In this document: positions 1 through 64,000 of the stretch, one piece after another
Layout of the letters: every line of letters starts with the position of its first letter
How positions within the stretch are numbered: the stretch's first letter is position 1
Source of the DNA: a virus
Direction: 5' to 3' (one strand)
DNA length: 64,000 nt
IMG/VR virus record: IMGVR_UViG_3300029060_000343
Notes under the pieces: model-generated
What the model was told of the DNA's origin: nothing
The model's input: only the letters and a program-made list of their open reading frames with translations
The model's database searches: none
Program-made: the position numbers and the translations under genes

Positions 1-360
1 GCATCTTCGTATTAATATCATTTGTGAATATGGAGATATATCGGTAACATAAAAACAAACTGAGAACAGTCATTAAAATAGCTGTCGTGATAAATCCACT
101 ATTTCCAAAATGAATGTATATTTCGTAATTAAATATCGTCGTCAACCATTGCTGCACAATGATTCTATAACCGTTATGGATTGTAAACGGATTGATTTTT
201 GGGATAGTCTTATTCTGCACAATATATTTACCGGTCGAAATCATCCACCACATATCATTGTTAGGGTTGAGATTTACCGCACAGAAAATAATCAGAATAC
301 CGAGAAATGTGATGATATAAAAATACAAGATTTTTGTGATATTTATCTTCTTTTGCATTT
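1..360 (-). CDS. membrane protein, partial (N-terminus at 360, continues past window start)
   Basis: ATG at 358-360 (rc) preceded by AGGAG RBS. Open frame runs to the window edge and the translation is hydrophobic and TM-rich (MQKKINITKILYFYIITFLGILIIF...). The overlapping + ORF 110..469 lacks an RBS. Confidence 0.5.
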
Positions 361-536
361 TTGCTCCTATTTCAGTTTATTGGTCCTTGTCTCTTGCTGT
401 TGCCTTTCGTATCCTATCTGCAAACGTCGCAGTGTTCTACCATTCCTGCCAGTCTTAATATGTTCATGATAGTTCGTTGCTATTTAGATTTTCCTGTATG
501 TAATCTAACAGCTCTTTTACTTGCATTTTTCTTACC

Positions 537-800
537 TCAGTTTTCTTCAACAATTTCAACTGTAATTTTTACCCGGTCACCATTTACGAAATCATAAAAG
601 TTTGTATACTGCTTTTCTCCATAATCTGTCAAATCTTTATGCAGTTCTGCAATGTAATCCGCCTCATTTTTCCTTGTTTTGGGTCTTGTGTTAAATTCTG
701 TCTGCATCATTCTCTCCTCTAATTCGTCCAGGCTATATTTTCGGTAACTAATTCCGTAATTTGTAAATCCGCCGGACTGATATGTAATAAGTCGTGACAT
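537..800 (-). CDS. hypothetical protein (87 aa)
   Basis: ORF track; same strand as neighbours with short intergenic gaps. Confidence 0.45.
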   Translation of the reverse strand: MSRLITYQSGGFTNYGISYRKYSLDELEERMMQTEFNTRPKTRKNEADYIAELHKDLTDYGEKQYTNFYDFVNGDRVKITVEIVEEN

Positions 801-802
801 GA

Positions 803-1009
803 TTAATCCTCGTATCTATCCATTTCTTCGTCAAAAAGTGCCTGATGGATTTCCTCTTCTGTAAATGCTCTTTGATGTAACTGGGTACCGCATTGTGCGC
901 AAAAGAATGTCTTTTTTTCATAATCTCTGGAAATATTTTTCCTACATACCGGGCAATTACAACTGTGCAAATATGCATCATTGTTTATCGTTTCTTTGAT
1001 ATTTTTCAT
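803..1009 (-). CDS. small zinc-ribbon protein (CxxC..CxxC)
   Basis: ORF track; motifs CNCPVC and CAQCG; start codon sits next to the stop of the downstream gene. Confidence 0.5.
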   Translation of the reverse strand: MKNIKETINNDAYLHSCNCPVCRKNISRDYEKKTFFCAQCGTQLHQRAFTEEEIHQALFDEEMDRYED

Positions 1010-1029
1010 ATATCTCTCCTATTTTAAGA

Positions 1030-1203
1030 TTATCCCCTAAGCGAAATCATATTAAGCAGAATCACATTTTCACAATGTTGTTCCTTTTTAATCTGTTCTT
1101 CAATAAAATAAACACCTTTTTCTGTGAAAGCATCTACATTTTGTAATGTTACAAATGCCCTTCCGGGCTGTCCATCTGCATTAAAGTAAACCAAATATTT
1201 CAT
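1030..1203 (-). CDS. small protein (57 aa; MKYLVYFNADGQPGRAF...)
   Basis: Not in the ORF track (<60 aa). ATG (rc of 1201-1203) preceded by TAGGAGGATAAT, which is supplied by the 3' end of the upstream gene. Confidence 0.45.
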   Translation of the reverse strand: MKYLVYFNADGQPGRAFVTLQNVDAFTEKGVYFIEEQIKKEQHCENVILLNMISLRG

Positions 1204-1204
1204 A

Positions 1205-1336
1205 TTATCCTCCTAACATTTGTTGTACATTTGTTAATAACTCAGGAATTTTATAATAAACTTCGTATACAGCAACTAAGTTTGCTATAAAAAGAATAAC
1301 GATAAAAATGGCTGTTGCTATCATTGCTTTTTTCAT
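1205..1336 (-). CDS. small hydrophobic membrane peptide (43 aa)
   Basis: ATG (rc of 1334-1336) preceded by AAGAGGAGACATTATCT. Single TM-like stretch (AIFIVILFIANLVAV). Translationally coupled to the 1030..1203 gene. Confidence 0.45.
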   Translation of the reverse strand: MKKAMIATAIFIVILFIANLVAVYEVYYKIPELLTNVQQMLGG

Positions 1337-1684
1337 AGATAATGTCTCCTCTTAAATTTATTTATATAAAAACCGCTAATTTTATATATTTTTATAAAAA
1401 ATATCACTAAATATAAATATATGCCGAGTGATATGGCTTTTAACGATTATCCAGACTATCATTTTGGGTATTTTTACGCCTCCAATTTCTCTTTTTCCAG
1501 CCATTAGATAAAGTACCATCTTTATATAAAACAATTTGATTACAACAAGTACCCTTCTTTTTATGGTACGTTTTAACACTGCTTTACAAAAATCAGGCAA
1601 CGTAGCCTTTAAACTATCATTTACATATGATTTTTATGTATTCTTGGACATTGATATTTATTTTTGCATTTATCATCCATTGTT

Positions 1685-2176
1685 CTATCTTTTTGCTCTA
1701 ACTTTTCCAATGATTTGTTTCTTTTGTATCGGTCCGATAGTTCTGCTGTCGGTGCTTGCGTTCCGGTTATCTCCCATCACAAAAAATTCATTATCCTTTA
1801 GTGTAATGGTATCCGCCGCTAATCCACGCATATCCTGTCTGATTGCTTCTTTTGCAAATGGATCTTCTATGATTTCTCCATTGATCCGAATTTTTCCATT
1901 TTCGTCTATACTAACAGTTTCTCCTGGAAGGGCTATAATTCTTTTGATAAGATCCATTGACGGTGTATGAATGGCAACAACATCATATCGCTGCGGTTCC
2001 GATGTCAGGTATGTTACTAGGTTGATCTTCAAAACATCTCCGTTATGATAATTTGGTTCCATGGAACTTCCATCTACGATAAGTTTTCTGGAAAACAGTG
2101 ACATAACGAGATAAATCGCAAAAACCACTATGCAGTAAGGCCGCAGATTTTTAAAATATGCTTTTAAATTAGCCAT
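1685..2176 (-). CDS. lepB: signal peptidase I (S26 family)
   Basis: N-terminal TM segment, catalytic-Ser box GSSMEP, and a GDNRNASTDSR box characteristic of LepB/SipS; AAAGGAG RBS. Confidence 0.8.
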   Translation of the reverse strand: MANLKAYFKNLRPYCIVVFAIYLVMSLFSRKLIVDGSSMEPNYHNGDVLKINLVTYLTSEPQRYDVVAIHTPSMDLIKRIIALPGETVSIDENGKIRINGEIIEDPFAKEAIRQDMRGLAADTITLKDNEFFVMGDNRNASTDSRTIGPIQKKQIIGKVRAKR

Positions 2177-2192
2177 AAAAAACTCCTTTCAA

Positions 2193-2210
2193 TTATTATT
2201 ATGAAAGATT
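2193..2210 (-). promoter_or_regulatory. conserved intergenic motif copy (plus-strand ATTATTATGAAAGATT; coding-strand consensus TTTYCTKTCATAWTAAT)
   Basis: One of ≥34 copies located 30-60 nt upstream of minus-strand start codons; candidate element-specific promoter. Confidence 0.5.
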
Positions 2211-2329
2211 CGGAAAAATTTGTGTGCAGAAAATACAGCAAAACCCCCACATTGCTGTGGGGGTACCAGAGAAGAAAATGTGTTTTATGAAAGAGGTTTC
2301 CCATCTTCAATATTATTATGGCAGAAATG

Positions 2330-2566
2330 TTATAAAAATGCCGAACTGATAATCAGTTTCTCAGGAAGAATTTTCATATGCTCCGTTTCTGCCCATGGAA
2401 TTTTATAAACTTTTCCGTTTTCGCATGATCTAAAACCTGTTGTTTTGGCACTATCTCCTCTTTTTGTTCCATATATAGTTATTAACTCGGTTCCTTTCGG
2501 AATGAGATGTCCGTTAATGTCTGTGATGGGTTTTGTTGTCACGACATGCGAGTTGATCCAACCCAT
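2330..2566 (-). CDS. hypothetical protein (78 aa)
   Basis: ORF track; preceded by hairpin terminator, conserved motif and AAAGGAGAATACTTT-ATG. Confidence 0.45.
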   Translation of the reverse strand: MGWINSHVVTTKPITDINGHLIPKGTELITIYGTKRGDSAKTTGFRSCENGKVYKIPWAETEHMKILPEKLIISSAFL

Positions 2567-2649
2567 AAAGTATTCTCCTTTCTATCTTTTGTTTGATACC
2601 ATTATTATGACATAAAAACATGGAAGAAAGATTTTTCTGCACAGAAAAA

Positions 2650-2672
2650 CCGTGACAAACGCCACGGTTTTT
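2650..2672 (-). terminator. intrinsic terminator (CCGTGGCGTTTGTCACGG + U-run) after the macro-domain gene
   Basis: GC hairpin plus T/A run; readable on both strands. Confidence 0.6.
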
Positions 2673-2754
2673 CATCTTTAAGAGAAGGATACCACGTCCA
2701 TAGGTAACGTAACAAACGAATTTGTTTGAGTTAATCAATCTAAAATCCTGGTTC

Positions 2755-3213
2755 CTACCATAAATTTCGTTTTTCTTCCCATTTATAACATACGGTAATA
2801 TTCAGATCATCAATATCTCCGAATAATTCCTGTATAAAACTCCTTACGACTTCCCAGTCCATCCGATCCAGACCACAGCCAATTTTAGGCATTGCGATAG
2901 ATTTTATACCGTATGTAATGACAATATTGCGAAGCTCTTTTAATGCCGTCCGCATGGTCTTTTCCGAAGGCTTCATATAATATTTCGCCTTCGTCACCAG
3001 ATTTAGAACACGTGAGGTTACAATGCAGTATCCTTTACCGTTCCATACATTTGACCTGTAGTTTTTCTGCAGTTCCTGCTTCGTATTAAATCTTTTATTG
3101 AATTCAACAGCGATACCTTTTCCGCAAGCAAAATCAGCGGATATACACTGTACAAACCATACGTCAGGATCATCGATATCAAATAAATCCGCGTATTTTT
3201 CTATATATTGCAA
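2755..3213 (-). CDS. macro domain protein (ADP-ribose binding/hydrolase-like)
   Basis: Macro-domain-like glycine-rich segment (ISADFACGKGIAVEF); TTG start with GGGGGAG RBS; downstream hairpin terminator at 2650-2672. Confidence 0.6.
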   Translation of the reverse strand: MQYIEKYADLFDIDDPDVWFVQCISADFACGKGIAVEFNKRFNTKQELQKNYRSNVWNGKGYCIVTSRVLNLVTKAKYYMKPSEKTMRTALKELRNIVITYGIKSIAMPKIGCGLDRMDWEVVRSFIQELFGDIDDLNITVCYKWEEKRNLW

Positions 3214-3342
3214 GTGCTCTCCCCCTTTCTGTTTATAAAATTAATATGTCAGAATTTCTGTGCAGGAATTTGCTCACATCATTATTTTATGCTATAGTAA
3301 CTATAGAAAACAGAATACAGCAAAAATAAAAAAGGATAAGAA

Positions 3343-3645
3343 ATGGCAGAAATTAAAAAATTCCCTAACCAGTCAAGATATGAAGAACTGGCTATAATGG
3401 AAAAAGAAGAATTTGATAAGGAAATCGAGAAATACGAAGATCATCCGAAACTCAAGGATCTGATTGAAAAATACAGAGAAACATCTTCCGAAGGATATGC
3501 GAATCTGGCAAGGACCTCCATGAGAGGTGCTGCTGAATCCATCGAGGAAGCGAAACAAAATACAACGTTTTTAAAAGGGCTTGCGCTGGCAGCCGAATCC
3601 GGAAGACTTCAGGATATAATCAGCAAAATCATTTCGGAATTATAA
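3343..3645 (+). CDS. hypothetical protein (100 aa)
   Basis: RBS AAAAGGATAAGAA-ATG; own TATAGT-like -10 element; followed by a bidirectional hairpin terminator. Confidence 0.55.
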   Translation: MAEIKKFPNQSRYEELAIMEKEEFDKEIEKYEDHPKLKDLIEKYRETSSEGYANLARTSMRGAAESIEEAKQNTTFLKGLALAAESGRLQDIISKIISEL

Positions 3646-3649
3646 GAAA

Positions 3650-3683
3650 AACGCCTTGCCGGAAAAACCGGAAGGCGTTATTT
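3650..3683. terminator. bidirectional hairpin terminator between convergent genes
   Basis: CGCCTTGCCGG-AAAAA-CCGGAAGGCG flanked by A and T runs. Confidence 0.55.
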
Positions 3684-4031
3684 TTATGCGTTTTTGGATT
3701 TCTCCTGAGACTCTGCGTAGAGCTCATTAAAGAAATCATCCACATCCTGCATGAACTCAAGTTTTTCACTGTCGTTATGCAGAAAATTCTTGATGATTTT
3801 CAAACCTGTTTCACGTTCCATCCGGGACACAACTCCGACCACTTTACTTGAATACTTAACAGCTTCCCCTAACTTACTCTTACGGGCAAGTTCTCTATCG
3901 GGACGAGAATTAATTCTCTCATAAGTCATCAGATCCTCCGATGCCTTACCAAGTGCCTTAACGAGTTCGAAAGCTAATCTCGGCTGAGTCATTGTTGCCT
4001 TTAACAGGTTCGTTTCGTTTAAATTATTCAT
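3684..4031 (-). CDS. hypothetical protein (116 aa; start revised to MNNLNETN...)
   Basis: Strong AAGGAGG RBS 9 nt upstream of an internal ATG at 4029-4031. The N-terminal extension in the ORF track (to 4232) starts at a weak TTG with no RBS and runs through hairpin-rich sequence. Confidence 0.5.
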   Translation of the reverse strand: MNNLNETNLLKATMTQPRLAFELVKALGKASEDLMTYERINSRPDRELARKSKLGEAVKYSSKVVGVVSRMERETGLKIIKNFLHNDSEKLEFMQDVDDFFNELYAESQEKSKNA

Positions 4032-4447
4032 ATGATTTGCCCTCCTTGTGGCCATAACTGTTCCCCCGCCGGAAACAGTAAGAAATGTTTCGCTCGGCGG
4101 GAGCATTATAGATTTTTGGGAGGACGCTGCTTCCGTAACCGGATGAAGCAGCGAATCAGTGCCCATCCGGTCGGACTGTATTTTTAGAAAAAGGTTGGTT
4201 TTATATAATCTCTGGATAAACCGGAGTAACAAAAGTAAAATCTATAAGATCAACCGGGATTTTTATCTTAACCCCGGGAAAAGTTTTTCTCCATCTTTCT
4301 TTGATATTACTATTATGATAGAAAACTATGTGAAAAGTTTGCAGAATTCTTATATTGGTATGGACGAAAAGAAAGAGACGAAGTTTTCTCCGCCTCTTAA
4401 TACCTTACAGCTCTGCACAATCATTTCATTTTTTATGAAAAACGCTC

Positions 4448-4831
4448 CTATTTTTCGATGATGCTGTATTCGCTGCTTAATTCTTTGATTTTGTTGTTAA
4501 ATTCTTCCTGATCGATATATCCAAAATCTTTATCACTCAGAAGTTCTTCAATTTTTTTGGAGATGCTGGACAATTTGTCTGATAAGGAATCATTTTTTTC
4601 TTCTAGGCGATCAACCTCGGCTTCGGCATCTTCAAGCTCGGATTTCGTATCTTCTAGTTCGTCGTATAACCGGTCGTATTCTCGCTCCAAATTCTCATAC
4701 TCTTCCGCGTCATGTTCCTTTATTTTAAGAAATTCATGCAAAGCATCGAAAATTTCCGGTGCTACAAGTTCCCGAAAATCTTCCGTTTCTGAAATGCAAT
4801 GGATCTCGCCATTATATCTGCAAATGATCAT
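4448..4831 (-). CDS. coiled-coil acidic protein (127 aa)
   Basis: ORF track; E/D/L-rich heptad-like composition. Confidence 0.5.
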   Translation of the reverse strand: MIICRYNGEIHCISETEDFRELVAPEIFDALHEFLKIKEHDAEEYENLEREYDRLYDELEDTKSELEDAEAEVDRLEEKNDSLSDKLSSISKKIEELLSDKDFGYIDQEEFNNKIKELSSEYSIIEK

Positions 4832-4854
4832 GATTTTTCCTCCAGTTTCTTTTT

Positions 4855-5049
4855 CTAATACCTATTTCCTTCTTCTGATCCACGAAGATAAAGTGTTGTC
4901 ATTTTTCCCTGACTAAAACATCCCGGGCACAAACAGCCATGGTACGCCGTTTTATCCCTGTTTGAATACATCTTATGTCCGCAGTCAGTAAAGAAAAATG
5001 TTCCTTCGCCATGAATTTCAGGTGTTGTCTGATAAGTAGCATATTCCAT
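4855..5049 (-). CDS. small Cys/His-rich protein (64 aa)
   Basis: ORF track; CGHK...CLCPGC motif. Confidence 0.45.
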   Translation of the reverse strand: MEYATYQTTPEIHGEGTFFFTDCGHKMYSNRDKTAYHGCLCPGCFSQGKMTTLYLRGSEEGNRY

Positions 5050-5058
5050 GCTTTCCTC

Positions 5059-6009
5059 CTATGGATTGCATCTTTTGCAGGGATCGTATCCCTGATCGAT
5101 AAGATTTTGTCTGCTGCCGCTATAATCCTTCCTGTTTTGTGGTTTCATATCCGTAACACTGTCACAACCTGGCAGATGAAATTTATGCGTACTGGTATTG
5201 AGCACATAATCAATGTCAGAATCGTCTGTGTTTTCATCACTCTCTTTTTGAGCCGCTCCACTGATCCAGCTGTCACCTGTTGCGTAATCAATCTCGATAC
5301 CAGGTTGAACGTTATGGATAAATACACAGAAACAAACACCTTCTCCGTTATCTTCCGTAGAATATGCTTCCATAAGAACACCGTTAGCTACGGGATTATC
5401 GCCTGCAAATACAGGGGTCACACGATACATAACGTGATTTCCGGTATTTTTAACATAATCTGCGACCTCGTTTTCGAACGGAAGCATGCTGGTAACATTG
5501 AAATATCTCGTACCCGTGATCAGGTTCTTCTCGTTGGCATTTTCTCCTGAAAGCTGATATCCGATCAAATGACAACGGTTATAAAGATAATTACCATCTA
5601 CAATGCCGGGATATTTAACGGTATGCCATCCGGTAGGCTTAATCATTCCGATCTCTCCTCTTTCTTCCGTAGGCATTGTTTCCTTACCTACAAGCGCCAA
5701 GGCGGGACCGCATCTTCCGAGTTCATCCAGGGGACTGTAAAATTCATATCCGGCAGGCAAAGTATCATCTGCAGCAAAGAAGGGGATATTGTCGTTGATC
5801 GTGGTGTATACGTTCCCTGCGTAAACGGGAATTTGAGACGGATCGAATTCGTTTGATGAGGCTTCTGAATCAATTCCTGCTTCTGTTTGAATTGTTTCAG
5901 TTATAGGAATTGCCGTCGCAGGGTCTTCGTCTGCGGGTAATGAGGTTCCGCAGGAAGTCAGTAATAAAATCATTACCGATAATAACAAAATTAATTTCTT
6001 TTTCATCAT
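5059..6009 (-). CDS. secreted lipoprotein, DNA/RNA non-specific endonuclease-like
   Basis: Signal peptide plus lipobox (LLTSCG); NRCHLIGYQLSG resembles the DRGH active-site segment of Endonuclease_NS enzymes; Cys-rich C-terminal tail. Confidence 0.45.
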   Translation of the reverse strand: MMKKKLILLLSVMILLLTSCGTSLPADEDPATAIPITETIQTEAGIDSEASSNEFDPSQIPVYAGNVYTTINDNIPFFAADDTLPAGYEFYSPLDELGRCGPALALVGKETMPTEERGEIGMIKPTGWHTVKYPGIVDGNYLYNRCHLIGYQLSGENANEKNLITGTRYFNVTSMLPFENEVADYVKNTGNHVMYRVTPVFAGDNPVANGVLMEAYSTEDNGEGVCFCVFIHNVQPGIEIDYATGDSWISGAAQKESDENTDDSDIDYVLNTSTHKFHLPGCDSVTDMKPQNRKDYSGSRQNLIDQGYDPCKRCNP

Positions 6010-6065
6010 TTTCTCCTTTTAGTTCTATTTTATAAAAGAGCGGAAATAAATCCGCTCTTTTACCA

Positions 6066-6665
6066 TCAGGTATCATCTCTGTCCATCAAGCCCTTCGGAA
6101 GTATCCAGCCTTCAGGAGTAACAACATATTCTTTCTCTGAAGAATTTTCCGGAGCATCAATATCAGCCTTCTTTTTGCCGTAAATTTTTTCAACGGCATT
6201 GACGTAATCTGTCTGGATGTCGAAATACATCTTCATCCACAGATTCCCGTCTTCTCTGTAAGCGTTCACCTGCTTCGCCAACTGACGAATCTGCTCTTCC
6301 AGCTTTTCCTTGTCTTCTCCTTTCAGCTCTTCCTGCCCAATGATATAACCACCGTTTTTGCGAATAGACGGTAACACATCATGGGTCACCCAGTTTTTAA
6401 ATGCTTTTGCCTCTGCTTTACGGGATGAGAAGATCATCTCGTAGAGACCAGGTTCATTTACGAACTGATATTTGCGGCGGCCGTTTCCGATGTCAGCAAA
6501 TACTTCTTCTTTATCGCAATTATCCAGCATACGTAGAGCATTTTTTGCCTGCATGCCAAGGATTTCTGCTACGTCTTTTGCTAGAAACCATACGGATCCA
6601 TCATCGCGGATTGCTGCGCTCAGTTTGCCAATGTTTTTCTTACTGAAAATCTCAAATTTGTTCAT
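6066..6665 (-). CDS. BRO-N domain protein (phage antirepressor-like)
   Basis: N-terminal IRDDGSVWFLAKDVAEILG matches the Bro-N signature; conserved motif plus GGAGGAAACACA-ATG upstream. Confidence 0.65.
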   Translation of the reverse strand: MNKFEIFSKKNIGKLSAAIRDDGSVWFLAKDVAEILGMQAKNALRMLDNCDKEEVFADIGNGRRKYQFVNEPGLYEMIFSSRKAEAKAFKNWVTHDVLPSIRKNGGYIIGQEELKGEDKEKLEEQIRQLAKQVNAYREDGNLWMKMYFDIQTDYVNAVEKIYGKKKADIDAPENSSEKEYVVTPEGWILPKGLMDRDDT

Positions 6666-6698
6666 TGTGTTTCCTCCATTTATCTATTAATTGATATA

Positions 6699-6715
6699 AT
6701 TAATATGAAGGAAAA
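6699..6715 (-). promoter_or_regulatory. conserved intergenic motif copy (ATTAATATGAAGGAAAA)
   Basis: 35 nt upstream of the BRO-N gene start. Confidence 0.5.
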
Positions 6716-6949
6716 TAACTGTTGAAAGATGTAGGCTATATATTGTATAGAATAAAAGAAAAGAATGCAAAATATTGATATAAAATATAGGCTCACAATG
6801 TGAGCCTAATAAACCGCAAAGCCACATAAATAAAGGATTTCGTTAAATACAATATGTCGTGGAGAAGGACGAAAATGGAACAATATCTTGATTTAATTTG
6901 TCTTCTTTTCGATACAAAAAGAACCGCATTTCTGCGGTTCTTTGGAATA

Positions 6950-7822
6950 TCAATGTTCGTTATCTTGAATAATAGCAGGCTTAATGCGTTCTGTTGTCGC
7001 TTGCTGCTCTCGTTTGGTTTCCTCGACAACGGCATTAATATGCTTCATAAAATCAGAAGGTTCATCAATTTCTATATTATTTTCGTTTTCGGAGCATTCC
7101 TTTTCAAAATCTTTTATCGCTGCGTTGATTTCGCGTATTTCGAATTCATTGATTGAATTTTTACTGACTTCTTCGCGAAGTCGATCAATTAATTCGTGAG
7201 CTTTTTGTCTGATGTTTTGGTCATCGTTATATGCTAAAATATCAATGTGATAATTTCCAAACATTTCTCTTTTTGTTTTTAAGTCAAATTTTTTAAATTT
7301 GGCACGCAAGCTAACATCTTTGCTATTATCCTTAACCAAGACATCAAGATCTTTTTCTCGGCAATAACTTACAGCTTCTTTTCTTATCTCTTCGTATCGG
7401 CTATGAACAAGAAGATCAAGGTCATTGTCCCGACTATGACATAAAACAGCCCTTTGCACATCCTCATCATCGGAATTGACAAGTATATCCAAGTCTTTAT
7501 CACGACCATATCTGGCAACAGCTATATCGACAAATGGATCTTCATCATGTACCAAAATATCCAAATCTTTATCCCGTCCATATTCAGCGACAGTTATTCT
7601 AATCATCGGTTCTTCATCATGTACCAAAATATCCAAATCTTTATCCCGTCCATGTTTAGCAATGGCTATTTTAACGTAGGGTTCTTCACTATGTATCAGG
7701 ATATCCAAATCTTTATCATTTCCTAATTCTGCAAGGCTTCGTTTTATGTGCAAAGGAGCATTTAATAATTTCAAATCTTCTTTGACCTGTGGCGTATTTT
7801 CTTGCGTGTTTTCTGTTTTCAT
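6950..7822 (-). CDS. LRV (leucine-rich repeat variant)-repeat protein
   Basis: At least 8 tandem ~24-aa repeats (DKDLDILVHDEDPxVRxAVAxYGR); start set at the ATG after the GGGAGG RBS; produces a ~72-bp DNA tandem repeat. Confidence 0.6.
   Translation of the reverse strand: MKTENTQENTPQVKEDLKLLNAPLHIKRSLAELGNDKDLDILIHSEEPYVKIAIAKHGRDKDLDILVHDEEPMIRITVAEYGRDKDLDILVHDEDPFVDIAVARYGRDKDLDILVNSDDEDVQRAVLCHSRDNDLDLLVHSRYEEIRKEAVSYCREKDLDVLVKDNSKDVSLRAKFKKFDLKTKREMFGNYHIDILAYNDDQNIRQKAHELIDRLREEVSKNSINEFEIREINAAIKDFEKECSENENNIEIDEPSDFMKHINAVVEETKREQQATTERIKPAIIQDNEH
7440..7760. repeat. ~72-bp tandem DNA repeats (≥4 units) encoding LRV protein repeats
   Basis: ATCATGTACCAAAATATCCAAATCTTTATCCCGTCCAT... 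repeated. Confidence 0.6.
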
Positions 7823-7933
7823 AATTTTTCCTCCCAATAAAGTATTTTATGGTTAATTTATTCTGACATTATTATGAAGGAAAATAGACTTATAAAAATA
7901 TAAAAAAGAGTCACATTCCTGCGGTTCTAAATA

Positions 7934-9340
7934 TCAATGTTCTTCTCCCGGATAATTTTTGGATTTAGTTTGTTTATCCAACAAAGCTTGTTGTTCTCTT
8001 TTAGTTTTTTCTACTACAGAATCAATATGATCCAGGAAACTTTCGTAGTCCCCATTTTCTCTTGTTTGCAAGCCAATTTTTATTTTTTCCATTTGATTGT
8101 AATCAAATTTTGGGTTTGCATAAATAGACGCATCAATGCCATCCTCTAAACCCCATCTTATTTGAAGCATTTGCTCAGGATTAAAATCGGCGTTAGCATA
8201 CATAGAAACATCAATACCTGCCTCCAGGCCATATCTTATCTGCTGCATTTGTTCAGCATTAAATTCAGGTTTGGCATAGATAGAAATGTCAACATCTGTC
8301 TCTAAACCCTGTCTAATTTCCGTCATTTGTGTCCACTCGAATTCAGGCTTGGCATAGATGGAAACATCGAGTTTGGATTCCAGACCTTCTCTTATCTGTT
8401 CCATTTGGGTGCTATCAAATCTTGGATTTGCATAAATAGATACATCAATTTCATTTTCTAGTCCATATCTAATTTGTCGCATTTGACGGGCATTAAATTC
8501 AGGTTTGACATAAATAGAAACATCAATACCTGCCTCCAAACCTTGTCTTATTTCATGCATTTGTTCCCCATTAAATTCCGGACTTGCATAAACGGAAATA
8601 TCAACATCGTTTTTCAGTCCCAATCTTATTTCCTGCATTTGATTGGCGTTAAATAATTCTTTATTAATTTTGTAAGTAAGTAGTTTTTTAACTATCGCAT
8701 TTTCTCGAATAGTTTCATCTTGATCATTAATTAAAATATCCAAGTCTTTATTGCGACCTTTGTGTATTACACCTAACTTAACGCCTCTATCTGAATCATG
8801 TACAAGGATGTCAAGATCCTTGTCCCGGCCACACGCAGCGACCCACGTCCTAACGCCAGCATCCGAATCATGAACCAGAATATCCAAATCCTTACTGCGC
8901 CCTTTGGCGGCAACTACCATTCTAATATCTCTATCCGGATCATGGACAAGTATATCCAGATCTTCTTCTTTTCCTTTTTCGATTAAGGCGATTTTTTCAT
9001 TGATCGACATATCATTGCAATTCATAGTATTTTCTTGTTTTTTGATTTTTAAATTTTCTCTTATTTGCTTCATTTGAATCCAATCAAATTCGGGGTTAGC
9101 ATAAATAGAAACGTCGATGTTTTCTTTAAGCCCTTCTCTTATTTCTTCCATTTGTCCTTCATTGAATACCAGGTTGGCGTAGGCAGAGACATCGAGACCA
9201 TCTTCCAGGCCCCATCTTATTTGACGCATTTGTCCCCAACTAAATTCAGGTTTGGCATAAATGGAGATATCGATACCAGACTCCAATCCACTTCTTATCT
9301 CGTTTCTTTGAGCAATATTAAACTTTTCACGGTAAGTCAT
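7934..9340 (-). CDS. repeat protein (about ten ~34-aa repeats plus central LRV repeats)
   Basis: Repeats of the form SIYANPEFxxxQMxQIRxGLExxxDVS; central DLDILVHDxD LRV-like units. Confidence 0.55.
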   Translation of the reverse strand: MTYREKFNIAQRNEIRSGLESGIDISIYAKPEFSWGQMRQIRWGLEDGLDVSAYANLVFNEGQMEEIREGLKENIDVSIYANPEFDWIQMKQIRENLKIKKQENTMNCNDMSINEKIALIEKGKEEDLDILVHDPDRDIRMVVAAKGRSKDLDILVHDSDAGVRTWVAACGRDKDLDILVHDSDRGVKLGVIHKGRNKDLDILINDQDETIRENAIVKKLLTYKINKELFNANQMQEIRLGLKNDVDISVYASPEFNGEQMHEIRQGLEAGIDVSIYVKPEFNARQMRQIRYGLENEIDVSIYANPRFDSTQMEQIREGLESKLDVSIYAKPEFEWTQMTEIRQGLETDVDISIYAKPEFNAEQMQQIRYGLEAGIDVSMYANADFNPEQMLQIRWGLEDGIDASIYANPKFDYNQMEKIKIGLQTRENGDYESFLDHIDSVVEKTKREQQALLDKQTKSKNYPGEEH

Positions 9341-9454
9341 ATCTTAACTCCTTATAAAGAATATTTCCGGTTCAATTTGTGTCGATATTATTATGATAGA
9401 AAATCGTCCTACAAAAAAAGTAAAAAGAGCCACATTTCTGTGACTCTTTCAAAA

Positions 9455-10021
9455 TCATTCCGTTGCCCCATCGGTAACATTTCCAATATCCAGGATCAAA
9501 TCGCTGGAATCGGAATTCACGACACTGGGCAACTGGCCGTTCCATTTTTCATAATACTGCTGTTTCAAAATCTTTTCCGTGATGGAGTCATTTAGCAGCT
9601 TATTTGCGTCTGCTTCACCCTGTGCCTTAATAACCGCCGCGTCGGCCTCGGCCGCCTCAATCTGCCGCTTATTTTCGATCTGCTGCTTTTCGTAAGCAAG
9701 CTGCGCGGTCTGTTTGTCGGCGATTGCCTGATTGTAAGACTCCTCGAAATCAGTATTGGCAATAACAACTTTGTTGATAAATACCACTTCGTCACCGTAT
9801 TTTTGATTCAACGCTTCCTGAATCTTCTCCTGCGCGAGAGGCTCAATAATTCCTCTGTTTGTCGCATCGGTGGAATTTAATTCCTTACTACTGCTCTTGA
9901 TTGCAGAAGCAACCAGGCTATCAGAAATCAGATTCTTTTTATAATCTGATATGTTTGCATAGATCCATGCGCTCTTTTCGGAATTGATCGTATAGGTAAC
10001 AGTTACGCCCTCATAATACAA
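9455..10021 (-). CDS. SPFH/band-7 (prohibitin/HflC-like) domain protein, C-terminal region only; possibly truncated
   Basis: The EAAEADAAVIKAQGEADANKLL segment is typical of the SPFH C-terminal helix; weak TTG start with no good RBS; lies directly next to the IS605-like element. Confidence 0.4.
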   Translation of the reverse strand: MYYEGVTVTYTINSEKSAWIYANISDYKKNLISDSLVASAIKSSSKELNSTDATNRGIIEPLAQEKIQEALNQKYGDEVVFINKVVIANTDFEESYNQAIADKQTAQLAYEKQQIENKRQIEAAEADAAVIKAQGEADANKLLNDSITEKILKQQYYEKWNGQLPSVVNSDSSDLILDIGNVTDGATE

Positions 10022-10029
10022 AATCGTTC

Positions 10030-10266
10030 TTTCGGATTTTTCGCTCCATACCTGCCCGGTGTAAGTAATATCCTACTGTTTATTATTTGCCTAGCTAATC
10101 TTCTGGACAAAAGGAATCTTCCAGGTGAACTACCCCGACTTATAGAAGTCGGAACTTCCTAATTCAACCACCGCTGCATTGATCACGATACACGCAATCA
10201 ACGTCTTACGCAATGTCCACAGGCGTATGAGTTCGGGCTATTCCGTCCCTACTATAAATATTTGAT
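10030..10266 (-). ncRNA. putative omega-RNA (right-end RNA) scaffold region of the tnpB element
   Basis: Position immediately 3' of tnpB, as in characterised IS605 TnpB systems; no direct sequence evidence. Confidence 0.25.
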
Positions 10267-11400
10267 TTATGCTGCTGTCAGTGTCCGCAGGCCTTCCTGC
10301 AGGATGTTGATGGCGGCATTCCTGTCCCTGCCCATCGTCAGACCACAGTCACATTTCATGGTGCGGACCCTGAGATCCTTCATTTCCGGATGCAGGGAAC
10401 CGCAGCAGTGACAGATCTGGGATGACGGAAACCATTTATCGACCTTGATGAGATACTTGTTTCTGTCGGCAAGCTTGTATTCGAGCATGGACAGAAACAT
10501 GCCATATCCGTTATCCAGGGTAGCTTTACCGTTCCCGAAACCTTTGTTTGCCATGGCACGCATATTTAAGGATTCCACGCATACGACATCATACCGGTTG
10601 GCTATCCCGGTAGAGATCTTATGCAGGTTATCCAGACGCTGATTGGCAATGTGTTTGTGGATCCTGTTGATCTTACGGAGCTGCTTTATGTAATTACTGG
10701 ATTTCACTTCATTCTTACGGGAACCCTGCATGCGTGACAGCCGGCGCTGCGCCCTGGCAAGCTTCCTGCTGCTCTCGCGGTAGTATTTATGATTCGTGCC
10801 AACGTTGCCGTTGTTGTCCACGTACAGCCCATCAGAGGCATAATCCAGTCCGATGGCGTTGGTTTTATCGGCAGTATAGGTATTTACAGGAGTTTCGAAT
10901 TCGAACAGGACGGAGACATAATACTTCCCGTCGGATTCCTGGGATACCGTGGCAGATTTGATGTTCCAGTCGTCTCCGGGCATACGATGGATGACAGCTT
11001 TTACTTTACCGGCCTTAGGCAGCCTGATAAAGCCGCCGTCCACGATAGCAACAGTACCCTTCTGGTTGTTGGTGGTATAAGACCTGCGGCTTCGCTTTGC
11101 GGACTTGAACTTAGGAAAACCAGTATTCTTCTTGTGCGACTTACTGAAACAGTTACGGAAGGCAGCCTGCAAATCCAACTGCTTGTTAGCAAGCGCAAGG
11201 CTGTCCACTTCTTTAAGATATGGATGATCCTTCTTGTATTTGGCAGGAGTGATAGCAGGGAATTTACCGGTAGTTTCATAGCCCTCAATCTTATCGGACA
11301 GCATGAGATTATAAACCTTCCGGCAGCATCCAAAGGTTTTTGCAAACAGGGCGCGTTGTTCAGTCGTAGGGTAGATCCGGTATCTGTAAGCATGGTTCAT
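10267..11400 (-). CDS. tnpB: TnpB (IS200/IS605 family OrfB, RuvC-like RNA-guided nuclease)
   Basis: Conserved OrfB N-terminus (YRYRIYPT), RuvC-I (GLDYA), RuvC-II (VESL), CHCCG...CDCG zinc finger, and RuvC-III (RDRNAAINI). Confidence 0.85.
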   Translation of the reverse strand: MNHAYRYRIYPTTEQRALFAKTFGCCRKVYNLMLSDKIEGYETTGKFPAITPAKYKKDHPYLKEVDSLALANKQLDLQAAFRNCFSKSHKKNTGFPKFKSAKRSRRSYTTNNQKGTVAIVDGGFIRLPKAGKVKAVIHRMPGDDWNIKSATVSQESDGKYYVSVLFEFETPVNTYTADKTNAIGLDYASDGLYVDNNGNVGTNHKYYRESSRKLARAQRRLSRMQGSRKNEVKSSNYIKQLRKINRIHKHIANQRLDNLHKISTGIANRYDVVCVESLNMRAMANKGFGNGKATLDNGYGMFLSMLEYKLADRNKYLIKVDKWFPSSQICHCCGSLHPEMKDLRVRTMKCDCGLTMGRDRNAAINILQEGLRTLTAA

Positions 11401-11804
11401 CGAAAACTGTCACCTTTCTGTAAAATATCTTTCTTACTTATTATGAAAGATTATATTTGTTATATTAGGTTTTTGGCTCGTAATCAAAACCAAGGACGAG
11501 CCGCGTTGATCGCAATTTATCCTACCACTTATAGAAGGCGGGGATTTCTTGCTCGCGGCTTGTTAAATCCGTTCTGTACGGTCCGATTATCAATCTGTCC
11601 AAAAGTGATCCGAACGCCAGTATATCCTGTGGGGATAATCGCAAAAGACTGACCGAGAACACAAATAGCTAATCCCAGGATAAATTCATGTAAAATCCTT
11701 TTTGTTTTTGATGCTTTACTCTATTTTTCTTCAGTTAAAAAAATATTATGAAAGAAAATCATGATATAAAAACAGAAAACTCCGGAAATATTCCGGAGTC
11801 AATG

Positions 11805-12152
11805 TTACCTTTCTGAAATTGCCGCCGCATACGCCAAATAACATGCAATATCGCCAAGATCTTTTCTGCCAAATTCTTTTTCCAAAGGCATTTTATTATA
11901 CCTAAGAAAAATATTCAGACAATCCATAAACCGATCATGTGACGATGTACGATATTTGTCGTTTTCCATCTTCCACGTATTATCATGCGTTGCCCATTCC
12001 ATACGGTATTTGGTATACTTGATTGCTGCACTAAGTAAATCCGTTGCTAACTCCCTATTATCCTCATCTTCGCCAGATAGAGCATTCGGAAGCATGGTGC
12101 TTACGAGTATAGCGATATCTTCACATTCGGAATTGGTAAAAAAACTATTCAT
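11805..12152 (-). CDS. hypothetical protein (start revised to MNSFFTN...)
   Basis: GGAAGGAGGAA RBS before the internal ATG; terminator and motif upstream at 11742-11799. Confidence 0.5.
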   Translation of the reverse strand: MNSFFTNSECEDIAILVSTMLPNALSGEDEDNRELATDLLSAAIKYTKYRMEWATHDNTWKMENDKYRTSSHDRFMDCLNIFLRYNKMPLEKEFGRKDLGDIACYLAYAAAISER

Positions 12153-12492
12153 AGAAAAGTTCCTCCTTCCGGTCATCTAGCTCATGAAATAGCTCTTTTA
12201 CGTTTGTATACTCTTCTATTATCTGATCCATATCTGCTTCAGACAGATTAACTGCAGAATAACTTTCGATATGTTTATCGTTAAAGAGCGGGTCGTAAAC
12301 CGGTTTAAATATAAAATGAAATTCATTTTTGCATTTTGTTGGAAGTATAGAAACATGTTTTTCGGTAAATTCTTCTCCGGTATCAAAAACGAGCCGGACA
12401 TCATATCCATAGCCCTGTAATATGCGGACAATATGCTTTCCGCCATCAGGATTAGATGTTTTTTCTTCCTTTATAACTTTAAGCTGATACAT
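12145..12492 (-). CDS. hypothetical protein (115 aa)
   Basis: ORF track; motif at 12523-12538 upstream. Confidence 0.5.
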   Translation of the reverse strand: MYQLKVIKEEKTSNPDGGKHIVRILQGYGYDVRLVFDTGEEFTEKHVSILPTKCKNEFHFIFKPVYDPLFNDKHIESYSAVNLSEADMDQIIEEYTNVKELFHELDDRKEELFYE

Positions 12493-12554
12493 TCGTCTCC
12501 TCCATTTCTCTAGTATTGTATCATTAATATGTCAGAAATGGAAAGAGGAAATAT

Positions 12555-13424
12555 TCAGCGCTCAATATCTTTTGCTGAACAGCTATTAGGATGTTCATAA
12601 TCGCCATTTAGCACATCCTGCAGAAGAGAAGATCTTTCCGGTACTTTTTCTTCTATTTGTACTGTCCCACCGTGATCGCTCGATATTTCCATGACTACAT
12701 TTTTGAAAATTTCCTTTCCTATATACCCGTTTTCGCTTTTATCAAAATAACACGATGCACCGCCAAGAGAAATATTACCGACCGTTTCAATGTCGTATTC
12801 TCCATATTTTGTAGGATTTTCGAGGCTGATCTGACAACCATCGCGAAAAGTGACTATGCCGGTTTTGCGTTCGTTCATGAAAATCTGTAAATCTTCCGAT
12901 ATATCTGCGGAAGCGTATTCATTGAATTTTTCTGTCATTTCGTTTTTATTCAGCTCTGGATAAGATTTTTCCTTTGCTTTTTCTACAACCTGGTCCAGGA
13001 GATGCTCTGATTTCTCGAGTGTTCCTTTTTCGAACAATTCGTTTGTCAGGTCTGCACAAAATTTTGCAACACGGTAGTGATTGTCCTGGCTGAATTTTAG
13101 TAATCCATGTTCCTGTGTCATCTGGGGTTCAAAATCAAATATTTTTTGCTGTCCATTTCGTCTTGCAATATCATTGACATTTTTGCAGGCAGCGCAGGCC
13201 TTGTCATGAACTTTATTTCTTTCGTCGTTTGCCTTTTCGATTCTTGCTATATATTCCGACTGATCTATTCTTTCGGAAATAAGGAATGCGCGATTTCTTT
13301 CAATAGCAAGCTCCTGATTAGCGACTGTATTGACATATTTGGTTAATGTCTGTGCGTATTCAACGATTTCATCTGCACTCCCGGGAACTTTTTCCATAAG
13401 TGCGCTAAGTTTTTCTATATACAT
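12555..13424 (-). CDS. hypothetical protein (289 aa)
   Basis: ORF track; motif at 13446-13461 upstream. Confidence 0.55.
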   Translation of the reverse strand: MYIEKLSALMEKVPGSADEIVEYAQTLTKYVNTVANQELAIERNRAFLISERIDQSEYIARIEKANDERNKVHDKACAACKNVNDIARRNGQQKIFDFEPQMTQEHGLLKFSQDNHYRVAKFCADLTNELFEKGTLEKSEHLLDQVVEKAKEKSYPELNKNEMTEKFNEYASADISEDLQIFMNERKTGIVTFRDGCQISLENPTKYGEYDIETVGNISLGGASCYFDKSENGYIGKEIFKNVVMEISSDHGGTVQIEEKVPERSSLLQDVLNGDYEHPNSCSAKDIER

Positions 13425-13445
13425 AAAAACACCATCCTTTCTGCC

Positions 13446-13461
13446 ATTAATATGACAGAAA
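13446..13461 (-). promoter_or_regulatory. conserved intergenic motif copy (ATTAATATGACAGAAA)
   Basis: Upstream of 12555..13424. Confidence 0.5.
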
Positions 13462-13477
13462 GAACGGGTATAAAATC

Positions 13478-13930
13478 CTAAAGCAGTATCTTCTCTAACA
13501 GTTTCTTCCGCTCATACTCCTCTCGTACTGCGTTCAGGTCAGTTGGTTCCTTTATGGTAAAACGAGCTCTTAGGAATCTTTCCATATCTTTTTCGATATT
13601 CTCTATAGTTCCTTTTGTGGTTTTTCCAGGTCCTGCTGTAAGATAAAAAGTCCATTTTCCGAGAGCGTTATTGCCACGTCTCCCGTTTTCATCCGGAGCG
13701 AGGTCACAGCGAATTTCGATTCCGGACAAAGATATCTCCTTACATTCCGGTATCCAACGGTAATCTGTTATTACTCTCATCGCACCGCAAAATAACTGAA
13801 ACAACACGTTTCGGACATCATTCCAGTGTTCTGCACAGTCTATTTCTATCGTCTGCAGAAACCATTCGAACTCAAAATCCATATCAAGACGGGATCCGGG
13901 TGCTTCTGCAGCTTTTGTTCCTTCAAACAT
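13478..13930 (-). CDS. hypothetical protein (150 aa)
   Basis: ORF track; motif at 13958-13973 and hairpin 13990-14015 upstream. Confidence 0.5.
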   Translation of the reverse strand: MFEGTKAAEAPGSRLDMDFEFEWFLQTIEIDCAEHWNDVRNVLFQLFCGAMRVITDYRWIPECKEISLSGIEIRCDLAPDENGRRGNNALGKWTFYLTAGPGKTTKGTIENIEKDMERFLRARFTIKEPTDLNAVREEYERKKLLEKILL

Positions 13931-14261
13931 AATTTTCTCCTATTCTGTTATATATAACTATTATGAAAGATATTTTTTTAAATAACAAAATTTCCCGGAG
14001 CGGGGACTCCGGGAAACGCATCAAAGATAAAAGGGGAATCAGATCTGTTTTCATCTGATAATACTATTATAACAGCTTTGAAATTTATTGCAAATTTCTG
14101 CACAGAAATTATTACAAAGAAAAATAAACAAAAATAACAATACAAAACAGTATGTATTTAACAAAACAACTGTTCCATATTGTATTAATTTTAAAAATAT
14201 GATATTTTCGTTATGGCAAAAGTAGATAGATGTTTTTGTTTACGAAAGAGAGGCGAAAATC

Positions 14262-14375
14262 ATGGAAAATAATCATGAAACAAGCGGATCTAATGGACAA
14301 CCACAATCAAATCTAACCGAGCTTCTTTTATTCCTTCTTCTTATTTTTTTAATTCTTGTTCTAATTAAATTCTAA
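14262..14375 (+). CDS. small hydrophobic peptide (37 aa; MENNHETSGSNGQPQSNLTELLLFLLLIFLILVLIKF)
   Basis: AAGAGAGGCGAAAATC-ATG RBS; C-terminal TM-like segment; immediately followed by a perfect intrinsic terminator (14389-14422). Confidence 0.4.
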   Translation: MENNHETSGSNGQPQSNLTELLLFLLLIFLILVLIKF

Positions 14376-14388
14376 TTTTTCTTCTAAA

Positions 14389-14422
14389 GGAGATCTACTG
14401 TGCATTAGTAGATCTCTTTTTC
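14389..14422 (+). terminator. perfect intrinsic terminator after the 37-aa peptide gene
   Basis: GGAGATCTACT-GTGCAT-TAGTAGATCTC followed by TTTTTC. Confidence 0.65.
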
Positions 14423-14648
14423 TAATTGAATTCGCCTCTAACCACCATCATAATAGCAAAAAAATATTAAAAAAACTATATTTAATAGCTACAATTTTTT
14501 GCTACATTATTTGGAAAATGTGCACAAAAAACATTTTTTAATTTTGTATAGTATTTATTTATGTAATGGTTTAATATTTTTTTAAAAAGGTTATAATGAT
14601 ACGAAAACATATGTTCCGCCGAAAACTAAATTCATTCTTTGAAATTAT

Positions 14649-15083
14649 TTATTGATTAACAAAAAAATAAACGTCATAAACATCTGCATTTTGATGTGAT
14701 GAGATTTTAAAATATGCCTCGCATATTTTTAAGTAGTCAACTCTCCTTTTGGGAGGAATTGCTATTTCATATCTCGGATAAATGTAACGATACCAAAACA
14801 GATCCAGACACCGGTTTTGTTCGTAATACTCCATCCTTGGTTCAATAATTTGCAGAATTCCGCCTGATTTTAAATATCTGTGGAGACACTGAATCACCTT
14901 CGGTATATCAGCATGATGTAGTACGTTTTTAAGGCGAAATTCATCAACGGATCCTTCTTGCAATCCAATAATTTCGTTTGTTTCTGTATTGTATACATAA
15001 TTCAAATAGGGACCTTGAGTAATATCACATGTTTTATATCCAGGATATGGATTATATCCGCTGCCAAAATCAATTTTAAGCAT
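14649..15083 (-). CDS. small class I SAM-dependent methyltransferase-like protein
   Basis: KIDFGSG matches SAM-binding motif I (glycine-rich loop); FRLKNVLHHADIPKVIQCLHRYLKSGGILQIIEP matches the post-I/II segment of Methyltransf_11/23-type folds. Confidence 0.45.
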   Translation of the reverse strand: MLKIDFGSGYNPYPGYKTCDITQGPYLNYVYNTETNEIIGLQEGSVDEFRLKNVLHHADIPKVIQCLHRYLKSGGILQIIEPRMEYYEQNRCLDLFWYRYIYPRYEIAIPPKRRVDYLKICEAYFKISSHQNADVYDVYFFVNQ

Positions 15084-15092
15084 ACTGCACTC

Positions 15093-15893
15093 CTACGCCA
15101 AGTCGTGGTTTCCTATATCATGGCAGTAATCTTCCCACACAGAATAGACTTTATGGGAATACCGTTCATTAGAATGACAATTCGGTGCAATGATAATATC
15201 TGTCTTTTCGTATCCGGCTTCTTCCGTATCTGCGGATGCGTTTTTATCTCCATGATACCCAAACAGCCCAAATTCTTTTCCCTTCCACTCAAACGTGAAG
15301 AAATTATGTCCATCACTACGTAATAATTTAGCGCCCATGCCATAAAGCAGATCTTCATAGCTGTCTTTATAGTTTAAATTGTATCTGCCCATAAGATCTT
15401 CACATACAACCACGCCGATATCATCTGCTAAAATCATATCAACAAGTTCATATAACTTTTCCCCAGTAGACTCCCAAGATTTTGGAAGATTGATGCGTAA
15501 ATTAGGCACGTACTTTTTTGCAATCAATATCTGTTCTCTTCTGGCCTTATATTGTTCTTTAGAAGATATAGAGATTGCCATTTCTTCCAGTCCATTTTCC
15601 ACTAAAGCTTTTGTTAATTCTTCAGTTAATTTTGTACCATTTGTTACCAGACAAATTGTATTTACGTATTTATTCACTACTTCGAAATAATCTACGATAT
15701 TCGGTAAAAGCAAACTCTCTCCGCCCATAATGGTGGCTCTTTCCAGCATACCTACTTTTTTCATAATCTCTTCCATTTTTTCAATATCTAATATCTTTTC
15801 TCGCTTCTCCGGCTGAAAGCAAAAATAGCAGTTTTGATTACAATGAAAATTTGTGATAATTCGATACCGGAACACTCTATGATTATGTAACAT
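15093..15893 (-). CDS. radical SAM enzyme (viperin/MoaA/SPASM-core-like; no full SPASM Cys set)
   Basis: CNQNCYFCF (CxxxCxxC), GGESLL, and VTNGTKL...AISISS motifs. Start set at the ATG after the GGAGGAAAAT RBS. Confidence 0.65.
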   Translation of the reverse strand: MLHNHRVFRYRIITNFHCNQNCYFCFQPEKREKILDIEKMEEIMKKVGMLERATIMGGESLLLPNIVDYFEVVNKYVNTICLVTNGTKLTEELTKALVENGLEEMAISISSKEQYKARREQILIAKKYVPNLRINLPKSWESTGEKLYELVDMILADDIGVVVCEDLMGRYNLNYKDSYEDLLYGMGAKLLRSDGHNFFTFEWKGKEFGLFGYHGDKNASADTEEAGYEKTDIIIAPNCHSNERYSHKVYSVWEDYCHDIGNHDLA

Positions 15894-15906
15894 ATTTTCC
15901 TCCATA

Positions 15907-15930
15907 GAAAATGCCCCTGAATGGGGCATT
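15907..15930 (-). terminator. hairpin (attenuator/terminator) between the micro-ORF and the downstream radical SAM gene
   Basis: AAAATGCCCCTGAATGGGGCATTT, about 14 nt upstream of the radical SAM RBS. Confidence 0.5.
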
Positions 15931-16001
15931 TCTGTTAACGATTATTTATTCTCAGTAATAATAGCTAACTGACCGCATGCAGCTTTTGCAGTAATTTCTG
16001 C

Positions 16002-16067
16002 TTCAGTCGCAATGGCAACTGCGTAATCATAACCTGCTGCTCTTAACTGATTTGCGATTTTTTCCAT
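16002..16067 (-). CDS. micro-ORF (21 aa, MEKIANQLRAAGYDYASCHCD) between the two radical SAM genes
   Basis: AAAGGAGGAAAAATTC-ATG RBS. A second overlapping frame stays open to 15941 (…AVAIATEAEITAKAACGQLAIITENK). Followed by hairpin 15907-15930. Confidence 0.3.
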
Positions 16068-16088
16068 GAATTTTTCCTCCTTTATGTA

Positions 16089-16904
16089 TTACATCAAATT
16101 TCTTTTCTCGATAATACCAGATCCCATATGATTTTTCTCAGAAATCTCGTTCTCGTTAATAGGACTTAATTTTATAAAGAAATATCTAGGATCAAAATAT
16201 TTGGTCAAGATATTGATGTCAAAATCTTCATAGTCTACCAATGTCATATTGACAGTTGTTTTCAAATTACTATTTGTCCGAATCTGGCCCAGTTCTTCGA
16301 TAGACATCAGATTACTGATAGGAATTAAATTGTGTCGTCTTTCCTCATTAAGACTATGTAAGCTTACTTGTAACGTAATATTGTCTTTAATCCAGCTAAA
16401 ATCACTTCCCTGTAATCCAACTGTAGAGATATAATGATGCGTTCCTGGATATTTTTCGTCAATTATCTGAATGGCTTTTTTTACTTCTTCTATATTTAGG
16501 AACGGCTCTCCCATTCTGGTGTAATTGATTTTATGTTCCCAAGCATCTTCAAATCGATATTCCGGATTCTGTTTGATAATAAATTCCACCTGGGCTACAA
16601 TCTCTTCGGCTGTTAAGCAACGCCATCTTTTAAGTTTTCCGGTTGCGCAAAATTTACAATGCACAGGACAACCGCTCATACAACTAACACCAATCATCCA
16701 TCGATTGGTCCGGTCTCCAACTTCATATGTCTTCAGTGTGTTTTCATTGTTATTGATTGCGTCCTTTGTATAATTTGGTAAAAAAGTATCGGTGACTTCC
16801 AATGGATATCCATCCTCTGTTTCTAATGCATATACCTTTCCATTTGTAAAGGATCTGCTGCGTAATTCTTTTAACATAAGCACCTCCGTTTGTTTTTCTA
16901 CCAT
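16089..16904 (-). CDS. radical SAM enzyme, RlmN/Cfr-like (RNA methylating family), short form
   Basis: CPVHCKFCATG (CxxxCxxC followed by ATG, as in RlmN/Cfr) and RMGEPFLN (MGMGEPLLN-like). 271 aa, shorter than canonical RlmN. Motif at 16903-16919 upstream. Confidence 0.55.
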   Translation of the reverse strand: MVEKQTEVLMLKELRSRSFTNGKVYALETEDGYPLEVTDTFLPNYTKDAINNNENTLKTYEVGDRTNRWMIGVSCMSGCPVHCKFCATGKLKRWRCLTAEEIVAQVEFIIKQNPEYRFEDAWEHKINYTRMGEPFLNIEEVKKAIQIIDEKYPGTHHYISTVGLQGSDFSWIKDNITLQVSLHSLNEERRHNLIPISNLMSIEELGQIRTNSNLKTTVNMTLVDYEDFDINILTKYFDPRYFFIKLSPINENEISEKNHMGSGIIEKRNLM

Positions 16905-16919
16905 TAATATGACAGAAAA
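16903..16919 (-). promoter_or_regulatory. conserved intergenic motif copy (ATTAATATGACAGAAAA)
   Basis: Upstream of the RlmN-like radical SAM gene. Confidence 0.5.
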
Positions 16920-16964
16920 AGAGACAAAAAGATCATTTCTAAAAATTATAAGCTATATGTTAAA

Positions 16965-17160
16965 AGGATAATATTATATCCCTCATATGATTGAAAGTGA
17001 TAGAATTATGTTCCTTTAATTAATGAATTTAAAGGAATAGTGTATTATCCCTTTATGCAACCGGCACAGATTATTGTCCCGCTCATATTAAAAGTACCAA
17101 TATACTATCCCTCTCAAAACAATAAAAAAGAGGAACAGCTATCTGTCCCTCTCCGTTATT
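16965..17160. repeat. four degenerate direct repeats (…TATTATCCCTY / CTATCCCTCTC) at 40-70-bp spacing, iteron-like
   Basis: ATATTATATCCCTC (16970), GTATTATCCCTTT (17041), ATATACTATCCCTCTC (17100), GCTATCTGTCCCTCTCC (17140). Confidence 0.4.
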
Positions 17161-17678
17161 ATTGGTAATATTTCATTTACAGCTTTTTTAAATTCATCCA
17201 AATTACCGTATGCTCCCGCATTAATAATTGGAATATTATGATCCATGGCAATGCGAATTGCCTGGGCTGTTCCGCCGATCATTTTTCCACCACTTGTATG
17301 GCAAATAATGAAATCAACTGGATCATTAAGATCTTGCCCCAATATCTGATAAGCATCTCTTGCGATTAGTTTCTTTGCTGCTGGCTTCAGTGCAAACCAA
17401 TTCGGATGATAGTGGATGCTAATTTTTTCTACTGTTTCCGGAATAGGATCTGGCAAAATCAATTCAGAACCATTTCCATTAAATCCTTTCCATGGAAGAT
17501 AAATCTCTTTAGGTCCATTATATATATCACAGCCATCTTCGAAAGCTATATCGGCGCCATCAGCGGCTCCAGATCTTAATAGAAATCCTCGTTTGGCAAA
17601 ATATCGACCAAGGTAGTCAAAGAGTCCAAGGATTTCTTTTGGAGTTTTTCGGCTACCAATTCCTGCATATTTAATCAT
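17139..17678 (-). CDS. DprA/SLOG-family Rossmann-fold protein
   Basis: GIGSRKTP...RSGAADGADIAFEDG resembles the DprA/Smf and SLOG nucleotide-binding signature. Confidence 0.5.
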   Translation of the reverse strand: MIKYAGIGSRKTPKEILGLFDYLGRYFAKRGFLLRSGAADGADIAFEDGCDIYNGPKEIYLPWKGFNGNGSELILPDPIPETVEKISIHYHPNWFALKPAAKKLIARDAYQILGQDLNDPVDFIICHTSGGKMIGGTAQAIRIAMDHNIPIINAGAYGNLDEFKKAVNEILPIITERDR

Positions 17679-17702
17679 TTACTCTTCTCCATTTACAAAT
17701 AA

Positions 17703-18428
17703 CTAAGTGGGAACAAATAAAATTTGCTCATATAAGCAAATATCCTGCATAGACACCTGTTTATTGATATGCATATGTCCGAAGTACCATTTCTTATATT
17801 CCGTTGTGGCTCGTACTTCTTCCAGATAGTTAGAAATAATATCCGCCTGGTAAAGGCCTTTGCCGCCCATTAAAAACATATTGCTGGTGCACGGACTATG
17901 GGAAATAATTTTCATCCTTGCATGGTCTTTATTCCAGTCTGAGTCATCAAACTCTATAGAAGTTCTTATTCGTCTCATATACAATGTTTTGTTTGGTTCA
18001 GAGTCTGGTATATACCACGCATTAGCTTCTTTCTCATAGAAATCTTTAGCTGTATCGTCTACCCATCCTATAATTGTGTAACCATAACCACAAGACTTCA
18101 TCTGGTCAAGGCATTCATAAAATATTTCAGTTCCAACACCTTTACTTCTATGAGCTTCTGCTACCCCAAACGGTCCAAAATACCCTTTTCCCGTACAATC
18201 ATAACAAGCAAAACCAACTATCTCATGTTCAATAACACTTATAACGCATTTTCCTTCATGTAAAGCATGGTTTATTTCCATCAGCCAACCTTTTTCATCA
18301 GGAAACTCTTTTCTTACAAAGTTTAAAACTCTTTCAGAGTCACTAGGGAACACAACCCTTGTACCATATTTACAATCAATTCTCCATCTGTCCTTTGCAT
18401 ATAAATTAACTATCATATCTCCTATCAC
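17703..18428 (-). CDS. GNAT family N-acetyltransferase
   Basis: Acetyl-CoA-binding motif A (HRSKGVGTEIF) in a ~240-aa protein. Confidence 0.55.
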   Translation of the reverse strand: MIGDMIVNLYAKDRWRIDCKYGTRVVFPSDSERVLNFVRKEFPDEKGWLMEINHALHEGKCVISVIEHEIVGFACYDCTGKGYFGPFGVAEAHRSKGVGTEIFYECLDQMKSCGYGYTIIGWVDDTAKDFYEKEANAWYIPDSEPNKTLYMRRIRTSIEFDDSDWNKDHARMKIISHSPCTSNMFLMGGKGLYQADIISNYLEEVRATTEYKKWYFGHMHINKQVSMQDICLYEQILFVPT

Positions 18429-18445
18429 AATATTAACCCCCTTTA

Positions 18446-19024
18446 TTAATCAATAAAACTACTAACATGATAAGCTGTAACACCAAGTTTTTCTGCATAT
18501 TTTAGATACGATAACACATCATCAATAAATACTGCATCTTCTATACAATGATGACTATTGACACTTACCCATCCCCAAATGCGTGTTTTAGAACCTTTAA
18601 AGAAATAACCATATTTAGTCCAAACCACATTTTCTTTTAATGGGTTTGACACGCCTGCTTCTTCCATAAAAAATATCGAAAAGCTATTCCAATATTCATC
18701 AGGAACAAACCAATAATAGTCTTTAAAATTTATGCCACTACAGTATGTCTTCAACCATTCAAATTTGTCCATAACTTCAATCGGAGATATGATAGCTCCA
18801 CATATAAATTTGTTCTTTGTTCTTGCTTTTTTAAGTGTCTTAATTACTGCTTTTAGTGGTCTACTATGAAGAAATATATGATTTTCTATCTCTTTCATAG
18901 TTTGTCCGTTAGCAGTTCCATCTTTTGCACTTACATGGTTATTAAAACGATATTCTGCCAAAGTACCATCAATATCAACATAAATATATTTATTTTTCAA
19001 GGCTTTTATCATTTTTTTATTCAT
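18446..19024 (-). CDS. HAD-superfamily hydrolase (possible 5'(3')-deoxyribonucleotidase)
   Basis: HAD motif I YVDIDGTLA (DxDGT) near the N-terminus; size and context as in phage nucleotidases. Confidence 0.5.
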   Translation of the reverse strand: MNKKMIKALKNKYIYVDIDGTLAEYRFNNHVSAKDGTANGQTMKEIENHIFLHSRPLKAVIKTLKKARTKNKFICGAIISPIEVMDKFEWLKTYCSGINFKDYYWFVPDEYWNSFSIFFMEEAGVSNPLKENVVWTKYGYFFKGSKTRIWGWVSVNSHHCIEDAVFIDDVLSYLKYAEKLGVTAYHVSSFID

Positions 19025-19042
19025 ACTATTGATTCCCTTCCA

Positions 19043-19094
19043 AAAACACCCCTCCCTTTTCGTTTTAAGAAAAAGAGAAGGGAGGGGTGTTTTA
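19043..19094. terminator. large bidirectional hairpin terminator
   Basis: AAAACACCCCTCCCTT...AAGGGAGGGGTGTTTT. Confidence 0.6.
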
Positions 19095-19145
19095 CTTAAC
19101 TTAATGACATTGGATATTTCGTCAGGTGATTTCCAATTTGCTTAT

Positions 19146-19514
19146 TTACTTTTCAATCTCAGCTTCTTCTTCCATTTCGTCTAACTCGAACAATGCGCCT
19201 ACCTCCGGAAATAGCTTCGGTACCTCTTCCTCTTTCTTATCATCCATGAGTAGTGCTTCCAACAGATTCAGATTGCTGTAAATATCTTTATCCTCTACGG
19301 TGGCTGTTACCGCATCTTTTCCAAACTTCTCTTCCATTATTTTTTCAAAAGACGCTGCTGCGGTCCGCTCTGCTACCAGTTCATTTGCAGTCATACGAAA
19401 TAACAGATCCAATACTTTTAACTTTCCAGCATCTGTCTTTGCAGACATTGCATCATTATATAAGGATTTAATATGATCTTCATAAGTTGTGTTTTTCAAT
19501 TTCTTTTCCTCCAA
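19146..19514 (-). CDS. hypothetical protein (122 aa)
   Basis: ORF track; large hairpin terminator downstream at 19043-19094. Confidence 0.5.
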   Translation of the reverse strand: MEEKKLKNTTYEDHIKSLYNDAMSAKTDAGKLKVLDLLFRMTANELVAERTAAASFEKIMEEKFGKDAVTATVEDKDIYSNLNLLEALLMDDKKEEEVPKLFPEVGALFELDEMEEEAEIEK

Positions 19515-19522
19515 TGATAATA

Positions 19523-19747
19523 CTATCTTTCTGCCATCTCTATTTCATAGGCACCTTCAATCAATGTCTGTAAGGCGTCTTCCAATACATTTGTAGAATA
19601 TCCTGCAAATTTACCATCTGCAATTGGATCTTTTGTATAGCCAGATTCTCTGAGTTCAGAATTCGAAATCTCACGAAATCTTAATTCTTCCTGTAAATCT
19701 TTTGCATTGAATCCATTTGTTGCCATATAGTCTAAAATCTTTTGCAT
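19523..19747 (-). CDS. hypothetical protein (74 aa)
   Basis: ORF track; 8-nt spacing to the downstream gene. Confidence 0.45.
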   Translation of the reverse strand: MQKILDYMATNGFNAKDLQEELRFREISNSELRESGYTKDPIADGKFAGYSTNVLEDALQTLIEGAYEIEMAER

Positions 19748-19809
19748 ATTACACCTCAGATTTCTTTAAAAATGGCAGGGATATTTCACCCTGCCACTGT
19801 GTTTTTGGA

Positions 19810-20637
19810 TTAGTTGAACATTTCCTCGTCATCCATTTCGGGACCAGGGGTTTCAAATCCACTTGCCTGAGTTGGTGCTGCAGGTGCGGGCTGTTCGGGA
19901 GCGGGCTGTGCCGGTGCGGGAGCTGCAGGAGTCTTGCTCTGTGCAGGAGTCTCCTTCTTCTTCTCCTGATCGATATAGTCTACATCAATTGCGCTGTATC
20001 CCATATGAGAAATCAGGCTGTTGGTGTACTCCTTACCATCCTTACCTACGCTGGTCCAGGTTCTTTCCTGTCCGGGTCTGGTTACAACAGATATTCTGAT
20101 ACGGTTGCTCTCCTTGTCGAAACGACCGAACATCTTCTTCGCTCTCTCGATAGGAGTGGTCTTACCTTCCTCAGTCTTACCATTGTAAACCTTGATTACA
20201 TGGTTATGATAAGTGCCATCCATATCCTTGGTGCTCAGATAGATATCGAAGTGAGGCTGTCTCTCAGTCACACCGTCTGCCTTCACCTTATGGGTACCAT
20301 CCTGATTCAGTTCCTCGTTCATATGAACGTTCTTAACAAAACCAGTCAGTACGGTGATACCCTCATCCTCATAGCCTTTACTGCCACTCAGAACTGCGTC
20401 TGCATTCAGTACTCCGCCTCTGCCGGTATAACCAATTGCGGTTACCTTGTAGCCAACCTTTACATCAGTTACAGCTACTCCGGTATGTACCTTAAACTCT
20501 ACATCCTCATTTGCGTTGGTAGCCTTATTAAACTGATTTGCCTTGATTACGAGATCCATACCGCCTTCTTTAATCTCGGTAACCTCGCCCATAACTACTC
20601 TTACCTGTGTCTTACTACTTGTGTAAACTCTACTCAT
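19810..20637 (-). CDS. SSB-like protein (Pro/Ala-rich linker plus acidic C-terminal tip)
   Basis: C-terminus PAAPAPAQPAPEQPAPAAPTQ...PEMDDEEMFN mirrors the SSB linker and acidic-tip architecture; AAAGGAGTAAAAAA-ATG RBS. Product call is by architecture only. Confidence 0.4.
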   Translation of the reverse strand: MSRVYTSSKTQVRVVMGEVTEIKEGGMDLVIKANQFNKATNANEDVEFKVHTGVAVTDVKVGYKVTAIGYTGRGGVLNADAVLSGSKGYEDEGITVLTGFVKNVHMNEELNQDGTHKVKADGVTERQPHFDIYLSTKDMDGTYHNHVIKVYNGKTEEGKTTPIERAKKMFGRFDKESNRIRISVVTRPGQERTWTSVGKDGKEYTNSLISHMGYSAIDVDYIDQEKKKETPAQSKTPAAPAPAQPAPEQPAPAAPTQASGFETPGPEMDDEEMFN

Positions 20638-20739
20638 TTTTTTACTCCTTTTTGCGGATTCCTTCCGCTGGTTAAAATGTTGTCTGTTAGACGTACTTTT
20701 GTTTCCGTCTTTTACTTATGTAAAAAAAAACCGCAAAAG

Positions 20740-20835
20740 TGGTAAAAAAAGAGAGGATTTTTAAAAATTTTTTGAAAAATTTTGAAAAACTTTAAAAAAC
20801 TGAAAAAACTATTTTTTGAAAATTTTGTAAGATTT
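20740..20835. repeat. phased A/T-tract array (A5-6/T4-6 every ~10-11 bp) in a divergent promoter region
   Basis: AAAAATTTTTTGAAAAATTTTGAAAAACTTTAAAAAACTGAAAAAACTATTTTTTGAAAATTTTG. Confidence 0.5.
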
Positions 20836-20886
20836 TGTCGATTATGGTCACATATATAATAGAGAGGTAAATTAGGAGGAAATTTT

Positions 20887-21255
20887 ATGAAAGAATTATC
20901 TATTTGGCAGGAAGTTATGATGGAAAAATATCCTGAAAAAACCATGACATTGAATAATTTTTTCGAAGAACTGGGTTATAATGATTTACCTATATTTATG
21001 ATGCGCAATTTATATGGAGTTAGTGTCTTCCCGATTGCCAAAACTGCGATTGTATTAGAAAATGGAGAAAATGAGCTGTATGAGGAATTAAAAGATGTAT
21101 TTCCTTTTGATAAGCAGCTATTTTCCATTTGGAATGGGTATTTTACATTATTATTAAAAGATAAAGATGATAAGAAAAAAGCATCCTATGAAATCCAGAT
21201 ATTTGATGACTATATTTTAGTCCGACAAAATACTTATATTACAAAAGAACTGTAA
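20887..21255 (+). CDS. hypothetical protein (122 aa)
   Basis: AGGAGGAAATTTT-ATG RBS; divergent from 19810..20637 across an A-tract-rich promoter region. Confidence 0.5.
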   Translation: MKELSIWQEVMMEKYPEKTMTLNNFFEELGYNDLPIFMMRNLYGVSVFPIAKTAIVLENGENELYEELKDVFPFDKQLFSIWNGYFTLLLKDKDDKKKASYEIQIFDDYILVRQNTYITKEL

Positions 21256-21345
21256 AAAACGCCCCTAACAGCACAAAGATCTTTCCATCCTTTCTGTCTG
21301 CCAGGGGTGGTCTTTATTTTTCATAATCTGGAATGAAACTATTAT

Positions 21346-21666
21346 TTAATATACTATTCCAGTTCGTAAATCTTCTTCCATACGATATTTATCAATAAGT
21401 GGGGATTCATGTCTTGTGATATTATTATATACTTCTTCTACGATTGTATGGATTGCTGCGCCCGATTTCAGGTAAAACTCTTCACCATACTCTTTTATCA
21501 TTTGTTCCTTTATCATATCTGTTGTAGTATATAAATCGTATCCTTCTGTTGCCAGGGAAGTGCTTTTTTCTTTAATTTTTTCAGCAAGCGCTAAGTCTCC
21601 ACAAATTTGTTCTTTGTTTAGTGTTGTTGTTAAACTATTATAAGTAACATATTCAGGTGGGAACAT
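21346..21666 (-). CDS. hypothetical protein (start revised to MFPPEY...)
   Basis: AGGAAGAAAGATAAT-ATG RBS; its leader is a near-duplicate of the next gene's leader. Confidence 0.45.
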   Translation of the reverse strand: MFPPEYVTYNSLTTTLNKEQICGDLALAEKIKEKSTSLATEGYDLYTTTDMIKEQMIKEYGEEFYLKSGAAIHTIVEEVYNNITRHESPLIDKYRMEEDLRTGIVY

Positions 21667-21865
21667 ATTATCTTTCTTCCTTTCTCTCATCAAAATCCAC
21701 TTTTTCTATTTCCAGTTTTTCTGCATGGGTAGATTTTGCAAATTCCTCGTTATAGGCTTTCTTTTTCCATGCTGGCCAATTATTTATCTCTGCAGATGTT
21801 TTTTGATACAACTCATCAGGTAACGACATATTATCTTTCTTCCTCTCTTTCATCAAAATCCATCA
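21655..21865. repeat. duplicated ~40-nt leader/RBS segment in front of two adjacent small genes
   Basis: CATATTATCTTTCTTCCT(T/C)TCT(C/T)TCATCAAAATCCA at 21660-21700 and 21825-21865. Confidence 0.5.
21668..21829 (-). CDS. hypothetical small protein (start revised to MSLPDEL...)
   Basis: Same RBS/leader as 21346..21666 (paralogous 5' region). Confidence 0.4.
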   Translation of the reverse strand: MSLPDELYQKTSAEINNWPAWKKKAYNEEFAKSTHAEKLEIEKVDFDERKEER

Positions 21866-22538
21866 TTTCCTCTTCACCAAATTCTTTTTTTAAGATATTC
21901 CCAAGCATCGCATTGTATCTGATACGTTGTCCATCGTCATTTATTGCATTTATTGACATATTATAAAAATTGGGATTATCATGATTATATAACCAATCAT
22001 CTAACTGCAAATCTTCGTAAATCATATCATAAATACATGATTTTTTGAAGTACTCTGGATCTGCTTTTATTTCTTCCATACTATACTCTGCCATAAATTT
22101 ATTAACATACTCATATAAGTTGCTATCATCCGCATTTTTTACTCTGTTGATTCTGGTTGCAAACAAATCAATTCCTGCTGGCCACGTTTCATAGTCATAA
22201 TCCTGGTCAGAACTATTTTGAAAAGTGAAATGTCCATCAAACCAATTTTCAATCTCTCCTGGAAATTTATATCCGGAAACGCCTAACAAATCGTAGTTTG
22301 GCCAATAGACAAATCTCGATGTAAATAACGTATTTAACCAATATTCATCCATAAAAGCTTTTATAAATTTCGGTTCATTGGTGAGCGAACGTACAGATCG
22401 TACAGATGGAGCATAATCTTTGTTATAATCTATCCACTCGTTCGCGTGATTTCTCATTTCTGATTGTACTTTATCGATAAATGAAAGCAGGTCTTCCTGT
22501 TTTATCTGTTTGAAAAACATTCCAAATGCATAACTCAT
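21831..22538 (-). CDS. hypothetical protein (start revised to MSYAFGMFF...)
   Basis: GGAAAGGGATTAATTAT-ATG RBS. Confidence 0.5.
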   Translation of the reverse strand: MSYAFGMFFKQIKQEDLLSFIDKVQSEMRNHANEWIDYNKDYAPSVRSVRSLTNEPKFIKAFMDEYWLNTLFTSRFVYWPNYDLLGVSGYKFPGEIENWFDGHFTFQNSSDQDYDYETWPAGIDLFATRINRVKNADDSNLYEYVNKFMAEYSMEEIKADPEYFKKSCIYDMIYEDLQLDDWLYNHDNPNFYNMSINAINDDGQRIRYNAMLGNILKKEFGEEEMMDFDEREEER

Positions 22539-22542
22539 ATAA

Positions 22543-22779
22543 TTAATCCCTTTCCACATCTTCTTTTGCTTTATGATAGTTCTCGCTAAACTTTGCCGCA
22601 TATTCCTGTAAAGTATCATTATTATATGCATTCAAAAACTCATCCGTAGATACTGCTCTGCCGTTGAAATAATCCTCTATGGATTTTTCCCAATCACGTA
22701 TTACATCAATATCATAGTCACAAGCTTCAAATAACATATTTAGGTGTTCATCTTTTAAACTACAATAGAGATGATTCAA
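22543..22779 (-). CDS. hypothetical protein (78 aa)
   Basis: ORF track; 4-nt overlap with the next gene. Confidence 0.45.
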   Translation of the reverse strand: MNHLYCSLKDEHLNMLFEACDYDIDVIRDWEKSIEDYFNGRAVSTDEFLNAYNNDTLQEYAAKFSENYHKAKEDVERD

Positions 22780-23369
22780 TCCATATTTTTGTATCTATAG
22801 TCCACTTTATTTCCGTATTTCTTAAGATTTTCGATTCCTTCAGACATCTCCTGCTCGCTAGGAAGCTCACGTTCCCACCAGGAAACTCTCTTGATACGGT
22901 ACATGGCTCTTCTATCATCTAACTTCTTTTTATCTTCTTTGAATAGAGGATCTTTAATTCCGCACTGATAATTATCCGGATCCAAAATACCATCCTGTAT
23001 ATCATGGGAAGATGCTCCTCCAAACGTAAAGAATGTTTTTCCACAAAGAGTAAATACCTGGCCTCGTATTAAATGAATAACATTAGGTCTTACAAAGTGA
23101 ACACTTCCGCCATTCCATTCAGATACTGGCATAGCATCCAATCTATCATGATTTTCATGATTACCATCCACGAATAATGTAGTGAACGGCTTATTCTGAA
23201 GCCAGTTAAGCCAATATTCTTCTGTTTTTGATTCTATTTGATCCCATACGAGTCCAAAATCTCCACAGACAATAACGTAATCCTCTTTTGTCATTTTTGA
23301 TTGTTCTGGAAACGCTTCTTTGGATAATCTTGTGGGATCTCCATGAATATCTCCTGTAATATAGATCAT
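22776..23369 (-). CDS. metallophosphoesterase (calcineurin-like)
   Basis: GDIHG, GDFG and GNHE motifs in canonical order. Confidence 0.65.
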   Translation of the reverse strand: MIYITGDIHGDPTRLSKEAFPEQSKMTKEDYVIVCGDFGLVWDQIESKTEEYWLNWLQNKPFTTLFVDGNHENHDRLDAMPVSEWNGGSVHFVRPNVIHLIRGQVFTLCGKTFFTFGGASSHDIQDGILDPDNYQCGIKDPLFKEDKKKLDDRRAMYRIKRVSWWERELPSEQEMSEGIENLKKYGNKVDYRYKNMD

Positions 23370-23725
23370 TTTCGTTCCTCCATCATTTTTTGCATTTCCA
23401 GAATATCACTATTTGTTCCATATCGAATATTCCATGGCAGATATCCGGCAAATGCTTCTTTATCCAACATATCCATCGTGATTTCTTTAATGGTTATTCC
23501 GCTGACTGACTGGAATATACAGGCAGATGAATAAGGAAGATAATTCTTTGATCGCAAAAAATAAATATTGTAAAAAGGTAATTCTCTGCCATTTAACATT
23601 CTATTATTTCCGCGTTCTGCTAGAAAAACTGCGCCTGCTTTTATTGTAATTCTTCCGTCATCACATGAATAAATATCAAAATCACTCGTGAGTTCATAAA
23701 TATGCCCGTTTTCGAGATGTATCAT
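23366..23725 (-). CDS. hypothetical protein (119 aa)
   Basis: ORF track; 4-nt overlap with the metallophosphoesterase gene. Confidence 0.5.
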   Translation of the reverse strand: MIHLENGHIYELTSDFDIYSCDDGRITIKAGAVFLAERGNNRMLNGRELPFYNIYFLRSKNYLPYSSACIFQSVSGITIKEITMDMLDKEAFAGYLPWNIRYGTNSDILEMQKMMEERK

Positions 23726-23790
23726 GTATTACTCCTTTCGTAATATACTGAAGGACGGCAGTTATCTGCCGCCCAATGTATTAATATAAC

Positions 23791-24039
23791 TTAGTTCCAA
23801 ATCCAACTATGAGAATCTACAATATCTTCAAAGGATTTACTTTCAGCTCTATTTCCTTCGGCATTGTCATTAAATACTGGCTCAACTGTAACATAAAAAG
23901 TAACACCATTATGACGCACCAGCATTTTCCCTTGTTTTGGATTTGACATTGCAGCTTCGAACCCTTTTACATTATTCAATATTTCTGTCATTTTATTTGT
24001 TATTGCAACATTTCGTCTATCCATATCATTTCTCCTCAC
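23791..24039 (-). CDS. hypothetical protein (82 aa)
   Basis: ORF track. Confidence 0.45.
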   Translation of the reverse strand: MRRNDMDRRNVAITNKMTEILNNVKGFEAAMSNPKQGKMLVRHNGVTFYVTVEPVFNDNAEGNRAESKSFEDIVDSHSWIWN

Positions 24040-24058
24040 TTCACGTTAGAATGTCCAT

Positions 24059-24178
24059 TTACTTATACATCTCAGTCCACTCTTTTTCTGCAATTTTGCA
24101 GCCTTCAGTCAATGAATATCCTTCGTAATCGGCAAGATATTCAGCTCTACCCATAATATAAATATCCTTTTTACTCAT
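24059..24178 (-). CDS. small protein (39 aa, MSKKDIYIMGRAEYLADYEGYSLTEGCKIAEKEWTEMYK)
   Basis: Not in the ORF track. Strong GAAGGAGGACTAACG-ATG RBS; fills a 140-bp gap. Confidence 0.4.
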   Translation of the reverse strand: MSKKDIYIMGRAEYLADYEGYSLTEGCKIAEKEWTEMYK

Positions 24179-24180
24179 CG

Positions 24181-24780
24181 TTAGTCCTCCTTCACTTCCC
24201 AGTCAACGATCCATTTTGCAGACATATAAGTCCGATCCGCTGCATTGAACCAAAATGGTCTTTTGAACTGATATGCTGGAGCATGTTTTAATAACTCTAC
24301 CTCAACTCCGTCTTCTCTCGTCCAAATGATTTTTGTTCCAATCGGTAACTTGGAAAGATTATGTGTTTTCTTTTTCTCATTTTCTTCCCAGCAAAGTTTT
24401 CTCCAATTCAGAGCATGCTCGGAATCCGTCTCGCTAAGAAGCTTTAAAATAGACTCTGGACAATCATAGTAGCCAGGCCCCATGTCTTCAGAAATATCCT
24501 TGTAATAAAACATTCCATCCTTGACGGATGTAAGAAAAACATATCCCCGTACTTTTCCGTCATCTATCGGGACATAGATACTGTGTTCTTTTTCATCTTT
24601 ACCTGCATATCGTACCATATCCTTTACGGCTGCATAATACACGCTGCCTTTCATTGCAGATTTTAATACCTGGAAGTTGCCTTTATTGGGACCTTCCATA
24701 AAATAAGCATCACATTCTGCTTTACGGTCTACTATTCCACCTTTTTTTAAGTGAGTTGGCTGATATCCTGTCCATCCCAT
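24181..24780 (-). CDS. hypothetical protein (199 aa)
   Basis: ORF track. Confidence 0.5.
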   Translation of the reverse strand: MGWTGYQPTHLKKGGIVDRKAECDAYFMEGPNKGNFQVLKSAMKGSVYYAAVKDMVRYAGKDEKEHSIYVPIDDGKVRGYVFLTSVKDGMFYYKDISEDMGPGYYDCPESILKLLSETDSEHALNWRKLCWEENEKKKTHNLSKLPIGTKIIWTREDGVEVELLKHAPAYQFKRPFWFNAADRTYMSAKWIVDWEVKED

Positions 24781-24790
24781 AATTATCCTC

Positions 24791-25090
24791 CTATTTTTTG
24801 ATAAACTGCTCTATCCAATCGCTGCTTGTTTTACAGAATTTGTAACTCAGGTGAATCACATTCAATTCTGTAGCAATCTGGTACAGCCACATCTTTGCTT
24901 TTTCGCTGCCATCTTCCGCGAGTAATGACATCAATTTCCTAATCAGAAACGTTGGTCCGCCGCAGTTTTTACTTGCCAGAAAGTCCGAATAATAATCCTT
25001 GGCGTTCTGTGTTACTTCGCCTGTTGTATATCCGCCTTTCCAGGCTGCGTTGCCGTATTCGGCTATGTTATAGAAATCTTCATATTTCAT
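24791..25090 (-). CDS. hypothetical protein (99 aa)
   Basis: ORF track; motif at 25123-25140 upstream. Confidence 0.5.
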   Translation of the reverse strand: MKYEDFYNIAEYGNAAWKGGYTTGEVTQNAKDYYSDFLASKNCGGPTFLIRKLMSLLAEDGSEKAKMWLYQIATELNVIHLSYKFCKTSSDWIEQFIKK

Positions 25091-25122
25091 AATTTTTCTC
25101 CTTTTTTCTTATATTTTGTAGT

Positions 25123-25140
25123 ATTAATATGACAGATAAA
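25123..25140 (-). promoter_or_regulatory. conserved intergenic motif copy (ATTAATATGACAGATAAA)
   Basis: Upstream of 24791..25090; preceded by terminator 25157-25178. Confidence 0.5.
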
Positions 25141-25175
25141 AGGGCGCAAAAGAAAAAGAAGCCCGTGGGCTTCTT

Positions 25176-25361
25176 TTAAACCTGTGTTAATCCGCCGTCA
25201 GCGGTAATATGGATTCCATACTGATCAAGCTCTTCTTTTGTGCAATCTAATTCATTCTGGATCATTTTAAACCATTCTTCTTCGTCATCATACTGTTCAA
25301 ATGTTTCATCTATCAAAAGGCTAATCGCATTGTACAATATTGTTTTTAATCTCTCTTCCAT
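25176..25361 (-). CDS. hypothetical small protein (61 aa)
   Basis: ORF track; terminator at 25157-25178. Confidence 0.4.
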   Translation of the reverse strand: MEERLKTILYNAISLLIDETFEQYDDEEEWFKMIQNELDCTKEELDQYGIHITADGGLTQV

Positions 25362-25380
25362 TTATTTCTCCTTATTCTTC

Positions 25381-26379
25381 TTAAAATTCGATTTCACCAA
25401 TATTCATAAGCTTCTTAAAGATATGCTGTAACACAGGAACACAAATAGAATTCCCGGCCAGATGAAAAATCTGAGAGTCTGTTAAACCAACTCTCTTCAT
25501 CGCTGCGTAATCCTTATCCTTAAACCCCATTAATCTCCAACATTCCTTTGCGGACAACATCCGCAGGACACCGTTTGTGTACACTGCCTGACGGGGACTC
25601 GTTGTTAATGTCTTTGCGACGCCTTTTCCAACTCTTCCTCTTCTGGTTTTGGAATTAGGAAATGCAACATTAACGCAGTCTCCGTCTTCTACCAGTTTAT
25701 AGCCGATCTTTGTGGCTTCCCTGACATACAAATTACCGTTGTTCGTGAAAAACAGCTGTTTCTCCGCATCAGATAACGCATAATCCGCAGGATTGATTGT
25801 TTTGTCAAGATAATCGACTAAATGGTACTTCAGAGGAATTTCTTCCGGAAATTCGAATTCTTTCCCTGATAACAGGCTCACCACATACAGTCTTTCTCTT
25901 GCCTGCGGAATACCGTATTTACTCGCATCGAGAATGGCGTAGGTGCTGCGATATCCTAAACGGTCCATGGTTTCGATATAGTGATCGAGATGATGCTTAT
26001 GAGATACCTTTTTCCCCTGGGAGGCAAGATTGGGGACATTCTCCCAAATTACCACAGGCGGCCTTTTGTGTAACCCGCTTTCAATAATTTCAAGAGTACG
26101 GTTATATAGGATAGATCTACCTGTATTGATATCGTTTTTCCCCTCTTTCGTGAAATCCTGGCAGGGTGACCCATGGATGAGAATATCCACATCCATGTTC
26201 CAGTTAATAATATTCTGCGGTTTATAATTAATGTCGAAAATATTGTTGTAGGCCATCACTGCGTAAGGCAGGATCTCTACATAATCAATAGATTTGACAT
26301 TTAAACCGCAAAGTTCCAATGCTCTTCTGGGGGCACCAACACCTCCAAAAAGCTCTAAAATATTTGTCGTTTCTTTCAT
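25381..26379 (-). CDS. dcm: DNA (cytosine-5)-methyltransferase
   Basis: Motif I (LFGGVGA), motif IV ([11 protein letters not shown] catalytic Cys) and motif VI (ENVPNL); start at the ATG after the GAAGGAGAAAAAAT RBS. Confidence 0.85.
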
Positions 26380-26408
26380 ATTTTTTCTCCTTCTATCTAC
26401 TTTGATGA

Positions 26409-26426
26409 CATTAATATGACAGATAA
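26409..26426 (-). promoter_or_regulatory. conserved intergenic motif copy (ATTAATATGACAGATAAA)
   Basis: Upstream of dcm; preceded by terminator 26444-26465. Confidence 0.5.
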
Positions 26427-26468
26427 AAGGAAACAAAAGAAAAGAAGCCCGAAGGCTTCTCTTTCAAA

Positions 26469-26792
26469 TTACCAGCAAATGACCCAATACGGATCCTGTC
26501 TTACTCCGCCGCAGATGTCATCCGTAACATAACGGAAGGAAAAACCATTGCCGGTAAAATATTCTCTTAATTCTTTTTCTACGTTGAATTCGCAATATTT
26601 TTCGCTATCGCCGTATTTTTTCTGAAATTCTTTAAAAGGGCCGGGGTGATGGTTAAATGAAACATAACATTCGCGAAAACCCCTTTTTGCATATTCCATC
26701 ATCTTTTCCTCAATGGTTTTAATGCCATAATCAACGGCGTTTTTTCTCAGGGAGCAACCATCTGAGATTTTTCTCATTTCTTCTGCTGTCAT
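26469..26792 (-). CDS. hypothetical protein (107 aa)
   Basis: ORF track. Confidence 0.5.
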   Translation of the reverse strand: MTAEEMRKISDGCSLRKNAVDYGIKTIEEKMMEYAKRGFRECYVSFNHHPGPFKEFQKKYGDSEKYCEFNVEKELREYFTGNGFSFRYVTDDICGGVRQDPYWVICW

Positions 26793-27313
26793 CAGTTTAC
26801 CTTTTTCCTTTCCGGAAATAATTTTAACATACGCTGCTTAATTTCCTCATAATCAAACATCTCGGCATCAAAACTTAAATTCAGATCCATACCAAATCCC
26901 TGTTTGTACTTATAAAGATGCCCGTAATAGCCATCTGCTCCAGTATGAAATTCATCAGAACCATATTTGGTATGAATTTCGAAGTGAGCGGTGTCGCAGC
27001 CGAGATCGATATTCTTTACAATTGTTCCGTTGTAATATTGTTCGCCCAGATATGTGTCGAGCATAAACGGTTGACCTGCCTGAAATACAGATACGTCGAT
27101 AATATCCCATTCCAGCTCATTTTCAGTGCAATGGATCTTACGGATCCGAAGCTTTCCAAGCGGCGCCCCAGAAATAGAACCATCGAATACAAGTTTCTTT
27201 TCGCAGCCCCTATCCGTTCCGTTAGCAATATTCTCGAGGTACATCGGATCACCAACGGTCAATTTTGTAGTTCCGCGAACATCGATGATCTCTTCTTTTA
27301 AAATCTTTTCCAT
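26792..27313 (-). CDS. hypothetical protein (173 aa)
   Basis: ORF track. Confidence 0.5.
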   Translation of the reverse strand: MEKILKEEIIDVRGTTKLTVGDPMYLENIANGTDRGCEKKLVFDGSISGAPLGKLRIRKIHCTENELEWDIIDVSVFQAGQPFMLDTYLGEQYYNGTIVKNIDLGCDTAHFEIHTKYGSDEFHTGADGYYGHLYKYKQGFGMDLNLSFDAEMFDYEEIKQRMLKLFPERKKVN

Positions 27314-27315
27314 CG

Positions 27316-27552
27316 TTATTCCTCAACTTGGATCCCGTAATTGCAGAATCCGTATTCATCAGATACCCAGTCGGATGCGTCTTCAACCAGTTCATCTTCG
27401 TGGTATCCGTCTTCGTCAGTATAGTTTTCTTTATTGAATTTTTCCGGGAGTTCGACTTCCGTAGGCAGCGAAGCAAGTGTATCTGCAATTTCTTCTTCGG
27501 TCATTTCTTCTGCTCCGTCAGTTACATCCCATTTGATATTTATTGCTCTCAT
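27316..27552 (-). CDS. small acidic protein (start revised to MRAINIKW...)
   Basis: GGGAGAAAATAAT-ATG RBS. Confidence 0.45.
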   Translation of the reverse strand: MRAINIKWDVTDGAEEMTEEEIADTLASLPTEVELPEKFNKENYTDEDGYHEDELVEDASDWVSDEYGFCNYGIQVEE

Positions 27553-27660
27553 ATTATTTTCTCCCGTTCTTTCTTCTGCCGGCATGTTTGCACTGAAAGA
27601 AATAATTTTTTCTTTTTATGTCGTTTGAAAAATCTCTATAACGCATATTAGGCCACATAA

Positions 27661-28140
27661 TTATTTTTCGCTCCTTTTTCTTAATTCTGTAATCAACTGA
27701 TTGATGTGTGCGGTATGAATATCATCAAGACCACAGTCTCTCATATGATAATCTGTCTTCCATTCCCAGAACATCGGGCTGGATAAAACAGAATCCATGA
27801 ATTTCCGGTTTTCGCCGTAGATGCGTCCATCACTCTTTTTGATCCCTGATACGATTACAAAAGTATTAATCGTATTGTCCAGGCCATATTTTTCGACGAC
27901 CTTATCAACGGTTACTATGGGGCCTTCATCTCTCGTTTCGTTAAAGACATTGACGATATCTTTCCAGATGAAAGCGTAATAATCTCTGGCCGCCCATTTT
28001 AACTCATCCGCATTGTATGCTTCCAGAAATGAATGCAAGCAGATATTGGCTTCCGCCTTGACCTTGGATTCAACAACAAGTTGATCGTATGTCAGCCGAT
28101 GTTGGAAAACTTTTTCAAGAATTTCGGTGTTTTTATTCAT
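27661..28140 (-). CDS. hypothetical protein (159 aa)
   Basis: ORF track; motif at 28173-28189. Confidence 0.5.
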   Translation of the reverse strand: MNKNTEILEKVFQHRLTYDQLVVESKVKAEANICLHSFLEAYNADELKWAARDYYAFIWKDIVNVFNETRDEGPIVTVDKVVEKYGLDNTINTFVIVSGIKKSDGRIYGENRKFMDSVLSSPMFWEWKTDYHMRDCGLDDIHTAHINQLITELRKRSEK

Positions 28141-28237
28141 TTTATATTCCTCCTATTTTCTTTGATGTCGATATTAATATGAAGGAAAATAGGCATAAAA
28201 ATATCCCCGGTTTTGATAAAACCGAGGACATCAATTA

Positions 28238-28828
28238 TTAGCTGTGGATGAAGATAACTTTCTTCATTTTCCACAAGTTCAGTTTCCAAAGCGTCTGCGG
28301 GTGCGAATTAATGAAGGTATGGAATTTTTCAGTAACGAATTCCCTCATATGATCTTCCGTCATTGGAAATCCGTCAATATAATCTAAACTAACACAATTG
28401 CCGTCATAATAATACTGAAGTGTGATTCCGGCTCTGCTTACGTAAATTTTTGCTATGTAATTGGAAAATGAAGTTTTTCCGATTAGAATTTTCTCCGGAA
28501 GCGAAAATTTTTGGGACAGTTTGGAAATCTGCTTAAGCCCATGGAAGGCATCAATTACGAAATCGTAATTCTCATAATACATCTCGAAGTTATCCTTATA
28601 TGCCCTTCTTTTTTGGACATATTTTCCCATTTTGTCAAGTGTTTTGGTCTTAATTTCCAACATTTCTCCGTTTTCGAGATCCACCAGATGATACGCTGTC
28701 TTCTCTTTCCCGAAACTCATTTTCGTACGCTTGCAGATTATCATACGATCGGGTTTAATTCCACCTCTGTCCATCAGGAAGATTTCCCCGGGTTCGGGCG
28801 GTATGACTCTGAATGCTTTGTTTGACAT
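28238..28828 (-). CDS. hypothetical protein (196 aa)
   Basis: ORF track. Confidence 0.5.
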   Translation of the reverse strand: MSNKAFRVIPPEPGEIFLMDRGGIKPDRMIICKRTKMSFGKEKTAYHLVDLENGEMLEIKTKTLDKMGKYVQKRRAYKDNFEMYYENYDFVIDAFHGLKQISKLSQKFSLPEKILIGKTSFSNYIAKIYVSRAGITLQYYYDGNCVSLDYIDGFPMTEDHMREFVTEKFHTFINSHPQTLWKLNLWKMKKVIFIHS

Positions 28829-28852
28829 ATTTTTCTCCTTTATATGTTTTGA

Positions 28853-29077
28853 CTATCTTTGTGCCGGCCGGAAATCTTTGTCTCCGTATACTTTTGCATG
28901 TACTTTGCAGTATTCTTCGAAGAATAACTGATCAGAACACGGCGCTACTTCAGAATGTACCGTTTCGCGTATAAACGGATCCATCATTGCTTTTGCAAAT
29001 TCAAAGTCGATTTCCTTGCCGTAATTGTTGATTACCTTACCCAAAAAATATTTCTCCTTTTTTCGATTTTTCAACAC
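28853..29077 (-). CDS. hypothetical protein (74 aa)
   Basis: ORF track; motif at 29079-29093. Confidence 0.45.
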   Translation of the reverse strand: MLKNRKKEKYFLGKVINNYGKEIDFEFAKAMMDPFIRETVHSEVAPCSDQLFFEEYCKVHAKVYGDKDFRPAQR

Positions 29078-29118
29078 TATTATTATGATAAATTTTTAGC
29101 TCTTTATAAAAAACCGGA

Positions 29119-29790
29119 TCATTCCGGCTTTTCTTCCGCTATCTCTCTTAGCTGTATCGCTTCCTTTTGAATATCTATCGCATAAGAACTATACTCTCCT
29201 GCTTCGTATCTTTTTTTCGCCGTTTCGGCGGTCATATTATAGTACATAAGAGCTTCCGTCGTGTCCCGTTTACTCTCCAAAAGTTCTGCGAGATAATCAG
29301 CAGCCACAAGCAAATTCTGATATGGATCGTATAGATTATCGCAATCCAGCTTTTCCATTCTGTTTTTGTGGCAATGCTCATTTATCTGACAGAGCCCGAT
29401 ACAATTTCCATTGGAGACCGTTGGAATAAAAGCAGATTCTTTTTTCATTAACGCAAGCATAAGATACGGATCAATTTCATAATCCCTGCATATCTGTAAA
29501 AACTGCTTCTGCAATTTTTCATTAGCGAATAGATCCTTCGCTTCTTTCGGGAGTGATTCGAGAAGATGTTGAAATACCGCCAGCTCTTCTGCGTTTGTAT
29601 TTTCAAGAATTTTTATTTCAATAGGATCCGCCTGCGAATTCTCCCGGATTTCATTCTGATGGATAACGGTTTCTTTCTTTATTTCCAAAGCATTTATGGA
29701 ATGTGGGTTTACAGGAATCGGTGTAACCGGAGTCACAGACAAAATACCACACATGATTACTCCGATTCCTTCAGTTGCAAGGTTTAACAT
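29119..29790 (-). CDS. lytic transglycosylase (SLT domain) with N-terminal signal/TM
   Basis: KKESAF...GLCQIN resembles the SLT catalytic Glu and G(L/I)MQ(I/V) motif. Confidence 0.55.
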   Translation of the reverse strand: MLNLATEGIGVIMCGILSVTPVTPIPVNPHSINALEIKKETVIHQNEIRENSQADPIEIKILENTNAEELAVFQHLLESLPKEAKDLFANEKLQKQFLQICRDYEIDPYLMLALMKKESAFIPTVSNGNCIGLCQINEHCHKNRMEKLDCDNLYDPYQNLLVAADYLAELLESKRDTTEALMYYNMTAETAKKRYEAGEYSSYAIDIQKEAIQLREIAEEKPE

Positions 29791-29798
29791 ACTGAACT

Positions 29799-30422
29799 TT
29801 ATTCTCCTCTGTAATATAATGTGATTTCTGTCTGCGGATCTACTTCTGTGCCTGCTTCCGGAGACTGTCTTGTAATCATTCCCATCTCGAATTCATAAGG
29901 GTTTTCTCCGGATTCGTCCTTTAAAATACCTCCGATAGATAAATTATCTTCAATCACTTCGACAACGGCGTCATCGATCGTATATCCGAGATAACTGTTA
30001 ACGGTAACTGTATTCTTTTCTTCTATTTCTTCCTGTGGCAGTTCTGTGCTGCTTACAACGATAGTTACAGGAAGGAAAGTGTCTACTGTTTCTCCAGGAG
30101 CAATATCCTGTGACAATACCTCATAAGGGTGTTCTACATCTTCCTCCCAGACGATGTCGTAATATGTTACGCCGGCATTGGTTAATGTTTCTGTGGCTGC
30201 ATCAAGTACCATTCCGCATACATCCGGCATAATCACATCTTTTTCAACATATCCTTCTATTTTATCTTCGGACACATCGTTGCCGGAAACGTCGTTACCT
30301 GATACAGATGTTTCTGTGTTTCCTTCGGTGGCTGTCTTTTCATTTCTTATCACCACACCGCAAATGACGGCTGCGATAATTCCAATTCCAATCGCGCTAA
30401 CTACGATATTTTTTCTTGACAT
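29799..30422 (-). CDS. membrane-anchored protein with two PASTA-like domains
   Basis: N-terminal TM segment (IVVSAIGIGIIAAVICGVVI); two ~65-aa repeats with a PASTA-like pattern. Confidence 0.5.
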   Translation of the reverse strand: MSRKNIVVSAIGIGIIAAVICGVVIRNEKTATEGNTETSVSGNDVSGNDVSEDKIEGYVEKDVIMPDVCGMVLDAATETLTNAGVTYYDIVWEEDVEHPYEVLSQDIAPGETVDTFLPVTIVVSSTELPQEEIEEKNTVTVNSYLGYTIDDAVVEVIEDNLSIGGILKDESGENPYEFEMGMITRQSPEAGTEVDPQTEITLYYRGE

Positions 30423-31009
30423 ATTTGGATCTCCTTTTCTGTTAGCAGTTTTCTCTGTTTCAGAAGATCTACAACAATATCAACATACTTTTTTCGCAAA
30501 GATCCATTTGAAAGAATTTCTTCGATGACGGAAATATCCGTAACAGCTTCCTTATATGGCCGGGTGGATGTCAAAGCATCTAAAATATCGAGAACAGAAA
30601 GGAATTCGCAATACGCTGGTATTTCTCCGTCTTCGAAGTGTACAGGATATCCAGAGCCATCAATCTTTTCGTGATGTAAAAGTGCACACAGGACGACTTC
30701 TTTCGGATAATCCCGAAGCATATGAGCCCCCATTAAAGGATGCTTCTCCATATCCTTTTTTTCTTCCGGAGTATACTGGCTCGGTTTTGTTAGAATTTTT
30801 TCTGATATACCTATCTTTCCGATGTCATGCAGAAGACATCCTGTATAAAACACATTTCCGTCTATAGAGATGAGTTCGGGGTATTTTTCTGTGACCACTA
30901 TGCTGTTCTGTGCTACGCGAATGCTATGATCGTATGTTGTTTTGTCATAATTCTTTAACTGCCGAAGCAGATAAACTGTTTTTTCTTTCAATAAGGGAGT
31001 GATCATCAT
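30401..31009 (-). CDS. HD-GYP domain phosphohydrolase
   Basis: HDIGK and HHEKIDGSGYP motifs. Confidence 0.7.
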   Translation of the reverse strand: MMITPLLKEKTVYLLRQLKNYDKTTYDHSIRVAQNSIVVTEKYPELISIDGNVFYTGCLLHDIGKIGISEKILTKPSQYTPEEKKDMEKHPLMGAHMLRDYPKEVVLCALLHHEKIDGSGYPVHFEDGEIPAYCEFLSVLDILDALTSTRPYKEAVTDISVIEEILSNGSLRKKYVDIVVDLLKQRKLLTEKEIQICQEKIS

Positions 31010-31120
31010 TGTCCCCTTTCATAAAAAATACGGTAAAACAAAGGGGTAAGATGTAAACTCCTATATTCGTTCCATTATTATTATGAAAGATTATTTTTGA
31101 TAACGGGAAATTCTGCATAG

Positions 31121-31150
31121 AAATACCCGTGGAAGAATCCACGGGTATCT
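31121..31150 (-). terminator. intrinsic terminator after the flotillin-like gene
   Basis: ATACCCGTGGAAGAATCCACGGGTAT hairpin. Confidence 0.55.
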
Positions 31151-31153
31151 ATC

Positions 31154-32764
31154 CTATTCAGTTACTTCCGTATAATCTTTCAACGTTTCCGATGTTTCTA
31201 CGGGATCCTTTTTCTCTGTTGTTTCTCTGTTATTTTTCTTCTGCAGTGCTCCTGTAAGCAGTGATGTCGGATCAATACCAGTAGATTCTTTGATACCATC
31301 AGAAACCTGCGTTACGGTAGTCATAATATCACCCGCAAGCTGGCTGGTATTTCCACCAAACATCTTTATGGAATCTACGTTCGTATATCCCTTAGCCACA
31401 GCCTCTGCGATCTTAGGCAGCTGCTCGAAGTATACCTTCAAAGTATCCAGTTCCATCTGCTGTTTTGCAGCGTCACCATACTGTTTCATAGCTTCCGCCT
31501 TCTTTAAGATACCGGCTGCCTCTGCCTCTGCCTTTGCCTGAATTGCTTCTGCTTCTGCCTTACCTTTTGCTGCTACGGCTGCTGCCTCGGCAAGACCTGC
31601 TGCCTTAACTGCCTCTGCTGCCTGTTCCTTAGCGAATCTCTCTGCCTCGGACTTTGCTTTCTCAGCTTCTGCCTGTCTCTGGATCTCGAAGAGTTCTGCC
31701 TCTGCTCTCTTCTGTCTCTCATACTGCTCAGCATCTGCCTTCTGCTGTGCTGCGTATTTATTCGCTTCTGCAGTCTTCTTGACCTCAGCTTCCAGAGCTT
31801 TCTCCTTGATGGATACTTCTCTCTCCTTTAATTCCAGTTCCTTCTCCTGACGGGCCAGGTTCGCGTTCGCTGTAGTGATCTCCACGGTCTTACGCTGTTC
31901 CTCTTCTTGAATCTTATATGCTGCATCTGCCTCAGCCTTCTTAATATCAGACTCTTTCTTCAGTTCTGCTTTCTTAATAGCCAGTTCGGTCTGCTTCTGT
32001 GCAATCTCAGTATCCGCAATGACCTGTGCATCATTGGCATCCTTCTGTGCCTGTGCTCTTGCAATCGCCACATCTCTGTCTGCCTGTGCCTTTGCAACGG
32101 AAGCATCCTTCTGAATCTGAGACATGTTATCCTGTCCCAAAGCAGTGATCAGGTTGTTCTCATCCTCAATCTTCTGGATATTACAGGACTCGATCCAGAT
32201 ACCCAGGGCATTCATATCCTTCTGTGCCTTTGCCTGTACCTCGTCACCGAAGGTCTTACGGTCATTACACAGTTCCTTTAAACACTGGGTACCGATAATC
32301 TCACGCATATTACCCTGTAAGGAATCGGTCAGCGCATCGCGAATTCCCTGTTCTTTCATATTCAGGAAGTTCTTCATAGCAGCCTGTGCCATTTCATGAG
32401 TAACTCTCTTATTGGAATCTGCCCCGGGAAGTAACTGCCCATTTTTATCAATGGTAACATCCTTTTCTGTAAGGACTCTTACTTTTGCCACCGCATCGAT
32501 ATCTACACCAATGAAATCCTTAGTCGGAATATATCCATTTGTCTTAATGTCGATACTGATCTGCTTTAACATCAATTCATCCTTCTTTTCCAAGAAAGGA
32601 ATCTTAATACCTGCACGACCGATTAATACCTTCGGCTCCTTTTTGAGACCGGAAATAATGTATGCCTTATCGGGAGACGCTTTTACATACCCGGACATCA
32701 AAATTCCAATCATCGCTACCGCAATAACTACTGCTATAATAACTCCTACACTAACACCACTCAT
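31154..32764 (-). CDS. flotillin-like SPFH/band-7 protein
   Basis: N-terminal TM segment; SPFH core followed by a long Ala/Glu/Lys-rich coiled coil (EA repeats); start at the ATG after the AAAGGAGAAAA RBS. Confidence 0.7.
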   Translation of the reverse strand: MSGVSVGVIIAVVIAVAMIGILMSGYVKASPDKAYIISGLKKEPKVLIGRAGIKIPFLEKKDELMLKQISIDIKTNGYIPTKDFIGVDIDAVAKVRVLTEKDVTIDKNGQLLPGADSNKRVTHEMAQAAMKNFLNMKEQGIRDALTDSLQGNMREIIGTQCLKELCNDRKTFGDEVQAKAQKDMNALGIWIESCNIQKIEDENNLITALGQDNMSQIQKDASVAKAQADRDVAIARAQAQKDANDAQVIADTEIAQKQTELAIKKAELKKESDIKKAEADAAYKIQEEEQRKTVEITTANANLARQEKELELKEREVSIKEKALEAEVKKTAEANKYAAQQKADAEQYERQKRAEAELFEIQRQAEAEKAKSEAERFAKEQAAEAVKAAGLAEAAAVAAKGKAEAEAIQAKAEAEAAGILKKAEAMKQYGDAAKQQMELDTLKVYFEQLPKIAEAVAKGYTNVDSIKMFGGNTSQLAGDIMTTVTQVSDGIKESTGIDPTSLLTGALQKKNNRETTEKKDPVETSETLKDYTEVTE

Positions 32765-32825
32765 TTTAAATTTTCTCCTTTTATGTATTTTTGTGCTTCT
32801 TTTAGAATTGCATTTTTGTTTTGAT

Positions 32826-33012
32826 TCCTGACCGCTCTGCACAGTCTAAAAACTGGCAGGTTCCAGGTACATGACAGCATCACTTGACAATTCCTGCAAC
32901 AGATCCGCTTTCTGACCGTAAAAATCAGAAACCAGATTTTTTTATGCAGAACAGTGTTTGTTATAGCTGCCGTACCTTAACTGGAATTTCGTCGCAAACA
33001 CTCCGATGATCG
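32826..33012. repeat. solo copy (~185 bp, ~85% identical) of the right end of the 58.7-60.5 kb IS element (MITE-like remnant or standalone omega-RNA locus)
   Basis: Direct alignment of 32832-33010 with 58748-58930 (CTCTGCACAGTCTAAA(A/G)ACTGGCAGGTTCC...TTTTTTATGCA(G/A)AACAGTGTTTGTTATAGCTGCCGTACCT...). Confidence 0.6.
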
Positions 33013-33036
33013 AAATCGCTTTTCTTCTGAATCCAT

Positions 33037-33396
33037 CTACAATACCTTATAAATTATTATTGCATGTTGTAATGGATTTTCGATTTCGGCACCGCAATGT
33101 ACACAATTAACAAATTCCGGAATCTCCAACGCTGTTTTATAAATATTTCCTGTAAATCTTTGACATTCAGGACAATATATATTGAGATACTGTTCAACAA
33201 TATTATTATCAACACATATTTCCAAAATATCATATATAACTTTTAGATCCATCCCCAGTTCTCGATGAATTGCATCTGGATAAATCCACTCATTGGAATG
33301 GTACTGTTTCATAAATTCCATGAATGCATCTAAATCGATATTAAATTTCTTCTCCTTTAACAAAGGAGCCACGGTTTGAAAGATATTCGATTGCAC
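33037..33396 (-). CDS. hypothetical zinc-finger protein (CPECQ...CVHCG)
   Basis: ORF track; lies next to the solo IS right-end copy. Confidence 0.5.
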   Translation of the reverse strand: MQSNIFQTVAPLLKEKKFNIDLDAFMEFMKQYHSNEWIYPDAIHRELGMDLKVIYDILEICVDNNIVEQYLNIYCPECQRFTGNIYKTALEIPEFVNCVHCGAEIENPLQHAIIIYKVL

Positions 33397-33474
33397 TATT
33401 CATTCGCCCCATTTCTAAATCATTACATTTTTTCTATTTTCTTTCCCCATCAATATCCTGCCGGAGGAATCACA

Positions 33475-33678
33475 TCAAATTTCCACATGTGTTTGTTGTA
33501 AAAAAAAGAATGTGACGCTCATAAGGATGAGAAAAAATCCAAGCACCAACTGAATTGTGAAATCCGGGTCATGACAATGTTTTATTGCGTATACGATTTT
33601 CCAAGCTCCTATAATACAAATAATAGGAGCGGAAATATGAAATAAAGTTACCATAGAATATTCCTTCCTAATTTGCAA
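33475..33678 (-). CDS. small membrane protein (67 aa)
   Basis: ORF track; two hydrophobic segments. Confidence 0.4.
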   Translation of the reverse strand: MQIRKEYSMVTLFHISAPIICIIGAWKIVYAIKHCHDPDFTIQLVLGFFLILMSVTFFFLQQTHVEI

Positions 33679-33951
33679 ATAAATCTGCTACATTGGGTAC
33701 TTCTGAAGCATCAAAACTTTAAAACCATGTACTGTATTCTGCGTATTTTTCATTTTCTTTTCTCCTTTTATCTATATTGTTGATATTATTATGATAGAAA
33801 TGAATGTACGAATATTCTTTTTGTACGAAAAAGCTCCCCGGAGGGAGCTTAAAATCATTTTATGGTCAGGTCTTCGATACAGGTAAAGCCAATTTCATTT
33901 GTTGCTGAAAGTTTTAATCCGGTGGAATATTTCCATGGGATTTTGAGATCC

Positions 33952-34419
33952 CTATAAATTATTTTTTGCAGATTCCGGTAATCTGAGTATGACTTCAAAT
34001 TTAATTCCATTTAATACACCAAACATTTTATGTTCCCACTTAGGCTTTAATTTGAAATATTTTACAATCAACTGTCCGTTCTCCGCCACAGTAGAATATT
34101 CTATTTTGGTACTTTTAGAATTCACTTTTTCAATATGGGAAATTTCATCGTTATCCTTTACACATACAACATATTTTTCGGATGATGCATAATTGTCTGG
34201 ATATATTATTTCATAATAAGACTCATTATTTATAGTGGTTAAATCTTTTGTTTCTTCCTGTATATCATAAAATCCCGGAAATGAAGATATAAAAACCCCT
34301 ACAAACAAGGAAATAAAAGCTAATGGAATCCCTAGTAATAATAAATCTGCAGCTTTATTGTGTATTGCAAATATTATAACTATCATTAATAACCCAAGAT
34401 ATATTTTTACAAATAACAT
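33952..34419 (-). CDS. membrane protein (155 aa)
   Basis: ORF track; two N-terminal TM segments. Confidence 0.5.
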   Translation of the reverse strand: MLFVKIYLGLLMIVIIFAIHNKAADLLLLGIPLAFISLFVGVFISSFPGFYDIQEETKDLTTINNESYYEIIYPDNYASSEKYVVCVKDNDEISHIEKVNSKSTKIEYSTVAENGQLIVKYFKLKPKWEHKMFGVLNGIKFEVILRLPESAKNNL

Positions 34420-34582
34420 ATAATCCTCCTATTAATTCCTAGTAATTCGTCGGTTCCGGGGGGAATTTGTTCCGCTGTATATTTATCCGTTATATCCTCT
34501 TAGTTTCTGGAGACAGAATAATTCCTCTCGCATATAAATTTCCCTCCGTCATGTAAGAATCCAAGTAACATGTTTCTTTCCT

Positions 34583-35302
34583 TTAATTTACATGATCGAA
34601 ACTTAAGCTTTTTTCAAAAGCATATTTATGAAGAGTTATGATCATATCTTTCTCTAACTGTTCTTTCCAGTTATCCGCCTTCCAGTCCACATTTACCGGT
34701 GCGTCAATATAATCGAAAGATTCCCAATCGGTATCTTTATCTCCGTGTTTGACACAACAGAAATAGCTACAGACGGGTGTGTAATCTTCCCGTTTATTTT
34801 CATCCCGCGTACACTGCGCAACACTGTGGATGTTCAGTTCGATATCGAGGTATCCGCTTTCAAGTACCGCTGTGCCTATGATCGGATCGCAGTTTTCGAG
34901 CAGATCCGGCATCCAGTTCCTTCTAAGGCCATCGAGCGTATCAGTGGACTCAATGATGACGCAGCTGAACTTATAACCGGGCCTTTTCTTTGCTTCTTTT
35001 AACAGAATGCTGGCGGCGTATTCGCAACAATTGATCCAGTTTTCGTCTGCAAAGTCATTACAGATTTCAAGAGCTTCCTCTGTTTCGTAGATATGCCCTC
35101 CGGTGCCGAGATATGCACCCCAGTATTCGCCATTTTCAATACTTTTTAAAGCGAGTTCGGCAGCATGATCTTCTGAAACACAATAGTAACAAAGTGCGCC
35201 GTCTTCGTTGTATTGAAACATATATACCTCTTTTACGGGATTATATAATTCTCCGTTATTGCAAAGATAATGATACATCCCTTCTGCTGAATTAAATTTC
35301 AT
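34583..35302 (-). CDS. hypothetical protein (start revised to MKFNSAEGMY...)
   Basis: AAAGGAGAAAAAATAAG-ATG RBS. Confidence 0.5.
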   Translation of the reverse strand: MKFNSAEGMYHYLCNNGELYNPVKEVYMFQYNEDGALCYYCVSEDHAAELALKSIENGEYWGAYLGTGGHIYETEEALEICNDFADENWINCCEYAASILLKEAKKRPGYKFSCVIIESTDTLDGLRRNWMPDLLENCDPIIGTAVLESGYLDIELNIHSVAQCTRDENKREDYTPVCSYFCCVKHGDKDTDWESFDYIDAPVNVDWKADNWKEQLEKDMIITLHKYAFEKSLSFDHVN

Positions 35303-35318
35303 CTTATTTTTTCTCCTT

Positions 35319-35902
35319 TTAATATTTAATTTTGCATCCACATTTCGGGCAATATGCCGGCCGTATTTCATGATAATCGTCATTTGCAGCGAGTACTTCG
35401 TCACAATGAGGACATTTGATATAGTCGGCGTCATCGTCACCTTCATAGACGGCAGGCTCCGCTTTTCCTTTAGTCACACTATATCCTCTGCCAATCAATT
35501 CTTCAATTAAGGATCTATCGCTTGCGTCCATGATTGCGATCTCATCAGTGGATAATATACGCAGCTTTGAAGAATCTTTCTCGAGGGTATAACGGCCTTC
35601 GATACCTGTATCTCCTCCGTCACCGTAGAAATCTATCTGAACCTTGGCTCTAATTTTCAGATTATCGAGAATATCGATGGCTCTTTTCAACTGTTCCTCA
35701 ATGCAACCATCTACGCCAACGCTATAATAATCTTCCAGTTCGAGAAGTGCCTCATTTTTGAATGCGCGAATCATTTTTCTGGCTTCTAATACATCTTCTA
35801 CTAATCCGGATATTACTACGGCAAAAAGAAGATTGCCGATGTGATTTTTATGAACAGATATTGTTCCGTTGTTGTAAATCATAATTTTTTTCCTCCACTT
35901 GT
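35319..35902 (-). CDS. hypothetical protein (start revised to MIYNNGTIS...)
   Basis: GGAGGAAAAAAATT-ATG RBS; the ORF-track extension covers the motif and terminator; C-terminal CPHC...CPKCGC zinc ribbon. Confidence 0.5.
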
Positions 35903-35926
35903 CTTGGCTTTGTATTCTTATTATGA

Positions 35927-35943
35927 AAGAAAAAGCCTCCCGG
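35927..35943 (-). promoter_or_regulatory. conserved intergenic motif copy (CTTATTATGAAAGAAAA)
   Basis: Upstream of 35319..35902; preceded by terminator 35944-35970. Confidence 0.5.
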
Positions 35944-35970
35944 AAGATATCCGGAAGGCTTATAATTATT
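35944..35970 (-). terminator. intrinsic terminator
   Basis: AGCCTCCCGGAAGATATCCGGAAGGCT hairpin. Confidence 0.55.
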
Positions 35971-36097
35971 TCTTTATCTTCGCTTTCCATTCGACCATGG
36001 CATCATAAATAGGATCGTTGTCGTCAATAGAATTGATCATATTTGAGCGAAAACGGAAAATTTCTGCATAAGAAAAGCGCCATCAAGGCGCCGTTTC

Positions 36098-36523
36098 TTA
36101 TAATTCAATCAGCTGCTTCGCACACCAGCTCTGCATCATAGCTTTATAAGCATTCTCGTGATGTTTCGGTTTTCTCCAGACATTTTCTCTGTGTGTGCCG
36201 CCGTCGTATCTGTTCGGAACATTGATCCAGCCTCTGTGACCAAAACTCTTACCGAATCTCTCTGCTTCCAGAAGTGTTTCTGCTGTAATTTCATGAAGCA
36301 TGTTTTCATTACAACGACATCCATCTCCAAATTCGCGGGAAGGCTCATAATGATATACGATATTGAGTCCGTCTGATTCAAAATCGATCGACATCCAGGA
36401 ATTGTTCGGGGTAATTATATACAACCATTCCGACATTTCGCTTTGAAACAAAAATGATCTGAATCCTTCCGGTTTAATTTCTGCCGCCAGTTCTCTGTAA
36501 AAATTAATCTCTTCATTCATCAT
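36098..36523 (-). CDS. hypothetical protein (start revised to MMNEEINFY...)
   Basis: CGGAGGAAGAGTATTTTT-ATG RBS. Confidence 0.5.
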   Translation of the reverse strand: MMNEEINFYRELAAEIKPEGFRSFLFQSEMSEWLYIITPNNSWMSIDFESDGLNIVYHYEPSREFGDGCRCNENMLHEITAETLLEAERFGKSFGHRGWINVPNRYDGGTHRENVWRKPKHHENAYKAMMQSWCAKQLIEL

Positions 36524-36607
36524 AAAAATACTCTTCCTCCGTTTTTCTTTGATGCAATTAATATGAAAGAAAACAGTGAGGAAAAACAGCCGCAAGGGCT
36601 GCTTCTC

Positions 36608-36868
36608 TTATAATTTTTCATATAAAATTTTCTGGTCTTCTTCCGGAAGTGCTTCGTGATCTACTTGTTTTTCAGCATCTGAGTCTGTGCCGTTGCAGCC
36701 GTAATCGCAGAATTTGTAATTGCAACTTTCACACATACTGCACGGAGCGAGCGGCTTACCGCAAAGACATCTTGTGATACCTTTTGCGTAGATCACCTGC
36801 TCTTTTCCGCACCATGGGCAGATCTCAATCGTGAAGTCCTTCGGATTATATTTCATTTTCTTTGCCAT
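36608..36868 (-). CDS. zinc-ribbon protein (86 aa)
   Basis: CPWCG...CLCGKPLAPCSMCESCNYKFCDYGC; has its own extended -10 promoter (TGGTATAAT). Confidence 0.55.
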   Translation of the reverse strand: MAKKMKYNPKDFTIEICPWCGKEQVIYAKGITRCLCGKPLAPCSMCESCNYKFCDYGCNGTDSDAEKQVDHEALPEEDQKILYEKL

Positions 36869-36911
36869 CTAGTGATTCTCTCCCTGTGATTATTTTGCAA
36901 CCTCTGCCGTG

Positions 36912-36920
36912 ATTATACCA
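36912..36920 (-). promoter_or_regulatory. extended -10 element (TGGTATAAT) upstream of zinc-ribbon gene 36608..36868
   Basis: Reverse complement of ATTATACCA. Confidence 0.4.
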
Positions 36921-37082
36921 ATACAGGGTTTCATAGAATAAATTGTGTCTTTAACATCTTTTATGTCTTTGAGTTCGACACATGTAGCTAGCTTCTTGTC
37001 TGCGACAACCTCGACAAAAGTTTTGGCGAAACGCAAATATCCTTTTCTTGTTTTTAAATATACTTTTATGTTTTTCTCTCCT

Positions 37083-37916
37083 TTAATTTACATAAACATA
37101 CCACCAGCCGGTATGTTCGGTTTCTTCTCCATTTCTTTTATCTTCCTCAGGATCGTAATATCCGGTATTTACGGATATTTCTTCTCCCTGCGATCTGTAG
37201 AAGGCTTCAATGAGGTCGGCTACAACATTAGCTGTTTCTTCTGTTGCCACAAGAATCTGTCCGTCGTCATCGCACCAGATAGCGTCGCTTTCGTTTCCAG
37301 CAAGCATATCTGCAATGGCCACGATCCAGTTTGTTTTCGGCTTTTGAGGGAGGCTACCACTGTAATCCGCAGAAATAAATTCCTGTGCCTCTTCCGCCGT
37401 CATCAGATCCGCCATCATATTAATTTTACTGATATTACGTTTGCAGGTCTGAATAGCTTCTTTGCCGTTGCATTCTGACACTTTATTCCAGTCAGAACCG
37501 ATATCCCACTCCATATACTCTACTGATGATAACGGCGTATCGCTTTCCGAGGTAAGAAACGCATACTTAATGTTATCGGCATTATCGATATCGATCAGTA
37601 ATCTTCCATCGTTATTATCCTGACAATAGAACAGAACATCGTTAAGAGAATCCTCTGGGCAATATAATTCCTGATACTCTTTCAAAATATCGCTGCTGAT
37701 CACGCAGTCGCCCATATCGAAATTCGTATCGAGAATTCTTGGAATTTTTTCAGCGCAAGCTGAAATATATTTATTATTTTCTTTCAACCATTCCATTGTA
37801 TGCCTTGCTCGACTGATCATGCGCTCTCCGTAATTCCAGCCATAATATCTTGCCACCAATTTGCGGGTTCCGTCTGTTTCCTGATAGCGTACAAAAATCT
37901 GCGATCTCTGTCCCAT
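37083..37916 (-). CDS. hypothetical protein (start revised to MGQRSQIFVRY...)
   Basis: GGAGGAAAATATT-ATG RBS. Confidence 0.5.
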   Translation of the reverse strand: MGQRSQIFVRYQETDGTRKLVARYYGWNYGERMISRARHTMEWLKENNKYISACAEKIPRILDTNFDMGDCVISSDILKEYQELYCPEDSLNDVLFYCQDNNDGRLLIDIDNADNIKYAFLTSESDTPLSSVEYMEWDIGSDWNKVSECNGKEAIQTCKRNISKINMMADLMTAEEAQEFISADYSGSLPQKPKTNWIVAIADMLAGNESDAIWCDDDGQILVATEETANVVADLIEAFYRSQGEEISVNTGYYDPEEDKRNGEETEHTGWWYVYVN

Positions 37917-37965
37917 AATATTTTCCTCCATTTATCTATTTTGATATATTTAATATGAAAGAAAA

Positions 37966-37992
37966 AGCCTTCCGGAAGTTATCCGGAAGGTT
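37966..37992 (-). terminator. intrinsic terminator
   Basis: AGCCTTCCGGAAGTTATCCGGAAGGTT hairpin. Confidence 0.55.
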
Positions 37993-38015
37993 TGGAATAT
38001 TATTATAAATATTAA

Positions 38016-38106
38016 CGCCGTGGCGGGGAGTCGAACCCCGAAACCGGATTTTACTCCGAGATGGTGGATTAGCAATCCACTGCTGTACCATTTGAGCCAC
38101 CACGGC
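38016..38106 (-). tRNA. tRNA-Ser(GCU), class II
   Basis: Cloverleaf by eye: T-arm GGGGUUCGACUCCCC; anticodon loop UUGCUAA; long variable arm. Confidence 0.7.
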
Positions 38107-38119
38107 AAGAAATATAAAC

Positions 38120-38190
38120 GGCCCATTGCGGATTCGAACCGCAGTCCCTGGGGTCAAGGCCCAGTGCATTGACCGCTATGCTAATGGGCT
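38120..38190 (-). tRNA. tRNA-Gln(UUG) (anticodon loop CCUUGAC, atypical C33)
   Basis: T-arm GCGGUUCGAAUCCGC; anticodon stem CUGGG/CCCAG. Confidence 0.5.
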
Positions 38191-38197
38191 AAAAAAC

Positions 38198-38287
38198 GCC
38201 AGTGACAGGACTCGAACCTGTACGTCGACATAAATGCCGGCTTGCCTGTGTTCGAAGCAGGTGCTGTACCACTTGAGCCACACTGGC
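38198..38287 (-). tRNA. tRNA-Ser(CGA), class II
   Basis: T-arm CAGGUUCGAGUCCUG; loop UUCGAAC; long variable arm. Confidence 0.65.
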
Positions 38288-38289
38288 AG

Positions 38290-38380
38290 ACTCCCGTGCC
38301 CCGCAGATTGGCAGGTTTATCACGAATACCGCAGCCGTTAGTCAATTTCGACTGAAATACCGTTTAGCACGGGCTTTTTG
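38290..38380 (-). other. ~90-nt tRNA-sized structured element without canonical T-loop (tRNA pseudogene or unknown small RNA)
   Basis: Terminal complementarity GCCCGUG...CACGGG enclosing internal hairpins; no GTTCGAATC-type T-loop. Confidence 0.3.
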
Positions 38381-38437
38381 CATATACACTGAATAGAAAC
38401 AGGTGACTAATCTGCTTCGCACAGCTTAAATGCAAAG

Positions 38438-38511
38438 ACATCGGTGGGATTCGAACCCACGATAAAACCTGTTTTGCAGACAGGCGCCTTAGACCACTCG
38501 ACCACGATGCC
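38438..38511 (-). tRNA. tRNA-Cys(GCA)
   Basis: T-arm GUGGGUUCGAAUCCCAC; anticodon loop CUGCAAA. Confidence 0.7.
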
Positions 38512-38518
38512 ATAATAC

Positions 38519-38592
38519 TACGGACAGCGGGACTCGAACCCGCAAAGTACGATTTAGAAGACCGTTGTTTTATCCAATTAGACTATGCCCGT
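38519..38592 (-). tRNA. tRNA-Arg(UCU)
   Basis: T-arm GCGGGUUCGAGUCCCGC; anticodon loop CUUCUAA. Confidence 0.7.
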
Positions 38593-38598
38593 ATAAAA

Positions 38599-38671
38599 TA
38601 TCCCCAGGCAGATTTGAACTGCCGTTCCCTGCGTGAGAGGCAGATGTCCTTGACCGCTAGACTATGGGGAC
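38599..38671 (-). tRNA. tRNA-Glu(CUC)
   Basis: 5' GUCCCC Glu-like acceptor; T-arm GGCAGUUCAAAUCUGCC; loop CUCUCAC. Confidence 0.65.
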
Positions 38672-38675
38672 TTAA

Positions 38676-38767
38676 CGCTGTGACAGGGATTCGAACCCTG
38701 AAAGCGGGAATCTCACCCGACATGCCGGATTTCAAGGCCGGTGCTGTACCAGTTGAGCCATCACAGC
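38676..38767 (-). tRNA. tRNA-Ser(UGA), class II
   Basis: T-arm CAGGGUUCGAAUCCCUG; loop CUUGAAA; long variable arm. Confidence 0.65.
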
Positions 38768-38772
38768 AAAAG

Positions 38773-38863
38773 CGGAACGGGAGGGACTTGAACCCTCAAA
38801 GCGTGGATTGACACGACATGTCCGGCTTCCAACCGGGTCCTGTACCAATTGAGGCACCGCTCC
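38773..38863 (-). tRNA. tRNA-Ser(GGA), class II
   Basis: T-arm GAGGGUUCAAGUCCCUC; loop UUGGAAG; long variable arm. Confidence 0.6.
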
Positions 38864-38891
38864 ATATCAGGCTCTTTAACAAGAGCCTTTA

Positions 38892-39413
38892 TCATTTTGA
38901 AATTTTATCAGCAATTCCGGATGCAACATAAGACTCCGGCTTAACCTTTGCCTCAAAACCCATTGAAGTGACCCAGCCTATGAGCTCAGGAATCAATTCC
39001 TTCGTCTTACCATGTTCAGAATAACCAGCATCAATATGAATAGAAAACTCTGTGTTCAAAAATACGTCTTCATATTCCGTTGTCTCAAATATTGTAATAA
39101 GCTGTTCTGCTATTTCAAGTGAATCGCCGGTTTCCACACGAAGTTTTGTTCTTACATCTGAAATACGGTCACGTGCGTTAATCTTATAAAAGAAAATACC
39201 GCCGTGTCCTTCACAGATCACAGCAATTACACTTACTTCTTTCGTATAATCAAAATTCTGCGAATCCGTACCGATCGTAATATGAATACCGGTACCATAC
39301 TCTTTCATTCTTTCATAGTAAGCCTTTATATATTTTGGAATTTCCTGTATCATAAGCTCACCGTGTGATGGCGAAATCCAGTTTTCACTGTAATGTTTCT
39401 TACTCATGATCAC
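38892..39413 (-). CDS. hypothetical protein embedded in the tRNA array (possible RNase-H-like/DUF458-type fold)
   Basis: ORF track; TIGTDSQ segment; flanked by tRNAs on both sides. Confidence 0.45.
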   Translation of the reverse strand: MIMSKKHYSENWISPSHGELMIQEIPKYIKAYYERMKEYGTGIHITIGTDSQNFDYTKEVSVIAVICEGHGGIFFYKINARDRISDVRTKLRVETGDSLEIAEQLITIFETTEYEDVFLNTEFSIHIDAGYSEHGKTKELIPELIGWVTSMGFEAKVKPESYVASGIADKISK

Positions 39414-39437
39414 GTTGCTCCTTTCTGATATTTTTTA

Positions 39438-39513
39438 GCAGGCGCGGAGGGATTCGAACCCCCAGACAATCACGGTTTTGGAGACCGTTGCTGTACCAGT
39501 TGAGCCACGCACC
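39438..39513 (-). tRNA. tRNA-Trp(CCA)
   Basis: T-arm GGGGGUUCGAAUCCCUC; loop CUCCAAA. Confidence 0.7.
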
Positions 39514-39755
39514 CATAATAATGAACAATAAAAAACAGCCTCTTTTGATAAACTTTTTATCAGAAGATGCTGCAGAGAATGCCGGTAATTTTGTTATGCG
39601 AAAATTTTTGCATCAACAAATAAAGCAGTACATCTTCTTATCATGTCTACTCTCTGACCACGAACTATTGGATTGTCTGCTACATCTGTTTACGTTATGC
39701 ATAATTATTTACTCCTTCCTGCAATTTTTCTGTATCTGCATAAAAACTGGAAAAA

Positions 39756-39829
39756 TACGCCAAATCGGATTCGAACCGATACTAACAGGGGCTTAAACCC
39801 TGTGCCTCTGCCGATTGGGCTATTGGCGC
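39756..39829 (-). tRNA. tRNA with anticodon UAA (Leu codon UUA), class I length with Leu-type D-arm
   Basis: Loop UUUAAGC (G37); 3-bp D-stem with long D-loop; 5-nt variable region. Confidence 0.55.
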
Positions 39830-39833
39830 ATAA

Positions 39834-39906
39834 TGGGTATGACAGGCCATGATCCTGCAACCTTCGGCTTAAGAGGCCGATACTCTGCCACTTGAGTTAC
39901 ATACCC
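39834..39906 (-). tRNA. tRNA-Lys(CUU), noncanonical T-loop
   Basis: Perfect acceptor GGGUAUG/CAUACCC; loop CUCUUAA; T-loop AUCAUGG. Confidence 0.6.
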
Positions 39907-39928
39907 GTGGATACACATGCGGTATCAG

Positions 39929-40012
39929 TGCACCCGACGAGACTCGAACTCGCATGGAAAGTAATTCCGCCAGATTAAAAGTCTGGTGCCATACCAATTA
40001 GGCGACGGATGC
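39929..40012 (-). tRNA. class-II-shaped tRNA with anticodon UUU (Lys codon AAA)
   Basis: Loop CUUUUAA; extra arm GGAAUUACUUUCC; 3-bp D-stem. Confidence 0.5.
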
Positions 40013-40091
40013 ATACATTATAACTTTGATAATCGCTTGCATAACTGTTTTCGTTTCATGATTATTTCTCCTTTATTATAAAGATTTTCAA

Positions 40092-40163
40092 TCCCAAGGA
40101 CAGGATTTGAACCTGCGTTTGCCGGGTATGAACCGGCCGTACTCGCCGCTATACTACCCTGGA
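40092..40163 (-). tRNA. tRNA-Met(CAU), elongator or Ile2-type
   Basis: Loop UUCAUAC; T-arm GCAGGUUCAAAUCCUGU. Confidence 0.65.
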
Positions 40164-40164
40164 G

Positions 40165-40241
40165 TAGCGGGTCCAGGAGTCGAAGCCTGGTATCGCAAGG
40201 GTTATGAGCCCTGCATGGTAAATCCGTTCCACTCACCCGCA
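40165..40241 (-). tRNA. initiator tRNA-fMet(CAU)
   Basis: GGGCUCAUAACCC anticodon arm with three G-C pairs, identical to the bacterial initiator; 1:72 mismatch. Confidence 0.65.
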
Positions 40242-40243
40242 AA

Positions 40244-40316
40244 TGCTGATAACAGGACTCGAACCTGTAACCCCATGCTTGTAAGGCATATGCTCTCCCA
40301 GTTGAGCTACATCAGC
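40244..40316 (-). tRNA. tRNA-Val(UAC)
   Basis: Canonical cloverleaf; loop CUUACAA; T-arm CAGGUUCGAGUCCUG. Confidence 0.75.
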
Positions 40317-40320
40317 ATAG

Positions 40321-40391
40321 TTGTGGTGGACAGAGTCGGACTGTCGTTAACCGCTCATCAGACGGTCTTTCTACCATTGAAATACACCACA
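40321..40391 (-). tRNA. tRNA-Ile(GAU), noncanonical T-loop
   Basis: Loop CUGAUGA; T-loop UCCGACU. Confidence 0.55.
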
Positions 40392-40404
40392 ATATTTTTT
40401 ATGA

Positions 40405-40478
40405 AGCCTGTGACAAGATTTGAACTTGCAACCCTCTACTTACGAGATAGACGCTCTGCCAATTAGAGCTACACAGGC
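40405..40478 (-). tRNA. tRNA-Thr(CGU)
   Basis: Loop CUCGUAA; T-arm CAAGUUCAAAUCUUG. Confidence 0.7.
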
Positions 40479-40487
40479 ATTTTACAG

Positions 40488-40559
40488 TGCTCCCATGGCG
40501 ACTCGAACGCCAACTACAGAGTTCGTAGCCCTGCCGTCTATCCATTAGCGTATGAGAGC
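40488..40559 (-). tRNA. tRNA-Arg(ACG)
   Basis: Loop CUACGAA; T-arm GGCGUUCGAGUCGCC. Confidence 0.7.
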
Positions 40560-40563
40560 ATAG

Positions 40564-40634
40564 CAGGCGGTAACCGAATCGAACGGGTGTCTCACGGCTC
40601 AGAACCGCACGGTTTACCTCTAACCTAACCGCCT
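40564..40634 (-). tRNA. tRNA-Gln(CUG)
   Basis: Loop UUCUGAG; T-loop UUCGAUU. Confidence 0.6.
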
Positions 40635-40636
40635 AT

Positions 40637-40709
40637 AAGCCGCAGAAGGGACTCGAACCCTTAATCCCCTGATTACAAAGCAGGTGCATTACCATTGTGC
40701 TACAGCGGC
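40637..40709 (-). tRNA. tRNA-Thr(UGU)
   Basis: Loop UUUGUAA; T-arm AGGGUUCGAGUCCCU. Confidence 0.65.
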
Positions 40710-40723
40710 ATATTTAATTTCAG

Positions 40724-40807
40724 GGAGACCAGTGGGGCTCGAACCCACGTAGGAATTGCTTCCGCAGAGCCACAATCTGCTGCCTAACCAACTCGGCCAC
40801 AGCCTCC
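40724..40807 (-). tRNA. tRNA-His(GUG) with G-1:C73 and an unusual extra arm
   Basis: Loop UUGUGGC; 8-bp acceptor including G-1; extra arm GGAAGCAAUUCC. Confidence 0.5.
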
Positions 40808-40811
40808 ATAG

Positions 40812-40883
40812 CTGGAATGGCGGGACTTGAACCCACAACCTACCGGTTAACAGCCGGTCGCTCTACCATTGAGCTACAAACCA
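40812..40883 (-). tRNA. tRNA-Asn(GUU)-like copy with weakened acceptor stem (possible pseudo-tRNA)
   Basis: Body nearly identical to the tRNA-Asn at 41637..41709; two U·U mismatches in the acceptor. Confidence 0.4.
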
Positions 40884-40900
40884 ATACTATATTATCTAAA

Positions 40901-40974
40901 TGGGGCGAGTGAGAATCGAACTCACGACACACGGCTTATAAGGCCGCTGCTCTTGACCCCTGAGCTACCACCCC
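40901..40974 (-). tRNA. tRNA-Ile(UAU)
   Basis: Loop CUUAUAA; T-arm GUGAGUUCGAUUCUCAC. Confidence 0.6.
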
Positions 40975-41060
40975 TTATGAAATAAGGTTCGGTATAGATA
41001 TTCGTCTCATAGTCTTGTTTCTCCTTTATATTTGTTATACTCTTTCTACAGGAAAGAAAA

Positions 41061-41134
41061 TGTACCAGAAGGGATTCGAACCCATAGAAAACCGGATTTG
41101 AGCCGGCCCCGTCTGCCAGTTGCGGCACTGATGC
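41061..41134 (-). tRNA. tRNA with anticodon CAA (Leu codon UUG), class I length with Leu-type D-arm
   Basis: Loop CUCAAAU; D-arm CCGCAACUGGCAGACGG; short variable region. Confidence 0.5.
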
Positions 41135-41140
41135 ATACAG

Positions 41141-41213
41141 TCGGAATGACAGGTCTCGAACCTGCAGCCTCATGATCCCAAATCACGCGCGCTACCAATT
41201 GCGCCACATCCCG
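41141..41213 (-). tRNA. tRNA-Pro(UGG)
   Basis: 5' CGGGAUG; loop UUUGGGA; T-arm GCAGGUUCGAGACCUGU. Confidence 0.7.
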
Positions 41214-41219
41214 ATACAG

Positions 41220-41293
41220 TGCCCATGAGTGGTTTCGAACCACCAACCTCTGCCATCTGAAGACAGTTCGTCTGCCAATTGCGCCACATGGAC
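41220..41293 (-). tRNA. tRNA with anticodon CAG (Leu codon CUG), class I length
   Basis: Loop UUCAGAU; T-arm GGUGGUUCGAAACCACU; 5-nt variable region. Confidence 0.5.
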
Positions 41294-41300
41294 ATCACAG

Positions 41301-41378
41301 TACCTCGAATGGGAGTCGAACCCATAAACAATCACAGAGTCCTTAGCTCTGCCGCTTTGCCAATTTGCGTACCGAGGC
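41301..41378 (-). tRNA. tRNA with anticodon AAG (Leu codon CUU), short variable region
   Basis: Loop CUAAGGA; Leu-type D-arm CGCAAAUUGGCAAAGCG; T-arm UGGGUUCGACUCCCA. Confidence 0.5.
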
Positions 41379-41392
41379 ATATTTATTTTAAG

Positions 41393-41476
41393 TGGGCGAA
41401 GAAGGACTTGAACCTTCAGAAGCCGAAGCCAACTGTTTTACAGACAGTACCGCTGCCAATTACGGGATATTCGCCC
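41393..41476 (-). tRNA. tRNA-Tyr(GUA), class II
   Basis: Loop CUGUAAA; long variable arm; T-arm GAAGGUUCAAGUCCUUC. Confidence 0.7.
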
Positions 41477-41481
41477 AAAAG

Positions 41482-41569
41482 TCGGCAGGGTGAGAGTCGA
41501 ACTCACAATGTTTACCACGAGGGTCACAGTTTTACAGACTGCTTGCTTCAGCCTTTTGCATACCTGCCG
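41482..41569 (-). tRNA. tRNA-Tyr(GUA), second copy with divergent sequence, class II
   Basis: Loop CUGUAAA; perfect acceptor CGGCAGG/CCUGCCG; long variable arm. Confidence 0.65.
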
Positions 41570-41636
41570 TTAATAATATTCAGTTCCCATATAATAATAG
41601 TCTGGCATATCAGTCATCTCCTTTACATTTCTTAAG

Positions 41637-41709
41637 CTCTCACAGCAGGACTTGAACCTGCAACATCCCGGTTAACAGCCGGACGCTCTACCGATTGAGC
41701 TATGCGAGA
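41637..41709 (-). tRNA. tRNA-Asn(GUU)
   Basis: Loop CUGUUAA; T-arm GCAGGUUCAAGUCCUGC. Confidence 0.7.
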
Positions 41710-41713
41710 ATAG

Positions 41714-41786
41714 AGTGCGTGAACGGATTCGAACCGTCCCTTTCTGCTTGGAAGGCAGATGTGCTATCCGCTGACACTACACACAC
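41714..41786 (-). tRNA. tRNA-Gly(UCC)
   Basis: Loop CUUCCAA; T-arm GACGGUUCGAAUCCGUU. Confidence 0.65.
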
Positions 41787-41791
41787 ATAAG

Positions 41792-41867
41792 CGACTCCAA
41801 CGGGATTTGAACCCGTGTTATTCCTGCGTGACAGGCAGGTGCCATAAACCAGCTAGGCGATGGAGCC
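41792..41867 (-). tRNA. tRNA-Asp(GUC)
   Basis: Loop CUGUCAC; T-arm CACGGGUUCAAAUCCCGU. Confidence 0.65.
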
Positions 41868-41871
41868 ATAA

Positions 41872-41943
41872 TGCCTCGTTTCGGTTACGATCCGATCCTC
41901 TGGAGCTTCAATCCAGCGCTTCTACCAAGTTAGCTTACGAGGC
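41872..41943 (-). tRNA. tRNA-Phe(GAA), noncanonical T-loop
   Basis: Perfect acceptor GCCUCGU/ACGAGGC; loop UUGAAGC; T-loop AUCGUAA. Confidence 0.6.
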
Positions 41944-42050
41944 TCGGTAAAGTCAGTATCGTCTTTACCGCCATAAAATCGTTTATCCATATTTTTTCAA
42001 TGTCCTTTCGTATATTGTATAAATCCTGAGTGCCTGGTTCAGAATTTAAG

Positions 42051-42123
42051 AGCAGATGACGGAACTCGAATCCGCATTTCTGACTTGGCAAGCCAGTGTA
42101 TTAGCCAGCTATACGACATCTGC
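42051..42123 (-). tRNA. tRNA-Gly(GCC)
   Basis: Perfect acceptor GCAGAUG/CAUCUGC; loop UUGCCAA; T-arm GCGGAUUCGAGUUCCGU. Confidence 0.7.
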
Positions 42124-42190
42124 ATGTGGGACAAACGGAGTGCCTGGTTCCATAAGTCCCTGTTTTGTTGTATTACGGATATTTCCGTAG

Positions 42191-42263
42191 CGACCGATGC
42201 GGGATTCGAACCCACGTCTCGGGAGTGAAATTCCCGTGACCTCGTCCTCTAGTCGAATCGGCC
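42191..42263 (-). tRNA. tRNA-Glu(UUC)
   Basis: Perfect acceptor GGCCGAU/AUCGGUC; loop AUUUCAC; T-arm GUGGGUUCGAAUCCCGC. Confidence 0.65.
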
Positions 42264-42270
42264 AAATCAA

Positions 42271-42347
42271 TGGAGCATATGAGAATCGAACCCATCTGTT
42301 TTTCCTGTTTGCAAAACAGGCGACCACCCCTTGCAGTCCCATACCCC
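42271..42347 (-). tRNA. tRNA-Ala(UGC) with G3:U70
   Basis: 5' GGGGUAU with G3·U70 wobble; loop UUUGCAA; T-arm AUGGGUUCGAUUCUCAU. Confidence 0.6.
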
Positions 42348-42416
42348 ATATAATTAAAAAGACCACTAAACTAAGACAATTTCTTAATCCAGTGGTCATG
42401 ATTTCATATTTCCAAT

Positions 42417-42677
42417 CTATGCGCGGTTCCTGTTCCACCGGGTGCCTGTTCCGATATCTGCTGACCGCTTGAAACGGCTATGAAAAGAACCACTGAATGA
42501 ATTATGTAATTGTCTGAGATACGCTATAATCGCTGAAAAAAGACTGCATTCCGGCTTACTATCGACAATAAGATCCCATCCATAATGATAATTAGAGCGC
42601 ACCAAACCAAGCCCTGTTTCCAGTGCGAATGACATCTGTGTGAACTGAGGTTTGTTTTTCATAATCATTGCTATCAT
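42417..42677 (-). CDS. hypothetical small protein between the sigma-A promoter and the tRNA array
   Basis: AAGGAAAAGAAAGACC-ATG RBS; may be a leader ORF of the tRNA operon. Confidence 0.3.
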   Translation of the reverse strand: MIAMIMKNKPQFTQMSFALETGLGLVRSNYHYGWDLIVDSKPECSLFSAIIAYLRQLHNSFSGSFHSRFKRSADIGTGTRWNRNRA

Positions 42678-42786
42678 GGTCTTTCTTTTCCTTTCTAAAA
42701 ATTTTTGCATAAAAATACGGAGTCCAACAGCTAATCTCAGATAGAAAATCTAAGACTCGCGGCAGGCACTCCGTTCATCTACTGAT

Positions 42787-42815
42787 ACTATAACACCTAC
42801 CGGAAGTATTGTCAA
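42787..42815 (-). promoter_or_regulatory. canonical sigma-A-type promoter (TTGACA-N17-TATAGT) upstream of the tRNA array
   Basis: Reverse complement of 42810-42815 is TTGACA; 17-nt spacer; reverse complement of 42787-42792 is TATAGT. Confidence 0.55.
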
Positions 42816-42869
42816 CATATTTTTATTTCTTTTTCACTATTATTATGATAGATTTTTTATAAAAACAAA

Positions 42870-42894
42870 ACCTCCCGAGAAATTCCCGGGAGGT
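42870..42894 (-). terminator. intrinsic terminator
   Basis: ACCTCCCGAGAAATTCCCGGGAGGT hairpin. Confidence 0.55.
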
Positions 42895-42953
42895 CTCAAG
42901 TTAAAATAAAGGACCGCCGCTTCCGTGCATAACAATCACTCCTTTCTTCACGT

Positions 42954-43424
42954 CTATACAAGACTGAAATTTTCTCTATCTTTCAGCAGTCTTTCACGCA
43001 GATCAGCAAGCGTATAGATCTTATTTTCGTTCAAAAAAGCATAACCGTACCGATGTCCATACATAATAACTTCGATAACGGGACAAGAATCAAGCGCAAT
43101 TCCTTTCTGCGTACCCATGAACTGAAGAAAACAACCAATGTTCGCAAAAGGTCTTTCTCCTCCAATTTCACTGAGCTGAATGCGAATTTTTTCAACTTCT
43201 TTGATATAATTTTCAATCTCGTAGTCATCAATTATCTCGCCCTGCCATAAACCGAGTTCGTGCATTATATCCTTTGTTGTCTCGGACAGAGAATAAGTAA
43301 AATCACCGTCTACGATATAATTTATCTTCTTTTCCAGGTCCAGTTTAGACCATAATTCGCGGTAGTCTAGAAACGAAGATCTACCAATCAGTTCCTTCAT
43401 TTTTTCGTTAATTTTATTTGTCAT
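42954..43424 (-). CDS. hypothetical protein (156 aa)
   Basis: ORF track; CGGAGGTAAAAATTC-ATG RBS; motif at 43455-43471. Confidence 0.5.
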   Translation of the reverse strand: MTNKINEKMKELIGRSSFLDYRELWSKLDLEKKINYIVDGDFTYSLSETTKDIMHELGLWQGEIIDDYEIENYIKEVEKIRIQLSEIGGERPFANIGCFLQFMGTQKGIALDSCPVIEVIMYGHRYGYAFLNENKIYTLADLRERLLKDRENFSLV

Positions 43425-43454
43425 GAATTTTTACCTCCGATTTTCTTTGATGAT

Positions 43455-43471
43455 ATTAATATGAAAGAAAA
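43455..43471 (-). promoter_or_regulatory. conserved intergenic motif copy (ATTAATATGAAAGAAAA)
   Basis: 33 nt upstream of the 42954..43424 start. Confidence 0.5.
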
Positions 43472-43629
43472 AGAGTTGGAAAAACCGATTTTGATTTTCT
43501 TGTATTAATCAAATTCCCTTATTTTATTTGTTTTACGACAATAACATGAAAAATATTCGACAAATTATACTTTTCATTTTTGCTAAATATTGATATGATG
43601 GAAATGCATCAAAGAAAAAGAGGGATAAT

Positions 43630-44598
43630 ATGGAAAAGAAAAATGAACCGAAATTATATCATATCGAAGAAATGGAAGAATATCTCAATTCAATATTACC
43701 GGATTCTTCGAACTCTTTTAAATACCTTTATCTTAAAAAGCAGATTATGGCACATTTTTCTTTAGCAAGAAATGGCTATACTAATCGCATTTCCTCTTAT
43801 ACTGAAGTCAAAAGAGAAGCTTTAGATAAGCTTTGTTGTAAAATAGCTGAAGAATATGGAACAACTGAAAAAACATGGGCTCAACTGGCGAAGGAAAATG
43901 ACATTAATATCTCGACAGTTCAACATTATATTAAAAAATACGACCAAGAGCATCCAGGCTATTTTTCTCAAAAACCTAATAGAATAAATGAACATGAAAT
44001 TATTGAAATGTATTTTGAGAAAAAATATACAGCCAATGAAATAGCGGAAAAATTAGGGTGTTCCGCTTCTACCGTGTGGCGCGCAATCCGCAGTTATAGA
44101 AATATACATAAGGAGTTGGAGACGGACTGTAGTTTAACAAGAAATTTTTTAAACAAAGAAGATATAGAGATTGCCTGTGCATATCTCAATACGAACAGCA
44201 CTTATAAAGAAGTGGCTGCAAAGTATTCATGTAGTATTTCGACTGTCCAGTATTGCATTAAAAAATACAAGGCCGCTACGGCGAAAATGGAAGAAATTTC
44301 TCCCACTGTAGATAATAGTAATTTTGTGCGCTTGTATTTTGTAAAAAATGTTTCCATCGAGCAATTGACGGCCTATGGAAAATATTCCAGGGAAGATATA
44401 GAAAATGGTATAAAAGAATATTTGAGCGAATTATGTAAAAAATATACGGCTGATGAATTGATTGCGGAGCAGATTATTGAGGATTACATTAATGGTGAAA
44501 AAGCACACTCTTTAGCTAAAAAATACCATAAAGCAACAACAACCGTAACGGAGATCATAGAATTATATAAAAATTCCACACAAAAAGAACCGGGATAA
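43630..44598 (+). CDS. multi-HTH DNA-binding protein (4-5 tandem IS30/sigma-r4-like helix-turn-helix units)
   Basis: Repeats ISTVQHYIKKY, CSASTVWRAIRSY, CSISTVQYCIKKYK and TTTVTEIIELYK, each preceded by a helix; AAGAGGGATAAT-ATG RBS. Confidence 0.55.
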   Translation: MEKKNEPKLYHIEEMEEYLNSILPDSSNSFKYLYLKKQIMAHFSLARNGYTNRISSYTEVKREALDKLCCKIAEEYGTTEKTWAQLAKENDINISTVQHYIKKYDQEHPGYFSQKPNRINEHEIIEMYFEKKYTANEIAEKLGCSASTVWRAIRSYRNIHKELETDCSLTRNFLNKEDIEIACAYLNTNSTYKEVAAKYSCSISTVQYCIKKYKAATAKMEEISPTVDNSNFVRLYFVKNVSIEQLTAYGKYSREDIENGIKEYLSELCKKYTADELIAEQIIEDYINGEKAHSLAKKYHKATTTVTEIIELYKNSTQKEPG

Positions 44599-44681
44599 AA
44601 TCCGGTTCTTTTCATCTTAAGGTACTGCGCAATCTTGTCAATAAAGATAAATGATTCTCGCGTGTAAATCCCAAATCGACT

Positions 44682-46109
44682 TTAATCGCTCAGAGAGGTA
44701 TCACCAGGTATCCAATTCTCTTCTGCTTTCTTCCTGAATTTCGGTGCTACCGTCTCTTTATAAAACGCGGATTCTGAAGCCATAGCCATATCAATGATCC
44801 AGAATTCATCTCCGTTTTGCATCACGTCGATCGACCACTGACCGCTTAAATTAACGTCCGGCAGCAGTTCTTCGATTTCTTTCACAACGAGGCTTTTGTT
44901 TGATACATATTTCCGATACAATTCTTTTTCATGTATAGAATAAATAACATAATCATGCCGGTCATGGATATTAGAATTACGTGCAAAACGTTTTTTCATT
45001 GTTTCTGCGTCCCAGTAGGCATGAATGCCAAGTACCATGTCTATATCAAAGTCAACGAATATGCGATATTCTGTATGAAGCGGCAGCCCTTTGTAAATAG
45101 TGGGATTATTCTCCTTATCCTGAATAAATTCGCGGACCACCCATTCATTTGTTGTAGAAACACCGTAAATAGGATGCGGAATTGTCGTGGGAGCAGCCAT
45201 CTGCAACGCCTGCCAGTGGATAAATAACAGATATTCTCCCAATTCCCGTACTTCTTTTGCACCAAATACATGTGCATTACGAAAATCAAATTTGGAAGAA
45301 TAGGTTCCGGTTTTGATAAAATAGTCCTTATCTTCGCTCAATTCAAATGCTTTTCTGCAGTATGCATCCACGATATCCAGTGTCGTTCTGTTGAATGACA
45401 TATAATCCAGCCTCGTGAGCTGAAGTAATGTAAGCGGCACTTTAATGATTGTTGTTGCCGGGATTTTAAAAAATCCTCTGTCTAGGACTGGTCGGATCAT
45501 TTGTGGCAGCCAATAACCCATGGAATTTCTGTTACATCCGATCATATCATAGAGTCCGGAATCCATATCCAAAATATCCAATCCCTGCCGGAACATTCCA
45601 TAAAACGAAGCTGCTTTCTGTTCGTCTCCCGCTGCTTTTGCTTCCATATATTTCTGAAGCATAAGGTATACTATCTCACTACTTGACTCTTTCATATCCT
45701 TTGCCACAAACGTTCCTGTAAACTGAGGTCTTACATCTTTTGAAATTTTGAGCAATTCTTCCTTGAGTACTTTAACCTCGGTTTCAGGAAGGCTTTTTGT
45801 ATCAAGCGTCCCGTTTACTCTCTTCCCGTCAAATTTCCACACAACGGTCTGCGAGAGAAGTTCATCGACGATGCGGTCAATGATATCCTGGCTGCATCCA
45901 TTTGATAGAATACCTTCTTTTTCTTCGGCGGCCTGTTTTGCATTAATATCAAAAAGATTGTTGCTGTCGTTTTCGGAGGAATCAGTCTTTCGGTACATTT
46001 CCTCGAATTTATCAAGAAATTTTGGATCTGCTTTTAATATTTTTACAGCTTCGCCAAGTGATAAAGACTTTACATTTTTGCGTTTTGGTAGAAATATCTT
46101 CTCTAAAAA
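44682..46109 (-). CDS. hypothetical protein, possible C-terminal ATP-grasp-like domain (GTG start)
   Basis: C-terminal region (EYRIFVDFD...GQWSIDVMQNGDEFWIIDM) resembles the ATP-grasp strand-loop pattern; GTG start after a GGAGGAAG RBS. Confidence 0.4.
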   Translation of the reverse strand, partial: FLEKIFLPKRKNVKSLSLGEAVKILKADPKFLDKFEEMYRKTDSSENDSNNLFDINAKQAAEEKEGILSNGCSQDIIDRIVDELLSQTVVWKFDGKRVNGTLDTKSLPETEVKVLKEELLKISKDVRPQFTGTFVAKDMKESSSEIVYLMLQKYMEAKAAGDEQKAASFYGMFRQGLDILDMDSGLYDMIGCNRNSMGYWLPQMIRPVLDRGFFKIPATTIIKVPLTLLQLTRLDYMSFNRTTLDIVDAYCRKAFELSEDKDYFIKTGTYSSKFDFRNAHVFGAKEVRELGEYLLFIHWQALQMAAPTTIPHPIYGVSTTNEWVVREFIQDKENNPTIYKGLPLHTEYRIFVDFDIDMVLGIHAYWDAETMKKRFARNSNIHDRHDYVIYSIHEKELYRKYVSNKSLVVKEIEELLPDVNLSGQWSIDVMQNGDEFWIIDMAMASESAFYKETVAPKFRKKAEENWIPGDTSLSD

Positions 46110-46170
46110 ATTCACTTTTTCTTCCTCCTGTTTTCTGATTTCTATTAATATGTCAGAATTGGGATCTAGA

Positions 46171-46194
46171 AAAATCTCCCCGAAGGGAGATTTT
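46171..46194 (-). terminator. intrinsic terminator after the 687-aa gene
   Basis: AAAATCTCCCCGAAGGGAGATTTT. Confidence 0.6.
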
Positions 46195-46195
46195 C

Positions 46196-48259
46196 TTAAT
46201 TGTGTGTTGATAAACATGACCTCGTTATTTGCAATAAAAACTTGCATTTTTCGCATTTCTTACACAAGTCAAAACCTCTGCTCTGTCCTTTGCAAGTACC
46301 GACAGCATTTTCTACCGTCGCTTTTTCCGTTGTCGCATTTATGAAACGACTTCTCTCGTAACATCTCGGTAATCCGCTTTTCCAGAAAGCTTCTCTTGCG
46401 ACACCGGCCTCGTCCTGGCAGCCGTAGGTTTCGTCTACGCTCAAAACCACCGCAAAATTGAATTCTTTCTCATTGTAGTGATCTTTGATCGCCCAGTCCA
46501 TTGGATCGTAGTTATCGAGCAGGTGATTTCCCTGATGATAGAGTCCGTAATTATAATGCTGGAATTCTTCCGGAAGCTCCGGAACCTTTACATTACATAA
46601 TTTTGCAAGTTCCTCCGCCGTTCTCGCCTGGAACGTCAACACCACGGAAGGCTTTTTGCCGATAAAATAGCTCTTATAATCAGCTTTTGTCCAGTTATTT
46701 TCTCCTTTATGAAAAACCTTTGTACAACAGTACCAGAGCCCGTCGTTATAAAATGCATCGAAAGTTGTTTTGTCCATGGGAATTTCACCACGGAAACCTG
46801 AGAGGATCGTTTTTCTCAGATTTTTTTCGAACATCTCAACAACGGCATTTCTTACGAAAGCGTAGTTGCGTTCATAATCCTTTTCTTCCATATCTGCGAT
46901 CGCTTTTGCAATATTGTATCTGGCGAGCCACCTCTGATCGTATTTGAGTTCTTCTTCCGTCCGCAGATCATTCAGATTTATGGACTCGTATCTCGGAGTG
47001 TTTTTTGTTCCCCAGTCATTTGTCTTGCTGTTTTCTGGGGACAACATAAATTCGTTATCTCTTCCGTCTACGAGATCCATTATTTTAGTATTTACCTTAT
47101 CGATGTATCTTTCAATAAGATAATCGTATAAATGCTGCGAAGCATGACCGTCGTATTCCAGTTCATTTACGTCATCGAGAGTCGGTGCCACAAGAGGAAT
47201 CAACGGGATATTGCCGGCAGCAACGATCTCTTTTCTTCCGTTGTCTTCCAGACCTGGACAGATAATATTTGCCTTGCAGTAGGATAATTCCGGACAGGAT
47301 ACTTTTCCGTCATAGAATTTTTCTTTGATCAGCTGGAACATGTAAACAGCCCAGAAGGCTTCGCACTGATCCATGGATTTCAAAGTGCCGATCTTTACTC
47401 TGACGGCATCATTTTCTATGATGTTGGATAACTCCGCATCCGTTTCACTTACACCGTATCTGCTGCCGCCCCACAGATCACTTATATCAATTCCTGAAAG
47501 CGACGAATAAGGGAACCAGTTGCCTTCGATACGCCTGCTCATATCTCTTCCGGGACATCTTGAAAAGTTTCTCTGGATCGGATATTTGTAGACTGGCCGG
47601 TCAGATAAAATATAAAGGTTTTCGCCGTTTCTGATCAGAAATGCAAAGTAACTTTCATCGATATTTTTCTCATTTCTGATATAACACAGGGATACACCGG
47701 TAATCGCGCCTTTTGCTGCATAACGGATCACGTCACTGATACTTCTATACATATAAACTTCGCTAGAAGCTTTAAAAGAGCCTTCGTCGAATCTGCCTTT
47801 TGCAATCTGATCAAGTTTTAATCCCTTATTGATGCAGTAGTTTGCAGACGTAACAATATCCATGATGTTTTCGGCGCTCAGTTTATCGGATTCCAGATTG
47901 TAGAAGTCAAGTGCAGATTTTGCATTTCTGATGATCTCCTCTTCTGCTCCCGTTTCCAGGATTGCCTGATACAATTTTCTGCAATCTTCAGCCAATTCCT
48001 GCATCTCTGTATTTAAAATAATATCCATTAAGGAAACGGTCTTTTCTTTGATAAATTTCTTGAAATAGATACCAAGATAAGCTTCTGCAAATAATCCAGT
48101 CTCATCAATCTGAAGCACCTCTTTAATCTTATCGTCCATAACTTTGATGTCGTAATCAGATAATTTCCCGGACAGATTGATTGAAAAAGAAGTTTTTTCT
48201 TCACTGGGATCCAATCCTGTGATCTTCACCCATAAATTCAGTTTTTCTTTTAATGTCAT
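46196..48259 (-). CDS. large hypothetical protein (687 aa) with Cys-rich C-terminus
   Basis: Longest intact ORF in the window; terminator hairpin at 46171-46194. Confidence 0.6.
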   Translation of the reverse strand: MTLKEKLNLWVKITGLDPSEEKTSFSINLSGKLSDYDIKVMDDKIKEVLQIDETGLFAEAYLGIYFKKFIKEKTVSLMDIILNTEMQELAEDCRKLYQAILETGAEEEIIRNAKSALDFYNLESDKLSAENIMDIVTSANYCINKGLKLDQIAKGRFDEGSFKASSEVYMYRSISDVIRYAAKGAITGVSLCYIRNEKNIDESYFAFLIRNGENLYILSDRPVYKYPIQRNFSRCPGRDMSRRIEGNWFPYSSLSGIDISDLWGGSRYGVSETDAELSNIIENDAVRVKIGTLKSMDQCEAFWAVYMFQLIKEKFYDGKVSCPELSYCKANIICPGLEDNGRKEIVAAGNIPLIPLVAPTLDDVNELEYDGHASQHLYDYLIERYIDKVNTKIMDLVDGRDNEFMLSPENSKTNDWGTKNTPRYESINLNDLRTEEELKYDQRWLARYNIAKAIADMEEKDYERNYAFVRNAVVEMFEKNLRKTILSGFRGEIPMDKTTFDAFYNDGLWYCCTKVFHKGENNWTKADYKSYFIGKKPSVVLTFQARTAEELAKLCNVKVPELPEEFQHYNYGLYHQGNHLLDNYDPMDWAIKDHYNEKEFNFAVVLSVDETYGCQDEAGVAREAFWKSGLPRCYERSRFINATTEKATVENAVGTCKGQSRGFDLCKKCEKCKFLLQITRSCLSTHN

Positions 48260-48269
48260 ATTTTTCTCC

Positions 48270-48938
48270 TTATAAAATACCTGCGAATCTCAATACCTTG
48301 TTGCAATCAAGCTCATAAATATGAGAGTCCCAGTCGTCTCCCGGTTGTGTTTTTTGCACCGCAATCGGACATTTACAGACGGCATCGAAATTCTTTTTCA
48401 GCCAGTCATAAACATATTGATTCTGACCATTCCAGATATACTCGATATGAGCCGGAATACCAAAAATGGTTTTCATGTCGCGTATGGCTGATGCAAGAAC
48501 AACTGTACCAATTCCACGGTTTTTATAGCCATCTTCTGTAAACCATGCAGGAATTACCCAAGTATTTGCATCATTGCTCTTCTTGTGCATCTCGCAGTGG
48601 CAGATAATATCATCTCCTGCCTTTGCAATGTATTCGATCAATCCATTCTCTTCGTCTAAAAATCCGCAGCAGATAGTGATCCGGCGAAGATTATTTCTTT
48701 CCTCAAATTTCTTCAAGGATTTTTCATTTTCTTCAAACACTGTTTTATTGTGTTCGCTGTGATCAAAATAATATGTGGATTTTGTCATTGTGTATCTCGC
48801 CCTTCGCGCTTCCCATGAATCTAATACATCTGTTGTTGTATTGTAATGTTTTATTTCACAGGCTTGAATTTCATTGCGATCAAGAGATTTTTTTCCACAT
48901 ACTTCACATTCATATTGTGAAATCATTCTTCGTATCAT
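48270..48938 (-). CDS. hypothetical protein; N-terminal zinc ribbon plus possible GNAT-like C-terminus
   Basis: CEVCGKK...C N-terminus; GIGTVVLASAIRD resembles GNAT motif A. Confidence 0.4.
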   Translation of the reverse strand: MIRRMISQYECEVCGKKSLDRNEIQACEIKHYNTTTDVLDSWEARRARYTMTKSTYYFDHSEHNKTVFEENEKSLKKFEERNNLRRITICCGFLDEENGLIEYIAKAGDDIICHCEMHKKSNDANTWVIPAWFTEDGYKNRGIGTVVLASAIRDMKTIFGIPAHIEYIWNGQNQYVYDWLKKNFDAVCKCPIAVQKTQPGDDWDSHIYELDCNKVLRFAGIL

Positions 48939-48969
48939 CTTCTTCTCCCTCTTTCTTTAGTTTGACAGT

Positions 48970-48987
48970 ATTAATATGACAGATAAG
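48970..48987 (-). promoter_or_regulatory. conserved intergenic motif copy (ATTAATATGACAGATAAG)
   Basis: Upstream of 48270..48938; preceded by terminator 49000-49019. Confidence 0.5.
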
Positions 48988-48999
48988 AAGGTACGAAAA

Positions 49000-49019
49000 A
49001 TCCTCCCCTAAGGGAGGAT
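49000..49019 (-). terminator. intrinsic terminator
   Basis: ATCCTCCCCTAAGGGAGGAT hairpin. Confidence 0.5.
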
Positions 49020-49023
49020 CCTG

Positions 49024-49719
49024 TTAATTTTTTAATTCCTCGTAATGTTCCGTTAATTCCTCACTCAGCGCTTTTCCACTCTCACCGAATAACATTTTTA
49101 ACTGGAACGGAAGTCCGATCTCTTTGTCGGAAGCATTTGTTATAGCTTTTTTAATTTCATCCATGCGTTTGCTGTATTTGCAACCGGCCTTTTCTTCAGC
49201 AATCTTCACCAGTTTTTCCAGGAGATCGTCAGTGGGCGTGTTTTCCGGTGGACTCATCATCGGTGTCTCCTCTTCTTTTGCTGCAGCCGGTTCGGGATCT
49301 TCATTTTTCAACTCTTTTACACCTTTCGGTTCAGCTGTTTTTCTCGGAGCTCTCGGCTTCGATACTTTCTTATCGGAATTTTTTGCGGCAGCAGCCATGG
49401 ATAAAAGCTCGATCTCCTGTTCTTTCGCGAAATCCGCCATATCCCTGGGCACGGACGAAATGGTACATACACGGGACTCTTTCCGCTCCTTTAACATCCC
49501 GAGAACAAACAACAATGTATCTCTTTTCTCTGGAAGCGCCGTAGAAAGCTCCAGTTTATCATCCGGAATAGGCAGCTGGCGAAGCTTGTTATATTCACTA
49601 ATCCGCAGTTCAGTTCCAAGGACTGTGAACTTATCGAACATAGACGGGATCTTTTTGTTTTCTTTGATCAGATCTGATAATTTCTGGATTTCATCGCTCC
49701 AGATAAGTAATGTTGACAT
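49024..49719 (-). CDS. hypothetical protein with Lys/Pro/Glu-rich central region
   Basis: ORF track; terminator at 49000-49019. Confidence 0.5.
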   Translation of the reverse strand: MSTLLIWSDEIQKLSDLIKENKKIPSMFDKFTVLGTELRISEYNKLRQLPIPDDKLELSTALPEKRDTLLFVLGMLKERKESRVCTISSVPRDMADFAKEQEIELLSMAAAAKNSDKKVSKPRAPRKTAEPKGVKELKNEDPEPAAAKEEETPMMSPPENTPTDDLLEKLVKIAEEKAGCKYSKRMDEIKKAITNASDKEIGLPFQLKMLFGESGKALSEELTEHYEELKN

Positions 49720-49919
49720 ACGTTACACCTCCTTCTTTTAATATTATTATGACAGAATTTTTATAGAGTGGAAATTTCTGCACAAAAAGAACGAATAATA
49801 CATTCGCTCTTCATATATCAGGTTATGGATGAAAATTTAAAGGCCTCGTTAAACCTCTGTCGCCTATGCCAATTTTTCTTTCCAAGTTACAAATCACCCT
49901 GATATACATATGAAATCGC

Positions 49920-49947
49920 TTGTATATATATGAAACGGTAGTATAAT
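49920..49947 (+). promoter_or_regulatory. sigma-A-type promoter TTGTAT-N16-TATAAT for 49969..50274
   Basis: Read directly from sequence. Confidence 0.5.
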
Positions 49948-49968
49948 TGATATATAAGGAGGTGTATT

Positions 49969-50274
49969 ATGTACATTAATGGAGACGAACTAAAAGTAAT
50001 CTTATTGAAAATCTACGAAACATTAAATATACAGACAGATTGTAATTTTACTGATATTCTTTATGAACGGCTTAAAAATTATGAAAATGATGAGAGTGTA
50101 GCTCAATTTTTTCAGGACAAGAATCATTGTGATATCATCCCTTCTCTGGCAAGTGAAAAGGAAATTACTTCTTTGAAATCTGAATTGATAACCTTATTGC
50201 AGGATATTAAAACTCACCAGACAGAAGAATTAGAAAAAGGACCTATACAATTTAATGAAAATAATGAACGCTAA
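49969..50274 (+). CDS. hypothetical protein (101 aa)
   Basis: Canonical promoter TTGTAT-N16-TATAAT plus AAGGAGG RBS; terminator at 50274-50298. Confidence 0.55.
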   Translation: MYINGDELKVILLKIYETLNIQTDCNFTDILYERLKNYENDESVAQFFQDKNHCDIIPSLASEKEITSLKSELITLLQDIKTHQTEELEKGPIQFNENNER

Positions 50275-50298
50275 AAAAGAGAGCAAAAGCTCTCTTTT
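50274..50298. terminator. bidirectional terminator
   Basis: AAAAAGAGAGCAAAAGCTCTCTTTT. Confidence 0.6.
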
Positions 50299-50427
50299 AT
50301 TTTACTATTTCCACAGTGATTTTTACGCGATCCCCATTTACAAAATCGTAAGAGTTCGTGTTACTAATGCTTTCCGCTATCTGACCATTTCCTTCCGTCT
50401 ACTCTTTTCTGCATAATAATTTTTATA

Positions 50428-50456
50428 TTGACAAATAGAACATATGTTTGTATAGT
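50428..50456 (+). promoter_or_regulatory. sigma-A-type promoter TTGACA-N17-TATAGT for 50477..50755
   Basis: Read directly from sequence. Confidence 0.55.
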
Positions 50457-50476
50457 ATTTTCGGAGGGATTTTATA

Positions 50477-50755
50477 ATGATAATTTCAGATTCTATCTTC
50501 GACACCAAACATATTCGCTGCGTTCCGGTCATTGCTGTATTTTCGACTTCTGGTGCTATCAAGCCATTGTATGTGACAATTAACTGGATAAAATTTAAAA
50601 TAGAAAACTACGCCGTCCAGAACAATGCATTCGGAGATAACTGGATCTATTTCTTGTGCGATATTATGGACGGCAATAAAAAGAAACAAATCAAACTGCA
50701 ATACAATCTGTCAGAGCATGCCTGGTTCGTGGACGCCAAATATCTCAGCTCATAA
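50477..50755 (+). CDS. hypothetical protein (92 aa)
   Basis: Canonical TTGACA-N17-TATAGT promoter plus CGGAGGGATTTTATA-ATG RBS. Confidence 0.55.
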   Translation: MIISDSIFDTKHIRCVPVIAVFSTSGAIKPLYVTINWIKFKIENYAVQNNAFGDNWIYFLCDIMDGNKKKQIKLQYNLSEHAWFVDAKYLSS

Positions 50756-50757
50756 GA

Positions 50758-51009
50758 CTATGCCGCACATATTCCGACATACCCACAACCATGTATAACT
50801 TTATATCTGTCATCTTTCTCAAAACAGAAATCCAGACTTTCTGCGGGACATTCTTCCGGATCAATCCATCCGGTCCGGTTTGCTCGCATGATCGTCCCAT
50901 CTTCGCATCGCCAGATCACATCTCCTTTTTCGAAAGTTGTATCCGTGCTGCTTTTCGTCACCTTATAAACAACATTTTTCTCCATTACCGTTTCTCCTCT
51001 GCGGTCCAC
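50758..51009 (-). CDS. hypothetical protein (83 aa)
   Basis: ORF track. Confidence 0.45.
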   Translation of the reverse strand: MDRRGETVMEKNVVYKVTKSSTDTTFEKGDVIWRCEDGTIMRANRTGWIDPEECPAESLDFCFEKDDRYKVIHGCGYVGICAA

Positions 51010-51206
51010 GGCACAACGATACCTAATAATTTCAAATAAGCGTACACTTCTTTGTATCCACCTACCCCGAACATGCGGATCTTACTTAAGTTTCCGTAGT
51101 CGATAATATCGCCCACGGTTTTGATTCCGGCACGACGAAGAACGCTATAAGTTCGGTGGGAAAACTTCTCCGATCCAAGTAGCATATACAAAGGCGTGGC
51201 CACCAA
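50985..51206 (-). CDS. RNA polymerase alpha C-terminal-domain-like (HhH) small protein; TTG start or frameshifted continuation of 51145..51417
   Basis: FSHRTYSVLRRAGIKTVGDIIDYGNLSKIRMFGVGGYKEVYAYL matches the alpha-CTD helix-hairpin-helix pattern (SVRSxNCLKxAGIxTVGDL...NFGKKSLxEI). Confidence 0.45.
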   Translation of the reverse strand: MVATPLYMLLGSEKFSHRTYSVLRRAGIKTVGDIIDYGNLSKIRMFGVGGYKEVYAYLKLLGIVVPWTAEEKR

Positions 51207-51417
51207 TGCTCCTGTCCGCGGTGGTGATCATGATCGGCGTGTCTTTCCTCATCTTTTTGATCCGCAGCATTTTCGATGCCGCATCGTAAAGTTCCTGCAA
51301 TGTTAAAATATGCGGCTCTACGGGCGAACTATTTTTATCCATAACGAATCTCCTTCTAATACTATATATGAATGATTTTACGGGAAACGAAAATACCTGC
51401 ACAGAAAAAGCCGACAA
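51145..51417 (-). CDS. hypothetical protein (90 aa); overlaps and may be the frameshifted N-terminal part of the alpha-CTD-like ORF
   Basis: 62-bp overlap in a different frame with 50985..51206. Confidence 0.35.
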   Translation of the reverse strand: MSAFSVQVFSFPVKSFIYSIRRRFVMDKNSSPVEPHILTLQELYDAASKMLRIKKMRKDTPIMITTADRSIGGHAFVYATWIGEVFPPNL

Positions 51418-51432
51418 TATGCCGGCTTTTTC

Positions 51433-51738
51433 TTAAATCTCGCTGTCATCGATATTTCGCAGTTCTTCCGCTATCTTCAGCAAGCAATCGCTGTCGATGT
51501 ATGAAATAACCGCCACGGTATTGCGATATCCGCTTAACTTACCATACTCCCAATAGGCTCCCCATTCGTCGTTGTAATCTTCTTTTCCGGGGCTTGTCAC
51601 TTTATATTCAATTTTTCTTTTTTGCAGGAACGGCTCCAGTTTATTCAGCGCTACTCCGGGAAGAAGCAGGTGCTGCTTTTCGTTTCGGTATGTAATTTCG
51701 GGATTGTACATTACATTACCTTTCTCCCACCGAAGCAA
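51433..51738 (-). CDS. hypothetical protein (101 aa), paralog of 51711..52037
   Basis: MYNPEITY...PGVALNKLEPF aligns with MYNPQIVY...PGVILNKLIPF in the next gene. Confidence 0.5.
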   Translation of the reverse strand: MLRWEKGNVMYNPEITYRNEKQHLLLPGVALNKLEPFLQKRKIEYKVTSPGKEDYNDEWGAYWEYGKLSGYRNTVAVISYIDSDCLLKIAEELRNIDDSEI

Positions 51739-52037
51739 GGATCATTGGCGCTTACATGAAGCAGGTCTTCTGCGATCTTATGCAGGCATTCAGTATCGAC
51801 TTTTGCTACTACGGCGGCGACACCATTGATTCTAGGTCTGCCGCGGTATACGCACCCACCGGGCCAGCCGTCTTCGAATTCACTTTGGGGAACCGTTCTA
51901 TATTCAATTTTATTTTCTTCCATAAAAGGAATCAGTTTATTTAAAATTACTCCCGGAACAACGGTAACTTCTTCTTTTTCAGAATATACAATTTGTGGAT
52001 TATACATTTCTGCCTCCTTATTCATTTGATGAATCAA
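51711..52037 (-). CDS. hypothetical protein (108 aa), paralog of 51433..51738
   Basis: Tandem duplicate. Confidence 0.5.
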   Translation of the reverse strand: MIHQMNKEAEMYNPQIVYSEKEEVTVVPGVILNKLIPFMEENKIEYRTVPQSEFEDGWPGGCVYRGRPRINGVAAVVAKVDTECLHKIAEDLLHVSANDPCFGGRKVM

Positions 52038-52063
52038 TTATAATACAAATATTAACGACAGTC

Positions 52064-52080
52064 AAAATTCTGCACAGAAA
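52064..52080 (-). promoter_or_regulatory. TTTCTGCACAGAAA inverted-repeat box (TTCTG-CA-CAGAA), one of ~8-10 intergenic copies
   Basis: Other copies at 2633-2650, 3252-3270 (variant), 14092-14110, 49771-49790, 51391-51410, 60490-60505 and 31108-31127 (variant). Confidence 0.4.
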
Positions 52081-52770
52081 CTAATGAGCTATATCCTGCT
52101 TCTTACTTTGTGTTATATTTCTGTTATGTGTTACATTATCTGCATAAGTCAGCATTTCGGTCAATTTGGGGCATTCAAGATAACATTCCAAAGAACTTGC
52201 TGTTCGTATATGATCAATTTCAGCCTTTTTGATTTTTGTTCCCAGTTCGCTTATGTAAGCAATGTATTTGTTATCGCCATTATCTTCTGAAATTTTAATT
52301 TCAGAATTTCCTTTATTATTTTGCAGCCAGATCTTCTTATCTGGATATTCATGTTTTAAACAATGATAAGCTTTTTCGATATTTGATGTGAACGGCATTT
52401 TGTTCTGAATAAAATCCGAAATATTGACTCTTAATCCAGTTTCTTCGGCACGTTCGTGAAAAATATCTACGTATGCCGTTTTAACGAAAAATCCAAATGG
52501 CGATTCGTCAGAAAAATCTCTTTGAAGAACAACCGTCGTCATTGTTGTAGCCAGTTCTCTTCCATCAATCGTTATTCCGTGTCCTACCGGATCGTCTCCC
52601 ATATCTAATCCAAACATTCTGCGGTAACCAGCTGTCATTGCGATGCGGATCGTTATGATCGGACCATCGATTTTTTCAATTTCTGCCGTCGTTTTTCGGA
52701 ATTCCTGGTTATGAAAACCTATGTAAATTCCGATATTAACGACCTGTCCTACTTCGTAGCTTTTTTGCAT
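52081..52770 (-). CDS. hypothetical protein (229 aa)
   Basis: ORF track. Confidence 0.5.
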   Translation of the reverse strand: MQKSYEVGQVVNIGIYIGFHNQEFRKTTAEIEKIDGPIITIRIAMTAGYRRMFGLDMGDDPVGHGITIDGRELATTMTTVVLQRDFSDESPFGFFVKTAYVDIFHERAEETGLRVNISDFIQNKMPFTSNIEKAYHCLKHEYPDKKIWLQNNKGNSEIKISEDNGDNKYIAYISELGTKIKKAEIDHIRTASSLECYLECPKLTEMLTYADNVTHNRNITQSKKQDIAH

Positions 52771-53186
52771 TCCGTTTCCTCCAAGCCATAAAACTCTCCA
52801 AAATCAGTTTCTGTAAAAGACGATGTATAAAGCGTCACGATGTGGTTTTCTTTATCGAAGCCATCATAAATATCAAAAATAATATCCTTAATTACCTGCC
52901 CTTCGACATAGCGTTCCTCATCTCCCTGCAAAAAGAAATCGGTAACTTTGGCATCTATCAGATCTTCAAGGACAGCATCGTCCGGTGCATCGATATCTAT
53001 GCAGTCACTGAGATTTAATACGAGAATGTTTCCTTCATAAGAAACATCATATTTATTAAAATCAAAACGGTATTTCTTTCCATACTTTTCCATACAGATA
53101 TTTCCAACATATATGGATTCTTTAGCAGGTTCCTTTTTGAGTCTGATGCATGCAGTTGCTTTTAAATTCATATTTTTCAATAGCAT
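52749..53186 (-). CDS. hypothetical protein (145 aa)
   Basis: ORF track. Confidence 0.5.
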   Translation of the reverse strand: MLLKNMNLKATACIRLKKEPAKESIYVGNICMEKYGKKYRFDFNKYDVSYEGNILVLNLSDCIDIDAPDDAVLEDLIDAKVTDFFLQGDEERYVEGQVIKDIIFDIYDGFDKENHIVTLYTSSFTETDFGEFYGLEETECKKATK

Positions 53187-53204
53187 AATTAATTTTCCTC
53201 TCTT

Positions 53205-53717
53205 CTACTGTATGTTCGATGAATATCCCAGGATATTTTCGTATGAAATATTTTTGTTCTTTACGAATTTAAAGGGATATTTTAACATTTCCAATTCCCA
53301 GTTGTAAGTCGCAAGCGCTATTCCTACCTCGCGCTTTTCGATATTTCTCGGAAGCGATGCGTTTCCTGCAAGATATTCGCGCATTGCTACGTACTTGGGT
53401 ATTTCTTCTGATAGATAATTGATGCGGAATTGATCTGCGGCGTTATCCGACAAAATTAATTTGGATCTCTCGGCATAATCATCTGCCAGATGCCTATCAA
53501 TGATAGCAAGCGCCTCGTATGTGCCGAAGTTCCAATCCACAACAAGTTCAAACATATCGTGTCCCGCGATGATTCCGTAACCTTCGTAATATTCTTCTGT
53601 TAAAAAGGTCCCATCCGGTATCGCAAGAACAACTGGCTTTTTCCCGTCATAGCCCATGGATTCTTTTCCTGCTGCTTTTTTATTAATTGGAGCATATGTT
53701 TGTGTCCAAAATCCCAT
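53205..53717 (-). CDS. hypothetical protein (170 aa)
   Basis: ORF track. Confidence 0.5.
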   Translation of the reverse strand: MGFWTQTYAPINKKAAGKESMGYDGKKPVVLAIPDGTFLTEEYYEGYGIIAGHDMFELVVDWNFGTYEALAIIDRHLADDYAERSKLILSDNAADQFRINYLSEEIPKYVAMREYLAGNASLPRNIEKREVGIALATYNWELEMLKYPFKFVKNKNISYENILGYSSNIQ

Positions 53718-53719
53718 AA

Positions 53720-53959
53720 TTATTCCTCTCTTCCGTATGTGCTATATTCGTTGTCGCAGGAACATTCGACAATTTTGATATTATGCTTTTTGGTATAATC
53801 CTTGTTGATCAGAATAACCAGAGATCCATCTTTGTTCTCATCTACGGATACAATGCTATTCTCCTCGCCATGAATACCGATGGACATTCCAGTCAGAGGT
53901 CTCTCATGTCTTCCTGCAGACAAGGTTCCATTTTTATTGGTTTTAACCATAAAACCCAT
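53720..53959 (-). CDS. hypothetical protein (79 aa)
   Basis: ORF track; motif at 53991-54009. Confidence 0.45.
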   Translation of the reverse strand: MGFMVKTNKNGTLSAGRHERPLTGMSIGIHGEENSIVSVDENKDGSLVILINKDYTKKHNIKIVECSCDNEYSTYGREE

Positions 53960-54039
53960 GATTATTAATTCCTCCTCTTTTCTTTGATTTCTCTTAATAT
54001 GAAAGAAAACCGCGGATAAAATCCACGGTTTCTCATAAA

Positions 54040-55092
54040 CTAATTAATAACTTTATGGACAACAGCTGCCTGACATTCCGTTCCCGATACATATACCGGT
54101 GGAATCCAGTGCAGGATCAGTTTTCTTTCACCGTTCCTCGATCCGGTCCAGTAATGATGCCAGTGTGCCCTCCTTGTGTGTGCCGGTAAAGAACGTTTTA
54201 CACAAATGTTCAGTTCGGATGTTTGCCCTTTACAATTATCTGAAGATTTCTTTTGTTTCTTCTGCGAACGAATTTCTGATCCGTACCGATAACCACATTC
54301 CCATTGACGGATTTCAGAAAACCTATTTTTGATACGTCCACTGGGATGATATGTATTTTTCGTAACTGAAGATTCCTGTATCTCTGCATTGTCTGCGCAC
54401 AGATATAATAAAGCATTCAACATATAGAAACAGAATTCCGTCCAATCCACGTTTCGGTCTGATTCGTCGCATGAAAAATCATTTTTGTCGAAAATGAAAA
54501 TTCCATCTTCATTATCGTTTGGAACCAGTGCGGCTTTGCCAAACATAACCCTGCCATCTTCCTTTACGCGTTCCGTGTACAAAAGATATCCATTTTCTTT
54601 CCTGATTATATTTATGAATGCTCCGTGGAAATTTTTCCGGAAAATGCCATCCTCAGAAAATTCCAGATAAAATGTCTGATACGGCAGCCGGTCCAGTATT
54701 CTTACAGGTAATTTGATTTCTTCCGAATCTGCCAAAGCAAGCTCAAGTTCCGAATCAAACTTATATACCTGTTTATTTGCGGCCCATTTATTCGGCATTA
54801 GATACGAAGAAAATAATTCTGCGGCTAACGCTCTGTCTTCTTCTGGATCTTCTGGTATCTCGCCATTTCCAGTCATCATTTTGTACATTTGAGAACGGCC
54901 TGATAATAAAATATCATTGATGTATTTGAATTTTCCGTTATAAGACGGATTCATGAAATCAGTGTCGTACCAGATAAACAAAAGGACATCGTCGATATTT
55001 AAAAGTGTCTGTTTGATCGCCCTGGTCCATTTATTATTATAAGGATGACTGTTTAAATCCATTATTTTTGCAAAATATAATGGTGTATACAT
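54040..55092 (-). CDS. hypothetical protein (350 aa)
   Basis: ORF track. Confidence 0.5.
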   Translation of the reverse strand: MYTPLYFAKIMDLNSHPYNNKWTRAIKQTLLNIDDVLLFIWYDTDFMNPSYNGKFKYINDILLSGRSQMYKMMTGNGEIPEDPEEDRALAAELFSSYLMPNKWAANKQVYKFDSELELALADSEEIKLPVRILDRLPYQTFYLEFSEDGIFRKNFHGAFINIIRKENGYLLYTERVKEDGRVMFGKAALVPNDNEDGIFIFDKNDFSCDESDRNVDWTEFCFYMLNALLYLCADNAEIQESSVTKNTYHPSGRIKNRFSEIRQWECGYRYGSEIRSQKKQKKSSDNCKGQTSELNICVKRSLPAHTRRAHWHHYWTGSRNGERKLILHWIPPVYVSGTECQAAVVHKVIN

Positions 55093-55105
55093 TTGTTCTC
55101 CTTAT

Positions 55106-55525
55106 CTATATTTCTCTGCTGTTTTTGAAAGCCTGCAATAGCGCTTCGGCAATTTCTTTTTCATACAAACCACAGCAACCAGTGCAATCAATGTCGGCAA
55201 GTACACGTTTAAAGAAATCCTCGAACTTGTTATTCAGATAATCCGCTGCGATAATTTCTGATAATTCCAGAACAATCTTTGGGTTTTTCTTTTCTTCAGT
55301 ATAACCGGGGATTTTTAAATCCTGATCGATCCAGTATAACTTTTCGACATTGATCCGGATCCGCCGTTTTTCTCCGTCTCCGAAGATAATTACGTCTACC
55401 AATGGACTATTCGGTGACGGTATTTCTGCAATAACGCCAAATGTCTCTATATAAAAACGATCCGGTTCTTCTCCATAACCCTGTACAAAACACTTGATTC
55501 CTTTTTTCGCTTCTGTGATATGCAT
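55106..55525 (-). CDS. hypothetical protein (139 aa)
   Basis: ORF track. Confidence 0.5.
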   Translation of the reverse strand: MHITEAKKGIKCFVQGYGEEPDRFYIETFGVIAEIPSPNSPLVDVIIFGDGEKRRIRINVEKLYWIDQDLKIPGYTEEKKNPKIVLELSEIIAADYLNNKFEDFFKRVLADIDCTGCCGLYEKEIAEALLQAFKNSREI

Positions 55526-55534
55526 ATTTTTCTC

Positions 55535-55849
55535 CTATTCTTCCAAATATTTACGGATTGCTGCTTCCGCTCTCTTCTGAAAACGTTTATAATCCGTGGC
55601 TGTTACGATAGACTTAAGATCTGTCAGCCAGAGATTGTGATACCAATCGTCATCGGATTCATATAGGTTTATGGAAATCCCCCTTCTTCCATAATCTCTT
55701 ATAGTCTCCCACTGTACATCGGCAATATATCGACCTGCGTCTGTATCAATCAAAATATATCCATAAATATCCAATGTCCGATCAGTGTTCAGTCGCATCA
55801 GATCCTTTGGTGCGAATCTATGCCAGTCGAATTTAATGTCTCTTTGCAT
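55535..55849 (-). CDS. hypothetical protein (104 aa)
   Basis: ORF track; motif at 55883-55899. Confidence 0.5.
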   Translation of the reverse strand: MQRDIKFDWHRFAPKDLMRLNTDRTLDIYGYILIDTDAGRYIADVQWETIRDYGRRGISINLYESDDDWYHNLWLTDLKSIVTATDYKRFQKRAEAAIRKYLEE

Positions 55850-55963
55850 TTTTTCTTTCCTCCATTTCTCTATTTGATGATATTAATATGAAAGAAAATA
55901 AGATCCCGAGTTTGGAATCCTATACCAGACTTTTCTATGGCTTTTCCGCAACTTTTCTTCTGA

Positions 55964-56158
55964 TTATACCTGCGGTAAAACAGCCACAAATACGACAATT
56001 GCGGTGAGAAACACAAATAAAAGGAACGGAAGAAAATTAACGAAACGATATACGACTACGGTATAGTTTTGCTCGCGAGAATATCCGGTAAAAGCATCCA
56101 CCGACGCTATCGATATTCCAGCGCTTATGAAAATAATTGGAAAATACACAGTCAACAT
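55964..56158 (-). CDS. small membrane protein (64 aa, two TM)
   Basis: ORF track; hydrophobic. Confidence 0.4.
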   Translation of the reverse strand: MLTVYFPIIFISAGISIASVDAFTGYSREQNYTVVVYRFVNFLPFLLFVFLTAIVVFVAVLPQV

Positions 56159-56172
56159 AATTTCCCTCTTTT

Positions 56173-56607
56173 CTAATCCATTTTTCTCATATAATCCTGA
56201 TTCGGACTCTGATATATTATGACCTGATTTTCGTTTGCGTAGACCATTCCCAGTTCGGTAATTGCACGGCGCTTGATTTCTTCGAGATTTATACTGCTCT
56301 CCAAACGTTCTATTTCCTCGTCATTGCTTCTTTTTATGGTATTTAATTCTTTTTCCAACTGGGATATTTCGCTGATTTTTGCAGTGAGTTCCGCCTGCGA
56401 CTGGATGTAATTTATAAGTACCATGGCGCATAAAAATAAAGCAGCTACAAGAAATAAAACATACCCGATGTTCATATGTTTTGCTTTTTCCCGGTTATGT
56501 CTCGTTTCATTTGATAAAATCCGTGGTTTTGAATTCATTTCGCGAATCAATTCATCAGCGGTTGCTGTGTAAACATATCTCTGCTGTATTCGTCTGTGTT
56601 CTGTCAT
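56173..56607 (-). CDS. DivIC/FtsB/FtsL-like septum-formation-initiator-type protein (TM plus coiled coil)
   Basis: Single TM segment (LFLVAALFLCAMVLI) followed by a leucine-zipper-like coiled coil (ELTAKISEISQLEKELNTIKRSNDEEIERLES); start at the ATG after the AGAGGGAAT RBS. Confidence 0.5.
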   Translation of the reverse strand: MTEHRRIQQRYVYTATADELIREMNSKPRILSNETRHNREKAKHMNIGYVLFLVAALFLCAMVLINYIQSQAELTAKISEISQLEKELNTIKRSNDEEIERLESSINLEEIKRRAITELGMVYANENQVIIYQSPNQDYMRKMD

Positions 56608-56727
56608 ATTCCCTCTGATGTATAAATAATACGTGTTATTTATAATTATTATGACAGAAAAGCAAAAAGAAACTCGCATAATTGCGAGTTCCCTAATTTT
56701 GGTGTCTGTAATTCTCTTATCGTACTA

Positions 56728-56928
56728 TTAATCATACTCAATCATATTGCTGATTTCAACGCTAATTTTATCAATTTCGTTCTGATAGAATTCTTTTTCT
56801 TTTTTGGATTTTGCAGACTTATACATATCTTCCGCAACTTTTCTTTGCATACACAAAGCATCAATTTTTGTCATCTTTTTCTCCTTGCCTGGTGTTTTTA
56901 TTAAATGTAAATAATTCATATAATTCAC
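56728..56928 (-). CDS. hypothetical small protein (66 aa)
   Basis: ORF track. Confidence 0.4.
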   Translation of the reverse strand: MNYMNYLHLIKTPGKEKKMTKIDALCMQRKVAEDMYKSAKSKKEKEFYQNEIDKISVEISNMIEYD

Positions 56929-57124
56929 ATAAGACTAAAACTGTGACACAGACTACATATATCATCCCGAATATTGGATTATGTTGAATTATTGTTAAAT
57001 AATTGCTCTTTTGTATCGGTGAACCCAATGAAATTTTTTCGTATGATATTGTATTTCTGAATATCACAAGACTCACCGTGTTTACGAGAATTCCGATAAC
57101 AGATAAATATTTGCATATAATCAT
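56861..57124 (-). CDS. small membrane protein (87 aa)
   Basis: ORF track; two hydrophobic helices; overlaps the previous ORF, so one of the two may be mis-started. Confidence 0.35.
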   Translation of the reverse strand: MIICKYLSVIGILVNTVSLVIFRNTISYEKISLGSPIQKSNYLTIIQHNPIFGMIYVVCVTVLVLCELYELFTFNKNTRQGEKDDKN

Positions 57125-57168
57125 GTAAAAACCTCCTAAATTACTGTTGTAAACTTCGATTTTCTTCG

Positions 57169-58221
57169 CTATAATCGCAGCGTTGTTCCTGTTGTTTTCT
57201 CGAACAAATTATAAATATCTCTCTTCTCGAATTTGAATCCGCCGGCTCCCTTATGTCCGCCGCCTCCGAACAGTTTGACAATTTCTGCCACATTGATATC
57301 TTCCTTGTCGCTGCGGATAGAGACCCCGTTTCCGTAATTAACAATGAACAGATCAAGCTGCGGATACGTATCGCGCATGTAATCCAGAACATCGAATATA
57401 TATTTGGAATCATCAATGTAGGCAATATCGTATGTTCTTGTATAGTCATCTTCCATCGGAATATCCAGTGTCCCGAATTTGATCTGATTCTTAATGTTTT
57501 CAACATGCTCTTTTCTTTTTGCTTTCTCTGCTTTGAGCATAATTCTATCGGTATCGGAGCCATAATAAATTGGAGGCAATCCGATTTTTGATAATCTTCT
57601 GCGAACATACAGATTATTCCCATAAGCGGCAAACAGGAGATTTTCATCCTTAAATTTATAGTTTCCTTCAAAACAGGTTTTCCAATCCCTTGTATCGTAA
57701 GCGGAAATCCATAGACATATATTTTCTGTAGTAATACAACTTGCATCAGGAAGAAAATTAATACCACAATAATACATGTAATCTAATATAAGAGAGGTTC
57801 CTGAAGAATGCCCGTTTGAATAATAATTGACCAGGAAAGAATCTTCTAACATATTCCCGAAACTTACGCCCCAGGAATATCTGTTGATATACTGGCTTGT
57901 CAGATGATGGTCCAGCAAAACGAACCGGCTGTTAATATCAGGCAGGCTATCGATATATTCAGCATCCGCCTCATTGCAGGAAATATCGCAGGCAATAACT
58001 TTACCGAAGCTTTCAGCGATAGCCGCATCGGTTAAAGCTTCCTTGACTCGTCCACTCATCACCCCGTTACTAAGATGTACAACCTTAATATTTTTATCCG
58101 GAAACATGCATCTCAAAACGATTTCTGCTCCAGCTCCATCGGCGTCATCATGTGTCAGTAACAAAATGCGGTCGTCTTTATTAACTTTTGCAAGTTTTCC
58201 AAATAATTCGTTTCTAAACAT
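57169..58221 (-). CDS. DHH/DHHA1 family phosphoesterase (NrnA-like)
   Basis: LLTHDDADGAGAEIVL (DHH motif region) and C-terminal GGGHKGAGG (DHHA1 GGGH motif). Confidence 0.6.
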   Translation of the reverse strand: MFRNELFGKLAKVNKDDRILLLTHDDADGAGAEIVLRCMFPDKNIKVVHLSNGVMSGRVKEALTDAAIAESFGKVIACDISCNEADAEYIDSLPDINSRFVLLDHHLTSQYINRYSWGVSFGNMLEDSFLVNYYSNGHSSGTSLILDYMYYCGINFLPDASCITTENICLWISAYDTRDWKTCFEGNYKFKDENLLFAAYGNNLYVRRRLSKIGLPPIYYGSDTDRIMLKAEKAKRKEHVENIKNQIKFGTLDIPMEDDYTRTYDIAYIDDSKYIFDVLDYMRDTYPQLDLFIVNYGNGVSIRSDKEDINVAEIVKLFGGGGHKGAGGFKFEKRDIYNLFEKTTGTTLRL

Positions 58222-58324
58222 AATTTTCTCCTTCTTTCTTTGTTTTTATTAATATGAAAGATTTATGTCCATAAAAGAAAACTTCCAGCCGAAGCCGGAA
58301 GTTATATATTTTATTGTTTCCGGC

Positions 58325-58504
58325 TTATAAACCGAAAATTTTATCAACTTTTACCAGTCCTGCGTTTGCTACAGCCCATGCCATTACAACATAGATCATT
58401 GCGACATTTTTGCCGCAATACGTGTTAAGAAATGCTATAATTAACACGCTGATAACAAAACTTGCAACCATAATGAAAATTAAAGAAATATTTTTCTGCA
58501 TATT
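58325..58504 (-). CDS. small membrane protein (start revised to MQKNISLIF...)
   Basis: AGGAGGAATCAAAT-ATG RBS; two TM segments. Confidence 0.4.
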   Translation of the reverse strand, partial: NMQKNISLIFIMVASFVISVLIIAFLNTYCGKNVAMIYVVMAWAVANAGLVKVDKIFGL

Positions 58505-58741
58505 TGATTCCTCCTGTTTTAAGGAGCTCCCTGTTGCTCCAATTATCTTTGATAACATTAATATGCAGGAAAATATATTTCTAATTCCAAAGCTATCCGA
58601 AATACTTCAGCACCTTGCAACCCTCTTTTGAAAAACTGATATAAGCGTATCTGCAGAATCCAATGGAAGGAACATTTGCGACATTTTCTATCATATTCTC
58701 GTGCAAATGGCCATGAAAATGGTACACAGGCTGTCTGTTCA

Positions 58742-58975
58742 GTAGATACCATCTGACAGCTCTGCACAGTCTAAAGACTGGCAGGTTCCTGGTATATAGC
58801 AGCATCACTTAACGATTCTTACAACGGATCCGGTTTCTGATTTTTATGGTCAGGAAGCGGATCTTTTTTATGCAAAACAGTGTTTGTTATAGCTGCCGTA
58901 CCTAAATGGAATTTCGCTGCAAACGCTCCGATGAGCGCTTAACGCAGCCGGATCCTGTCGAACCCGTTTGTATGA
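58742..58975 (-). ncRNA. putative omega-RNA scaffold region 3' of the tnpB-like gene
   Basis: By position; an ~85%-identical solo copy of this segment sits at 32826-33012. Confidence 0.25.
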
Positions 58976-60442
58976 TTAACAGTGACATTTATGGTATTCG
59001 TAACTTCGCAATCCGAAGCTAGAAGGATATTTCTTATTCTCTGCAAGGAGCGCGTTCATGCAGGCATCATGTGTTATCAGGAACATGGGGAAGGTGTCGA
59101 TACATTTCTGTCTGTCGGCGGCCGTGCCGGTGTCGTTACTGTTCTTTAGCAGGAACGCCGAATACAGATCTCTCTGTATGTAGTGGCCGCCAACGAAACT
59201 TCCCCGGCAAGAAAGCTTCTTTCGGACGTAGTCATCCGTTACATGGTTGTACTGACTGGCGCGGAAGTTTACGGTATCGATCTTAATTAACTCCCCGCCG
59301 CCGGAAGCGAGCCGGCTTTCCAGAATCTTTAGGAACGCTGCCGGTGCGTGGTTGCCTATGGATTTTCCGAACCGCTTCCTGCTCCGGAACCGGCCATCGG
59401 CTTTCTTCGTGGCAGACTTCGATCTCCGTGCAAGACCATGGAAAAACATCTTTTCCACGTACGCGGTATCTGCCTTCGAGGCAATTTCATTCGCAAGCCG
59501 GTGGTGGCCGGTATTTATCGCATCGGCATGCCGGCGTTCCATGGACTTCTTGCGGAACTGAAGCTTCCTGTAGTGCTTCGAACGAATCCACTTCCTTGCA
59601 CCCTTGCGGACAGTGCCGTCCGGCAGATAATTATCCGGATTCGTGATGCGTCTGCTCCGGTCCATGGCTCTCTGAGTCCGCCTGATTTGCGCAGAATGAT
59701 CTTTTGCATCGGAACTGAGTACCGTCAGTTTACAGGAATCCTTGGTCACGATAGCCGCGGTAGAGATCCCGATATCCAGTCCGGCGGTTCCATGACAGAC
59801 CGGATGCTTTACCGGGGGCTTTCCTTCCAGAACCAGCTGCAAGTAGTAGTGGTATTTCGTACCCACGGGCTTCCTCTGGATACGGCAGTACTTTACACGG
59901 GATTTCAGAGCTTTCCGGTCATAATCCGTCCGGATCTGCGGCTGGATCACCTGCCCGCGCCAATAAAGCCGGCCGTCTTTGAACCGCATGCCGGAAGTAT
60001 TTTTCTTACCTTCCATGCTTTCGAATTCATCGTATTTCCTGAAATGAATACATTTCCCGTTATCAAACAGATACTTCTCCACGGACCGCCATACGGAAGA
60101 AGCGATCTTCTGGGCTACATCAGAGTCAATGGATTTCTTGTATCTGTGCTGCTGTACAGCAACATACGTATGCAGCTGGTATTCACTGAGTCCATAACCT
60201 CGGCGGATGTCAGCAAGCTCCTGATTGATGCGGTTCTTATCAACTTTCGATAGACCAGACTCCTTCCTCGCAGCCAGATGATCTCGATACTCCGGATCCT
60301 GTATTAACTTCCGGAGTTGCTTCCGGCAGTGCCGCACAAGGACGTTGTAGATCTGCTGTCCACACCAGAAAGTATGAGAAAGCCACCGGTCCTGCTCGAG
60401 AGAAGTATTCAGTTTTAATGTCAAACCGAATGATTCTGTCAT
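58976..60442 (-). CDS. tnpB: TnpB-like RuvC-fold protein (IS605/IS1341 family) with degenerate zinc finger
   Basis: RuvC-I (GLDIGIS), RuvC-II region (AYVEKMF) and RuvC-III-like (QRDLYSAFLLKN); the usual CxxC...CxxC module keeps only one Cys. Confidence 0.65.
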   Translation of the reverse strand: MTESFGLTLKLNTSLEQDRWLSHTFWCGQQIYNVLVRHCRKQLRKLIQDPEYRDHLAARKESGLSKVDKNRINQELADIRRGYGLSEYQLHTYVAVQQHRYKKSIDSDVAQKIASSVWRSVEKYLFDNGKCIHFRKYDEFESMEGKKNTSGMRFKDGRLYWRGQVIQPQIRTDYDRKALKSRVKYCRIQRKPVGTKYHYYLQLVLEGKPPVKHPVCHGTAGLDIGISTAAIVTKDSCKLTVLSSDAKDHSAQIRRTQRAMDRSRRITNPDNYLPDGTVRKGARKWIRSKHYRKLQFRKKSMERRHADAINTGHHRLANEIASKADTAYVEKMFFHGLARRSKSATKKADGRFRSRKRFGKSIGNHAPAAFLKILESRLASGGGELIKIDTVNFRASQYNHVTDDYVRKKLSCRGSFVGGHYIQRDLYSAFLLKNSNDTGTAADRQKCIDTFPMFLITHDACMNALLAENKKYPSSFGLRSYEYHKCHC

Positions 60443-60457
60443 AAATACTCCTTATAT

Positions 60458-60475
60458 AGTTATTATGACAGAATT
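60458..60475 (-). promoter_or_regulatory. conserved intergenic motif copy (AGTTATTATGACAGAATT) directly upstream of the tnpB-like gene, followed by a TTTCTGCACAGAAA box
   Basis: Lies inside the inferred IS left end. Confidence 0.45.
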
Positions 60476-60726
60476 TGAGTTCCCTGCAGATTTCTGCACA
60501 GAAAGACGCATTCCTCCTCACGGTCTGAAGACAGGAGGCTTCCTGCTATGGTATTTGTGAATGAGTGTCCGTTATGAATAGCGCACGAAATTGCCCGGTA
60601 CATCCCGGAATCTCCCGTTTACGAACCTCAAAACGCTTTTCTTCCTCGGAAAACATGACTTTTTTCGCTGTATCATTATGCATGATTTTTCTTCTTAACA
60701 ATCTGTCCAAAAACATAATTTCTCTC

Positions 60727-62412
60727 CTATATTATAAATACGCCGACTACTTCATTCAACCGGTCTACGATAGCTTTTACGTCCTTGATCTGCTCATCGA
60801 TTGCTGCGATCTGTCCTGTCATCTCATTAATCGTAGCTGAGGTCTCCTCCGTGGATGCAGCATTCTCTTCGGATATCGCAGATAAGGATTCTGCACTTTC
60901 GATGATAGCATCTTTGCTGGAATTGATCTCTTTCACTTTTGCCGCAATTTCAGTAATCTTATCCGATACGCTGCCGATACTTTCCATAACACGTTCGAAG
61001 TCGCTATGCATATCTTTTAAGACCTGTTCTTCTTTTGCGACTGCTTCACGGATCATTCCGGCAGAAGTTGTGCTTCTTTCGGAAATCGCCAGGATATTTG
61101 CGATGATATTTTTGATCTCTGTTGCGGATCCATTGGATTGTTCTGCGAGATTTTTAATTTCCCCTGCGACAACAGCAAATCCTTTTCCTGCTTCTCCCGC
61201 TCTTGCTGCCTCAATAGATGCATTCAGGGAAAGCAGATTTGTCTGCTCGGCAATGGATGCGATAATCGTGGCTGCTTCGCTGATCTTTTGTACAGCACTA
61301 TTTGTTTCCATGACGCTGTCTGCTACTTCGTCGGAAGCTTTGTTTGTAGCTCCGTTTGCAGATAACAATTCGTCCAGCGTTTTCATGGTTGCATTTGAGA
61401 TTTCACGGATCTGTCCGGAAGCATCCATGGCATTTTCGGACAGAACATTCGCGCTCACGATAGCTTCGCCGACTGCCGCCATCTGCTCATTGATATTCTG
61501 GGCATGATTTGCCAGGTCCATGGCTCCGCTCGAGATCTCTTCGACTGCGGTATTGACACTGACGGCAGCATCATTGCAGACAGCAACCTCATGATTGACG
61601 AGTCCGGTGTCCTGAAGCAGATTTCCCGATGATTCATTTACCCGTTCTATAGTCCGGACCATATTTTGCTTAAGATCTGTTGCTGCACCGATCAGCTGAT
61701 TGGTTTCCTTCAGAATAGAATGAATCCGGACATCTGCGGTAAAATTTCCTTTTGAAAATTCTGTGATCACGTATACTATTTTTGCGAGCGGTTTGCAGAT
61801 CGCTTTTGCTGAGATCATTGCTATAACAATCCAGAACAACAGAGATGCAGCATAAACGATAATCGACTGTTTTGTGATATTATTTATGCCGCTTAATACA
61901 TCGGATTCATTTGCCGTTATGACCGCTATGTATTTCTCATTGATTCCTACATAATAAGCGGCATATTTCAGGGTGCCGTTAAAATTATATTCGATAATAT
62001 CCGGTTCCGGATGTTTGCCCGCGTTGATCTGACTGATCAATGTTTTTACCGCTTCGTTTTCTACGGATTTTCCTACTTTTTCTTTTGTCGGGTGGTACAG
62101 CATTTCAGCCGTATAACCGTCAACAATATAAAGATAGGATGAATCGACATCAGTAACGGTATAATTATTTGCTTTTGCAGATAAAAAATTATAAGAAAGA
62201 GCGTCGTCATCTCCTTCGAATAAAGCAGAATCCAGTGTGCTGCCGCATTGCTCCACAATAGAAAGCATATAATTTTTAGTCAGGCTTTTTACCTCTTTTG
62301 AAGTTGCCTTCGTGGATGCTGTCGTCACACCTAAAAGTACTGCGACAAGCGGCAGGGCTACTGCGAGCAAAAGAACCCGATACATACTGAAAATGTTCTT
62401 TTTGTGGTCCAT
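60727..62412 (-). CDS. methyl-accepting chemotaxis protein
   Basis: Highly conserved MCP signalling hairpin ([33 protein letters not shown]); N-terminal TM, periplasmic region, second TM and HAMP topology. Confidence 0.85.
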
Positions 62413-62532
62413 AACTTACCTCCATTTAGCTGTTATTTTTTGTATTTGCTCCAGAGTATCCAAAAATTTTTTGAGTTCCGAATCTATTGTTTTTGGCGGA
62501 TCTTTAGGTATATTTTTAATTCCAAGCATACT

Positions 62533-62889
62533 TTACCCTCTTCCACATAAAAGAGCCATATCTCCTTTTATTTCCTGTGTCTGTGCAATAGTCTTTGATA
62601 CTTTTTGGCTATGCTCTTCCACCATGTATAATGACATGCAGAAAAATAACGGAAGAATATCTGTTATCTGCGATCCGGATAATTTCACTGTTATTTCTCC
62701 GGTCGTCCTGTTTTTCGTAGACATAGCCTTCAGCATATTATAAGCAGCCATCAAACTGTCCGCGGAAATGGAGAAATTGCCGGCCTTTGCGATCATTCCG
62801 CTCGACTTTTTTATCGCGTTCAGATATTCTTTGTATTCTGCCTGATTGGAAAAGGTGATGTTCACGATTGGTGAATTAGCGGCGGACAA
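62533..62889 (-). CDS. hypothetical protein (start revised to a TTG after the AAAGGAG RBS)
   Basis: The ORF-track 5' extension covers the conserved motif (62935-62951) and a terminator. Confidence 0.4.
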   Translation of the reverse strand: MSAANSPIVNITFSNQAEYKEYLNAIKKSSGMIAKAGNFSISADSLMAAYNMLKAMSTKNRTTGEITVKLSGSQITDILPLFFCMSLYMVEEHSQKVSKTIAQTQEIKGDMALLCGRG

Positions 62890-63001
62890 TTTTTTTATAT
62901 TCAATTTTTTACTCCTTTTATAATATTTTTCATATTTATTATGAAAGAATTTGGTAAAAAATAAAGAAAAGCGCTGCTTTTGCAACGCCTTTCATAATTA
63001 A

Positions 63002-63394
63002 TTAGCCTACTGCATACTGTTCTACCACAATCGCCGGCCATACAATCTGTGGTTCTACACGACGCATTTCTTCCCCATCGAATAAATATCTTCTCAGATT
63101 TCCTTTATTATCAGAAAATTCCAGATAACTTCCCCGCTGAATAAAACTACCAATCGCGGAAAGGACTTTATCCAGTGCATAAAATGTATCTTCGGGATAA
63201 CTATGGTATTTTAATTCTGCACTTGAATCCTTTTTGTCTATTACATAGAATCCAATCTCTTCCATGATCGCATCGAAATCGCAGCCTCCAAATTCCACGG
63301 CAAGTTCTTTATCTTCGAGAATAGCGTCAACGGCAGAATCTTTTTTACCTGGTTTTATTCTTAGGATTCCTTCCCTGTAAATTAAGTCGCACAT
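63002..63394 (-). CDS. hypothetical protein (130 aa)
   Basis: ORF track. Confidence 0.5.
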   Translation of the reverse strand: MCDLIYREGILRIKPGKKDSAVDAILEDKELAVEFGGCDFDAIMEEIGFYVIDKKDSSAELKYHSYPEDTFYALDKVLSAIGSFIQRGSYLEFSDNKGNLRRYLFDGEEMRRVEPQIVWPAIVVEQYAVG

Positions 63395-63415
63395 ATTTTG
63401 CTTTCTCCTTTGGTT

Positions 63416-64000
63416 TTAGGCAATATAATGAATATCCATATCATAATTCAATGCGATTTTTACATAAGTAATATGCATATTTTTATATGCATCCATATGG
63501 CTCTCATCGATGTAATCATCATTAAAATCTACTTTAACTGCATCTCCGGAAACAACAAAGCTGTTTGTTTTCTTTTCATAGATCGCATCTTTCCCTAAAA
63601 AAACAATATTGATACTATTATTCGCATTATCATCTACCCAGAACCTATTTCTATTTGTACCAAACAGATTTAGGCTAACGGATTCATTACAGAAGGTAAA
63701 GCCTTCCTGTGTATAAACTGTTACCGAATAAGTAGTATCTTTTTCGCCGGTATTTACAATATTCAGATCCATAATTGCATCTTCAAAAGTTTCCCCATCA
63801 TTCAATTCCAAAGCAATCGCAGAAAGACAATCATAATTAAGCTTAATCTTTTTGGAGAATGCTACTACCTTATGAATCTCAGAATGATATTCCGGTGCTA
63901 ACTTATCCAATAAGTACTCTCTTACCTCTTCTGCAGTAGGATAGTTGAATCTAAAATGATAATGAAATCTACCGGGTCTATTAATTAGATATTCATTTAA
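63416..64000 (-). CDS. hypothetical protein, partial (open to window end)
   Basis: The frame stays open upstream of the ORF-track TTG start through to position 64000 (…LNEYLINRPGRFHYHFRFNYPTAEEVREYLLDKLAPEY…). Confidence 0.45.
   Translation of the reverse strand, partial: LNEYLINRPGRFHYHFRFNYPTAEEVREYLLDKLAPEYHSEIHKVVAFSKKIKLNYDCLSAIALELNDGETFEDAIMDLNIVNTGEKDTTYSVTVYTQEGFTFCNESVSLNLFGTNRNRFWVDDNANNSINIVFLGKDAIYEKKTNSFVVSGDAVKVDFNDDYIDESHMDAYKNMHITYVKIALNYDMDIHYIA

Follow-up and report, generated by a model that had tools for sequence, protein, structure and literature searches.

The window, by which we mean the whole 64 kb of DNA that was analysed, holds two copies of a sequence of about 185 bp, both on the minus strand. 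One of them, called the solo copy below (32828-33012), sits in the leader or intergenic region 64 nt upstream of the ATG of a flotillin/SPFH gene (31154-32764, minus strand; Pfam Band_7, 1.3e-15, and Flot, 2.9e-09). The original prediction had put it downstream of flotillin; the flotillin and tnpB-like open reading frames are both on the minus strand, and the copy is upstream of the former. An orphan gene of 119 aa (33037-33396, minus strand) lies immediately upstream of the solo copy and is co-directional with it. Between the 119-aa gene and the flotillin gene we found no terminator and one weak promoter-like site (33083-33056). With a gene on either side that points the same way and no terminator in the interval, the solo copy is probably read through by transcription, the likely source being the 119-aa gene, and we infer that the transcript would form part of the flotillin leader. 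A segment of about 53 nt is missing from the flotillin leader of the window (32765-32800) and is present in L009, where the site is occupied (3090-3185), and in L108, where it is empty (2930-3000).

Elsewhere, the 119/120-aa protein is encoded by the middle gene of a conserved cassette of three genes of about 370, 120 and 236 aa (L046-L056), of which the 236-aa gene matches Mrr_cat (PF04471) and the ~370-aa gene is of unknown function. Only the middle gene of the cassette survives in the window, the first gene also being reduced to a stub. PADLOC did not recognise the three-gene cassette, which is hosted by Lachnospira / Clostridium sp. CAG:62-like genomes and adjoins restriction-modification or sortase genes there. 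The window also contains 31 tRNA genes in 4.3 kb (38016-42347, minus strand), all above the Rfam gathering score. This array had raised the suspicion of a jumbo phage, but a phage origin was rejected, as flotillin, LemA and the other neighbours are chromosomal Lachnospiraceae genes; the synteny around flotillin was seen in L008-L017 and L108. The DNA comes from a member of the human-gut Lachnospiraceae, a bacterial relative of Clostridium sp. AF34-10BH / Waltera.

The second copy of the repeat (58753-58937) belongs to the right end (RE) of a transposable element. In a blastn comparison of the window with itself, 32828-33012 and 58753-58937 formed an alignment of 186 nt with an identity of 83.9% (E = 8e-52), in agreement with the predicted value of about 85%, and the similarity held in a MAFFT alignment as well. 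The same blastn search revealed no third copy in the 64 kb, and a covariance model built from other copies found full-length matches in the window only at the solo copy and at the right end of the element, so that there are two copies only. The left edge of the similarity (32828 and 58753, respectively) is the exact RE terminus of the transposon. Much of the ~16% divergence stems from a central hairpin of 40 nt that is inverted in the solo copy, where blastn matched 32898-32937 to 58828-58867 on opposite strands at 90%.

The element itself is a complete tnpB-only IS200/IS605-family element of 1,804 bp (58753-60556, minus strand), delimited by independent insertions, an empty site and relatives that carry tnpA. 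It consists of a left end (LE; 60443-60556, minus strand), a tnpB gene (58976-60442, minus strand) and the RE/omega-RNA region (58753-58975, minus strand). Its RE always ends in ...GTGCAGAGCTGTCAG, beyond which the flanks are unrelated at 14 distinct sites. The LE starts with AAATACCATAGCAGG and is preceded by TYAC, either TCAC or TTAC, in 11 of 11 distinct junctions; the tetranucleotide abutting the LE in the window, the target or transposon-adjacent motif (TAM), is TCAC (60557-60560, minus strand). The site is empty in L018/L019, which read ...GGAATCAC^ATGGTATC, that is, TCAC followed by ATGGTATCTACTG. The 20 nt directly 3' of the RE in the window, ATGGTATCTACTGAACAGAC (58733-58752, minus strand), equal the sequence after TCAC in L018/L019, so that the flank expected to act as the guide coincides with the TAM-adjacent empty site, in line with the TnpB homing model (Meers et al.). 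At the RE-side junction duplicated bases were absent from two empty sites, none of the sites having both junctions together with an empty allele.

The element in the window has no tnpA of its own. In L030-L034, a Y1 TnpA of 132 aa (Pfam Y1_Tnp, PF01797, E = 2.3e-38) lies directly upstream of a tnpB that is 85% identical, which assigns the element to the IS200/IS605 family. Imperfect subterminal hairpins of related sequence are found at both ends, CCTCCTGTCTTCAGACCGTGAGGAGG in the LE and CTGCCAGTCTTTAGACTGTGCAG in the RE, and the covariance model R1, described below, gives a weak match on the LE. An IStron or group I intron was considered and rejected, since the LE is merely 114 nt long and the Rfam scan produced no intron match. 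The G+C content of the element is 50%, versus 39% for the window, which suggests a donor lineage of higher G+C. The element interrupts a metallophosphoesterase-like open reading frame (58593-58808, 60557-60640) that is intact in L019 (...WYLLNRQPVYHFHGHLHEN...), and the DNA on the LE side (60557-60640) is not the other half of that gene. This mismatch indicates that the element stands at a rearrangement junction, probably formed by recombination between two copies.

The original prediction regarded this element as the parent of the solo copy, and the comparison speaks against it. Outside the hairpin, the solo copy shows an identity of 88% to the element in the window and of about 91% to subtypes at other sites. 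Furthermore, all 15 related contigs examined carry the solo copy, while the site of the element (58.7-60.6 kb) is unoccupied in L018/L019, and relatives have the element at other places. The two copies are relatives that arose by separate insertions, not parent and offspring.

The tnpB gene encodes a protein of 488 aa that, judged by NCBIfam, PHROG and an alignment of RuvC motifs, is a member of a divergent TnpB clade with an intact RuvC triad. It matches the NCBIfam model guided_TnpB (NF040570) from end to end (E = 1.3e-19), with a score of 70.7 bits that is below the cutoff of 100, and matches phrog_506, annotated as 'transposase', at 1e-41. No Pfam family was hit by the 488-aa protein; PF01385 was found on relatives of 50% identity. 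A profile search of the PDB was empty, and phmmer gave a single weak PDB match, TranC (9jfo, E = 0.03), a TnpB/Cas12-transitional protein. In an hhalign alignment, GLDIG and YVEKM line up with GLDYA and CVESL, the RuvC-I and RuvC-II motifs of a canonical TnpB that is also encoded in the window, and the third RuvC aspartate (D425) was assigned by motif (QRDLYSA) only. D223, E330 and D425 are invariant in 14 homologues of 48-100% identity. The CxxC...CxxC cysteines of the zinc ribbon are lost, the protein reading SQYNHVTDDY where SQxCxxCG is expected, and members of the clade are about 484-497 aa long. TnpB homologues number in the thousands, with copies of 83-96% identity in human-gut metagenomes and Clostridium sp. 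AF34-10BH; a related-locus search with TnpB confirmed no relatives in the viral or GTDB collections. A second, canonical TnpB of 377 aa is encoded at 10267-11400 (minus strand; Pfam HTH_OrfB_IS605, OrfB_IS605 and Cas12f1-like_TNB; phrog_506, 2.6e-103), and its DNA is unrelated to the element at 58753-60556.

That the region 3' of tnpB encodes an RNA of the omega-RNA type, as had been predicted, was borne out by its structure. An RNAalifold analysis of 15 distinct right ends, from full elements and from miniature elements (MITEs), yielded 68 pairs in helices P1-P8, with compensatory double changes at 11 pairs. Paired cells amounted to 97.2%, versus 29-40% when partners were slid by 1-3 columns. 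Double-change cells numbered 35; shuffling the columns gave 15.7 +/- 2.6, and none of 500 shuffles reached 35. Many of the conserved pairs are G.U and can form on the tnpB-sense strand only, indicating that it is an RNA that is conserved, and not the DNA hairpins of TnpA. By position, strand, structure and guide logic, this RNA is an omega-RNA under a sequence-level definition. The proposed check against omega-RNA models was answered in two ways: Rfam has no family for it, neither a gathering scan of the window nor an E-value scan of the right end of the element yielding one, and the purpose-built covariance model finds both copies. The Rfam scans otherwise returned only tRNAs and a HOTAIR match that we consider spurious.

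The covariance model R1, which covers the core P3-P8 and was built without the solo copy, scores the solo copy at 164.9 bits and the live element at 182.6 bits. The match of the solo copy (32828-32990) covers the full length of the model (positions 1-164) with one non-canonical pair. The solo copy thus contains the omega-RNA-like scaffold helices P3-P8, together with the 3' arm of P2. Three of its private substitutions fall in the intact stems P6 and P8 and keep pairing (G.U to G-C, U-A to U.G, and C-G to U.G). In otherwise invariant columns, private substitutions number 6 in the solo copy and 5 in the live element of the window, counts that do not discriminate relaxed constraint; one of the six, a T-to-G change, lies 6 nt from the terminus in a column that is invariant in all other copies. 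The central hairpin P7 (32898-32937, minus strand) is inverted relative to every other copy, full-length or miniature. By eye, it agrees with the type-A hairpin at 33 of 36 positions once the latter is reverse-complemented, versus roughly 23 of 36 in the forward direction. It folds into a stem of 5+9 bp and is a small inversion that preserves the stem, with the loop complemented. The flipped hairpin occurs in the solo copy only. Among the active copies, the hairpin sequences fall into two other types, which show heavy covariation. A T-run follows the central hairpin on the plus strand.

Blastn, the shared terminus and the covariance model identify the solo copy as an RE remnant of an IS200/IS605-family tnpB element. 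Its two edges are of different kinds. The 3' end reads ...GAGCGGTCAG at 32828, followed by GAATCAAAACAAAAATGCAA (32808-32827, minus strand), a candidate guide and original target flank directly 3' of the RE terminus. The terminus ...GCAGAGC(G/T)GTCAG is common to the solo copy and 14 other insertion sites, the final ...GTCAG being the end of every IS and MITE copy. At the other edge, a deletion junction (33009-33012) interrupts the stem-loop P2 and joins it to an Mrr-like gene at the EKRFR start of the latter. The 27 nt past the stop codon of the 119-aa gene (ATGGATTCAGAAGAAAAGCGATTTCGA) show homology to the beginning of the 236-aa gene of L046 (ATGCAAGAAAAGCGATTTAGA; EKRFR) and represent a 5' stub, of about nine codons, of an Mrr-type nuclease gene (33009-33036, minus strand). 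The TAM, the LE and tnpB are missing from the solo copy, as are P1 and the 5' arm of P2, and no LE homology was found within 2 kb of it.

The site before insertion was recovered in L108. This related strain has a flotillin orthologue of 92% identity with the same genes upstream, a TPM-phosphatase, LemA and a 67-aa gene. The distance from the 67-aa gene to flotillin is 153 nt, and both the 119-aa gene and the RE are absent. The flanks are about 91-95% identical to those of the occupied strain, and the empty allele reads ...ATATAGATTAC|GAATCAAAACAAAAAAATGCAACTCT...; on the guide side it reads TTAC|GAATCAAAACAAAAAAATGCAA, a TTAC TAM followed by the flank of the solo copy. The 15 TAM-proximal nucleotides (GAATCAAAACAAAAA) all match that flank, after which there is a 2-nt difference in an A-run. 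Because L108 holds an unoccupied TTAC|GAATCAAAACAAAAA target, the 3' junction of the solo copy is a genuine transposition junction. The suggested comparison of flanks as guides matched the flank of each copy to a TAM-adjacent empty site, in L019 for the element and in L108 for the solo copy.

Taken together, these data identify the segment as the last 185 bp, at the 3' end, of a tnpB element of the IS200/IS605 family, left over after the loss of the remainder. The prediction of a remnant of transposition was correct, with an RE terminus at its original TTAC target and a deletion junction at the other edge. An ancestral element inserted directly 3' of TTAC, some 115 nt ahead of the flotillin start codon, in the genome of a gut Lachnospiraceae. 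The TAM, the LE, tnpB and ~35 nt at the start of the right-end region were deleted in a later rearrangement, which joined the RE to a fragment of the unrelated three-gene cassette, namely the orphan 119-aa gene and nine codons of the Mrr-type nuclease gene. The relic has become fixed in the lineage as an immobile sequence; having no LE, it cannot be excised by a Y1 transposase. We consider it more likely than not that the solo copy is evolutionarily passive, a neutral relic as opposed to a guide gene kept for its function. The coding gene next to it varies just as little, and hence nothing marks the RNA as the object of selection.

Decay of this kind recurs in the family, as is indicated by RE-only stumps with the flank TCTATGATT, 55 nt long in L074, L089, L091 and L101 and 128 nt long in L107, at a site where L076 and L080 have a full element. 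Miniature elements of about 330 bp, consisting of an LE of ~106 nt and the last ~217 nt of the RE, are present in four metagenome contigs (L072, L078, L086 and L104); in all four, the tnpB open reading frame has been removed almost exactly from start to stop codon and P1/P2 are kept. The sample of stumps and MITEs was ascertained on the RE terminus, so that LE-only relics would have escaped. The MITE of L104 shares its RE flank with the full element of L001 and has a different LE flank, and its RE is identical to that of the MITE in L072. This mosaic of flanks and right ends points to exchange between copies.

The principal alternative to a passive relic, which we consider possible though rather unlikely, is a live stand-alone guide-RNA gene. 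The transcript would keep the core omega-RNA fold (P3-P8) and the original target flank, and so resemble a 5'-truncated guide RNA; if made, the RNA would be about 150-200 nt long and its 3' part would read ...GCAGAGCGGUCAG-GAAUCAAAAC. A TnpB, either that of 58976-60442 or one from other genomic copies, would bind and trim the read-through transcript and cut TTAC + GAATCAAAACAAAAA. Cutting of the empty allele, for example after recombination or DNA uptake between strains, would be repaired with the occupied allele as template, copying in a linked block of ~0.6 kb, and the relic would serve as an allele-retention or drive device though no longer transposing. Several observations are in keeping with it. 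The core scaffold is intact, pairing is kept at the private substitutions and the inverted hairpin still folds, and the private changes (6) hardly exceed those of the live copy (5). A same-family TnpB with invariant RuvC D/E/D residues is encoded in the window, 26 kb away, and together with the intact core scaffold it makes use of the solo copy in trans against the empty allele possible. The solo copy points the same way as the gene upstream, from which no terminator separates it, and a related strain has an empty allele with TAM and a 15/15 seed match.

There are also precedents. The 5' part of the omega-RNA is dispensable for ISDra2 TnpB, for which ~116 nt of scaffold suffice, and mismatches at guide positions 13-16 are tolerated (PMC10097598). 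An omega-RNA works in trans with equal activity (10.1101/2023.11.20.567912), and the omega-RNAs of PATEs act in trans (10.1101/2023.03.14.532601). Against these precedents, P1 and half of P2 are missing from the solo copy and are nearly invariant in the 15 active IS and MITE copies, and so may be required in this clade; the T-to-G change near the terminus likewise touches a column that is otherwise invariant. No TAM-adjacent guide target was found in the window, the GTDB representative genomes or IMG/VR. The matches that the guide search returned, 10 in genomes and 4 in viruses, were rejected as chance matches in unrelated taxa, none of them following TYAC, and the solo guide has no other match in the window at up to 3 mismatches. 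An exact-match search of IMG/VR for the conserved RE blocks was empty, as was blastn against GenBank phages.

The distribution of the block among strains reads both ways. Across 12 haplotypes the 119-aa gene varies as little as the RE, and the invariant block occurs on two flotillin alleles, one of which is the type seen at the empty site. The alleles are about 21-27% apart (78 mismatches of 365, or 73% identity with gaps), measured over the first 365 nt of the coding sequence. The pattern fits gene conversion into empty backgrounds and fits ordinary homologous recombination equally well, and the equal invariance of the adjacent gene also counts against a guide function. The specific proposal that the LE-less omega-RNA relic programs a resident TnpB to cut the TTAC-GAATCAAAAC allele, driving the linked 0.6-kb block of the 119-aa gene and RE, would explain the invariance of the block on such divergent flotillin alleles, and would mean that TnpB guide genes are able to outlive their transposon and drive neighbouring host DNA; we think it improbable.

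A cis-acting role in the flotillin leader, in which the solo copy would tune flotillin expression as a structured 5' UTR or as a site bound by TnpB, without DNA targeting, is very unlikely. Its position on the coding strand, 64 nt ahead of the ATG and not separated from it by a terminator or strong promoter, would suit such a role, the copy is kept on both flotillin allele types, and TnpB bound to omega-RNA-containing transcripts can repress RNA processing (10.1101/2023.11.20.567912). However, orthologous flotillin genes function without the solo RE (L108, L109 and L113), no covariation or conservation is particular to the solo copy, and its position is fully accounted for by the site of the TTAC target.

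The suggestion that the solo copy is a MITE or PATE with both ends, still movable by a Y1 transposase, deserves hardly any credence. True LE+RE miniatures of the same element family do occur, as described above, but the solo copy has no TAM and no left end within 2 kb, its 5' side is a 27-nt gene remnant followed by a coding gene, and its RE is truncated at the 5' end relative to those of the MITEs (185 nt versus 217 nt). Having lost the LE, tnpB and one and a half stem-loops at the 5' side of the scaffold, it is a relic, not a MITE. Finally, chance similarity, or a larger repeat unrelated to the element, can practically be dismissed, as nothing was found in its favour, the E-value is 8e-52, the similarity halts at a terminus set by independent insertions, and neither flank matches.

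Transposon relics like the solo RE are familiar, and nothing demonstrates that this one is still used; both IS relics and trans-acting omega-RNAs of tnpB-less elements are already known. The locus is a well-resolved case of IS200/IS605 decay, in which the empty allele and the deletion junction could both be recovered for an end stranded at its original target, and the outcome is ordinary. If the relic were still used, it would mean that TnpB guide RNAs persist and act after the death of the transposon, a stage intermediate between selfish homing and guide loci that a host retains, of which TldR guides or CRISPR-like arrays are examples. The locus is directly testable, as the candidate guide, the TAM, a natural target allele and the cognate nuclease are all identified. 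The analysis also defines, in human-gut Lachnospiraceae, a divergent TnpB clade without a zinc ribbon, its TYAC TAM, its RNA structure and its companion MITEs.

In comparison with known systems, the element resembles the tnpB-only IS200/IS605 elements of the ISDra2 and ISGst types in having a Y1 TnpA in its autonomous relatives, a TnpB with the RuvC triad, subterminal LE and RE hairpins of similar sequence, and a sense RNA that runs from the tnpB stop codon to the RE terminus. As in these systems, the flank acts as a guide that matches the TAM and the empty site. The TTAC target is shared with IS608, insertion here being 3' of TYAC. Unlike them, the 488-aa TnpB is divergent, has lost the zinc-ribbon cysteines and has no profile-level relative in the PDB, and the omega-RNA region lies wholly downstream of the stop codon with no overlap of the open reading frame.

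The solo copy shares with PATEs and MITEs (Meers et al., 10.1101/2023.03.14.532601) the lack of tnpB and a scaffold with its own flanking guide, and like them it would depend on TnpB from elsewhere. PATEs, however, have both ends and are mobile, whereas the solo copy is without LE and TAM, its scaffold is truncated at the 5' end, and it is fused to gene fragments. A guide-RNA locus outside its transposon context and beside a host gene is also reminiscent of TldR (PMC10705468). In TldR systems the RuvC site is inactivated and the guide matches a promoter of the same genome; in the window RuvC is intact, with a conserved triad, and a search at up to 3 mismatches showed no second match of the guide there. 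A domesticated pair of the TldR type was therefore rejected. The solo copy also resembles solo IS ends and remnants, which have one authentic terminus at the original target and an illegitimate junction at the opposite edge, and are fixed and immobile. The solo copy differs from them in that the retained end would encode a potentially autonomous guide scaffold together with its guide.

What the first reader, a model, noticed from the sequence alone, without database searches (positions are those of the whole stretch)
38016..42347. Array of 36 tRNA genes apparently covering all 20 amino acids plus initiator tRNA
- By manual cloverleaf reading the array encodes: Ser x4 (GCU, CGA, UGA, GGA), Gln x2, Cys, Arg x2, Glu x2, Trp, four Leu-anticodon tRNAs, Lys x2, Met, fMet, Val, Ile x2 (GAU and the rare UAU), Thr x2, His, Asn x2, Pro, Tyr x2, Gly x2, Asp, Phe and Ala.
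- All are on the minus strand with short spacers, none has an encoded CCA, and the array is driven by a sigma-A promoter.
- A complete, compact tRNA complement inside an otherwise MGE-like region is a hallmark of jumbo phages and megaphages.
- In Clostridia, long tRNA arrays also occur chromosomally, so the context needs checking.
Basis: seen in the sequence. Interest (0 to 1): 0.7.

Follow-up and report, generated by a model that had tools for sequence, protein, structure and literature searches.

The report
Self-sensing tRNA gene array in phage
A large phage-like element from the human gut carries 35-36 tRNA genes for all 20 amino acids, split into blocks that each follow a tiny reading frame spelling out the codons read by that block's tRNAs, which looks like a built-in sensor that switches tRNA production on when those tRNAs run short.

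Summary
ARAGORN and Rfam both find 35 tRNA genes at 38015-42348 (minus strand).

The context is a gut mobile element, probably a large phage of Lachnospiraceae. There are no housekeeping genes in 84 kb, but no capsid or terminase gene was seen either.

The main new result concerns the long spacers. Five of the eight carry a tiny ORF with a strong ribosome-binding site, and its codons match the anticodons of the tRNA block that follows. One example is MKRKQLCKRLSKL before Lys-UUU, Lys-CUU and Leu-UAA. Another is a 29-codon ORF that contains codons for all nine tRNAs downstream.

The leaders co-vary with block content in diverged relatives. Unrelated "menu" leaders occur in other arrays, for example QQQMQCRRRMCQQRCRQM before Cys, Gln, Arg and Met tRNAs. 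The last leader sits in a trp-type terminator/antiterminator.

Inferred mechanism: ribosome stalling senses a shortage of charged tRNA and induces the matching block. Eight literature searches found no prior description.

Other oddities: four Leu tRNAs lack the long variable arm, His and Lys-UUU have one, and an RNase H-fold gene sits inside the array.

The parts
42787..42815 (-). Consensus sigma-70/sigma-A-type promoter (TTGACA-17-TATAGT with TG extension), the best candidate start of the array operon
   Evidence: 11 of 12 matches. Promoter-like sites as a class are not enriched in the region: 9 found versus 9.4 expected.
42417..42677 (-). 86-aa ORF between the promoter and the first tRNA. 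It is conserved in relatives and has no family match.
   Evidence: genes of 79-86 aa at the same place in L001, L002, L023; no NCBIfam family
42361..42397 (-). Terminator-like hairpin plus T-run immediately before the first tRNA (Ala). Its role was not tested.
38015..42348 (-). tRNA array: 35 confident tRNA genes (Ala ... Ser-GCU), 20 amino acids, no encoded CCA
40164..40241 (-). 36th, sub-threshold initiator-like tRNA(CAU): U1xU72 mismatch, GGG/CCC anticodon stem, 8-nt T loop
41922..41990 (-). Leader ORF A, MDKRFYGGKDDTDFTEPRKLTW. It precedes Phe, Asp, Gly-UCC and Asn and runs 22 nt into tRNA-Phe. The codon match is weak on its own.
   Evidence: 6/21, P=0.2. Conserved in L023 as MDKRFCGGKDDTDFTEPC.
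41570..41608 (-). Leader ORF B, MPDYYYMGTEYY. Its stop codon abuts tRNA-Tyr. The block is Tyr, Tyr, Leu-AAG, Leu-CAG, Pro, Leu-CAA.
   Evidence: 5 Tyr of 11 codons, P=1e-4 for the first tRNA. Orthologues are MEDYYYNHINDY (L027) and MEAGYYYMVDY (L025); similar leaders occur in L103 and L109.
40975..41010 (-). Leader ORF C, MRRISIPNLIS (ATA x2, ATT, AAC, CGA). Its stop abuts tRNA-Ile(UAU). The block runs from Ile-UAU to Met.
   Evidence: L021 has MNKRIRILNLVL before Ile-UAU.
40018..40059 (-). Leader ORF D, MKRKQLCKRLSKL (AAA x2, AAG x2, TTA x3), 5 nt before Lys-UUU. The block is Lys-UUU, Lys-CUU, Leu-UAA.
   Evidence: 7/12, P=1e-4, 3/3 anticodons. MKRK leaders occur in L023, L025, L027, L032-L034, L036, L100, L103, L108, L109 and L120.
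39613..39702 (-). Leader ORF E, MHNVNRCSRQSNSSWSESRHDKKMYCFIC. It contains codons for all 9 tRNAs of the last block: Trp, Ser-GGA, Ser-UGA, Glu-CUC, Arg-UCU, Cys, Ser-CGA, Gln-UUG, Ser-GCU.
   Evidence: 15/28 codons, P=6e-6; 9/9 anticodons represented, chance about 2e-4
39624..39645 (-). Segment 2 of attenuator E, inside the 3' part of leader E. It can pair with the 5' half of the terminator (antiterminator, -15.6 kcal/mol).
   Evidence: The same alternative pairing, made from different sequence, is present in L023, L027 and L025.
39526..39573 (-). Intrinsic terminator of attenuator E (hairpin -14.7 kcal/mol plus U-run), ending about 12 nt before tRNA-Trp
38892..39407 (-). 171-aa RNase H-fold protein (PF04308, DUF458/YkuK-like) inside block E, between tRNA-Trp and tRNA-Ser-GGA
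38289..38435 (-). 147-nt spacer without an ORF, a candidate small structured RNA conserved in L028
   Evidence: no Rfam hit; 6 compensatory pairs, two sequences only
42016..42162 (-). Two copies of a hairpin with the conserved 9-nt loop ACCAGGCAC, in the Glu->Gly-GCC and Gly-GCC->Phe spacers. A third copy lies at about 42428-42464 inside the 86-aa ORF.
   Evidence: Copies in L023, L025 and L027 have covarying stems.
37968..37990 (-). Intrinsic terminator closing the array operon

Best explanation
The locus is a genuine operon of 35 tRNA genes, plus one marginal initiator-like gene. It lies on a large mobile element from the human gut, most likely a big virulent phage of Lachnospiraceae.

The tRNAs cover all 20 amino acids. 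They lack an encoded CCA, so they must be matured by RNase P, RNase Z and a CCA-adding enzyme.

The array is not a plain string of genes. Short ORFs with strong Shine-Dalgarno sites cut it into blocks, and the codons of each ORF are the ones read by the tRNAs of the block that follows.

Proposed mechanism:
- A ribosome translating a leader stalls when the charged tRNAs for that block are scarce. Scarcity could come from codon-usage mismatch, host shut-off, or host anticodon nucleases.
- For the last block (leader E), stalling frees the 3' part of the leader to pair with the 5' half of a downstream terminator. Transcription then reads through into Trp, the RNase H-like gene and eight more tRNAs.
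- If the leader is translated smoothly to its stop codon, the terminator forms. This is classical trp/his-type attenuation, applied to tRNA genes and reading a multi-codon 'menu'.
- Leaders A-D have no terminator. Their stop codons sit within a few nucleotides of the 5' end of the next tRNA. I infer a translation-coupled effect on folding, RNase P processing or stability of that tRNA, but the mechanism is open.

What is shown: the tRNAs, the ORFs, the codon-to-block correspondence, its conservation and co-variation, and the terminator and alternative pairing.

What is inferred: that ribosomes translate the leaders, that stalling raises tRNA output, and that the element is a phage.
For: tRNA genes.

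Codon-to-block matching in the window:
- Leader D: 7/12 codons, P=1e-4, 3/3 anticodons.
- Leader E: 15/28 codons, P=6e-6, 9/9 anticodons. The chance of 9/9 is about 2e-4.
- Leader B: 5 Tyr of 11 codons before two tRNA-Tyr, P=1e-4.
- The true leader-block assignment scores 39 matches, the maximum of all 120 permutations (mean 15.8).

The true assignment is also the maximum in L023, L027 and L025. L027, L025, L021 and L028 share no megablast-level DNA similarity with the window; L023 is about 85% identical over part of the array.

Co-variation between leader and block:
- L025's last block begins with two Phe tRNAs, and its leader has gained two TTT codons.
- L027 lacks leader C, and its Tyr leader has gained AAC, CAC, ATA and AAT for the merged Asn/His/Ile-UAU block.
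- L027's last block lacks Ser-GGA, and its leader lacks TCC.
- The window and L023 swap the positions of TCC and TCG but keep both.

Independent 'menu' leaders with other amino-acid sets:
- L071: QQQMQCRRRMCQQRCRQM before Cys, Cys, Gln, Arg, Arg, Met, Arg, Gln (19/40, P=2e-8).
- L071: FDEHIEHFDDHFICDERI before Asp, His, Asp, Ile, Phe, Glu, Glu.
- L098: FEQFQSEKQEKQFCKEQKC before Gln, Glu, Glu, Lys, Lys, Gln, Phe, Cys.
- L100: WQISCSSQRNHQISRW before Ser, His, Ser, Ile, Gln, Cys, Arg, Gln, Arg.

An unsupervised scan of bacterial-binned arrays gave 11 hits at P<0.005 among 49 ORFs tested, against 0.25 expected.

Attenuator anatomy:
- A terminator hairpin plus U-run lies directly before the block in the window, L023, L027, L025, L100, L098 and L071.
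- Leader-3'-part x terminator-5'-half duplexes are -15.6 to -20.4 kcal/mol in four lineages, built from different sequences.
- L100 gives -14.1 and L098 gives -20.8, against shuffled controls of -9.1+-2.3 and -12.9+-2.2.
- The minimum-free-energy fold without a ribosome shows a 1:2 hairpin plus the 3:4 terminator.

No T-box or other Rfam element was found in the region.

Phage context.
Against: No expression, ribosome-profiling or termination data exist. Everything functional is inferred from sequence.

Leaders A and C are not individually significant (P=0.2 and 0.12).

Leaders A-D have no terminator, so a second, unproven mechanism has to be assumed for them.

In unconstrained folding the terminator of E is always the most stable structure. 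The antiterminator matters only kinetically, as in trp.

In L071 consensus promoters lie between the leader-terminator and the tRNA block, and one L071 leader shows no antiterminator pairing. There the leader can at most modulate read-through.

L023's leader keeps AGA codons although its Arg tRNA is CCU.

From my own knowledge, not checked here: leader-peptide attenuation needs transcription-translation coupling, which is weak in Bacillus subtilis. Whether coupling holds in Lachnospiraceae, or with a phage RNA polymerase, is unknown.

Phage identity is not proven. No structural genes were found in 84 kb, and the 687-aa marker also has homologues on megaplasmids.
Confidence: 0.6

Rival explanations
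1. This is an ordinary, constitutively expressed phage tRNA array that compensates codon usage or replaces tRNAs cut by host defences. The mini-ORFs are incidental, or encode small peptides, and have no regulatory link to the tRNAs.
For: Large tRNA sets are common in big phages (established knowledge). The element's codon usage fits the set: ATA is 24% of Ile codons and a UAU tRNA is present, while CTA is 5% of Leu codons and no UAG tRNA is present. Leaders A and C are not individually significant. L071 blocks have their own consensus promoters.
Against: Chance does not explain three things. The codon-block match is the maximum of all permutations in four genomes. Leaders co-vary with block content. 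Unrelated menu leaders occur in L071, L098 and L100. Peptide-level selection would not preserve codon sets while permuting synonymous Ser codons. The terminator and antiterminator are conserved through sequence change.
Confidence: 0.15
2. The array belongs to a non-viral mobile element, either a megaplasmid or a chromosomal genomic island of a Lachnospiraceae bacterium. The tRNA module and its leaders work as described, but for the element or the cell rather than for a virus.
For: No capsid, portal or terminase gene was found in 84 kb. The 687-aa ORF has homologues on Brevibacillus, Paenibacillus and Pseudomonas megaplasmids. Arrays of the same type, with the RNase H-like gene, V-arm-less Leu tRNAs and MKRK/YYY leaders, occur on contigs binned to Lachnospiraceae and Acetatifactor. 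One such contig is 892 kb, with non-phage flanking genes.
Against: Gene orientation is uniform and small hypothetical ORFs are dense over more than 84 kb. There are many PHROG matches. An ATPase is 48% identical to Herelleviridae phage proteins. Close architectural relatives are listed as viral genomes of 90-394 kb. One relative carries an RNA polymerase beta'-like gene. No match was found in the plasmid collection. The variants across samples are mosaic.
Confidence: 0.2
3. This is the housekeeping chromosomal tRNA operon of a Clostridia genome, the organism's main tRNA set.
For: Clostridia have long chromosomal tRNA operons. YkuK-like genes lie next to 10-30 tRNAs in many Ruminococcaceae and Lachnospiraceae genomes, including isolates.
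Against: No ribosomal RNA, ribosomal protein or core metabolic gene occurs in 84 kb. Several tRNAs are non-canonical: V-arm-less Leu, V-arm His and Lys, a degenerate initiator, and mismatched acceptor stems. None of the 185,579 species-representative genomes holds a relative of the array's RNase H-like gene above 60% identity. The element varies mosaically between samples.
Confidence: 0.03
4. The leaders act after transcription only. A ribosome stalled on the leader shields or stabilises the downstream precursor, or a ribosome reaching the stop codon blocks folding and RNase P cleavage of the adjacent tRNA. No transcription attenuation is involved.
For: In leaders A-D and their relatives the stop codon lies 22 nt inside to 5 nt before the tRNA 5' end, and there is no terminator. 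From my own knowledge, ribosome stalling is known to stabilise downstream RNA in Gram-positives, as with the erm leaders.
Against: Leader E and at least six other menu leaders are followed by strong intrinsic terminators, most with alternative pairing. That points to transcriptional control for those blocks. The two modes may coexist.
Confidence: 0.3

Closest known systems
Leader-peptide transcription attenuators of amino-acid operons (trpL, hisL, leuL, thrL, pheL, ilvL)
   Same: Both have a short SD-led ORF rich in diagnostic codons. Both have a four-segment RNA with a 1:2 hairpin, a 2:3 antiterminator and a 3:4 intrinsic terminator. In both, the stop codon is placed so that a terminating ribosome covers segment 2.
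   Different: The regulated genes here are tRNA genes, not biosynthetic enzymes. The leader lists up to nine different codons, one for each downstream tRNA, instead of a run of one amino acid. Several attenuators and leaders are nested inside one operon. Leaders A-D lack a terminator and abut a tRNA 5' end.
Cys-rich small ORFs in Mycobacterium tuberculosis that sense tRNA-Cys cleavage by the VapC4 toxin (Barth et al. 2021 PNAS, cited in PMC10264068; recalled from the title and my own knowledge)
   Same: Small ORFs enriched in one codon convert depletion of a specific tRNA into ribosome stalling and a change in downstream expression.
   Different: Those ORFs control stress-response genes of the cell. 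Here the output would be the depleted tRNAs themselves, on a mobile element, giving a closed feedback loop.
T-box riboswitches of Firmicutes
   Same: Both sense tRNA charging through a codon-like specifier and control a terminator/antiterminator upstream of translation-related genes.
   Different: T-boxes bind uncharged tRNA directly and need no ribosome. No T-box is detected here by Rfam. The elements here have an SD, ATG, in-frame codons and a stop.
tRNA arrays of large and huge phages (for example T5, KVP40, mycobacteriophage clusters, Lak and other huge phages) and tRNA arrays of Firmicutes genomes
   Same: Dozens of clustered, co-oriented tRNA genes on a mobile element. The proposed roles are codon supplementation and escape from tRNA-targeting defences (PMC10264068, PMC12409363).
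   Different: I found no report of codon-matched leader ORFs or attenuators in such arrays. T5 has small ORFs between its tRNAs, and one of them (T5.072) has WEGWEGEIEWLYFY upstream of Tyr, Glu, Trp and Phe tRNAs. That is only a lead.
nev-tRNAs of nematodes: class II, Leu-derived tRNAs with non-Leu anticodons (PMC3333845)
   Same: His-GUG and Lys-UUU here carry a long variable arm and a class II-like D arm although they are not Leu, Ser or Tyr.
   Different: The His tRNA has G-1 and C73, which are HisRS identity elements, so it is probably still a His acceptor. Charging was not tested. The converse oddity, four Leu tRNAs without the long arm, has no nev-tRNA counterpart.

Membership tests
tRNA genes (Rfam RF00005 / ARAGORN cloverleaf) | Cloverleaf scoring above the curated threshold | tested here: met
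   35 genes by ARAGORN default. 31 reach the Rfam gathering score and 35 reach E<=1. The 36th (40164-40241) does not meet this feature: it is called only with ARAGORN -ps80 and has no Rfam hit.
Phage tRNA array (large or jumbo phage) | Located on a viral genome with virion and packaging genes | tested here: inconclusive
   No capsid, portal or terminase gene among about 45 ORFs scanned in 84 kb. Phage-typical accessory genes and homologues are present. Relatives are in IMG/VR.
Phage tRNA array (large or jumbo phage) | Genome larger than 200 kb (jumbo) | tested here: inconclusive
   The window's own strain is on a 102.6-kb contig (100% identical). One sample block holds a contig of 0.2-1 Mb. 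Relatives are 208, 232, 250, 268 and 394 kb.
Leader-peptide transcription attenuator (trp/his type) | Short ORF with a ribosome-binding site upstream of the regulated genes | tested here: met
   Five ORFs of 11-29 codons with AAGGA(G) 9-12 nt before the ATG
Leader-peptide transcription attenuator (trp/his type) | Leader enriched in codons whose decoding reports on the product of the regulated genes | tested here: met
   Significant for B, D, E and for the menu leaders of L071, L098 and L100. Not individually significant for A and C.
Leader-peptide transcription attenuator (trp/his type) | Intrinsic terminator between the leader and the regulated genes | tested here: met
   Met for leader E (39526-39573) and its counterparts in L023, L025, L027, L071, L098 and L100. 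Not met for leaders A-D.
Leader-peptide transcription attenuator (trp/his type) | Mutually exclusive antiterminator that involves the 3' part of the leader | tested here: met
   Duplexes of -15.6 to -20.4 kcal/mol in four lineages with different sequences. L100 and L098 are better than shuffled controls, and one L071 leader is not.
Leader-peptide transcription attenuator (trp/his type) | Read-through depends on ribosome stalling (coupled transcription-translation) | not testable with these tools
   Needs term-seq, reporter assays or in vitro coupled assays
T-box riboswitch | Match to the T-box covariance model | tested here: not met
   No T-box hit in the window at the gathering score, or at E<=1 in 37700-42800
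Bacterial class II tRNA-Leu | Long variable arm | tested here: not met
   The four Leu-anticodon tRNAs are 75-79 nt with 5-9-nt variable regions. Orthologues in L025 are 85-89 nt and do have the arm.
Bacterial class II tRNA-Leu | Discriminator A73 and a Leu-type D arm (LeuRS identity; PMC2377443) | tested here: met
   A73 in all four. They have a 3-bp D stem with the GG-containing loop CAAYYGGCAGA. No G3:U70 is present. Actual charging was not tested.
Bacterial initiator tRNA | Unpaired 1:72 and three consecutive G:C pairs at the base of the anticodon stem | tested here: met
   U1xU72 and GGG/CCC at 40164-40241. The L025 homologue has C1xA72 but only two G:C pairs. The 8-nt T loop and the sub-threshold scores argue that it may be a decaying gene.
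PF04308 (DUF458, YkuK-like RNase H-fold proteins) | Pfam model above the curated cut-off, and an RNase H-like fold | tested here: met

The most novel reading that the evidence does not exclude
tRNA arrays of gut phages and mobile elements carry a previously undescribed, modular control system. It uses 'menu' leader peptides whose codons enumerate the tRNAs of the following block. Some are coupled to terminator/antiterminator switches. Others have a stop codon placed exactly at a tRNA 5' end, which would be a possible new translation-coupled control of tRNA maturation. With this system the element would measure the charged pool of each tRNA and produce exactly the tRNAs that are missing, for instance after attack by host anticodon nucleases on tRNA-Lys or tRNA-Tyr. 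The same arrays also remodel tRNA class: Leu loses its long variable arm, and His, Lys and Ile gain one.
Probability: 0.55. Interest if true: 0.9.

Novelty: new variant of a known kind. Interest (0 to 1): 0.8.

Why it matters
Why phages carry tRNAs has been argued for decades. The two main ideas are codon compensation and replacement of tRNAs destroyed by host defences.

A sensor wired into the array that reads the availability of exactly the tRNAs it controls would mean the tRNAs are made on demand. That makes the question testable with simple reporter constructs: swap the leader codons, deplete one tRNA, and measure read-through.

It would also extend leader-peptide attenuation in two ways. 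The regulated genes would be tRNA genes, a new class. The logic would be multi-input, since one leader polls up to nine tRNAs.

The modules are short, portable and predictable from sequence, which makes them attractive as synthetic sensors of translational capacity.

The tRNAs that lost or gained a variable arm offer natural experiments on aminoacyl-tRNA synthetase recognition.

Tried and rejected
- Near-identical DNA in GenBank phages: none. Distant hits were only generic tRNA similarity.
- IMG/VR scans with the single 687-aa protein and the single RNase H-like protein found nothing. An alignment was needed to reach relatives.
- Exact look-ups failed for two window ORFs whose predicted starts were probably wrong.
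- Plasmid collection: no DNA match.
- Walking beyond the window is limited to 10 kb per side. No hallmark phage gene was reached.
- 'The RNase H-like gene always marks tRNA arrays' was rejected. It holds for 10 of 10 viral relatives at >=49% identity. It holds for only 2 of 33 at <=46% and for about half of the bacterial loci.
- Terminators after leaders A-D: none found.
- Unconstrained and crudely constrained folding of leader E always keeps the terminator. The antiterminator shows up only when the transcript is folded before segment 4 exists, or as a duplex.
- The first automated leader scan on IMG/VR loci was noisy because it picked up many spurious ORFs far from tRNAs. Overall own-versus-other z was 0.66 against -0.03, P=0.03. 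Real cases stood out individually.
- Known leader-peptide families: no NCBIfam match.
- A motif search for the 147-nt spacer RNA found only one true relative, L028.
- T5 was checked as a model phage. The result is suggestive but not convincing.
- Literature: eight searches found no description of leader ORFs or attenuators in tRNA arrays. The library lacks most subscription journals, so prior work cannot be excluded.

Full report

ARAGORN at default settings reports 35 tRNA genes between 38015 and 42348, all on the minus strand. The Rfam tRNA model hits 31 of them at its gathering score and all 35 at E<=1.

Rfam does not hit it. It has two initiator hallmarks, an unpaired 1:72 position (U x U) and a GGG/CCC anticodon stem. 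Its T loop, however, has 8 nucleotides. Its orthologue is degraded in L027, and the homologue in L025 keeps a C1 x A72 mismatch. I treat it as a marginal, possibly decaying initiator-type gene.

None of the genes encodes CCA. The base after the discriminator region is almost always T.

Twenty-seven of the 35 gaps between genes are 0-21 nt. Eight are 66-574 nt.

A near-consensus promoter with a TG extension lies at 42815-42787. A strong terminator lies at 37990-37968, directly after the last tRNA. The promoter is about 440 nt upstream of the first tRNA, with a conserved 86-aa ORF and a terminator-like hairpin in between.

G+C rises to 45-48% over the array, against 33-44% around it.

By standard wobble rules (my inference from the anticodon list), the set reads all 20 amino acids and 52 of 61 sense codons. 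If U34 reads whole four-codon boxes, it reads every codon except CGG. The element's own codon usage fits this. ATA is 24% of Ile codons and a UAU tRNA is present. CTA is 5% of Leu codons and no UAG tRNA is present. All three stop codons are used.

**2. What carries the array?**

The window is 100% identical over the array to a 102.6-kb human-gut metagenome contig (ERZ918708). One of its proteins is on record in 136 sample blocks, on contigs from under 2 kb up to the 0.2-1 Mb class. The contigs show mosaic differences between samples.

The window plus 10 kb on each side (84 kb) consists almost entirely of small ORFs on one strand. Family matches include:
- DNA methyltransferase, a radical-SAM protein, DHH phosphoesterase, HD and Metallophos hydrolases, an SLT lysozyme-like domain and a PASTA domain;
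- flotillin, Bro-N, macro domains and an AcrVA2-like protein;
- guanylate kinase and anaerobic ribonucleotide reductase activase;
- two TnpB transposase-like genes.

There are no ribosomal RNA genes, ribosomal protein genes or core metabolic genes. No capsid, portal or terminase gene was found either.

Several results point to a phage:
- An AAA ATPase just outside the window is 48% identical to a protein of 150-kb Enterococcus Herelleviridae phages.
- A 524-aa ORF resembles proteins of SPbeta-like phages.
- A 687-aa ORF has homologues in 300-485-kb phages, although it also has homologues on megaplasmids.
- Relatives that share the array architecture lie on contigs of 208, 232 and 250 kb. One of these carries an RNA polymerase beta'-like gene.
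- Further relatives lie on IMG/VR viral contigs of up to 394 kb.

The closest bacterial homologues of the array's protein-coding gene are from Lachnospiraceae, at up to 60% identity. No species-representative genome holds a relative of that gene above 60% identity.

I conclude that this is a mobile element of gut Lachnospiraceae. It is most likely a large phage (about 0.75), with a megaplasmid or island as the alternative. The same type of array also occurs on contigs binned to bacterial genomes, one of them 892 kb with non-phage flanking genes. The module itself therefore moves between phage and cellular contexts.

**3. The array is built of blocks headed by codon-matched leader ORFs.**

Five of the eight long spacers contain a tiny ORF preceded by AAGGA(G) at 9-12 nt. 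In transcription order they are:

- A, MDKRFYGGKDDTDFTEPRKLTW, before Phe, Asp, Gly-UCC, Asn.
- B, MPDYYYMGTEYY, before Tyr, Tyr, Leu-AAG, Leu-CAG, Pro, Leu-CAA.
- C, MRRISIPNLIS (two ATA, one ATT), before Ile-UAU ... Ile-GAU ... Met.
- D, MKRKQLCKRLSKL (AAA x2, AAG x2, TTA x3), before Lys-UUU, Lys-CUU, Leu-UAA.
- E, MHNVNRCSRQSNSSWSESRHDKKMYCFIC, before Trp, a protein gene, then Ser-GGA, Ser-UGA, Glu-CUC, Arg-UCU, Cys, Ser-CGA, Gln-UUG, Ser-GCU.

In E the run TGT AGC AGA CAA TCC AAT AGT TCG TGG TCA GAG AGT AGA contains a codon for every one of the nine tRNAs of the block.

Measured against the element's codon usage, the matches are as follows:

| Leader | Codons cognate to the block | P | Anticodons represented |
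|---|---|---|---|
| A | 6/21 | 0.2 | 2/4 |
| B | 6/11 (5 Tyr of 11 for the first tRNA, P=1e-4) | 9e-4 | 2/5 |
| C | 5/10 | 0.12 | 4/10 |
| D | 7/12 | 1e-4 | 3/3 |
| E | 15/28 | 6e-6 | 9/9 (chance about 2e-4) |

A and C are not significant alone. Summed over the five leaders, the true pairing of leaders with blocks gives 39 matches. That is the maximum of all 120 permutations, whose mean is 15.8.

**4. The pattern is conserved, co-varies with block content, and recurs independently.**

Relatives were reached through the protein gene inside the array. L023 is about 85% identical in DNA over part of the array. L021, L025, L027 and L028 share no megablast-level similarity with it. In each of L023, L025 and L027 the true leader-block pairing is again the best permutation.

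Orthologous leaders keep the diagnostic codons while the rest of the sequence drifts:
- Tyr leaders: MEDYYYNHINDY (L027) and MEAGYYYMVDY (L025).
- Lys leaders: MKRKQKHKNKRLCMRR (L023), MKRKQKKTLISLASIV (L027) and MKRKQKRLLKVKTT (L025).
- Ile leader: MNKRIRILNLVL (L021).

The leaders also change when the blocks change:
- In L025 the last block starts with two Phe tRNAs, and its leader (..RNRWQSSCFSSFSSES..) has two TTT codons.
- In L027 there is no leader C, so the Tyr block runs on into Ile-UAU, Asn and His. Its Tyr leader has acquired AAC, CAC, ATA and AAT.
- L027's last block lacks Ser-GGA, and its leader lacks TCC.
- The window and L023 exchange the positions of TCC and TCG, both Ser codons, but keep both. 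This argues for selection on the codon set rather than on the peptide.

More distant arrays carry unrelated menu leaders:
- L071 (an IMG/VR contig of 268 kb): QQQMQCRRRMCQQRCRQM before Cys, Cys, Gln, Arg, Arg, Met, Arg, Gln (P=2e-8).
- L071: FDEHIEHFDDHFICDERI before Asp, His, Asp, Ile, Phe, Glu, Glu.
- L098: FEQFQSEKQEKQFCKEQKC before Gln, Glu, Glu, Lys, Lys, Gln, Phe, Cys.
- L100: WQISCSSQRNHQISRW before Ser, His, Ser, Ile, Gln, Cys, Arg, Gln, Arg.

An unsupervised scan of bacterial-binned arrays found 11 ORFs at P<0.005 among 49 tested, where 0.25 were expected.

**5. How it most likely works.**

Leader E has the full anatomy of a trp-type attenuator. Without a ribosome, the predicted fold pairs the codon-rich 5' part of the leader (segment 1) with its 3' part (segment 2). 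A terminator hairpin with a U-run (segments 3 and 4) ends about 12 nt before tRNA-Trp.

Segment 2 (GAUAAGAAGAUGUACUGC) can instead pair with segment 3 (GCAGCAUCUUCUGAUAAA) at -15.6 kcal/mol. The terminator itself is -14.7 kcal/mol. When the transcript is folded before segment 4 exists, the 2:3 helix forms.

The same alternative pairing exists in L023 (-18.5), L027 (-20.4) and L025 (-16.8). In L025 it is built from different sequence (AGAUACGG with CCGUAUCU). L100 and L098 give -14.1 and -20.8, both better than shuffled controls.

The logic that follows from established attenuation models is:
- A ribosome stalled on the menu codons leaves segment 2 free. The antiterminator forms and the block is transcribed.
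- A ribosome that reaches the stop codon covers segment 2. The terminator forms.

This is an inference. No expression data exist, and the required transcription-translation coupling is unverified for this host.

Leaders A-D are different. No terminator follows them. Their stop codons lie from 22 nt inside to 5 nt before the next tRNA's 5' end. This placement is conserved in L021, L023, L025, L027, L032-L036, L100, L103, L109 and L120.

I infer a translation-coupled effect on the adjacent precursor. A terminating ribosome would occlude the acceptor and D arms of the next tRNA. A ribosome stalled 15-30 nt upstream would leave the tRNA free to fold and be cut by RNase P, or would shield it from decay. 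This step is speculative.

In L071 consensus promoters lie between the leader-terminator and the tRNA block, and one leader there lacks an antiterminator. In that element the leaders can at most modulate read-through.

**6. Other components and oddities.**

The gene is embedded in tRNA arrays in all six metagenomic relatives examined and in 10 of 10 IMG/VR relatives at >=49% identity. That holds for only 2 of 33 more distant viral homologues and for about half of the bacterial ones. A role in tRNA precursor processing is plausible but untested.

*The Leu tRNAs.* The four Leu-anticodon tRNAs are 75-79 nt and lack the long variable arm. They keep A73 and a Leu-type D arm, and they have no G3:U70. 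Their orthologues in L025 are 85-89 nt with normal arms, so the arm was lost within this lineage. Compensatory stem changes show the short forms are under selection.

LeuRS is the only synthetase expected to accept these tRNAs, because it ignores the anticodon. In Aquifex, however, the orientation of the arm matters for charging (PMC2377443). Charging therefore needs testing.

*The His and Lys-UUU tRNAs.* Conversely, His-GUG (84 nt, with G-1 and C73) and Lys-UUU (85 nt, A73) carry long variable arms. The His arm is kept with compensatory changes in three lineages (GGAA/UUCC, GGGA/UCCC, GAGG/CCUC) but is absent in L027 and L028. These tRNAs resemble the nematode nev-tRNAs in shape (PMC3333845).

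**7. Comparison with known systems, and novelty.**

The tRNA array as such is a new member of a well-known kind. The control layer works like leader-peptide attenuation, and leader E meets that family's sequence-level criteria. It differs in what is regulated (tRNA genes), in reading a multi-codon menu, in being repeated inside one operon, and in the terminator-less leaders that abut tRNA 5' ends.

It is not a T-box. The nearest conceptual analogue is the sensing of tRNA-Cys cleavage by Cys-rich small ORFs in M. tuberculosis, a reference cited in PMC10264068.

Eight full-text searches found no description of such leaders in tRNA arrays, and no NCBIfam family matches the peptides. The library is incomplete, so earlier work cannot be excluded.

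**8. Verdict.**

| Claim | Assessment |
|---|---|
| The codon-block correspondence is real | About 0.95 |
| The leaders are stalling sensors that raise tRNA output | About 0.6 |
| The element is a phage | About 0.75 |
| Interest | 0.8 |
| Novelty | New variant of a known kind |

Noticed in passing
window 39755-39830, 41060-41135, 41219-41293, 41300-41378 (-): All four Leu-anticodon tRNAs (UAA, CAA, CAG, AAG) are 75-79 nt and lack the long variable arm, but they keep A73 and a Leu-type D arm. Orthologues in L025 have normal arms (85-89 nt). The short form also occurs in L021, L023, L027 and L100. Leu-CAA has a C2xA71 mismatch. The AAG anticodon implies A34 (inosine?).
   Followed up: partly
window 40723-40806 (His-GUG) and 39928-40012 (Lys-UUU), (-): Two class I isotypes carry a long variable arm. 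The His arm is conserved with compensatory changes in L023 and L025 but is absent in L027 and L028. In L023 the arm is on Lys-CUU instead of Lys-UUU. Ile-UAU has an arm in L021 and L025 but not in the window. Lys-UUU on the bacterial-binned contig L029 has a similar arm (loop AUUAC).
   Followed up: partly
window 38892-39407 (-): An RNase H-fold PF04308/YkuK-like gene is embedded in the array and sits under attenuator E. The closest bacterial homologues are from Lachnospiraceae (<=60% identity). In Pseudomonas phage Astolliot a homologue lies 1.2 kb upstream of a tRNA cluster. In the 735-kb uncultured phage LR756501 it lies 5 kb from two CUA-anticodon tRNAs.
   Followed up: partly
window ~42428-42464, ~42126-42162, ~42016-42052 (-); L023 4344, 4648, 4758; L025 2160, 2377; L027 4532: A hairpin with a conserved 9-nt loop A(A/C)CAGGCAC and covarying stems recurs on the sense strand at the 5' part of the arrays. 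Its function is unknown. It could be a protein-binding, antitermination or processing signal.
   Followed up: partly
window 38289-38435 (-); L028 ~8088-8245: A 147-nt ORF-free spacer between tRNA-Cys and tRNA-Ser-CGA is conserved in L028 with 6 compensatory pairs. It has no Rfam match. It is a candidate new small RNA inside block E.
   Followed up: partly
window 58976-60442 (-) and 10267-11400 (-): Two TnpB/IS605-OrfB (Cas12f-like) genes are present. The first interrupts a Metallophos phosphoesterase gene that is intact (238 aa) in other samples (L011, L012, L014).
   Followed up: no
L025 12156-12504 (-) and 8088-9125 (+): A 250-kb relative carries a tmRNA gene (tag ANAFVRPVAVAA) and a tyrosine integrase next to its 38-tRNA array. 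The 96-nt 'gap' after its Lys leader is an unusual Lys-UUU tRNA that ARAGORN misses.
   Followed up: no
L030 (phage T5, NC_005859 27000-45000): T5 has small ORFs between its tRNA genes. T5.072 contains WEGWEGEIEWLYFY and lies upstream of the Tyr, Glu, Trp and Phe tRNAs. T5.065 is richest in K and V and precedes Lys and Val. T5.070 has 5 Cys and precedes tRNA-Cys, though it may be a zinc ribbon. This is a possible hint that codon-matched ORFs exist in a model phage.
   Followed up: partly
L100 (Acetatifactor MAG, 892-kb contig, 429520-441999); L029/L081 (Lachnospiraceae MAG GCA_024687125.1): Arrays of 15-26 tRNAs with the same RNase H-like gene, V-arm-less Leu tRNAs and MKRK or menu leaders sit in bacterial-binned contigs. 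Their flanks are island-like (LytTR, GDSL lipase, NT5C, AAA_21; HTH genes). The module is apparently mobile between phages and chromosomes.
   Followed up: partly
window 42361-42397 and 42417-42677 (-): A conserved 86-aa ORF followed by a terminator-like hairpin lies between the promoter and the first tRNA. It could be another attenuator, but no codon match was evident.
   Followed up: no
window 54040-55092 (-), 31154-32842 (-), 60727-62412 (-): The cargo is of the accessory or counter-defence type: an AcrVA2-like protein, a flotillin/SPFH protein, and a 561-aa protein with a methyl-accepting-chemotaxis signalling-type coiled coil.
   Followed up: no

Follow-up and report, generated by a model that had tools for sequence, protein, structure and literature searches.

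Several classes of phage promoters dispense with the -35 element, including the T4 late promoters (TATAAATA, with gp55), the extended -10 promoters of Thermus phage P23-45 (with gp39/gp76) and those for which gp36 of phiEco32 is the factor; all three classes depend on sigma appropriation or on minimal sigma factors. In the Kayvirus phages (Herelleviridae, e.g. vB_SauM-515A1), the nearest described parallel to the locus analyzed here, promoters of the sigma-70 type act early, and a box without a -35, TGTTATATTA, attributed to a phage sigma factor, is late; this box is extended by TWN upstream and by TT downstream, and both types occur together in some units (PMC7698491). According to a review, all jumbo phages that encode an RNAP carry a conserved AT-rich motif, about 10 nt long and centered at about -10, 5' of the early operons (PMC7598289). 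This motif marks the early promoters transcribed by the virion RNA polymerase (PMC7598289, PMC5312081), with the consensus AAATATATATTAT-(6N)-G in AR9 (PMC5312081). In the Bacillus prophage SPbeta, the master repressor has as its operator a short repeat (SPBRE) that is present in about 10 early-gene promoters (SPBRE/MrpR; PMC10516654).

The stretch analyzed here (the window; 64,000 nt of the IMG/VR record IMGVR_UViG_3300029060_000343) belongs to a long arm of accessory genes in an uncultured large human-gut phage, a relative of which, about 90% identical, is found on a contig of 253,625 bp. The host is probably a Firmicute, the only hint being a 2-kb contig from a Lachnospiraceae MAG.

Most of the promoters in the window (Table 1) carry the conserved motif TTCTnTCATAWTAA(T) (about 24 bits), with about 35 copies, all on the gene strand. 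The pattern TCTKTCATAWTAA has 35 matches with at most one mismatch, compared with 1.3 expected, and 32 of these are on the minus strand; at the cut-off of at least 12 bits, the position weight matrix finds 36 sites on the minus strand and four on the plus strand. No -35 element accompanies the motif (best match 2.2/6 vs 2.5/6 at random positions). The median distance to the start codon is 42.5 nt, and the motif usually comes directly after a terminator, the upstream hairpins being more stable than at random positions (p = 5e-7). The core of the motif is invariant in 70 distinct sites from relatives, with a marker protein down to 56% identity, and even at that distance the density and strand of the motif are unchanged; two unrelated contexts contain no copies. 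The C at -12 does not vary in 34 window sites or in the 70 sites from relatives, the positions -17 to -15 (TCT) and -6/-5 (AA) are fixed, and TG at -15/-14 is found in about 38% of the copies; orthologous sites alternate between G and T at -14 and between A and T at -8. The motif had been assigned to almost every other gene, but it stands before about 35 transcription units, or roughly a third of the genes. The genes under its control are accessory (a methylase, an AcrVA2-like protein, an anti-repressor, tRNAs), with no recognizable structural genes among them.

At least eight other promoters in the window are of the host type, with T at -12 and a TTGnnn -35 and/or a TG-extended -10. These head all four opposite-strand genes, the multi-HTH regulator gene, a small island at 49.9–52.1 kb with an alpha-CTD-like gene among its members, and the tRNA leader. 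Generic sigma-70-like matches are not enriched in the window (51 vs 55 expected), and the weight is carried only by the best sites, which are kept in relatives despite diverged flanks or spacers. The exact sequence TTGACA-N17-TATAGT occurs twice, compared with 0.03 expected (two or more in 0 of 100 shuffles). The three textbook sigma-A promoters of the initial annotation all exist; two are such exact matches, but the one at 49920-49947 does not deserve the epithet because, next to a perfect -10, its -35 matches in 3/6 positions and its spacer is 16 nt. The extended -10 reported at 36912-36920 is also present, on the minus strand (TGGTATAAT, the reverse complement of these positions, 43 nt 5' of the ATG at 36868); TGNTATAAT itself is not enriched in the window (9 vs 4.9 expected), so position is all that backs this site. 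The same annotation counted two plus-strand genes, not the four that are credible (3343-3645 and 43630-44598 being the additional ones), and confined the host-type promoters to these genes and the tRNA operon, but, besides the minus-strand unit at 36920, those at 52065 (TTGACT-17-TATAAT) and 14094 (TTTGCA-17-TGtTATAAT) are host-headed as well.

Table 1. Promoters and associated features of the window. Sites in relatives are designated by the handle of the relative.
Coordinates	Strand	Feature	Remarks
2196..2208	-	Motif promoter	
2313..2325	-	Motif promoter	One mismatch
2602..2646	-	Dyad box (2635-2646) and motif promoter (2602-2614)	
3241..3253	-	Motif promoter	One mismatch
3256..3298	+	Dyad box (3256-3267) and TTGCTC-17-TATAGT with TG extension	100-aa gene 3343-3645
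4310..4322	-	Motif promoter	17.0 bits
6700..6712	-	Motif promoter	Bro-N anti-repressor gene
7869..7881	-	Motif promoter	
9388..9400	-	Motif promoter	
11438..11450	-	Motif promoter	46 nt 5' of IS605-type TnpB gene
11743..11755	-	Motif promoter	One mismatch
12524..12536	-	Motif promoter	One mismatch
13447..13459	-	Motif promoter	
13958..13970	-	Motif promoter	One mismatch
14066..14107	-	Dyad box (14096-14107) and host-type promoter	5' of motif 13958-13970
16904..16916	-	Motif promoter	Radical-SAM gene cluster
25124..25136	-	Motif promoter	
26411..26423	-	Motif promoter	DNA methyltransferase gene
28174..28186	-	Motif promoter	
29080..29092	-	Motif promoter	15.8 bits
31078..31122	-	Dyad box (31111-31122, one mismatch) and motif promoter (31078-31090)	
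33786..33798	-	Motif promoter	
35918..35930	-	Motif promoter	
36558..36570	-	Motif promoter	
36912..36920	-	Extended -10 element	86-aa Cys-rich gene 36608-36868
37950..37962	-	Motif promoter	CATATT here, CATAAT at orthologous site in L010 and L012
37968..37990	-	Terminator-like hairpin	Closes tRNA unit; next motif promoter directly after
38015..42348	-	Array of 35 tRNA genes	All 20 amino acids
38892-39407		RNaseH-like ORF	Inside tRNA array
42361..42397	-	Second hairpin and U-run	12 nt 5' of first tRNA
42417..42677	-	86-aa ORF	Between promoters and tRNA array; gene call in L001
42708..42774	-	Long leader hairpin, then AUUUUUAU	Directly 3' of predicted start site
42787..42815	-	Host-type promoter TTGACA-17-TATAGT, TG at -15/-14	5' of tRNA array; identical in L010, L011 and L012
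42840..42852	-	Motif-class promoter TCTATCATAATAA	In tandem, 33 nt 5' of TTGACA; TCTGTCATAATAA in L010 and L012
43456..43468	-	Motif promoter	Divergent from multi-HTH gene
43571..43599	+	Promoter TTTTCA-17-TATGAT with TG extension	Multi-HTH gene; kept in relatives with the protein 79–92% identical
43630..44598	+	Multi-HTH 322-aa protein	Repeated units resembling sigma-70 region 4
46145..46157	-	Motif promoter	After terminator of 687-aa gene; fixes phrog_12834 gene start at 46115
48971..48983	-	Motif promoter	-14 is G here, T in L010 orthologue
49744..49787	-	Dyad box (49776-49787, one mismatch) and motif promoter (49744-49756)	231-aa gene
49920..49947	+	Host-type promoter TTGTAT-16-TATAAT	101-aa gene 49969-50274; in L010 both hexamers kept, three spacer changes
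50275-50298		Terminator-like hairpin	After 101-aa plus-strand gene
50428..50456	+	Host-type promoter TTGACA-17-TATAGT	92-aa gene 50477-50755; kept, upstream flank deleted in L010, replaced in L002
50985..51203	-	Further listed part	
52037..52079	-	Dyad box (52068-52079) and host-type promoter	Heads unit of 98-aa, 92-aa, alpha-CTD-like remnant and 75-aa genes; in L012 box, -35 and -10 kept, spacer diverged
53994..54006	-	Motif promoter	
55883..55895	-	Motif promoter	Best score, 26.4 bits
56646..56658	-	Motif promoter	
58249..58261	-	Motif promoter	DHH phosphoesterase gene
58558..58570	-	Motif promoter	18.3 bits
60460..60503	-	Dyad box (60492-60503) and motif promoter (60460-60472)	TnpB-like 488-aa gene
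62936..62948	-	Motif promoter	

Both types meet in the tRNA leader, where the order is motif, host-type promoter, hairpin/U-run, 86-aa ORF, second hairpin/U-run and first tRNA; the tandem promoter layout is kept in relatives. The long leader hairpin (-31.2 kcal/mol, z = -4.7), which is conserved in relatives and has no match in an Rfam search, is possibly a terminator, an attenuator or a processing site. Inside the tRNA array, there is no motif and no strong host-type promoter.

The relationship between the two types can be gleaned from a dyad box, TTCTGTGCAGAA, a palindrome centered at about -42.5/-43.5 that precedes promoters of both classes and is presumably the site of a dimeric regulator. 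This box is found eight times in the window with at most one mismatch, compared with 0.42 expected. In 39 of the 50 distinct contexts across the family, it lies 24–25 nt 5' of a TATAAT-type or CATAAT-type hexamer, and CATAWT thus occupies the -10 position; it would span -12 to -7, with the start site predicted about 7 nt 3' of it. Among the boxed promoters, a TTG -35 is present in 15 of the 17 with T at -12 and in none of the 22 with C at -12 (p = 5e-9), although the Fisher tests overstate independence because these 39 promoters include orthologous copies from related phages. This split makes the two classes discrete architectures, as originally proposed, with all four plus-strand genes host-type and none under the motif. 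The heads of the minus-strand units are about 35 motif promoters and two that are host-type only (Fisher p = 1.5e-4 for the association of strand and class, likewise subject to overstated independence).

Several features are shared with Kayvirus. In both cases, one large Firmicutes phage has two promoter consensus sequences, the second without a -35 and with a long -10 box (TGTTATATTA there, TnTCATAWTA here), an upstream extension (TWN there, TTC here) and a short downstream one, a start site a few nt 3', units with both types and dense punctuation by promoters and terminators. When the window motif is aligned with the extended late box of Kayvirus, 13 of the 15 positions are compatible, which makes a dedicated specificity factor likely. 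There are also differences: here, position -12 is an invariant C instead of T, G at -14 is optional, the dyad box common to both classes exists, and no phage sigma factor was found in the window. Furthermore, the long -10 box heads structural and morphogenesis genes in Kayvirus but genes of the accessory or anti-defense type, which are usually early, in this phage.

The explanation that we prefer, with a probability of about one half, is that the two discrete classes are both sigma-70-family-like, the host-type promoters being read by the unmodified host sigma-A holoenzyme and the motif promoters by the host core polymerase with a phage-specified specificity factor. Such a factor would be a protein resembling sigma or else sigma-A in modified form. 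As in T4, P23-45 and phiEco32, a single element in the -10 region would suffice and a phage protein would effect the switch from -35-dependent, host-type promoters, but the sequences are unlike, and no homologue of gp55, gp39/gp76 or gp36 was detected in the window. The window and the related surrounding sequence examined yielded neither a protein with sigma-70 region 2 nor an RNA polymerase subunit. The sole sigma factor seen in relatives is a member of the FliA/WhiG family, with six of the seven copies truncated and none in the equivalent region of this phage. The multi-HTH protein is the only DNA-binding regulator recognized in the window; its AlphaFold2 model (pLDDT 64.7) yielded no significant match in fold comparison. 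The gene for this protein has a weak motif in reverse orientation over its own -10 (43598).

The shared dyad box and its constant distance could also mean that one holoenzyme reads both classes. A possible but rather unlikely account along these lines has host sigma-A recognizing the motif as a -35-independent -10 variant combined with the site of a phage repressor or activator, with the opposite-strand, canonical-promoter genes as constitutive regulator or maintenance genes, comparable to the SPBRE/MrpR system. CATAWT does retain the key A(-11) and T(-7), TG is present in a minority of the copies, the reverse motif at 43598 falls on the promoter of a divergent regulator gene, and one window protein shares 38% identity with a protein of SPbeta-like Staphylococcus phages, SPbeta being another large Firmicutes phage with a short repeat in the promoters of many early or accessory units. 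However, a promoter without -35 and mostly without TG should need an optimal -10, yet C(-12) never varies, and the flanking TCT and AA are fixed as well. The motif is not a dyad, occupies the -10 itself and is present in at least 35 copies in 64 kb, compared with about 10 in SPbeta. Nor was any sign of lysogeny detected: neither an integrase nor another lysogeny gene was seen, and no prophage copy was found in 185,579 species-representative genomes.

Improbable, but with several points in its favor, is the possibility that the motif marks early promoters for a virion-delivered multisubunit RNA polymerase of the kind found in the phiKZ- and AR9-type jumbo phages. The accessory arm would then be the earliest class, with the host polymerase reading the host-type promoters independently or later. 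As in that group, a strongly conserved AT-rich element lies near -10 without a -35, dozens of copies precede small accessory genes grouped in short operons, a trait typical of early regions, some genes have two promoter types, and the close relative exceeds 200 kb; the core ATATTA is common to the motif and the AR9 consensus. Against this, there is no beta- or beta'-like gene or other phage RNA polymerase gene in the sequence examined, which covers less than half of the genome, and the conserved canonical sigma-A promoters alongside the motif are unexpected in a phage independent of the host polymerase. The dyad box is equidistant from the -10 in both classes, which suggests a common sigma-70-style geometry.

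That the motif is not a promoter at all but an RNA processing or stability signal, or the boundary of a terminator-linked recombination cassette, is very improbable: it nearly always follows a hairpin and T-run and is found at junctions of swapped gene cassettes, but start codon and dyad box lie at fixed distances from it, it is interchangeable with TATAAT at an unchanged position, it turns with the gene in an inverted cassette (the TnpB-like gene), and without it the post-terminator units would lack a promoter.

Under the preferred reading, with host sigma-A for one class and a phage-specified factor for the other, the outcome would be a two-phase program resembling that described for Kayvirus. 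It is plausible that the host-type promoters act early and the motif promoters later, and units with both types (the tRNA leader, for example) would be active in each phase. A few bacterial-type promoters combined with about 35 phage-specific, -35-less ones constitute a layout already known from other large phages.

Two discrete classes of predicted promoter, which share a putative operator, can be distinguished in the window. The first consists of host-type, sigma-A-like sites, with T at -12 and a TTGnnn -35 element and/or a TG-extended -10; the second is defined by a recurrent motif that lacks a -35 and carries C at -12. The initial annotation, which listed three textbook sigma-A promoters, a fourth gene with an extended -10, and a host-type class limited to the only plus-strand genes and the tRNAs, is partly confirmed. 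Two of the three promoters are exact copies of TTGACA-N17-TATAGT (2 in the window, 0.03 expected), and these two, at 42815 and 50428, match the sigma-70 consensus at 11 of 12 positions, as does the site at 52065. The third, at 49920, combines a perfect -10 with a weak -35 (9 of 12 positions). The extended -10 of the fourth gene is present, 43 nt ahead of the ATG, and TGNTATAAT as such is not enriched (9 found, 4.9 expected). The restriction to the listed plus-strand genes and the tRNAs does not hold: there are two more plus-strand genes with host-type promoters, and three minus-strand units are also headed by such sites (Table). As a group, these sites fit the housekeeping pattern, in which a -35 resembling TTGACA and a -10 resembling TATAAT, with A at -11 and T at -7, stand 16–18 nt apart; the TG-extended -10 is the main basis of the promoters at 3270, 43571, 14094 and 36920.

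Generic sigma-70-like matches, like TGNTATAAT, do not exceed chance (51 found, 55 expected), so that the case for host-type promoter function rests on position and conservation. Each host-type site lies 20–110 nt ahead of an ORF. In relatives with a multi-HTH protein 79–92% identical to that of the window, the hexamers of the promoters at 49920, 50428, 43571 and 42815 are retained, whereas spacer positions vary and the sequence upstream is missing or has been exchanged for another; in the orthologue of the 52065 promoter, both hexamers flank a 17-nt spacer that has completely diverged. The host-type sites are intergenic, upstream of genes and, judging from their sequences, under selection. Since TCATATCA and TGATATGA are nearly palindromic, a weak minus-strand copy of the second-class motif (14.7 bits; 43590-43606) covers part of the -10 in the promoter of the plus-strand multi-HTH gene; it could be an autoregulatory site or a chance match.

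Host-type promoters and the tRNA leader in window coordinates
Feature	Position	Sequence or property	Gene or unit
Host-type promoter	3270	TTGCTC-17-TATAGT with TG	plus-strand gene 3343-3645
Host-type promoter	43571	TTTTCA-17-TATGAT with TG	plus-strand multi-HTH gene 43630-44598
Host-type promoter	49920-49947	TTGTAT-N16-TATAAT	
Host-type promoter	50428-50456, plus strand	TTGACA-N17-TATAGT	
Host-type promoter	52065	TTGACT-17-TATAAT	heads minus-strand unit
Host-type promoter	14094	TTTGCA-17-TGtTATAAT	heads minus-strand unit
Host-type promoter	36912-36920, reverse complement	extended -10, TGGTATAAT	heads minus-strand unit
tRNA leader 1, terminator			tRNA unit
tRNA leader 2, motif	42840-42852	second-class motif, followed by 33-nt spacer	tRNA unit
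tRNA leader 3, host-type promoter	42787-42815, reverse complement	TTGACA-N17-TATAGT	tRNA unit
tRNA leader 4, first hairpin		60 nt, U-run, -31.2 kcal/mol, z = -4.7	tRNA unit
tRNA leader 5, ORF		86 aa	tRNA unit
tRNA leader 6, second hairpin		U-run; first tRNA 12 nt further	tRNA unit
tRNA array	38015-42348	35 tRNA genes	tRNA unit

The consensus of the second class, obtained by k-mer counting and with a position weight matrix (PWM), is TTCTnTCATAWTAA(T), with an information content of about 24 bits. With at most one mismatch, it has 35 matches in the window (1.3 expected), 32 of these on the minus strand, where nearly all the window genes lie; at a PWM threshold of ≥12 bits, there are 36 matches on the minus strand versus 4 on the plus strand. 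The best -35 match upstream averages 2.2 of 6 positions, compared with 2.5 of 6 at random positions. The median distance from the motif to the start codon is 42.5 nt, and the predicted folds of the 54 nt upstream of the motif are more stable than those of random windows (p = 5e-7), so that the units are terminator-promoter-gene cassettes. The motif extends into both contig flanks beyond the window and recurs on the gene strand in 30-odd loci of relatives with no more than 56% identity in the marker protein, at a density of about 5 per 10 kb; where the marker gene stands in two unrelated contexts, there are no copies. Across 70 distinct sites from divergent relatives, the core T-C-T-n-T-C-A-T-A-W-T-A is invariant, with G, T or A at -14. 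Orthologous sites freely exchange G and T at -14 and A and T at -8, so that subclasses based on these positions were rejected. There is no copy of the 25-nt promoter in IMG/VR, and a scan of this database with an 18-nt degenerate motif yields single chance matches only. The MT835757 fragment, one of whose proteins shares 61% identity with a protein of the window, lacks the motif and was set aside as a different phage. The CATnnTA portion of the motif resembles the -10 of sporulation sigma-G/F, a candidate rejected given the absence of the matching -35.

Both TnpB-type genes of the window (58976-60503 and 10267-11450) carry the phage's own motif promoter. In relatives, the 488-aa TnpB-type gene, with its box-plus-motif promoter, is found in varied positions and in both orientations, and accordingly acts like a mobile cassette with the phage promoter in its service.

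The relationship between the two classes can be gleaned from a dyad box, the palindrome TTCTGTGCAGAA, which occurs 8 times in the window with at most one mismatch (0.42 expected) and stands ahead of seven window promoters of both types. Among 50 distinct dyad-box contexts across the phage family, 39 have a -10-like hexamer exactly 24–25 nt downstream, CATAAT or CATATT in 22 cases and TATAAT, TACAAT or TATAGT in 17. This fixed distance places CATAWT at the predicted -10 position, with transcription expected to begin some 7 nt further downstream, in many cases at the A of ATCA; the centre of the box is then at about -42.5/-43.5. Among these boxed promoters, which include orthologues and hence are not fully independent, TTG is found at the -35 position in 15 of the 17 with T at -12 versus none of the 22 with C at -12 (p = 5e-9), and TCT at -17 to -15 in 7 of 17 versus 19 of 22, respectively. 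The two -10 types, as far as the sequences indicate, do not intergrade.

A sigma-A promoter without a -35 should need the best -10, so that a C fixed at -12 speaks for recognition of another specificity; whether the motif class depends on a dedicated factor is, in our judgement, evenly poised. The closest parallel comes from RNA-seq of the Kayvirus vB_SauM-515A1, which defined 58 early promoters of the sigma-70 type and a late set of 12, the latter with a long -10 box, TGTTATATTA, without a -35, with a TWN extension upstream and TT downstream; five units have both promoter types, and a phage sigma factor is invoked for the late class (PMC7698491). The window consensus, written TTC-TnTCATAWTA-AT, is compatible with the Kayvirus late box and its extensions at 13 of 15 positions and likewise lacks a -35, but has an invariant C at -12, where Kayvirus has T, and G at -14 is optional. 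By analogy, this alignment lends some support to the general model of the initial annotation, in which host RNA polymerase would transcribe early genes and the motif genes would follow as factor-dependent middle or late ones. Three points cut against that model: neither the window nor the related loci covered, which make up less than half of the genome, contain a sigma factor or polymerase gene, apart from a cargo sigma in some relatives (see below); the motif in the window heads accessory genes and tRNAs, with no structural genes recognised downstream, whereas the Kayvirus late class serves morphogenesis genes; and in jumbo phages a comparable motif marks early promoters.

The possibility that host sigma-A reads both classes, with an operator overlay, is unlikely, if credible. 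SPBRE/MrpR of SPbeta offers a precedent for a repeated promoter-region operator, a putative regulator-binding element is repeated across the promoter regions of many window units, and the window encodes an anti-repressor-like Bro-N protein; as regards the temperate lifestyle of such systems, no integrase is seen in the sequence examined and no prophage copy in the species-representative genomes. It is quite unlikely that the motif represents the early promoters of a virion RNA polymerase of the jumbo-phage type. At the early promoters of jumbo phages that encode polymerases, an AT-rich motif is centred on -10 (AR9: AAATATATATTAT-(6N)-G). In the window, too, many operons are preceded by a conserved AT-rich element, about 10 nt long and with its centre near -10, although 'early' here follows from gene content only, and a relative of this phage spans at least 253 kb, above the 200 kb of jumbo genomes; no split beta/beta' polymerase domain is found in the sequence examined, which covers less than half of the genome. 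A YonO-type phage polymerase was rejected because YonO in SPbeta uses a single late promoter, not dozens. A non-promoter role for a motif so regularly placed ahead of genes is very improbable.

For a dedicated factor, the products of the host-type promoters provide candidates that would fit a cascade in which early genes encode reprogramming proteins. One such promoter drives a protein of 322 aa built from HTH repeats similar to sigma region 4, for which the AlphaFold2 model is of low confidence and a Foldseek search with that model gives no significant match. In relatives, the 52065 unit encodes a Zn-ribbon protein and a 181-aa protein similar to the alpha subunit's C-terminal domain (Pfam, 29.4 bits; PDB alpha-CTD chains, E = 2e-4; L003:8586-9131, a relative's locus), of which the window retains only a 72-aa remnant (50985-51203). 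A deletion of about 620 bp in the window shortened this gene and also took most of the Zn-ribbon gene. Seven relatives encode a sigma factor of the FliA/WhiG family (TIGR02479, 230 bits), intact in one locus (L146:910-1695, 261 aa) and 217 aa long in L149:6698-7351 and five others, region 4 being lost by frameshift in these 6 of the 7. The sigma-28 consensus is unrelated to the motif. This sigma factor was rejected as the motif reader, given its absence from the equivalent region here and the truncated copies, and is cargo, mostly truncated. Together with the chemotaxis receptor gene of the window (60727-62412), it suggests motility-related cargo genes.

The tRNA operon was originally placed under a host-type promoter; such a promoter is indeed present in the leader, but a motif copy lies upstream of it (Table). 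The entire leader arrangement is conserved and no promoter-like sites are found inside the array, so that the array would be fed by both classes, provided that the hairpins are read through. The first hairpin (42708-42780) directly follows the predicted start of the TTGACA/TATAGT promoter and could correspond to a short RNA of about 70 nt, an attenuator or an RNase III site before the tRNA unit. There are no Rfam matches besides the tRNAs. Gaps in the array hold micro-ORFs with good Shine-Dalgarno sequences (e.g. 40013-40091, 40975-41059 and 41570-41635), four tRNA-Leu genes are only 74–79 nt long and therefore lack the long variable arm, and the array includes a tRNA-Ile with the anticodon TAT.

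A human-gut metagenome contig of 102,595 bp, ERZ918708 k127_138811, contains the whole window without any difference (adding 21,676 to a window position gives the record position), and a close relative, about 90% identical, is found on the 253,625-bp contig ULYR01077957.1. These independent assemblies have the same orientation, and at 85 kb their coordinates differ by no more than about 160 bp; both thus begin at one point, some 21.7 kb to the left of the window, where there may be an end of the genome or the edge of a repeat. The gene content is phage-like plus accessory: Bro-N anti-repressor, AcrVA2-like protein, DNA methyltransferase, radical-SAM enzymes, DprA-like protein, DHH phosphoesterase, macro domains, two TnpB, flotillin and a methyl-accepting chemotaxis protein. 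The phrog_12834 protein shows 38% identity to a protein of SPbeta-like Staphylococcus phages, and an ATPase just past the right window end, in relatives' sequence (L006), 48% identity to Enterococcus Herelleviridae proteins. Megablast of 20 kb of the window against the INPHARED phages gives no match, and the 687-aa protein has no relatives in IMG/VR; the only match in a scan of species-representative genomes, a 2-kb contig of a Lachnospiraceae MAG, is the sole hint at a host. The phage family is frequent in metagenomes of the human gut, as the collection lists one protein of the window in 526 blocks.

Several other features of the locus stand out. The T/A-rich stretch 20640-20890, with repeated tttttcaaaa-like units, lies upstream of an SSB-like gene (19810-20637) without a motif promoter and might be an origin or a bent-DNA region. 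Two neighbouring genes at 6950-9340 encode proteins of 290 and 468 aa with tandem repeats of the type DKDLDILVHD / EFxxxQMxxIRxGLE, which in relatives have a 72-nt DNA period (L144:2328-2615). Relatives also carry the type I-C Cascade genes Cas5d, Csd1/Cas8c and Cas7 (L165:3616-4332, L144:4186-6057 and L166:6014-6907) beside a CRISPR-like array (L144:7164-8491) of about 19 repeats, GCGCTCCCTATRYGGGAGCGTGAATTGWAAT, with a period of 65–67 nt; no Cas3 is found in the stretch examined.

A temporal programme based on two promoter classes is standard in large phages and, in kind, is unsurprising. The joint reading, which as a whole we consider unlikely, is that this widespread giant gut phage family runs nearly its whole accessory genome from a variant of the -35-less long -10 box, with C at -12, read by an as yet hypothetical factor, with host-type promoters launching the reprogramming proteins, which would be the sigma-region-4-like HTH-repeat protein, the alpha-CTD mimic and a dyad-box binder. 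If true, this would be a Kayvirus-like switch serving wholesale takeover, beyond late genes alone. The regulatory code of this phage family is now readable straight from sequence: a box of 14 nt delimits some 35 transcription units in every 64 kb, marks cassette boundaries and fixes start codons, such as 46115 for the phrog_12834 gene, and the pairing of C at -12 without a -35 versus T at -12 with a TTG -35, combined with the shared dyad operator, offers a handle for finding the missing specificity factor.
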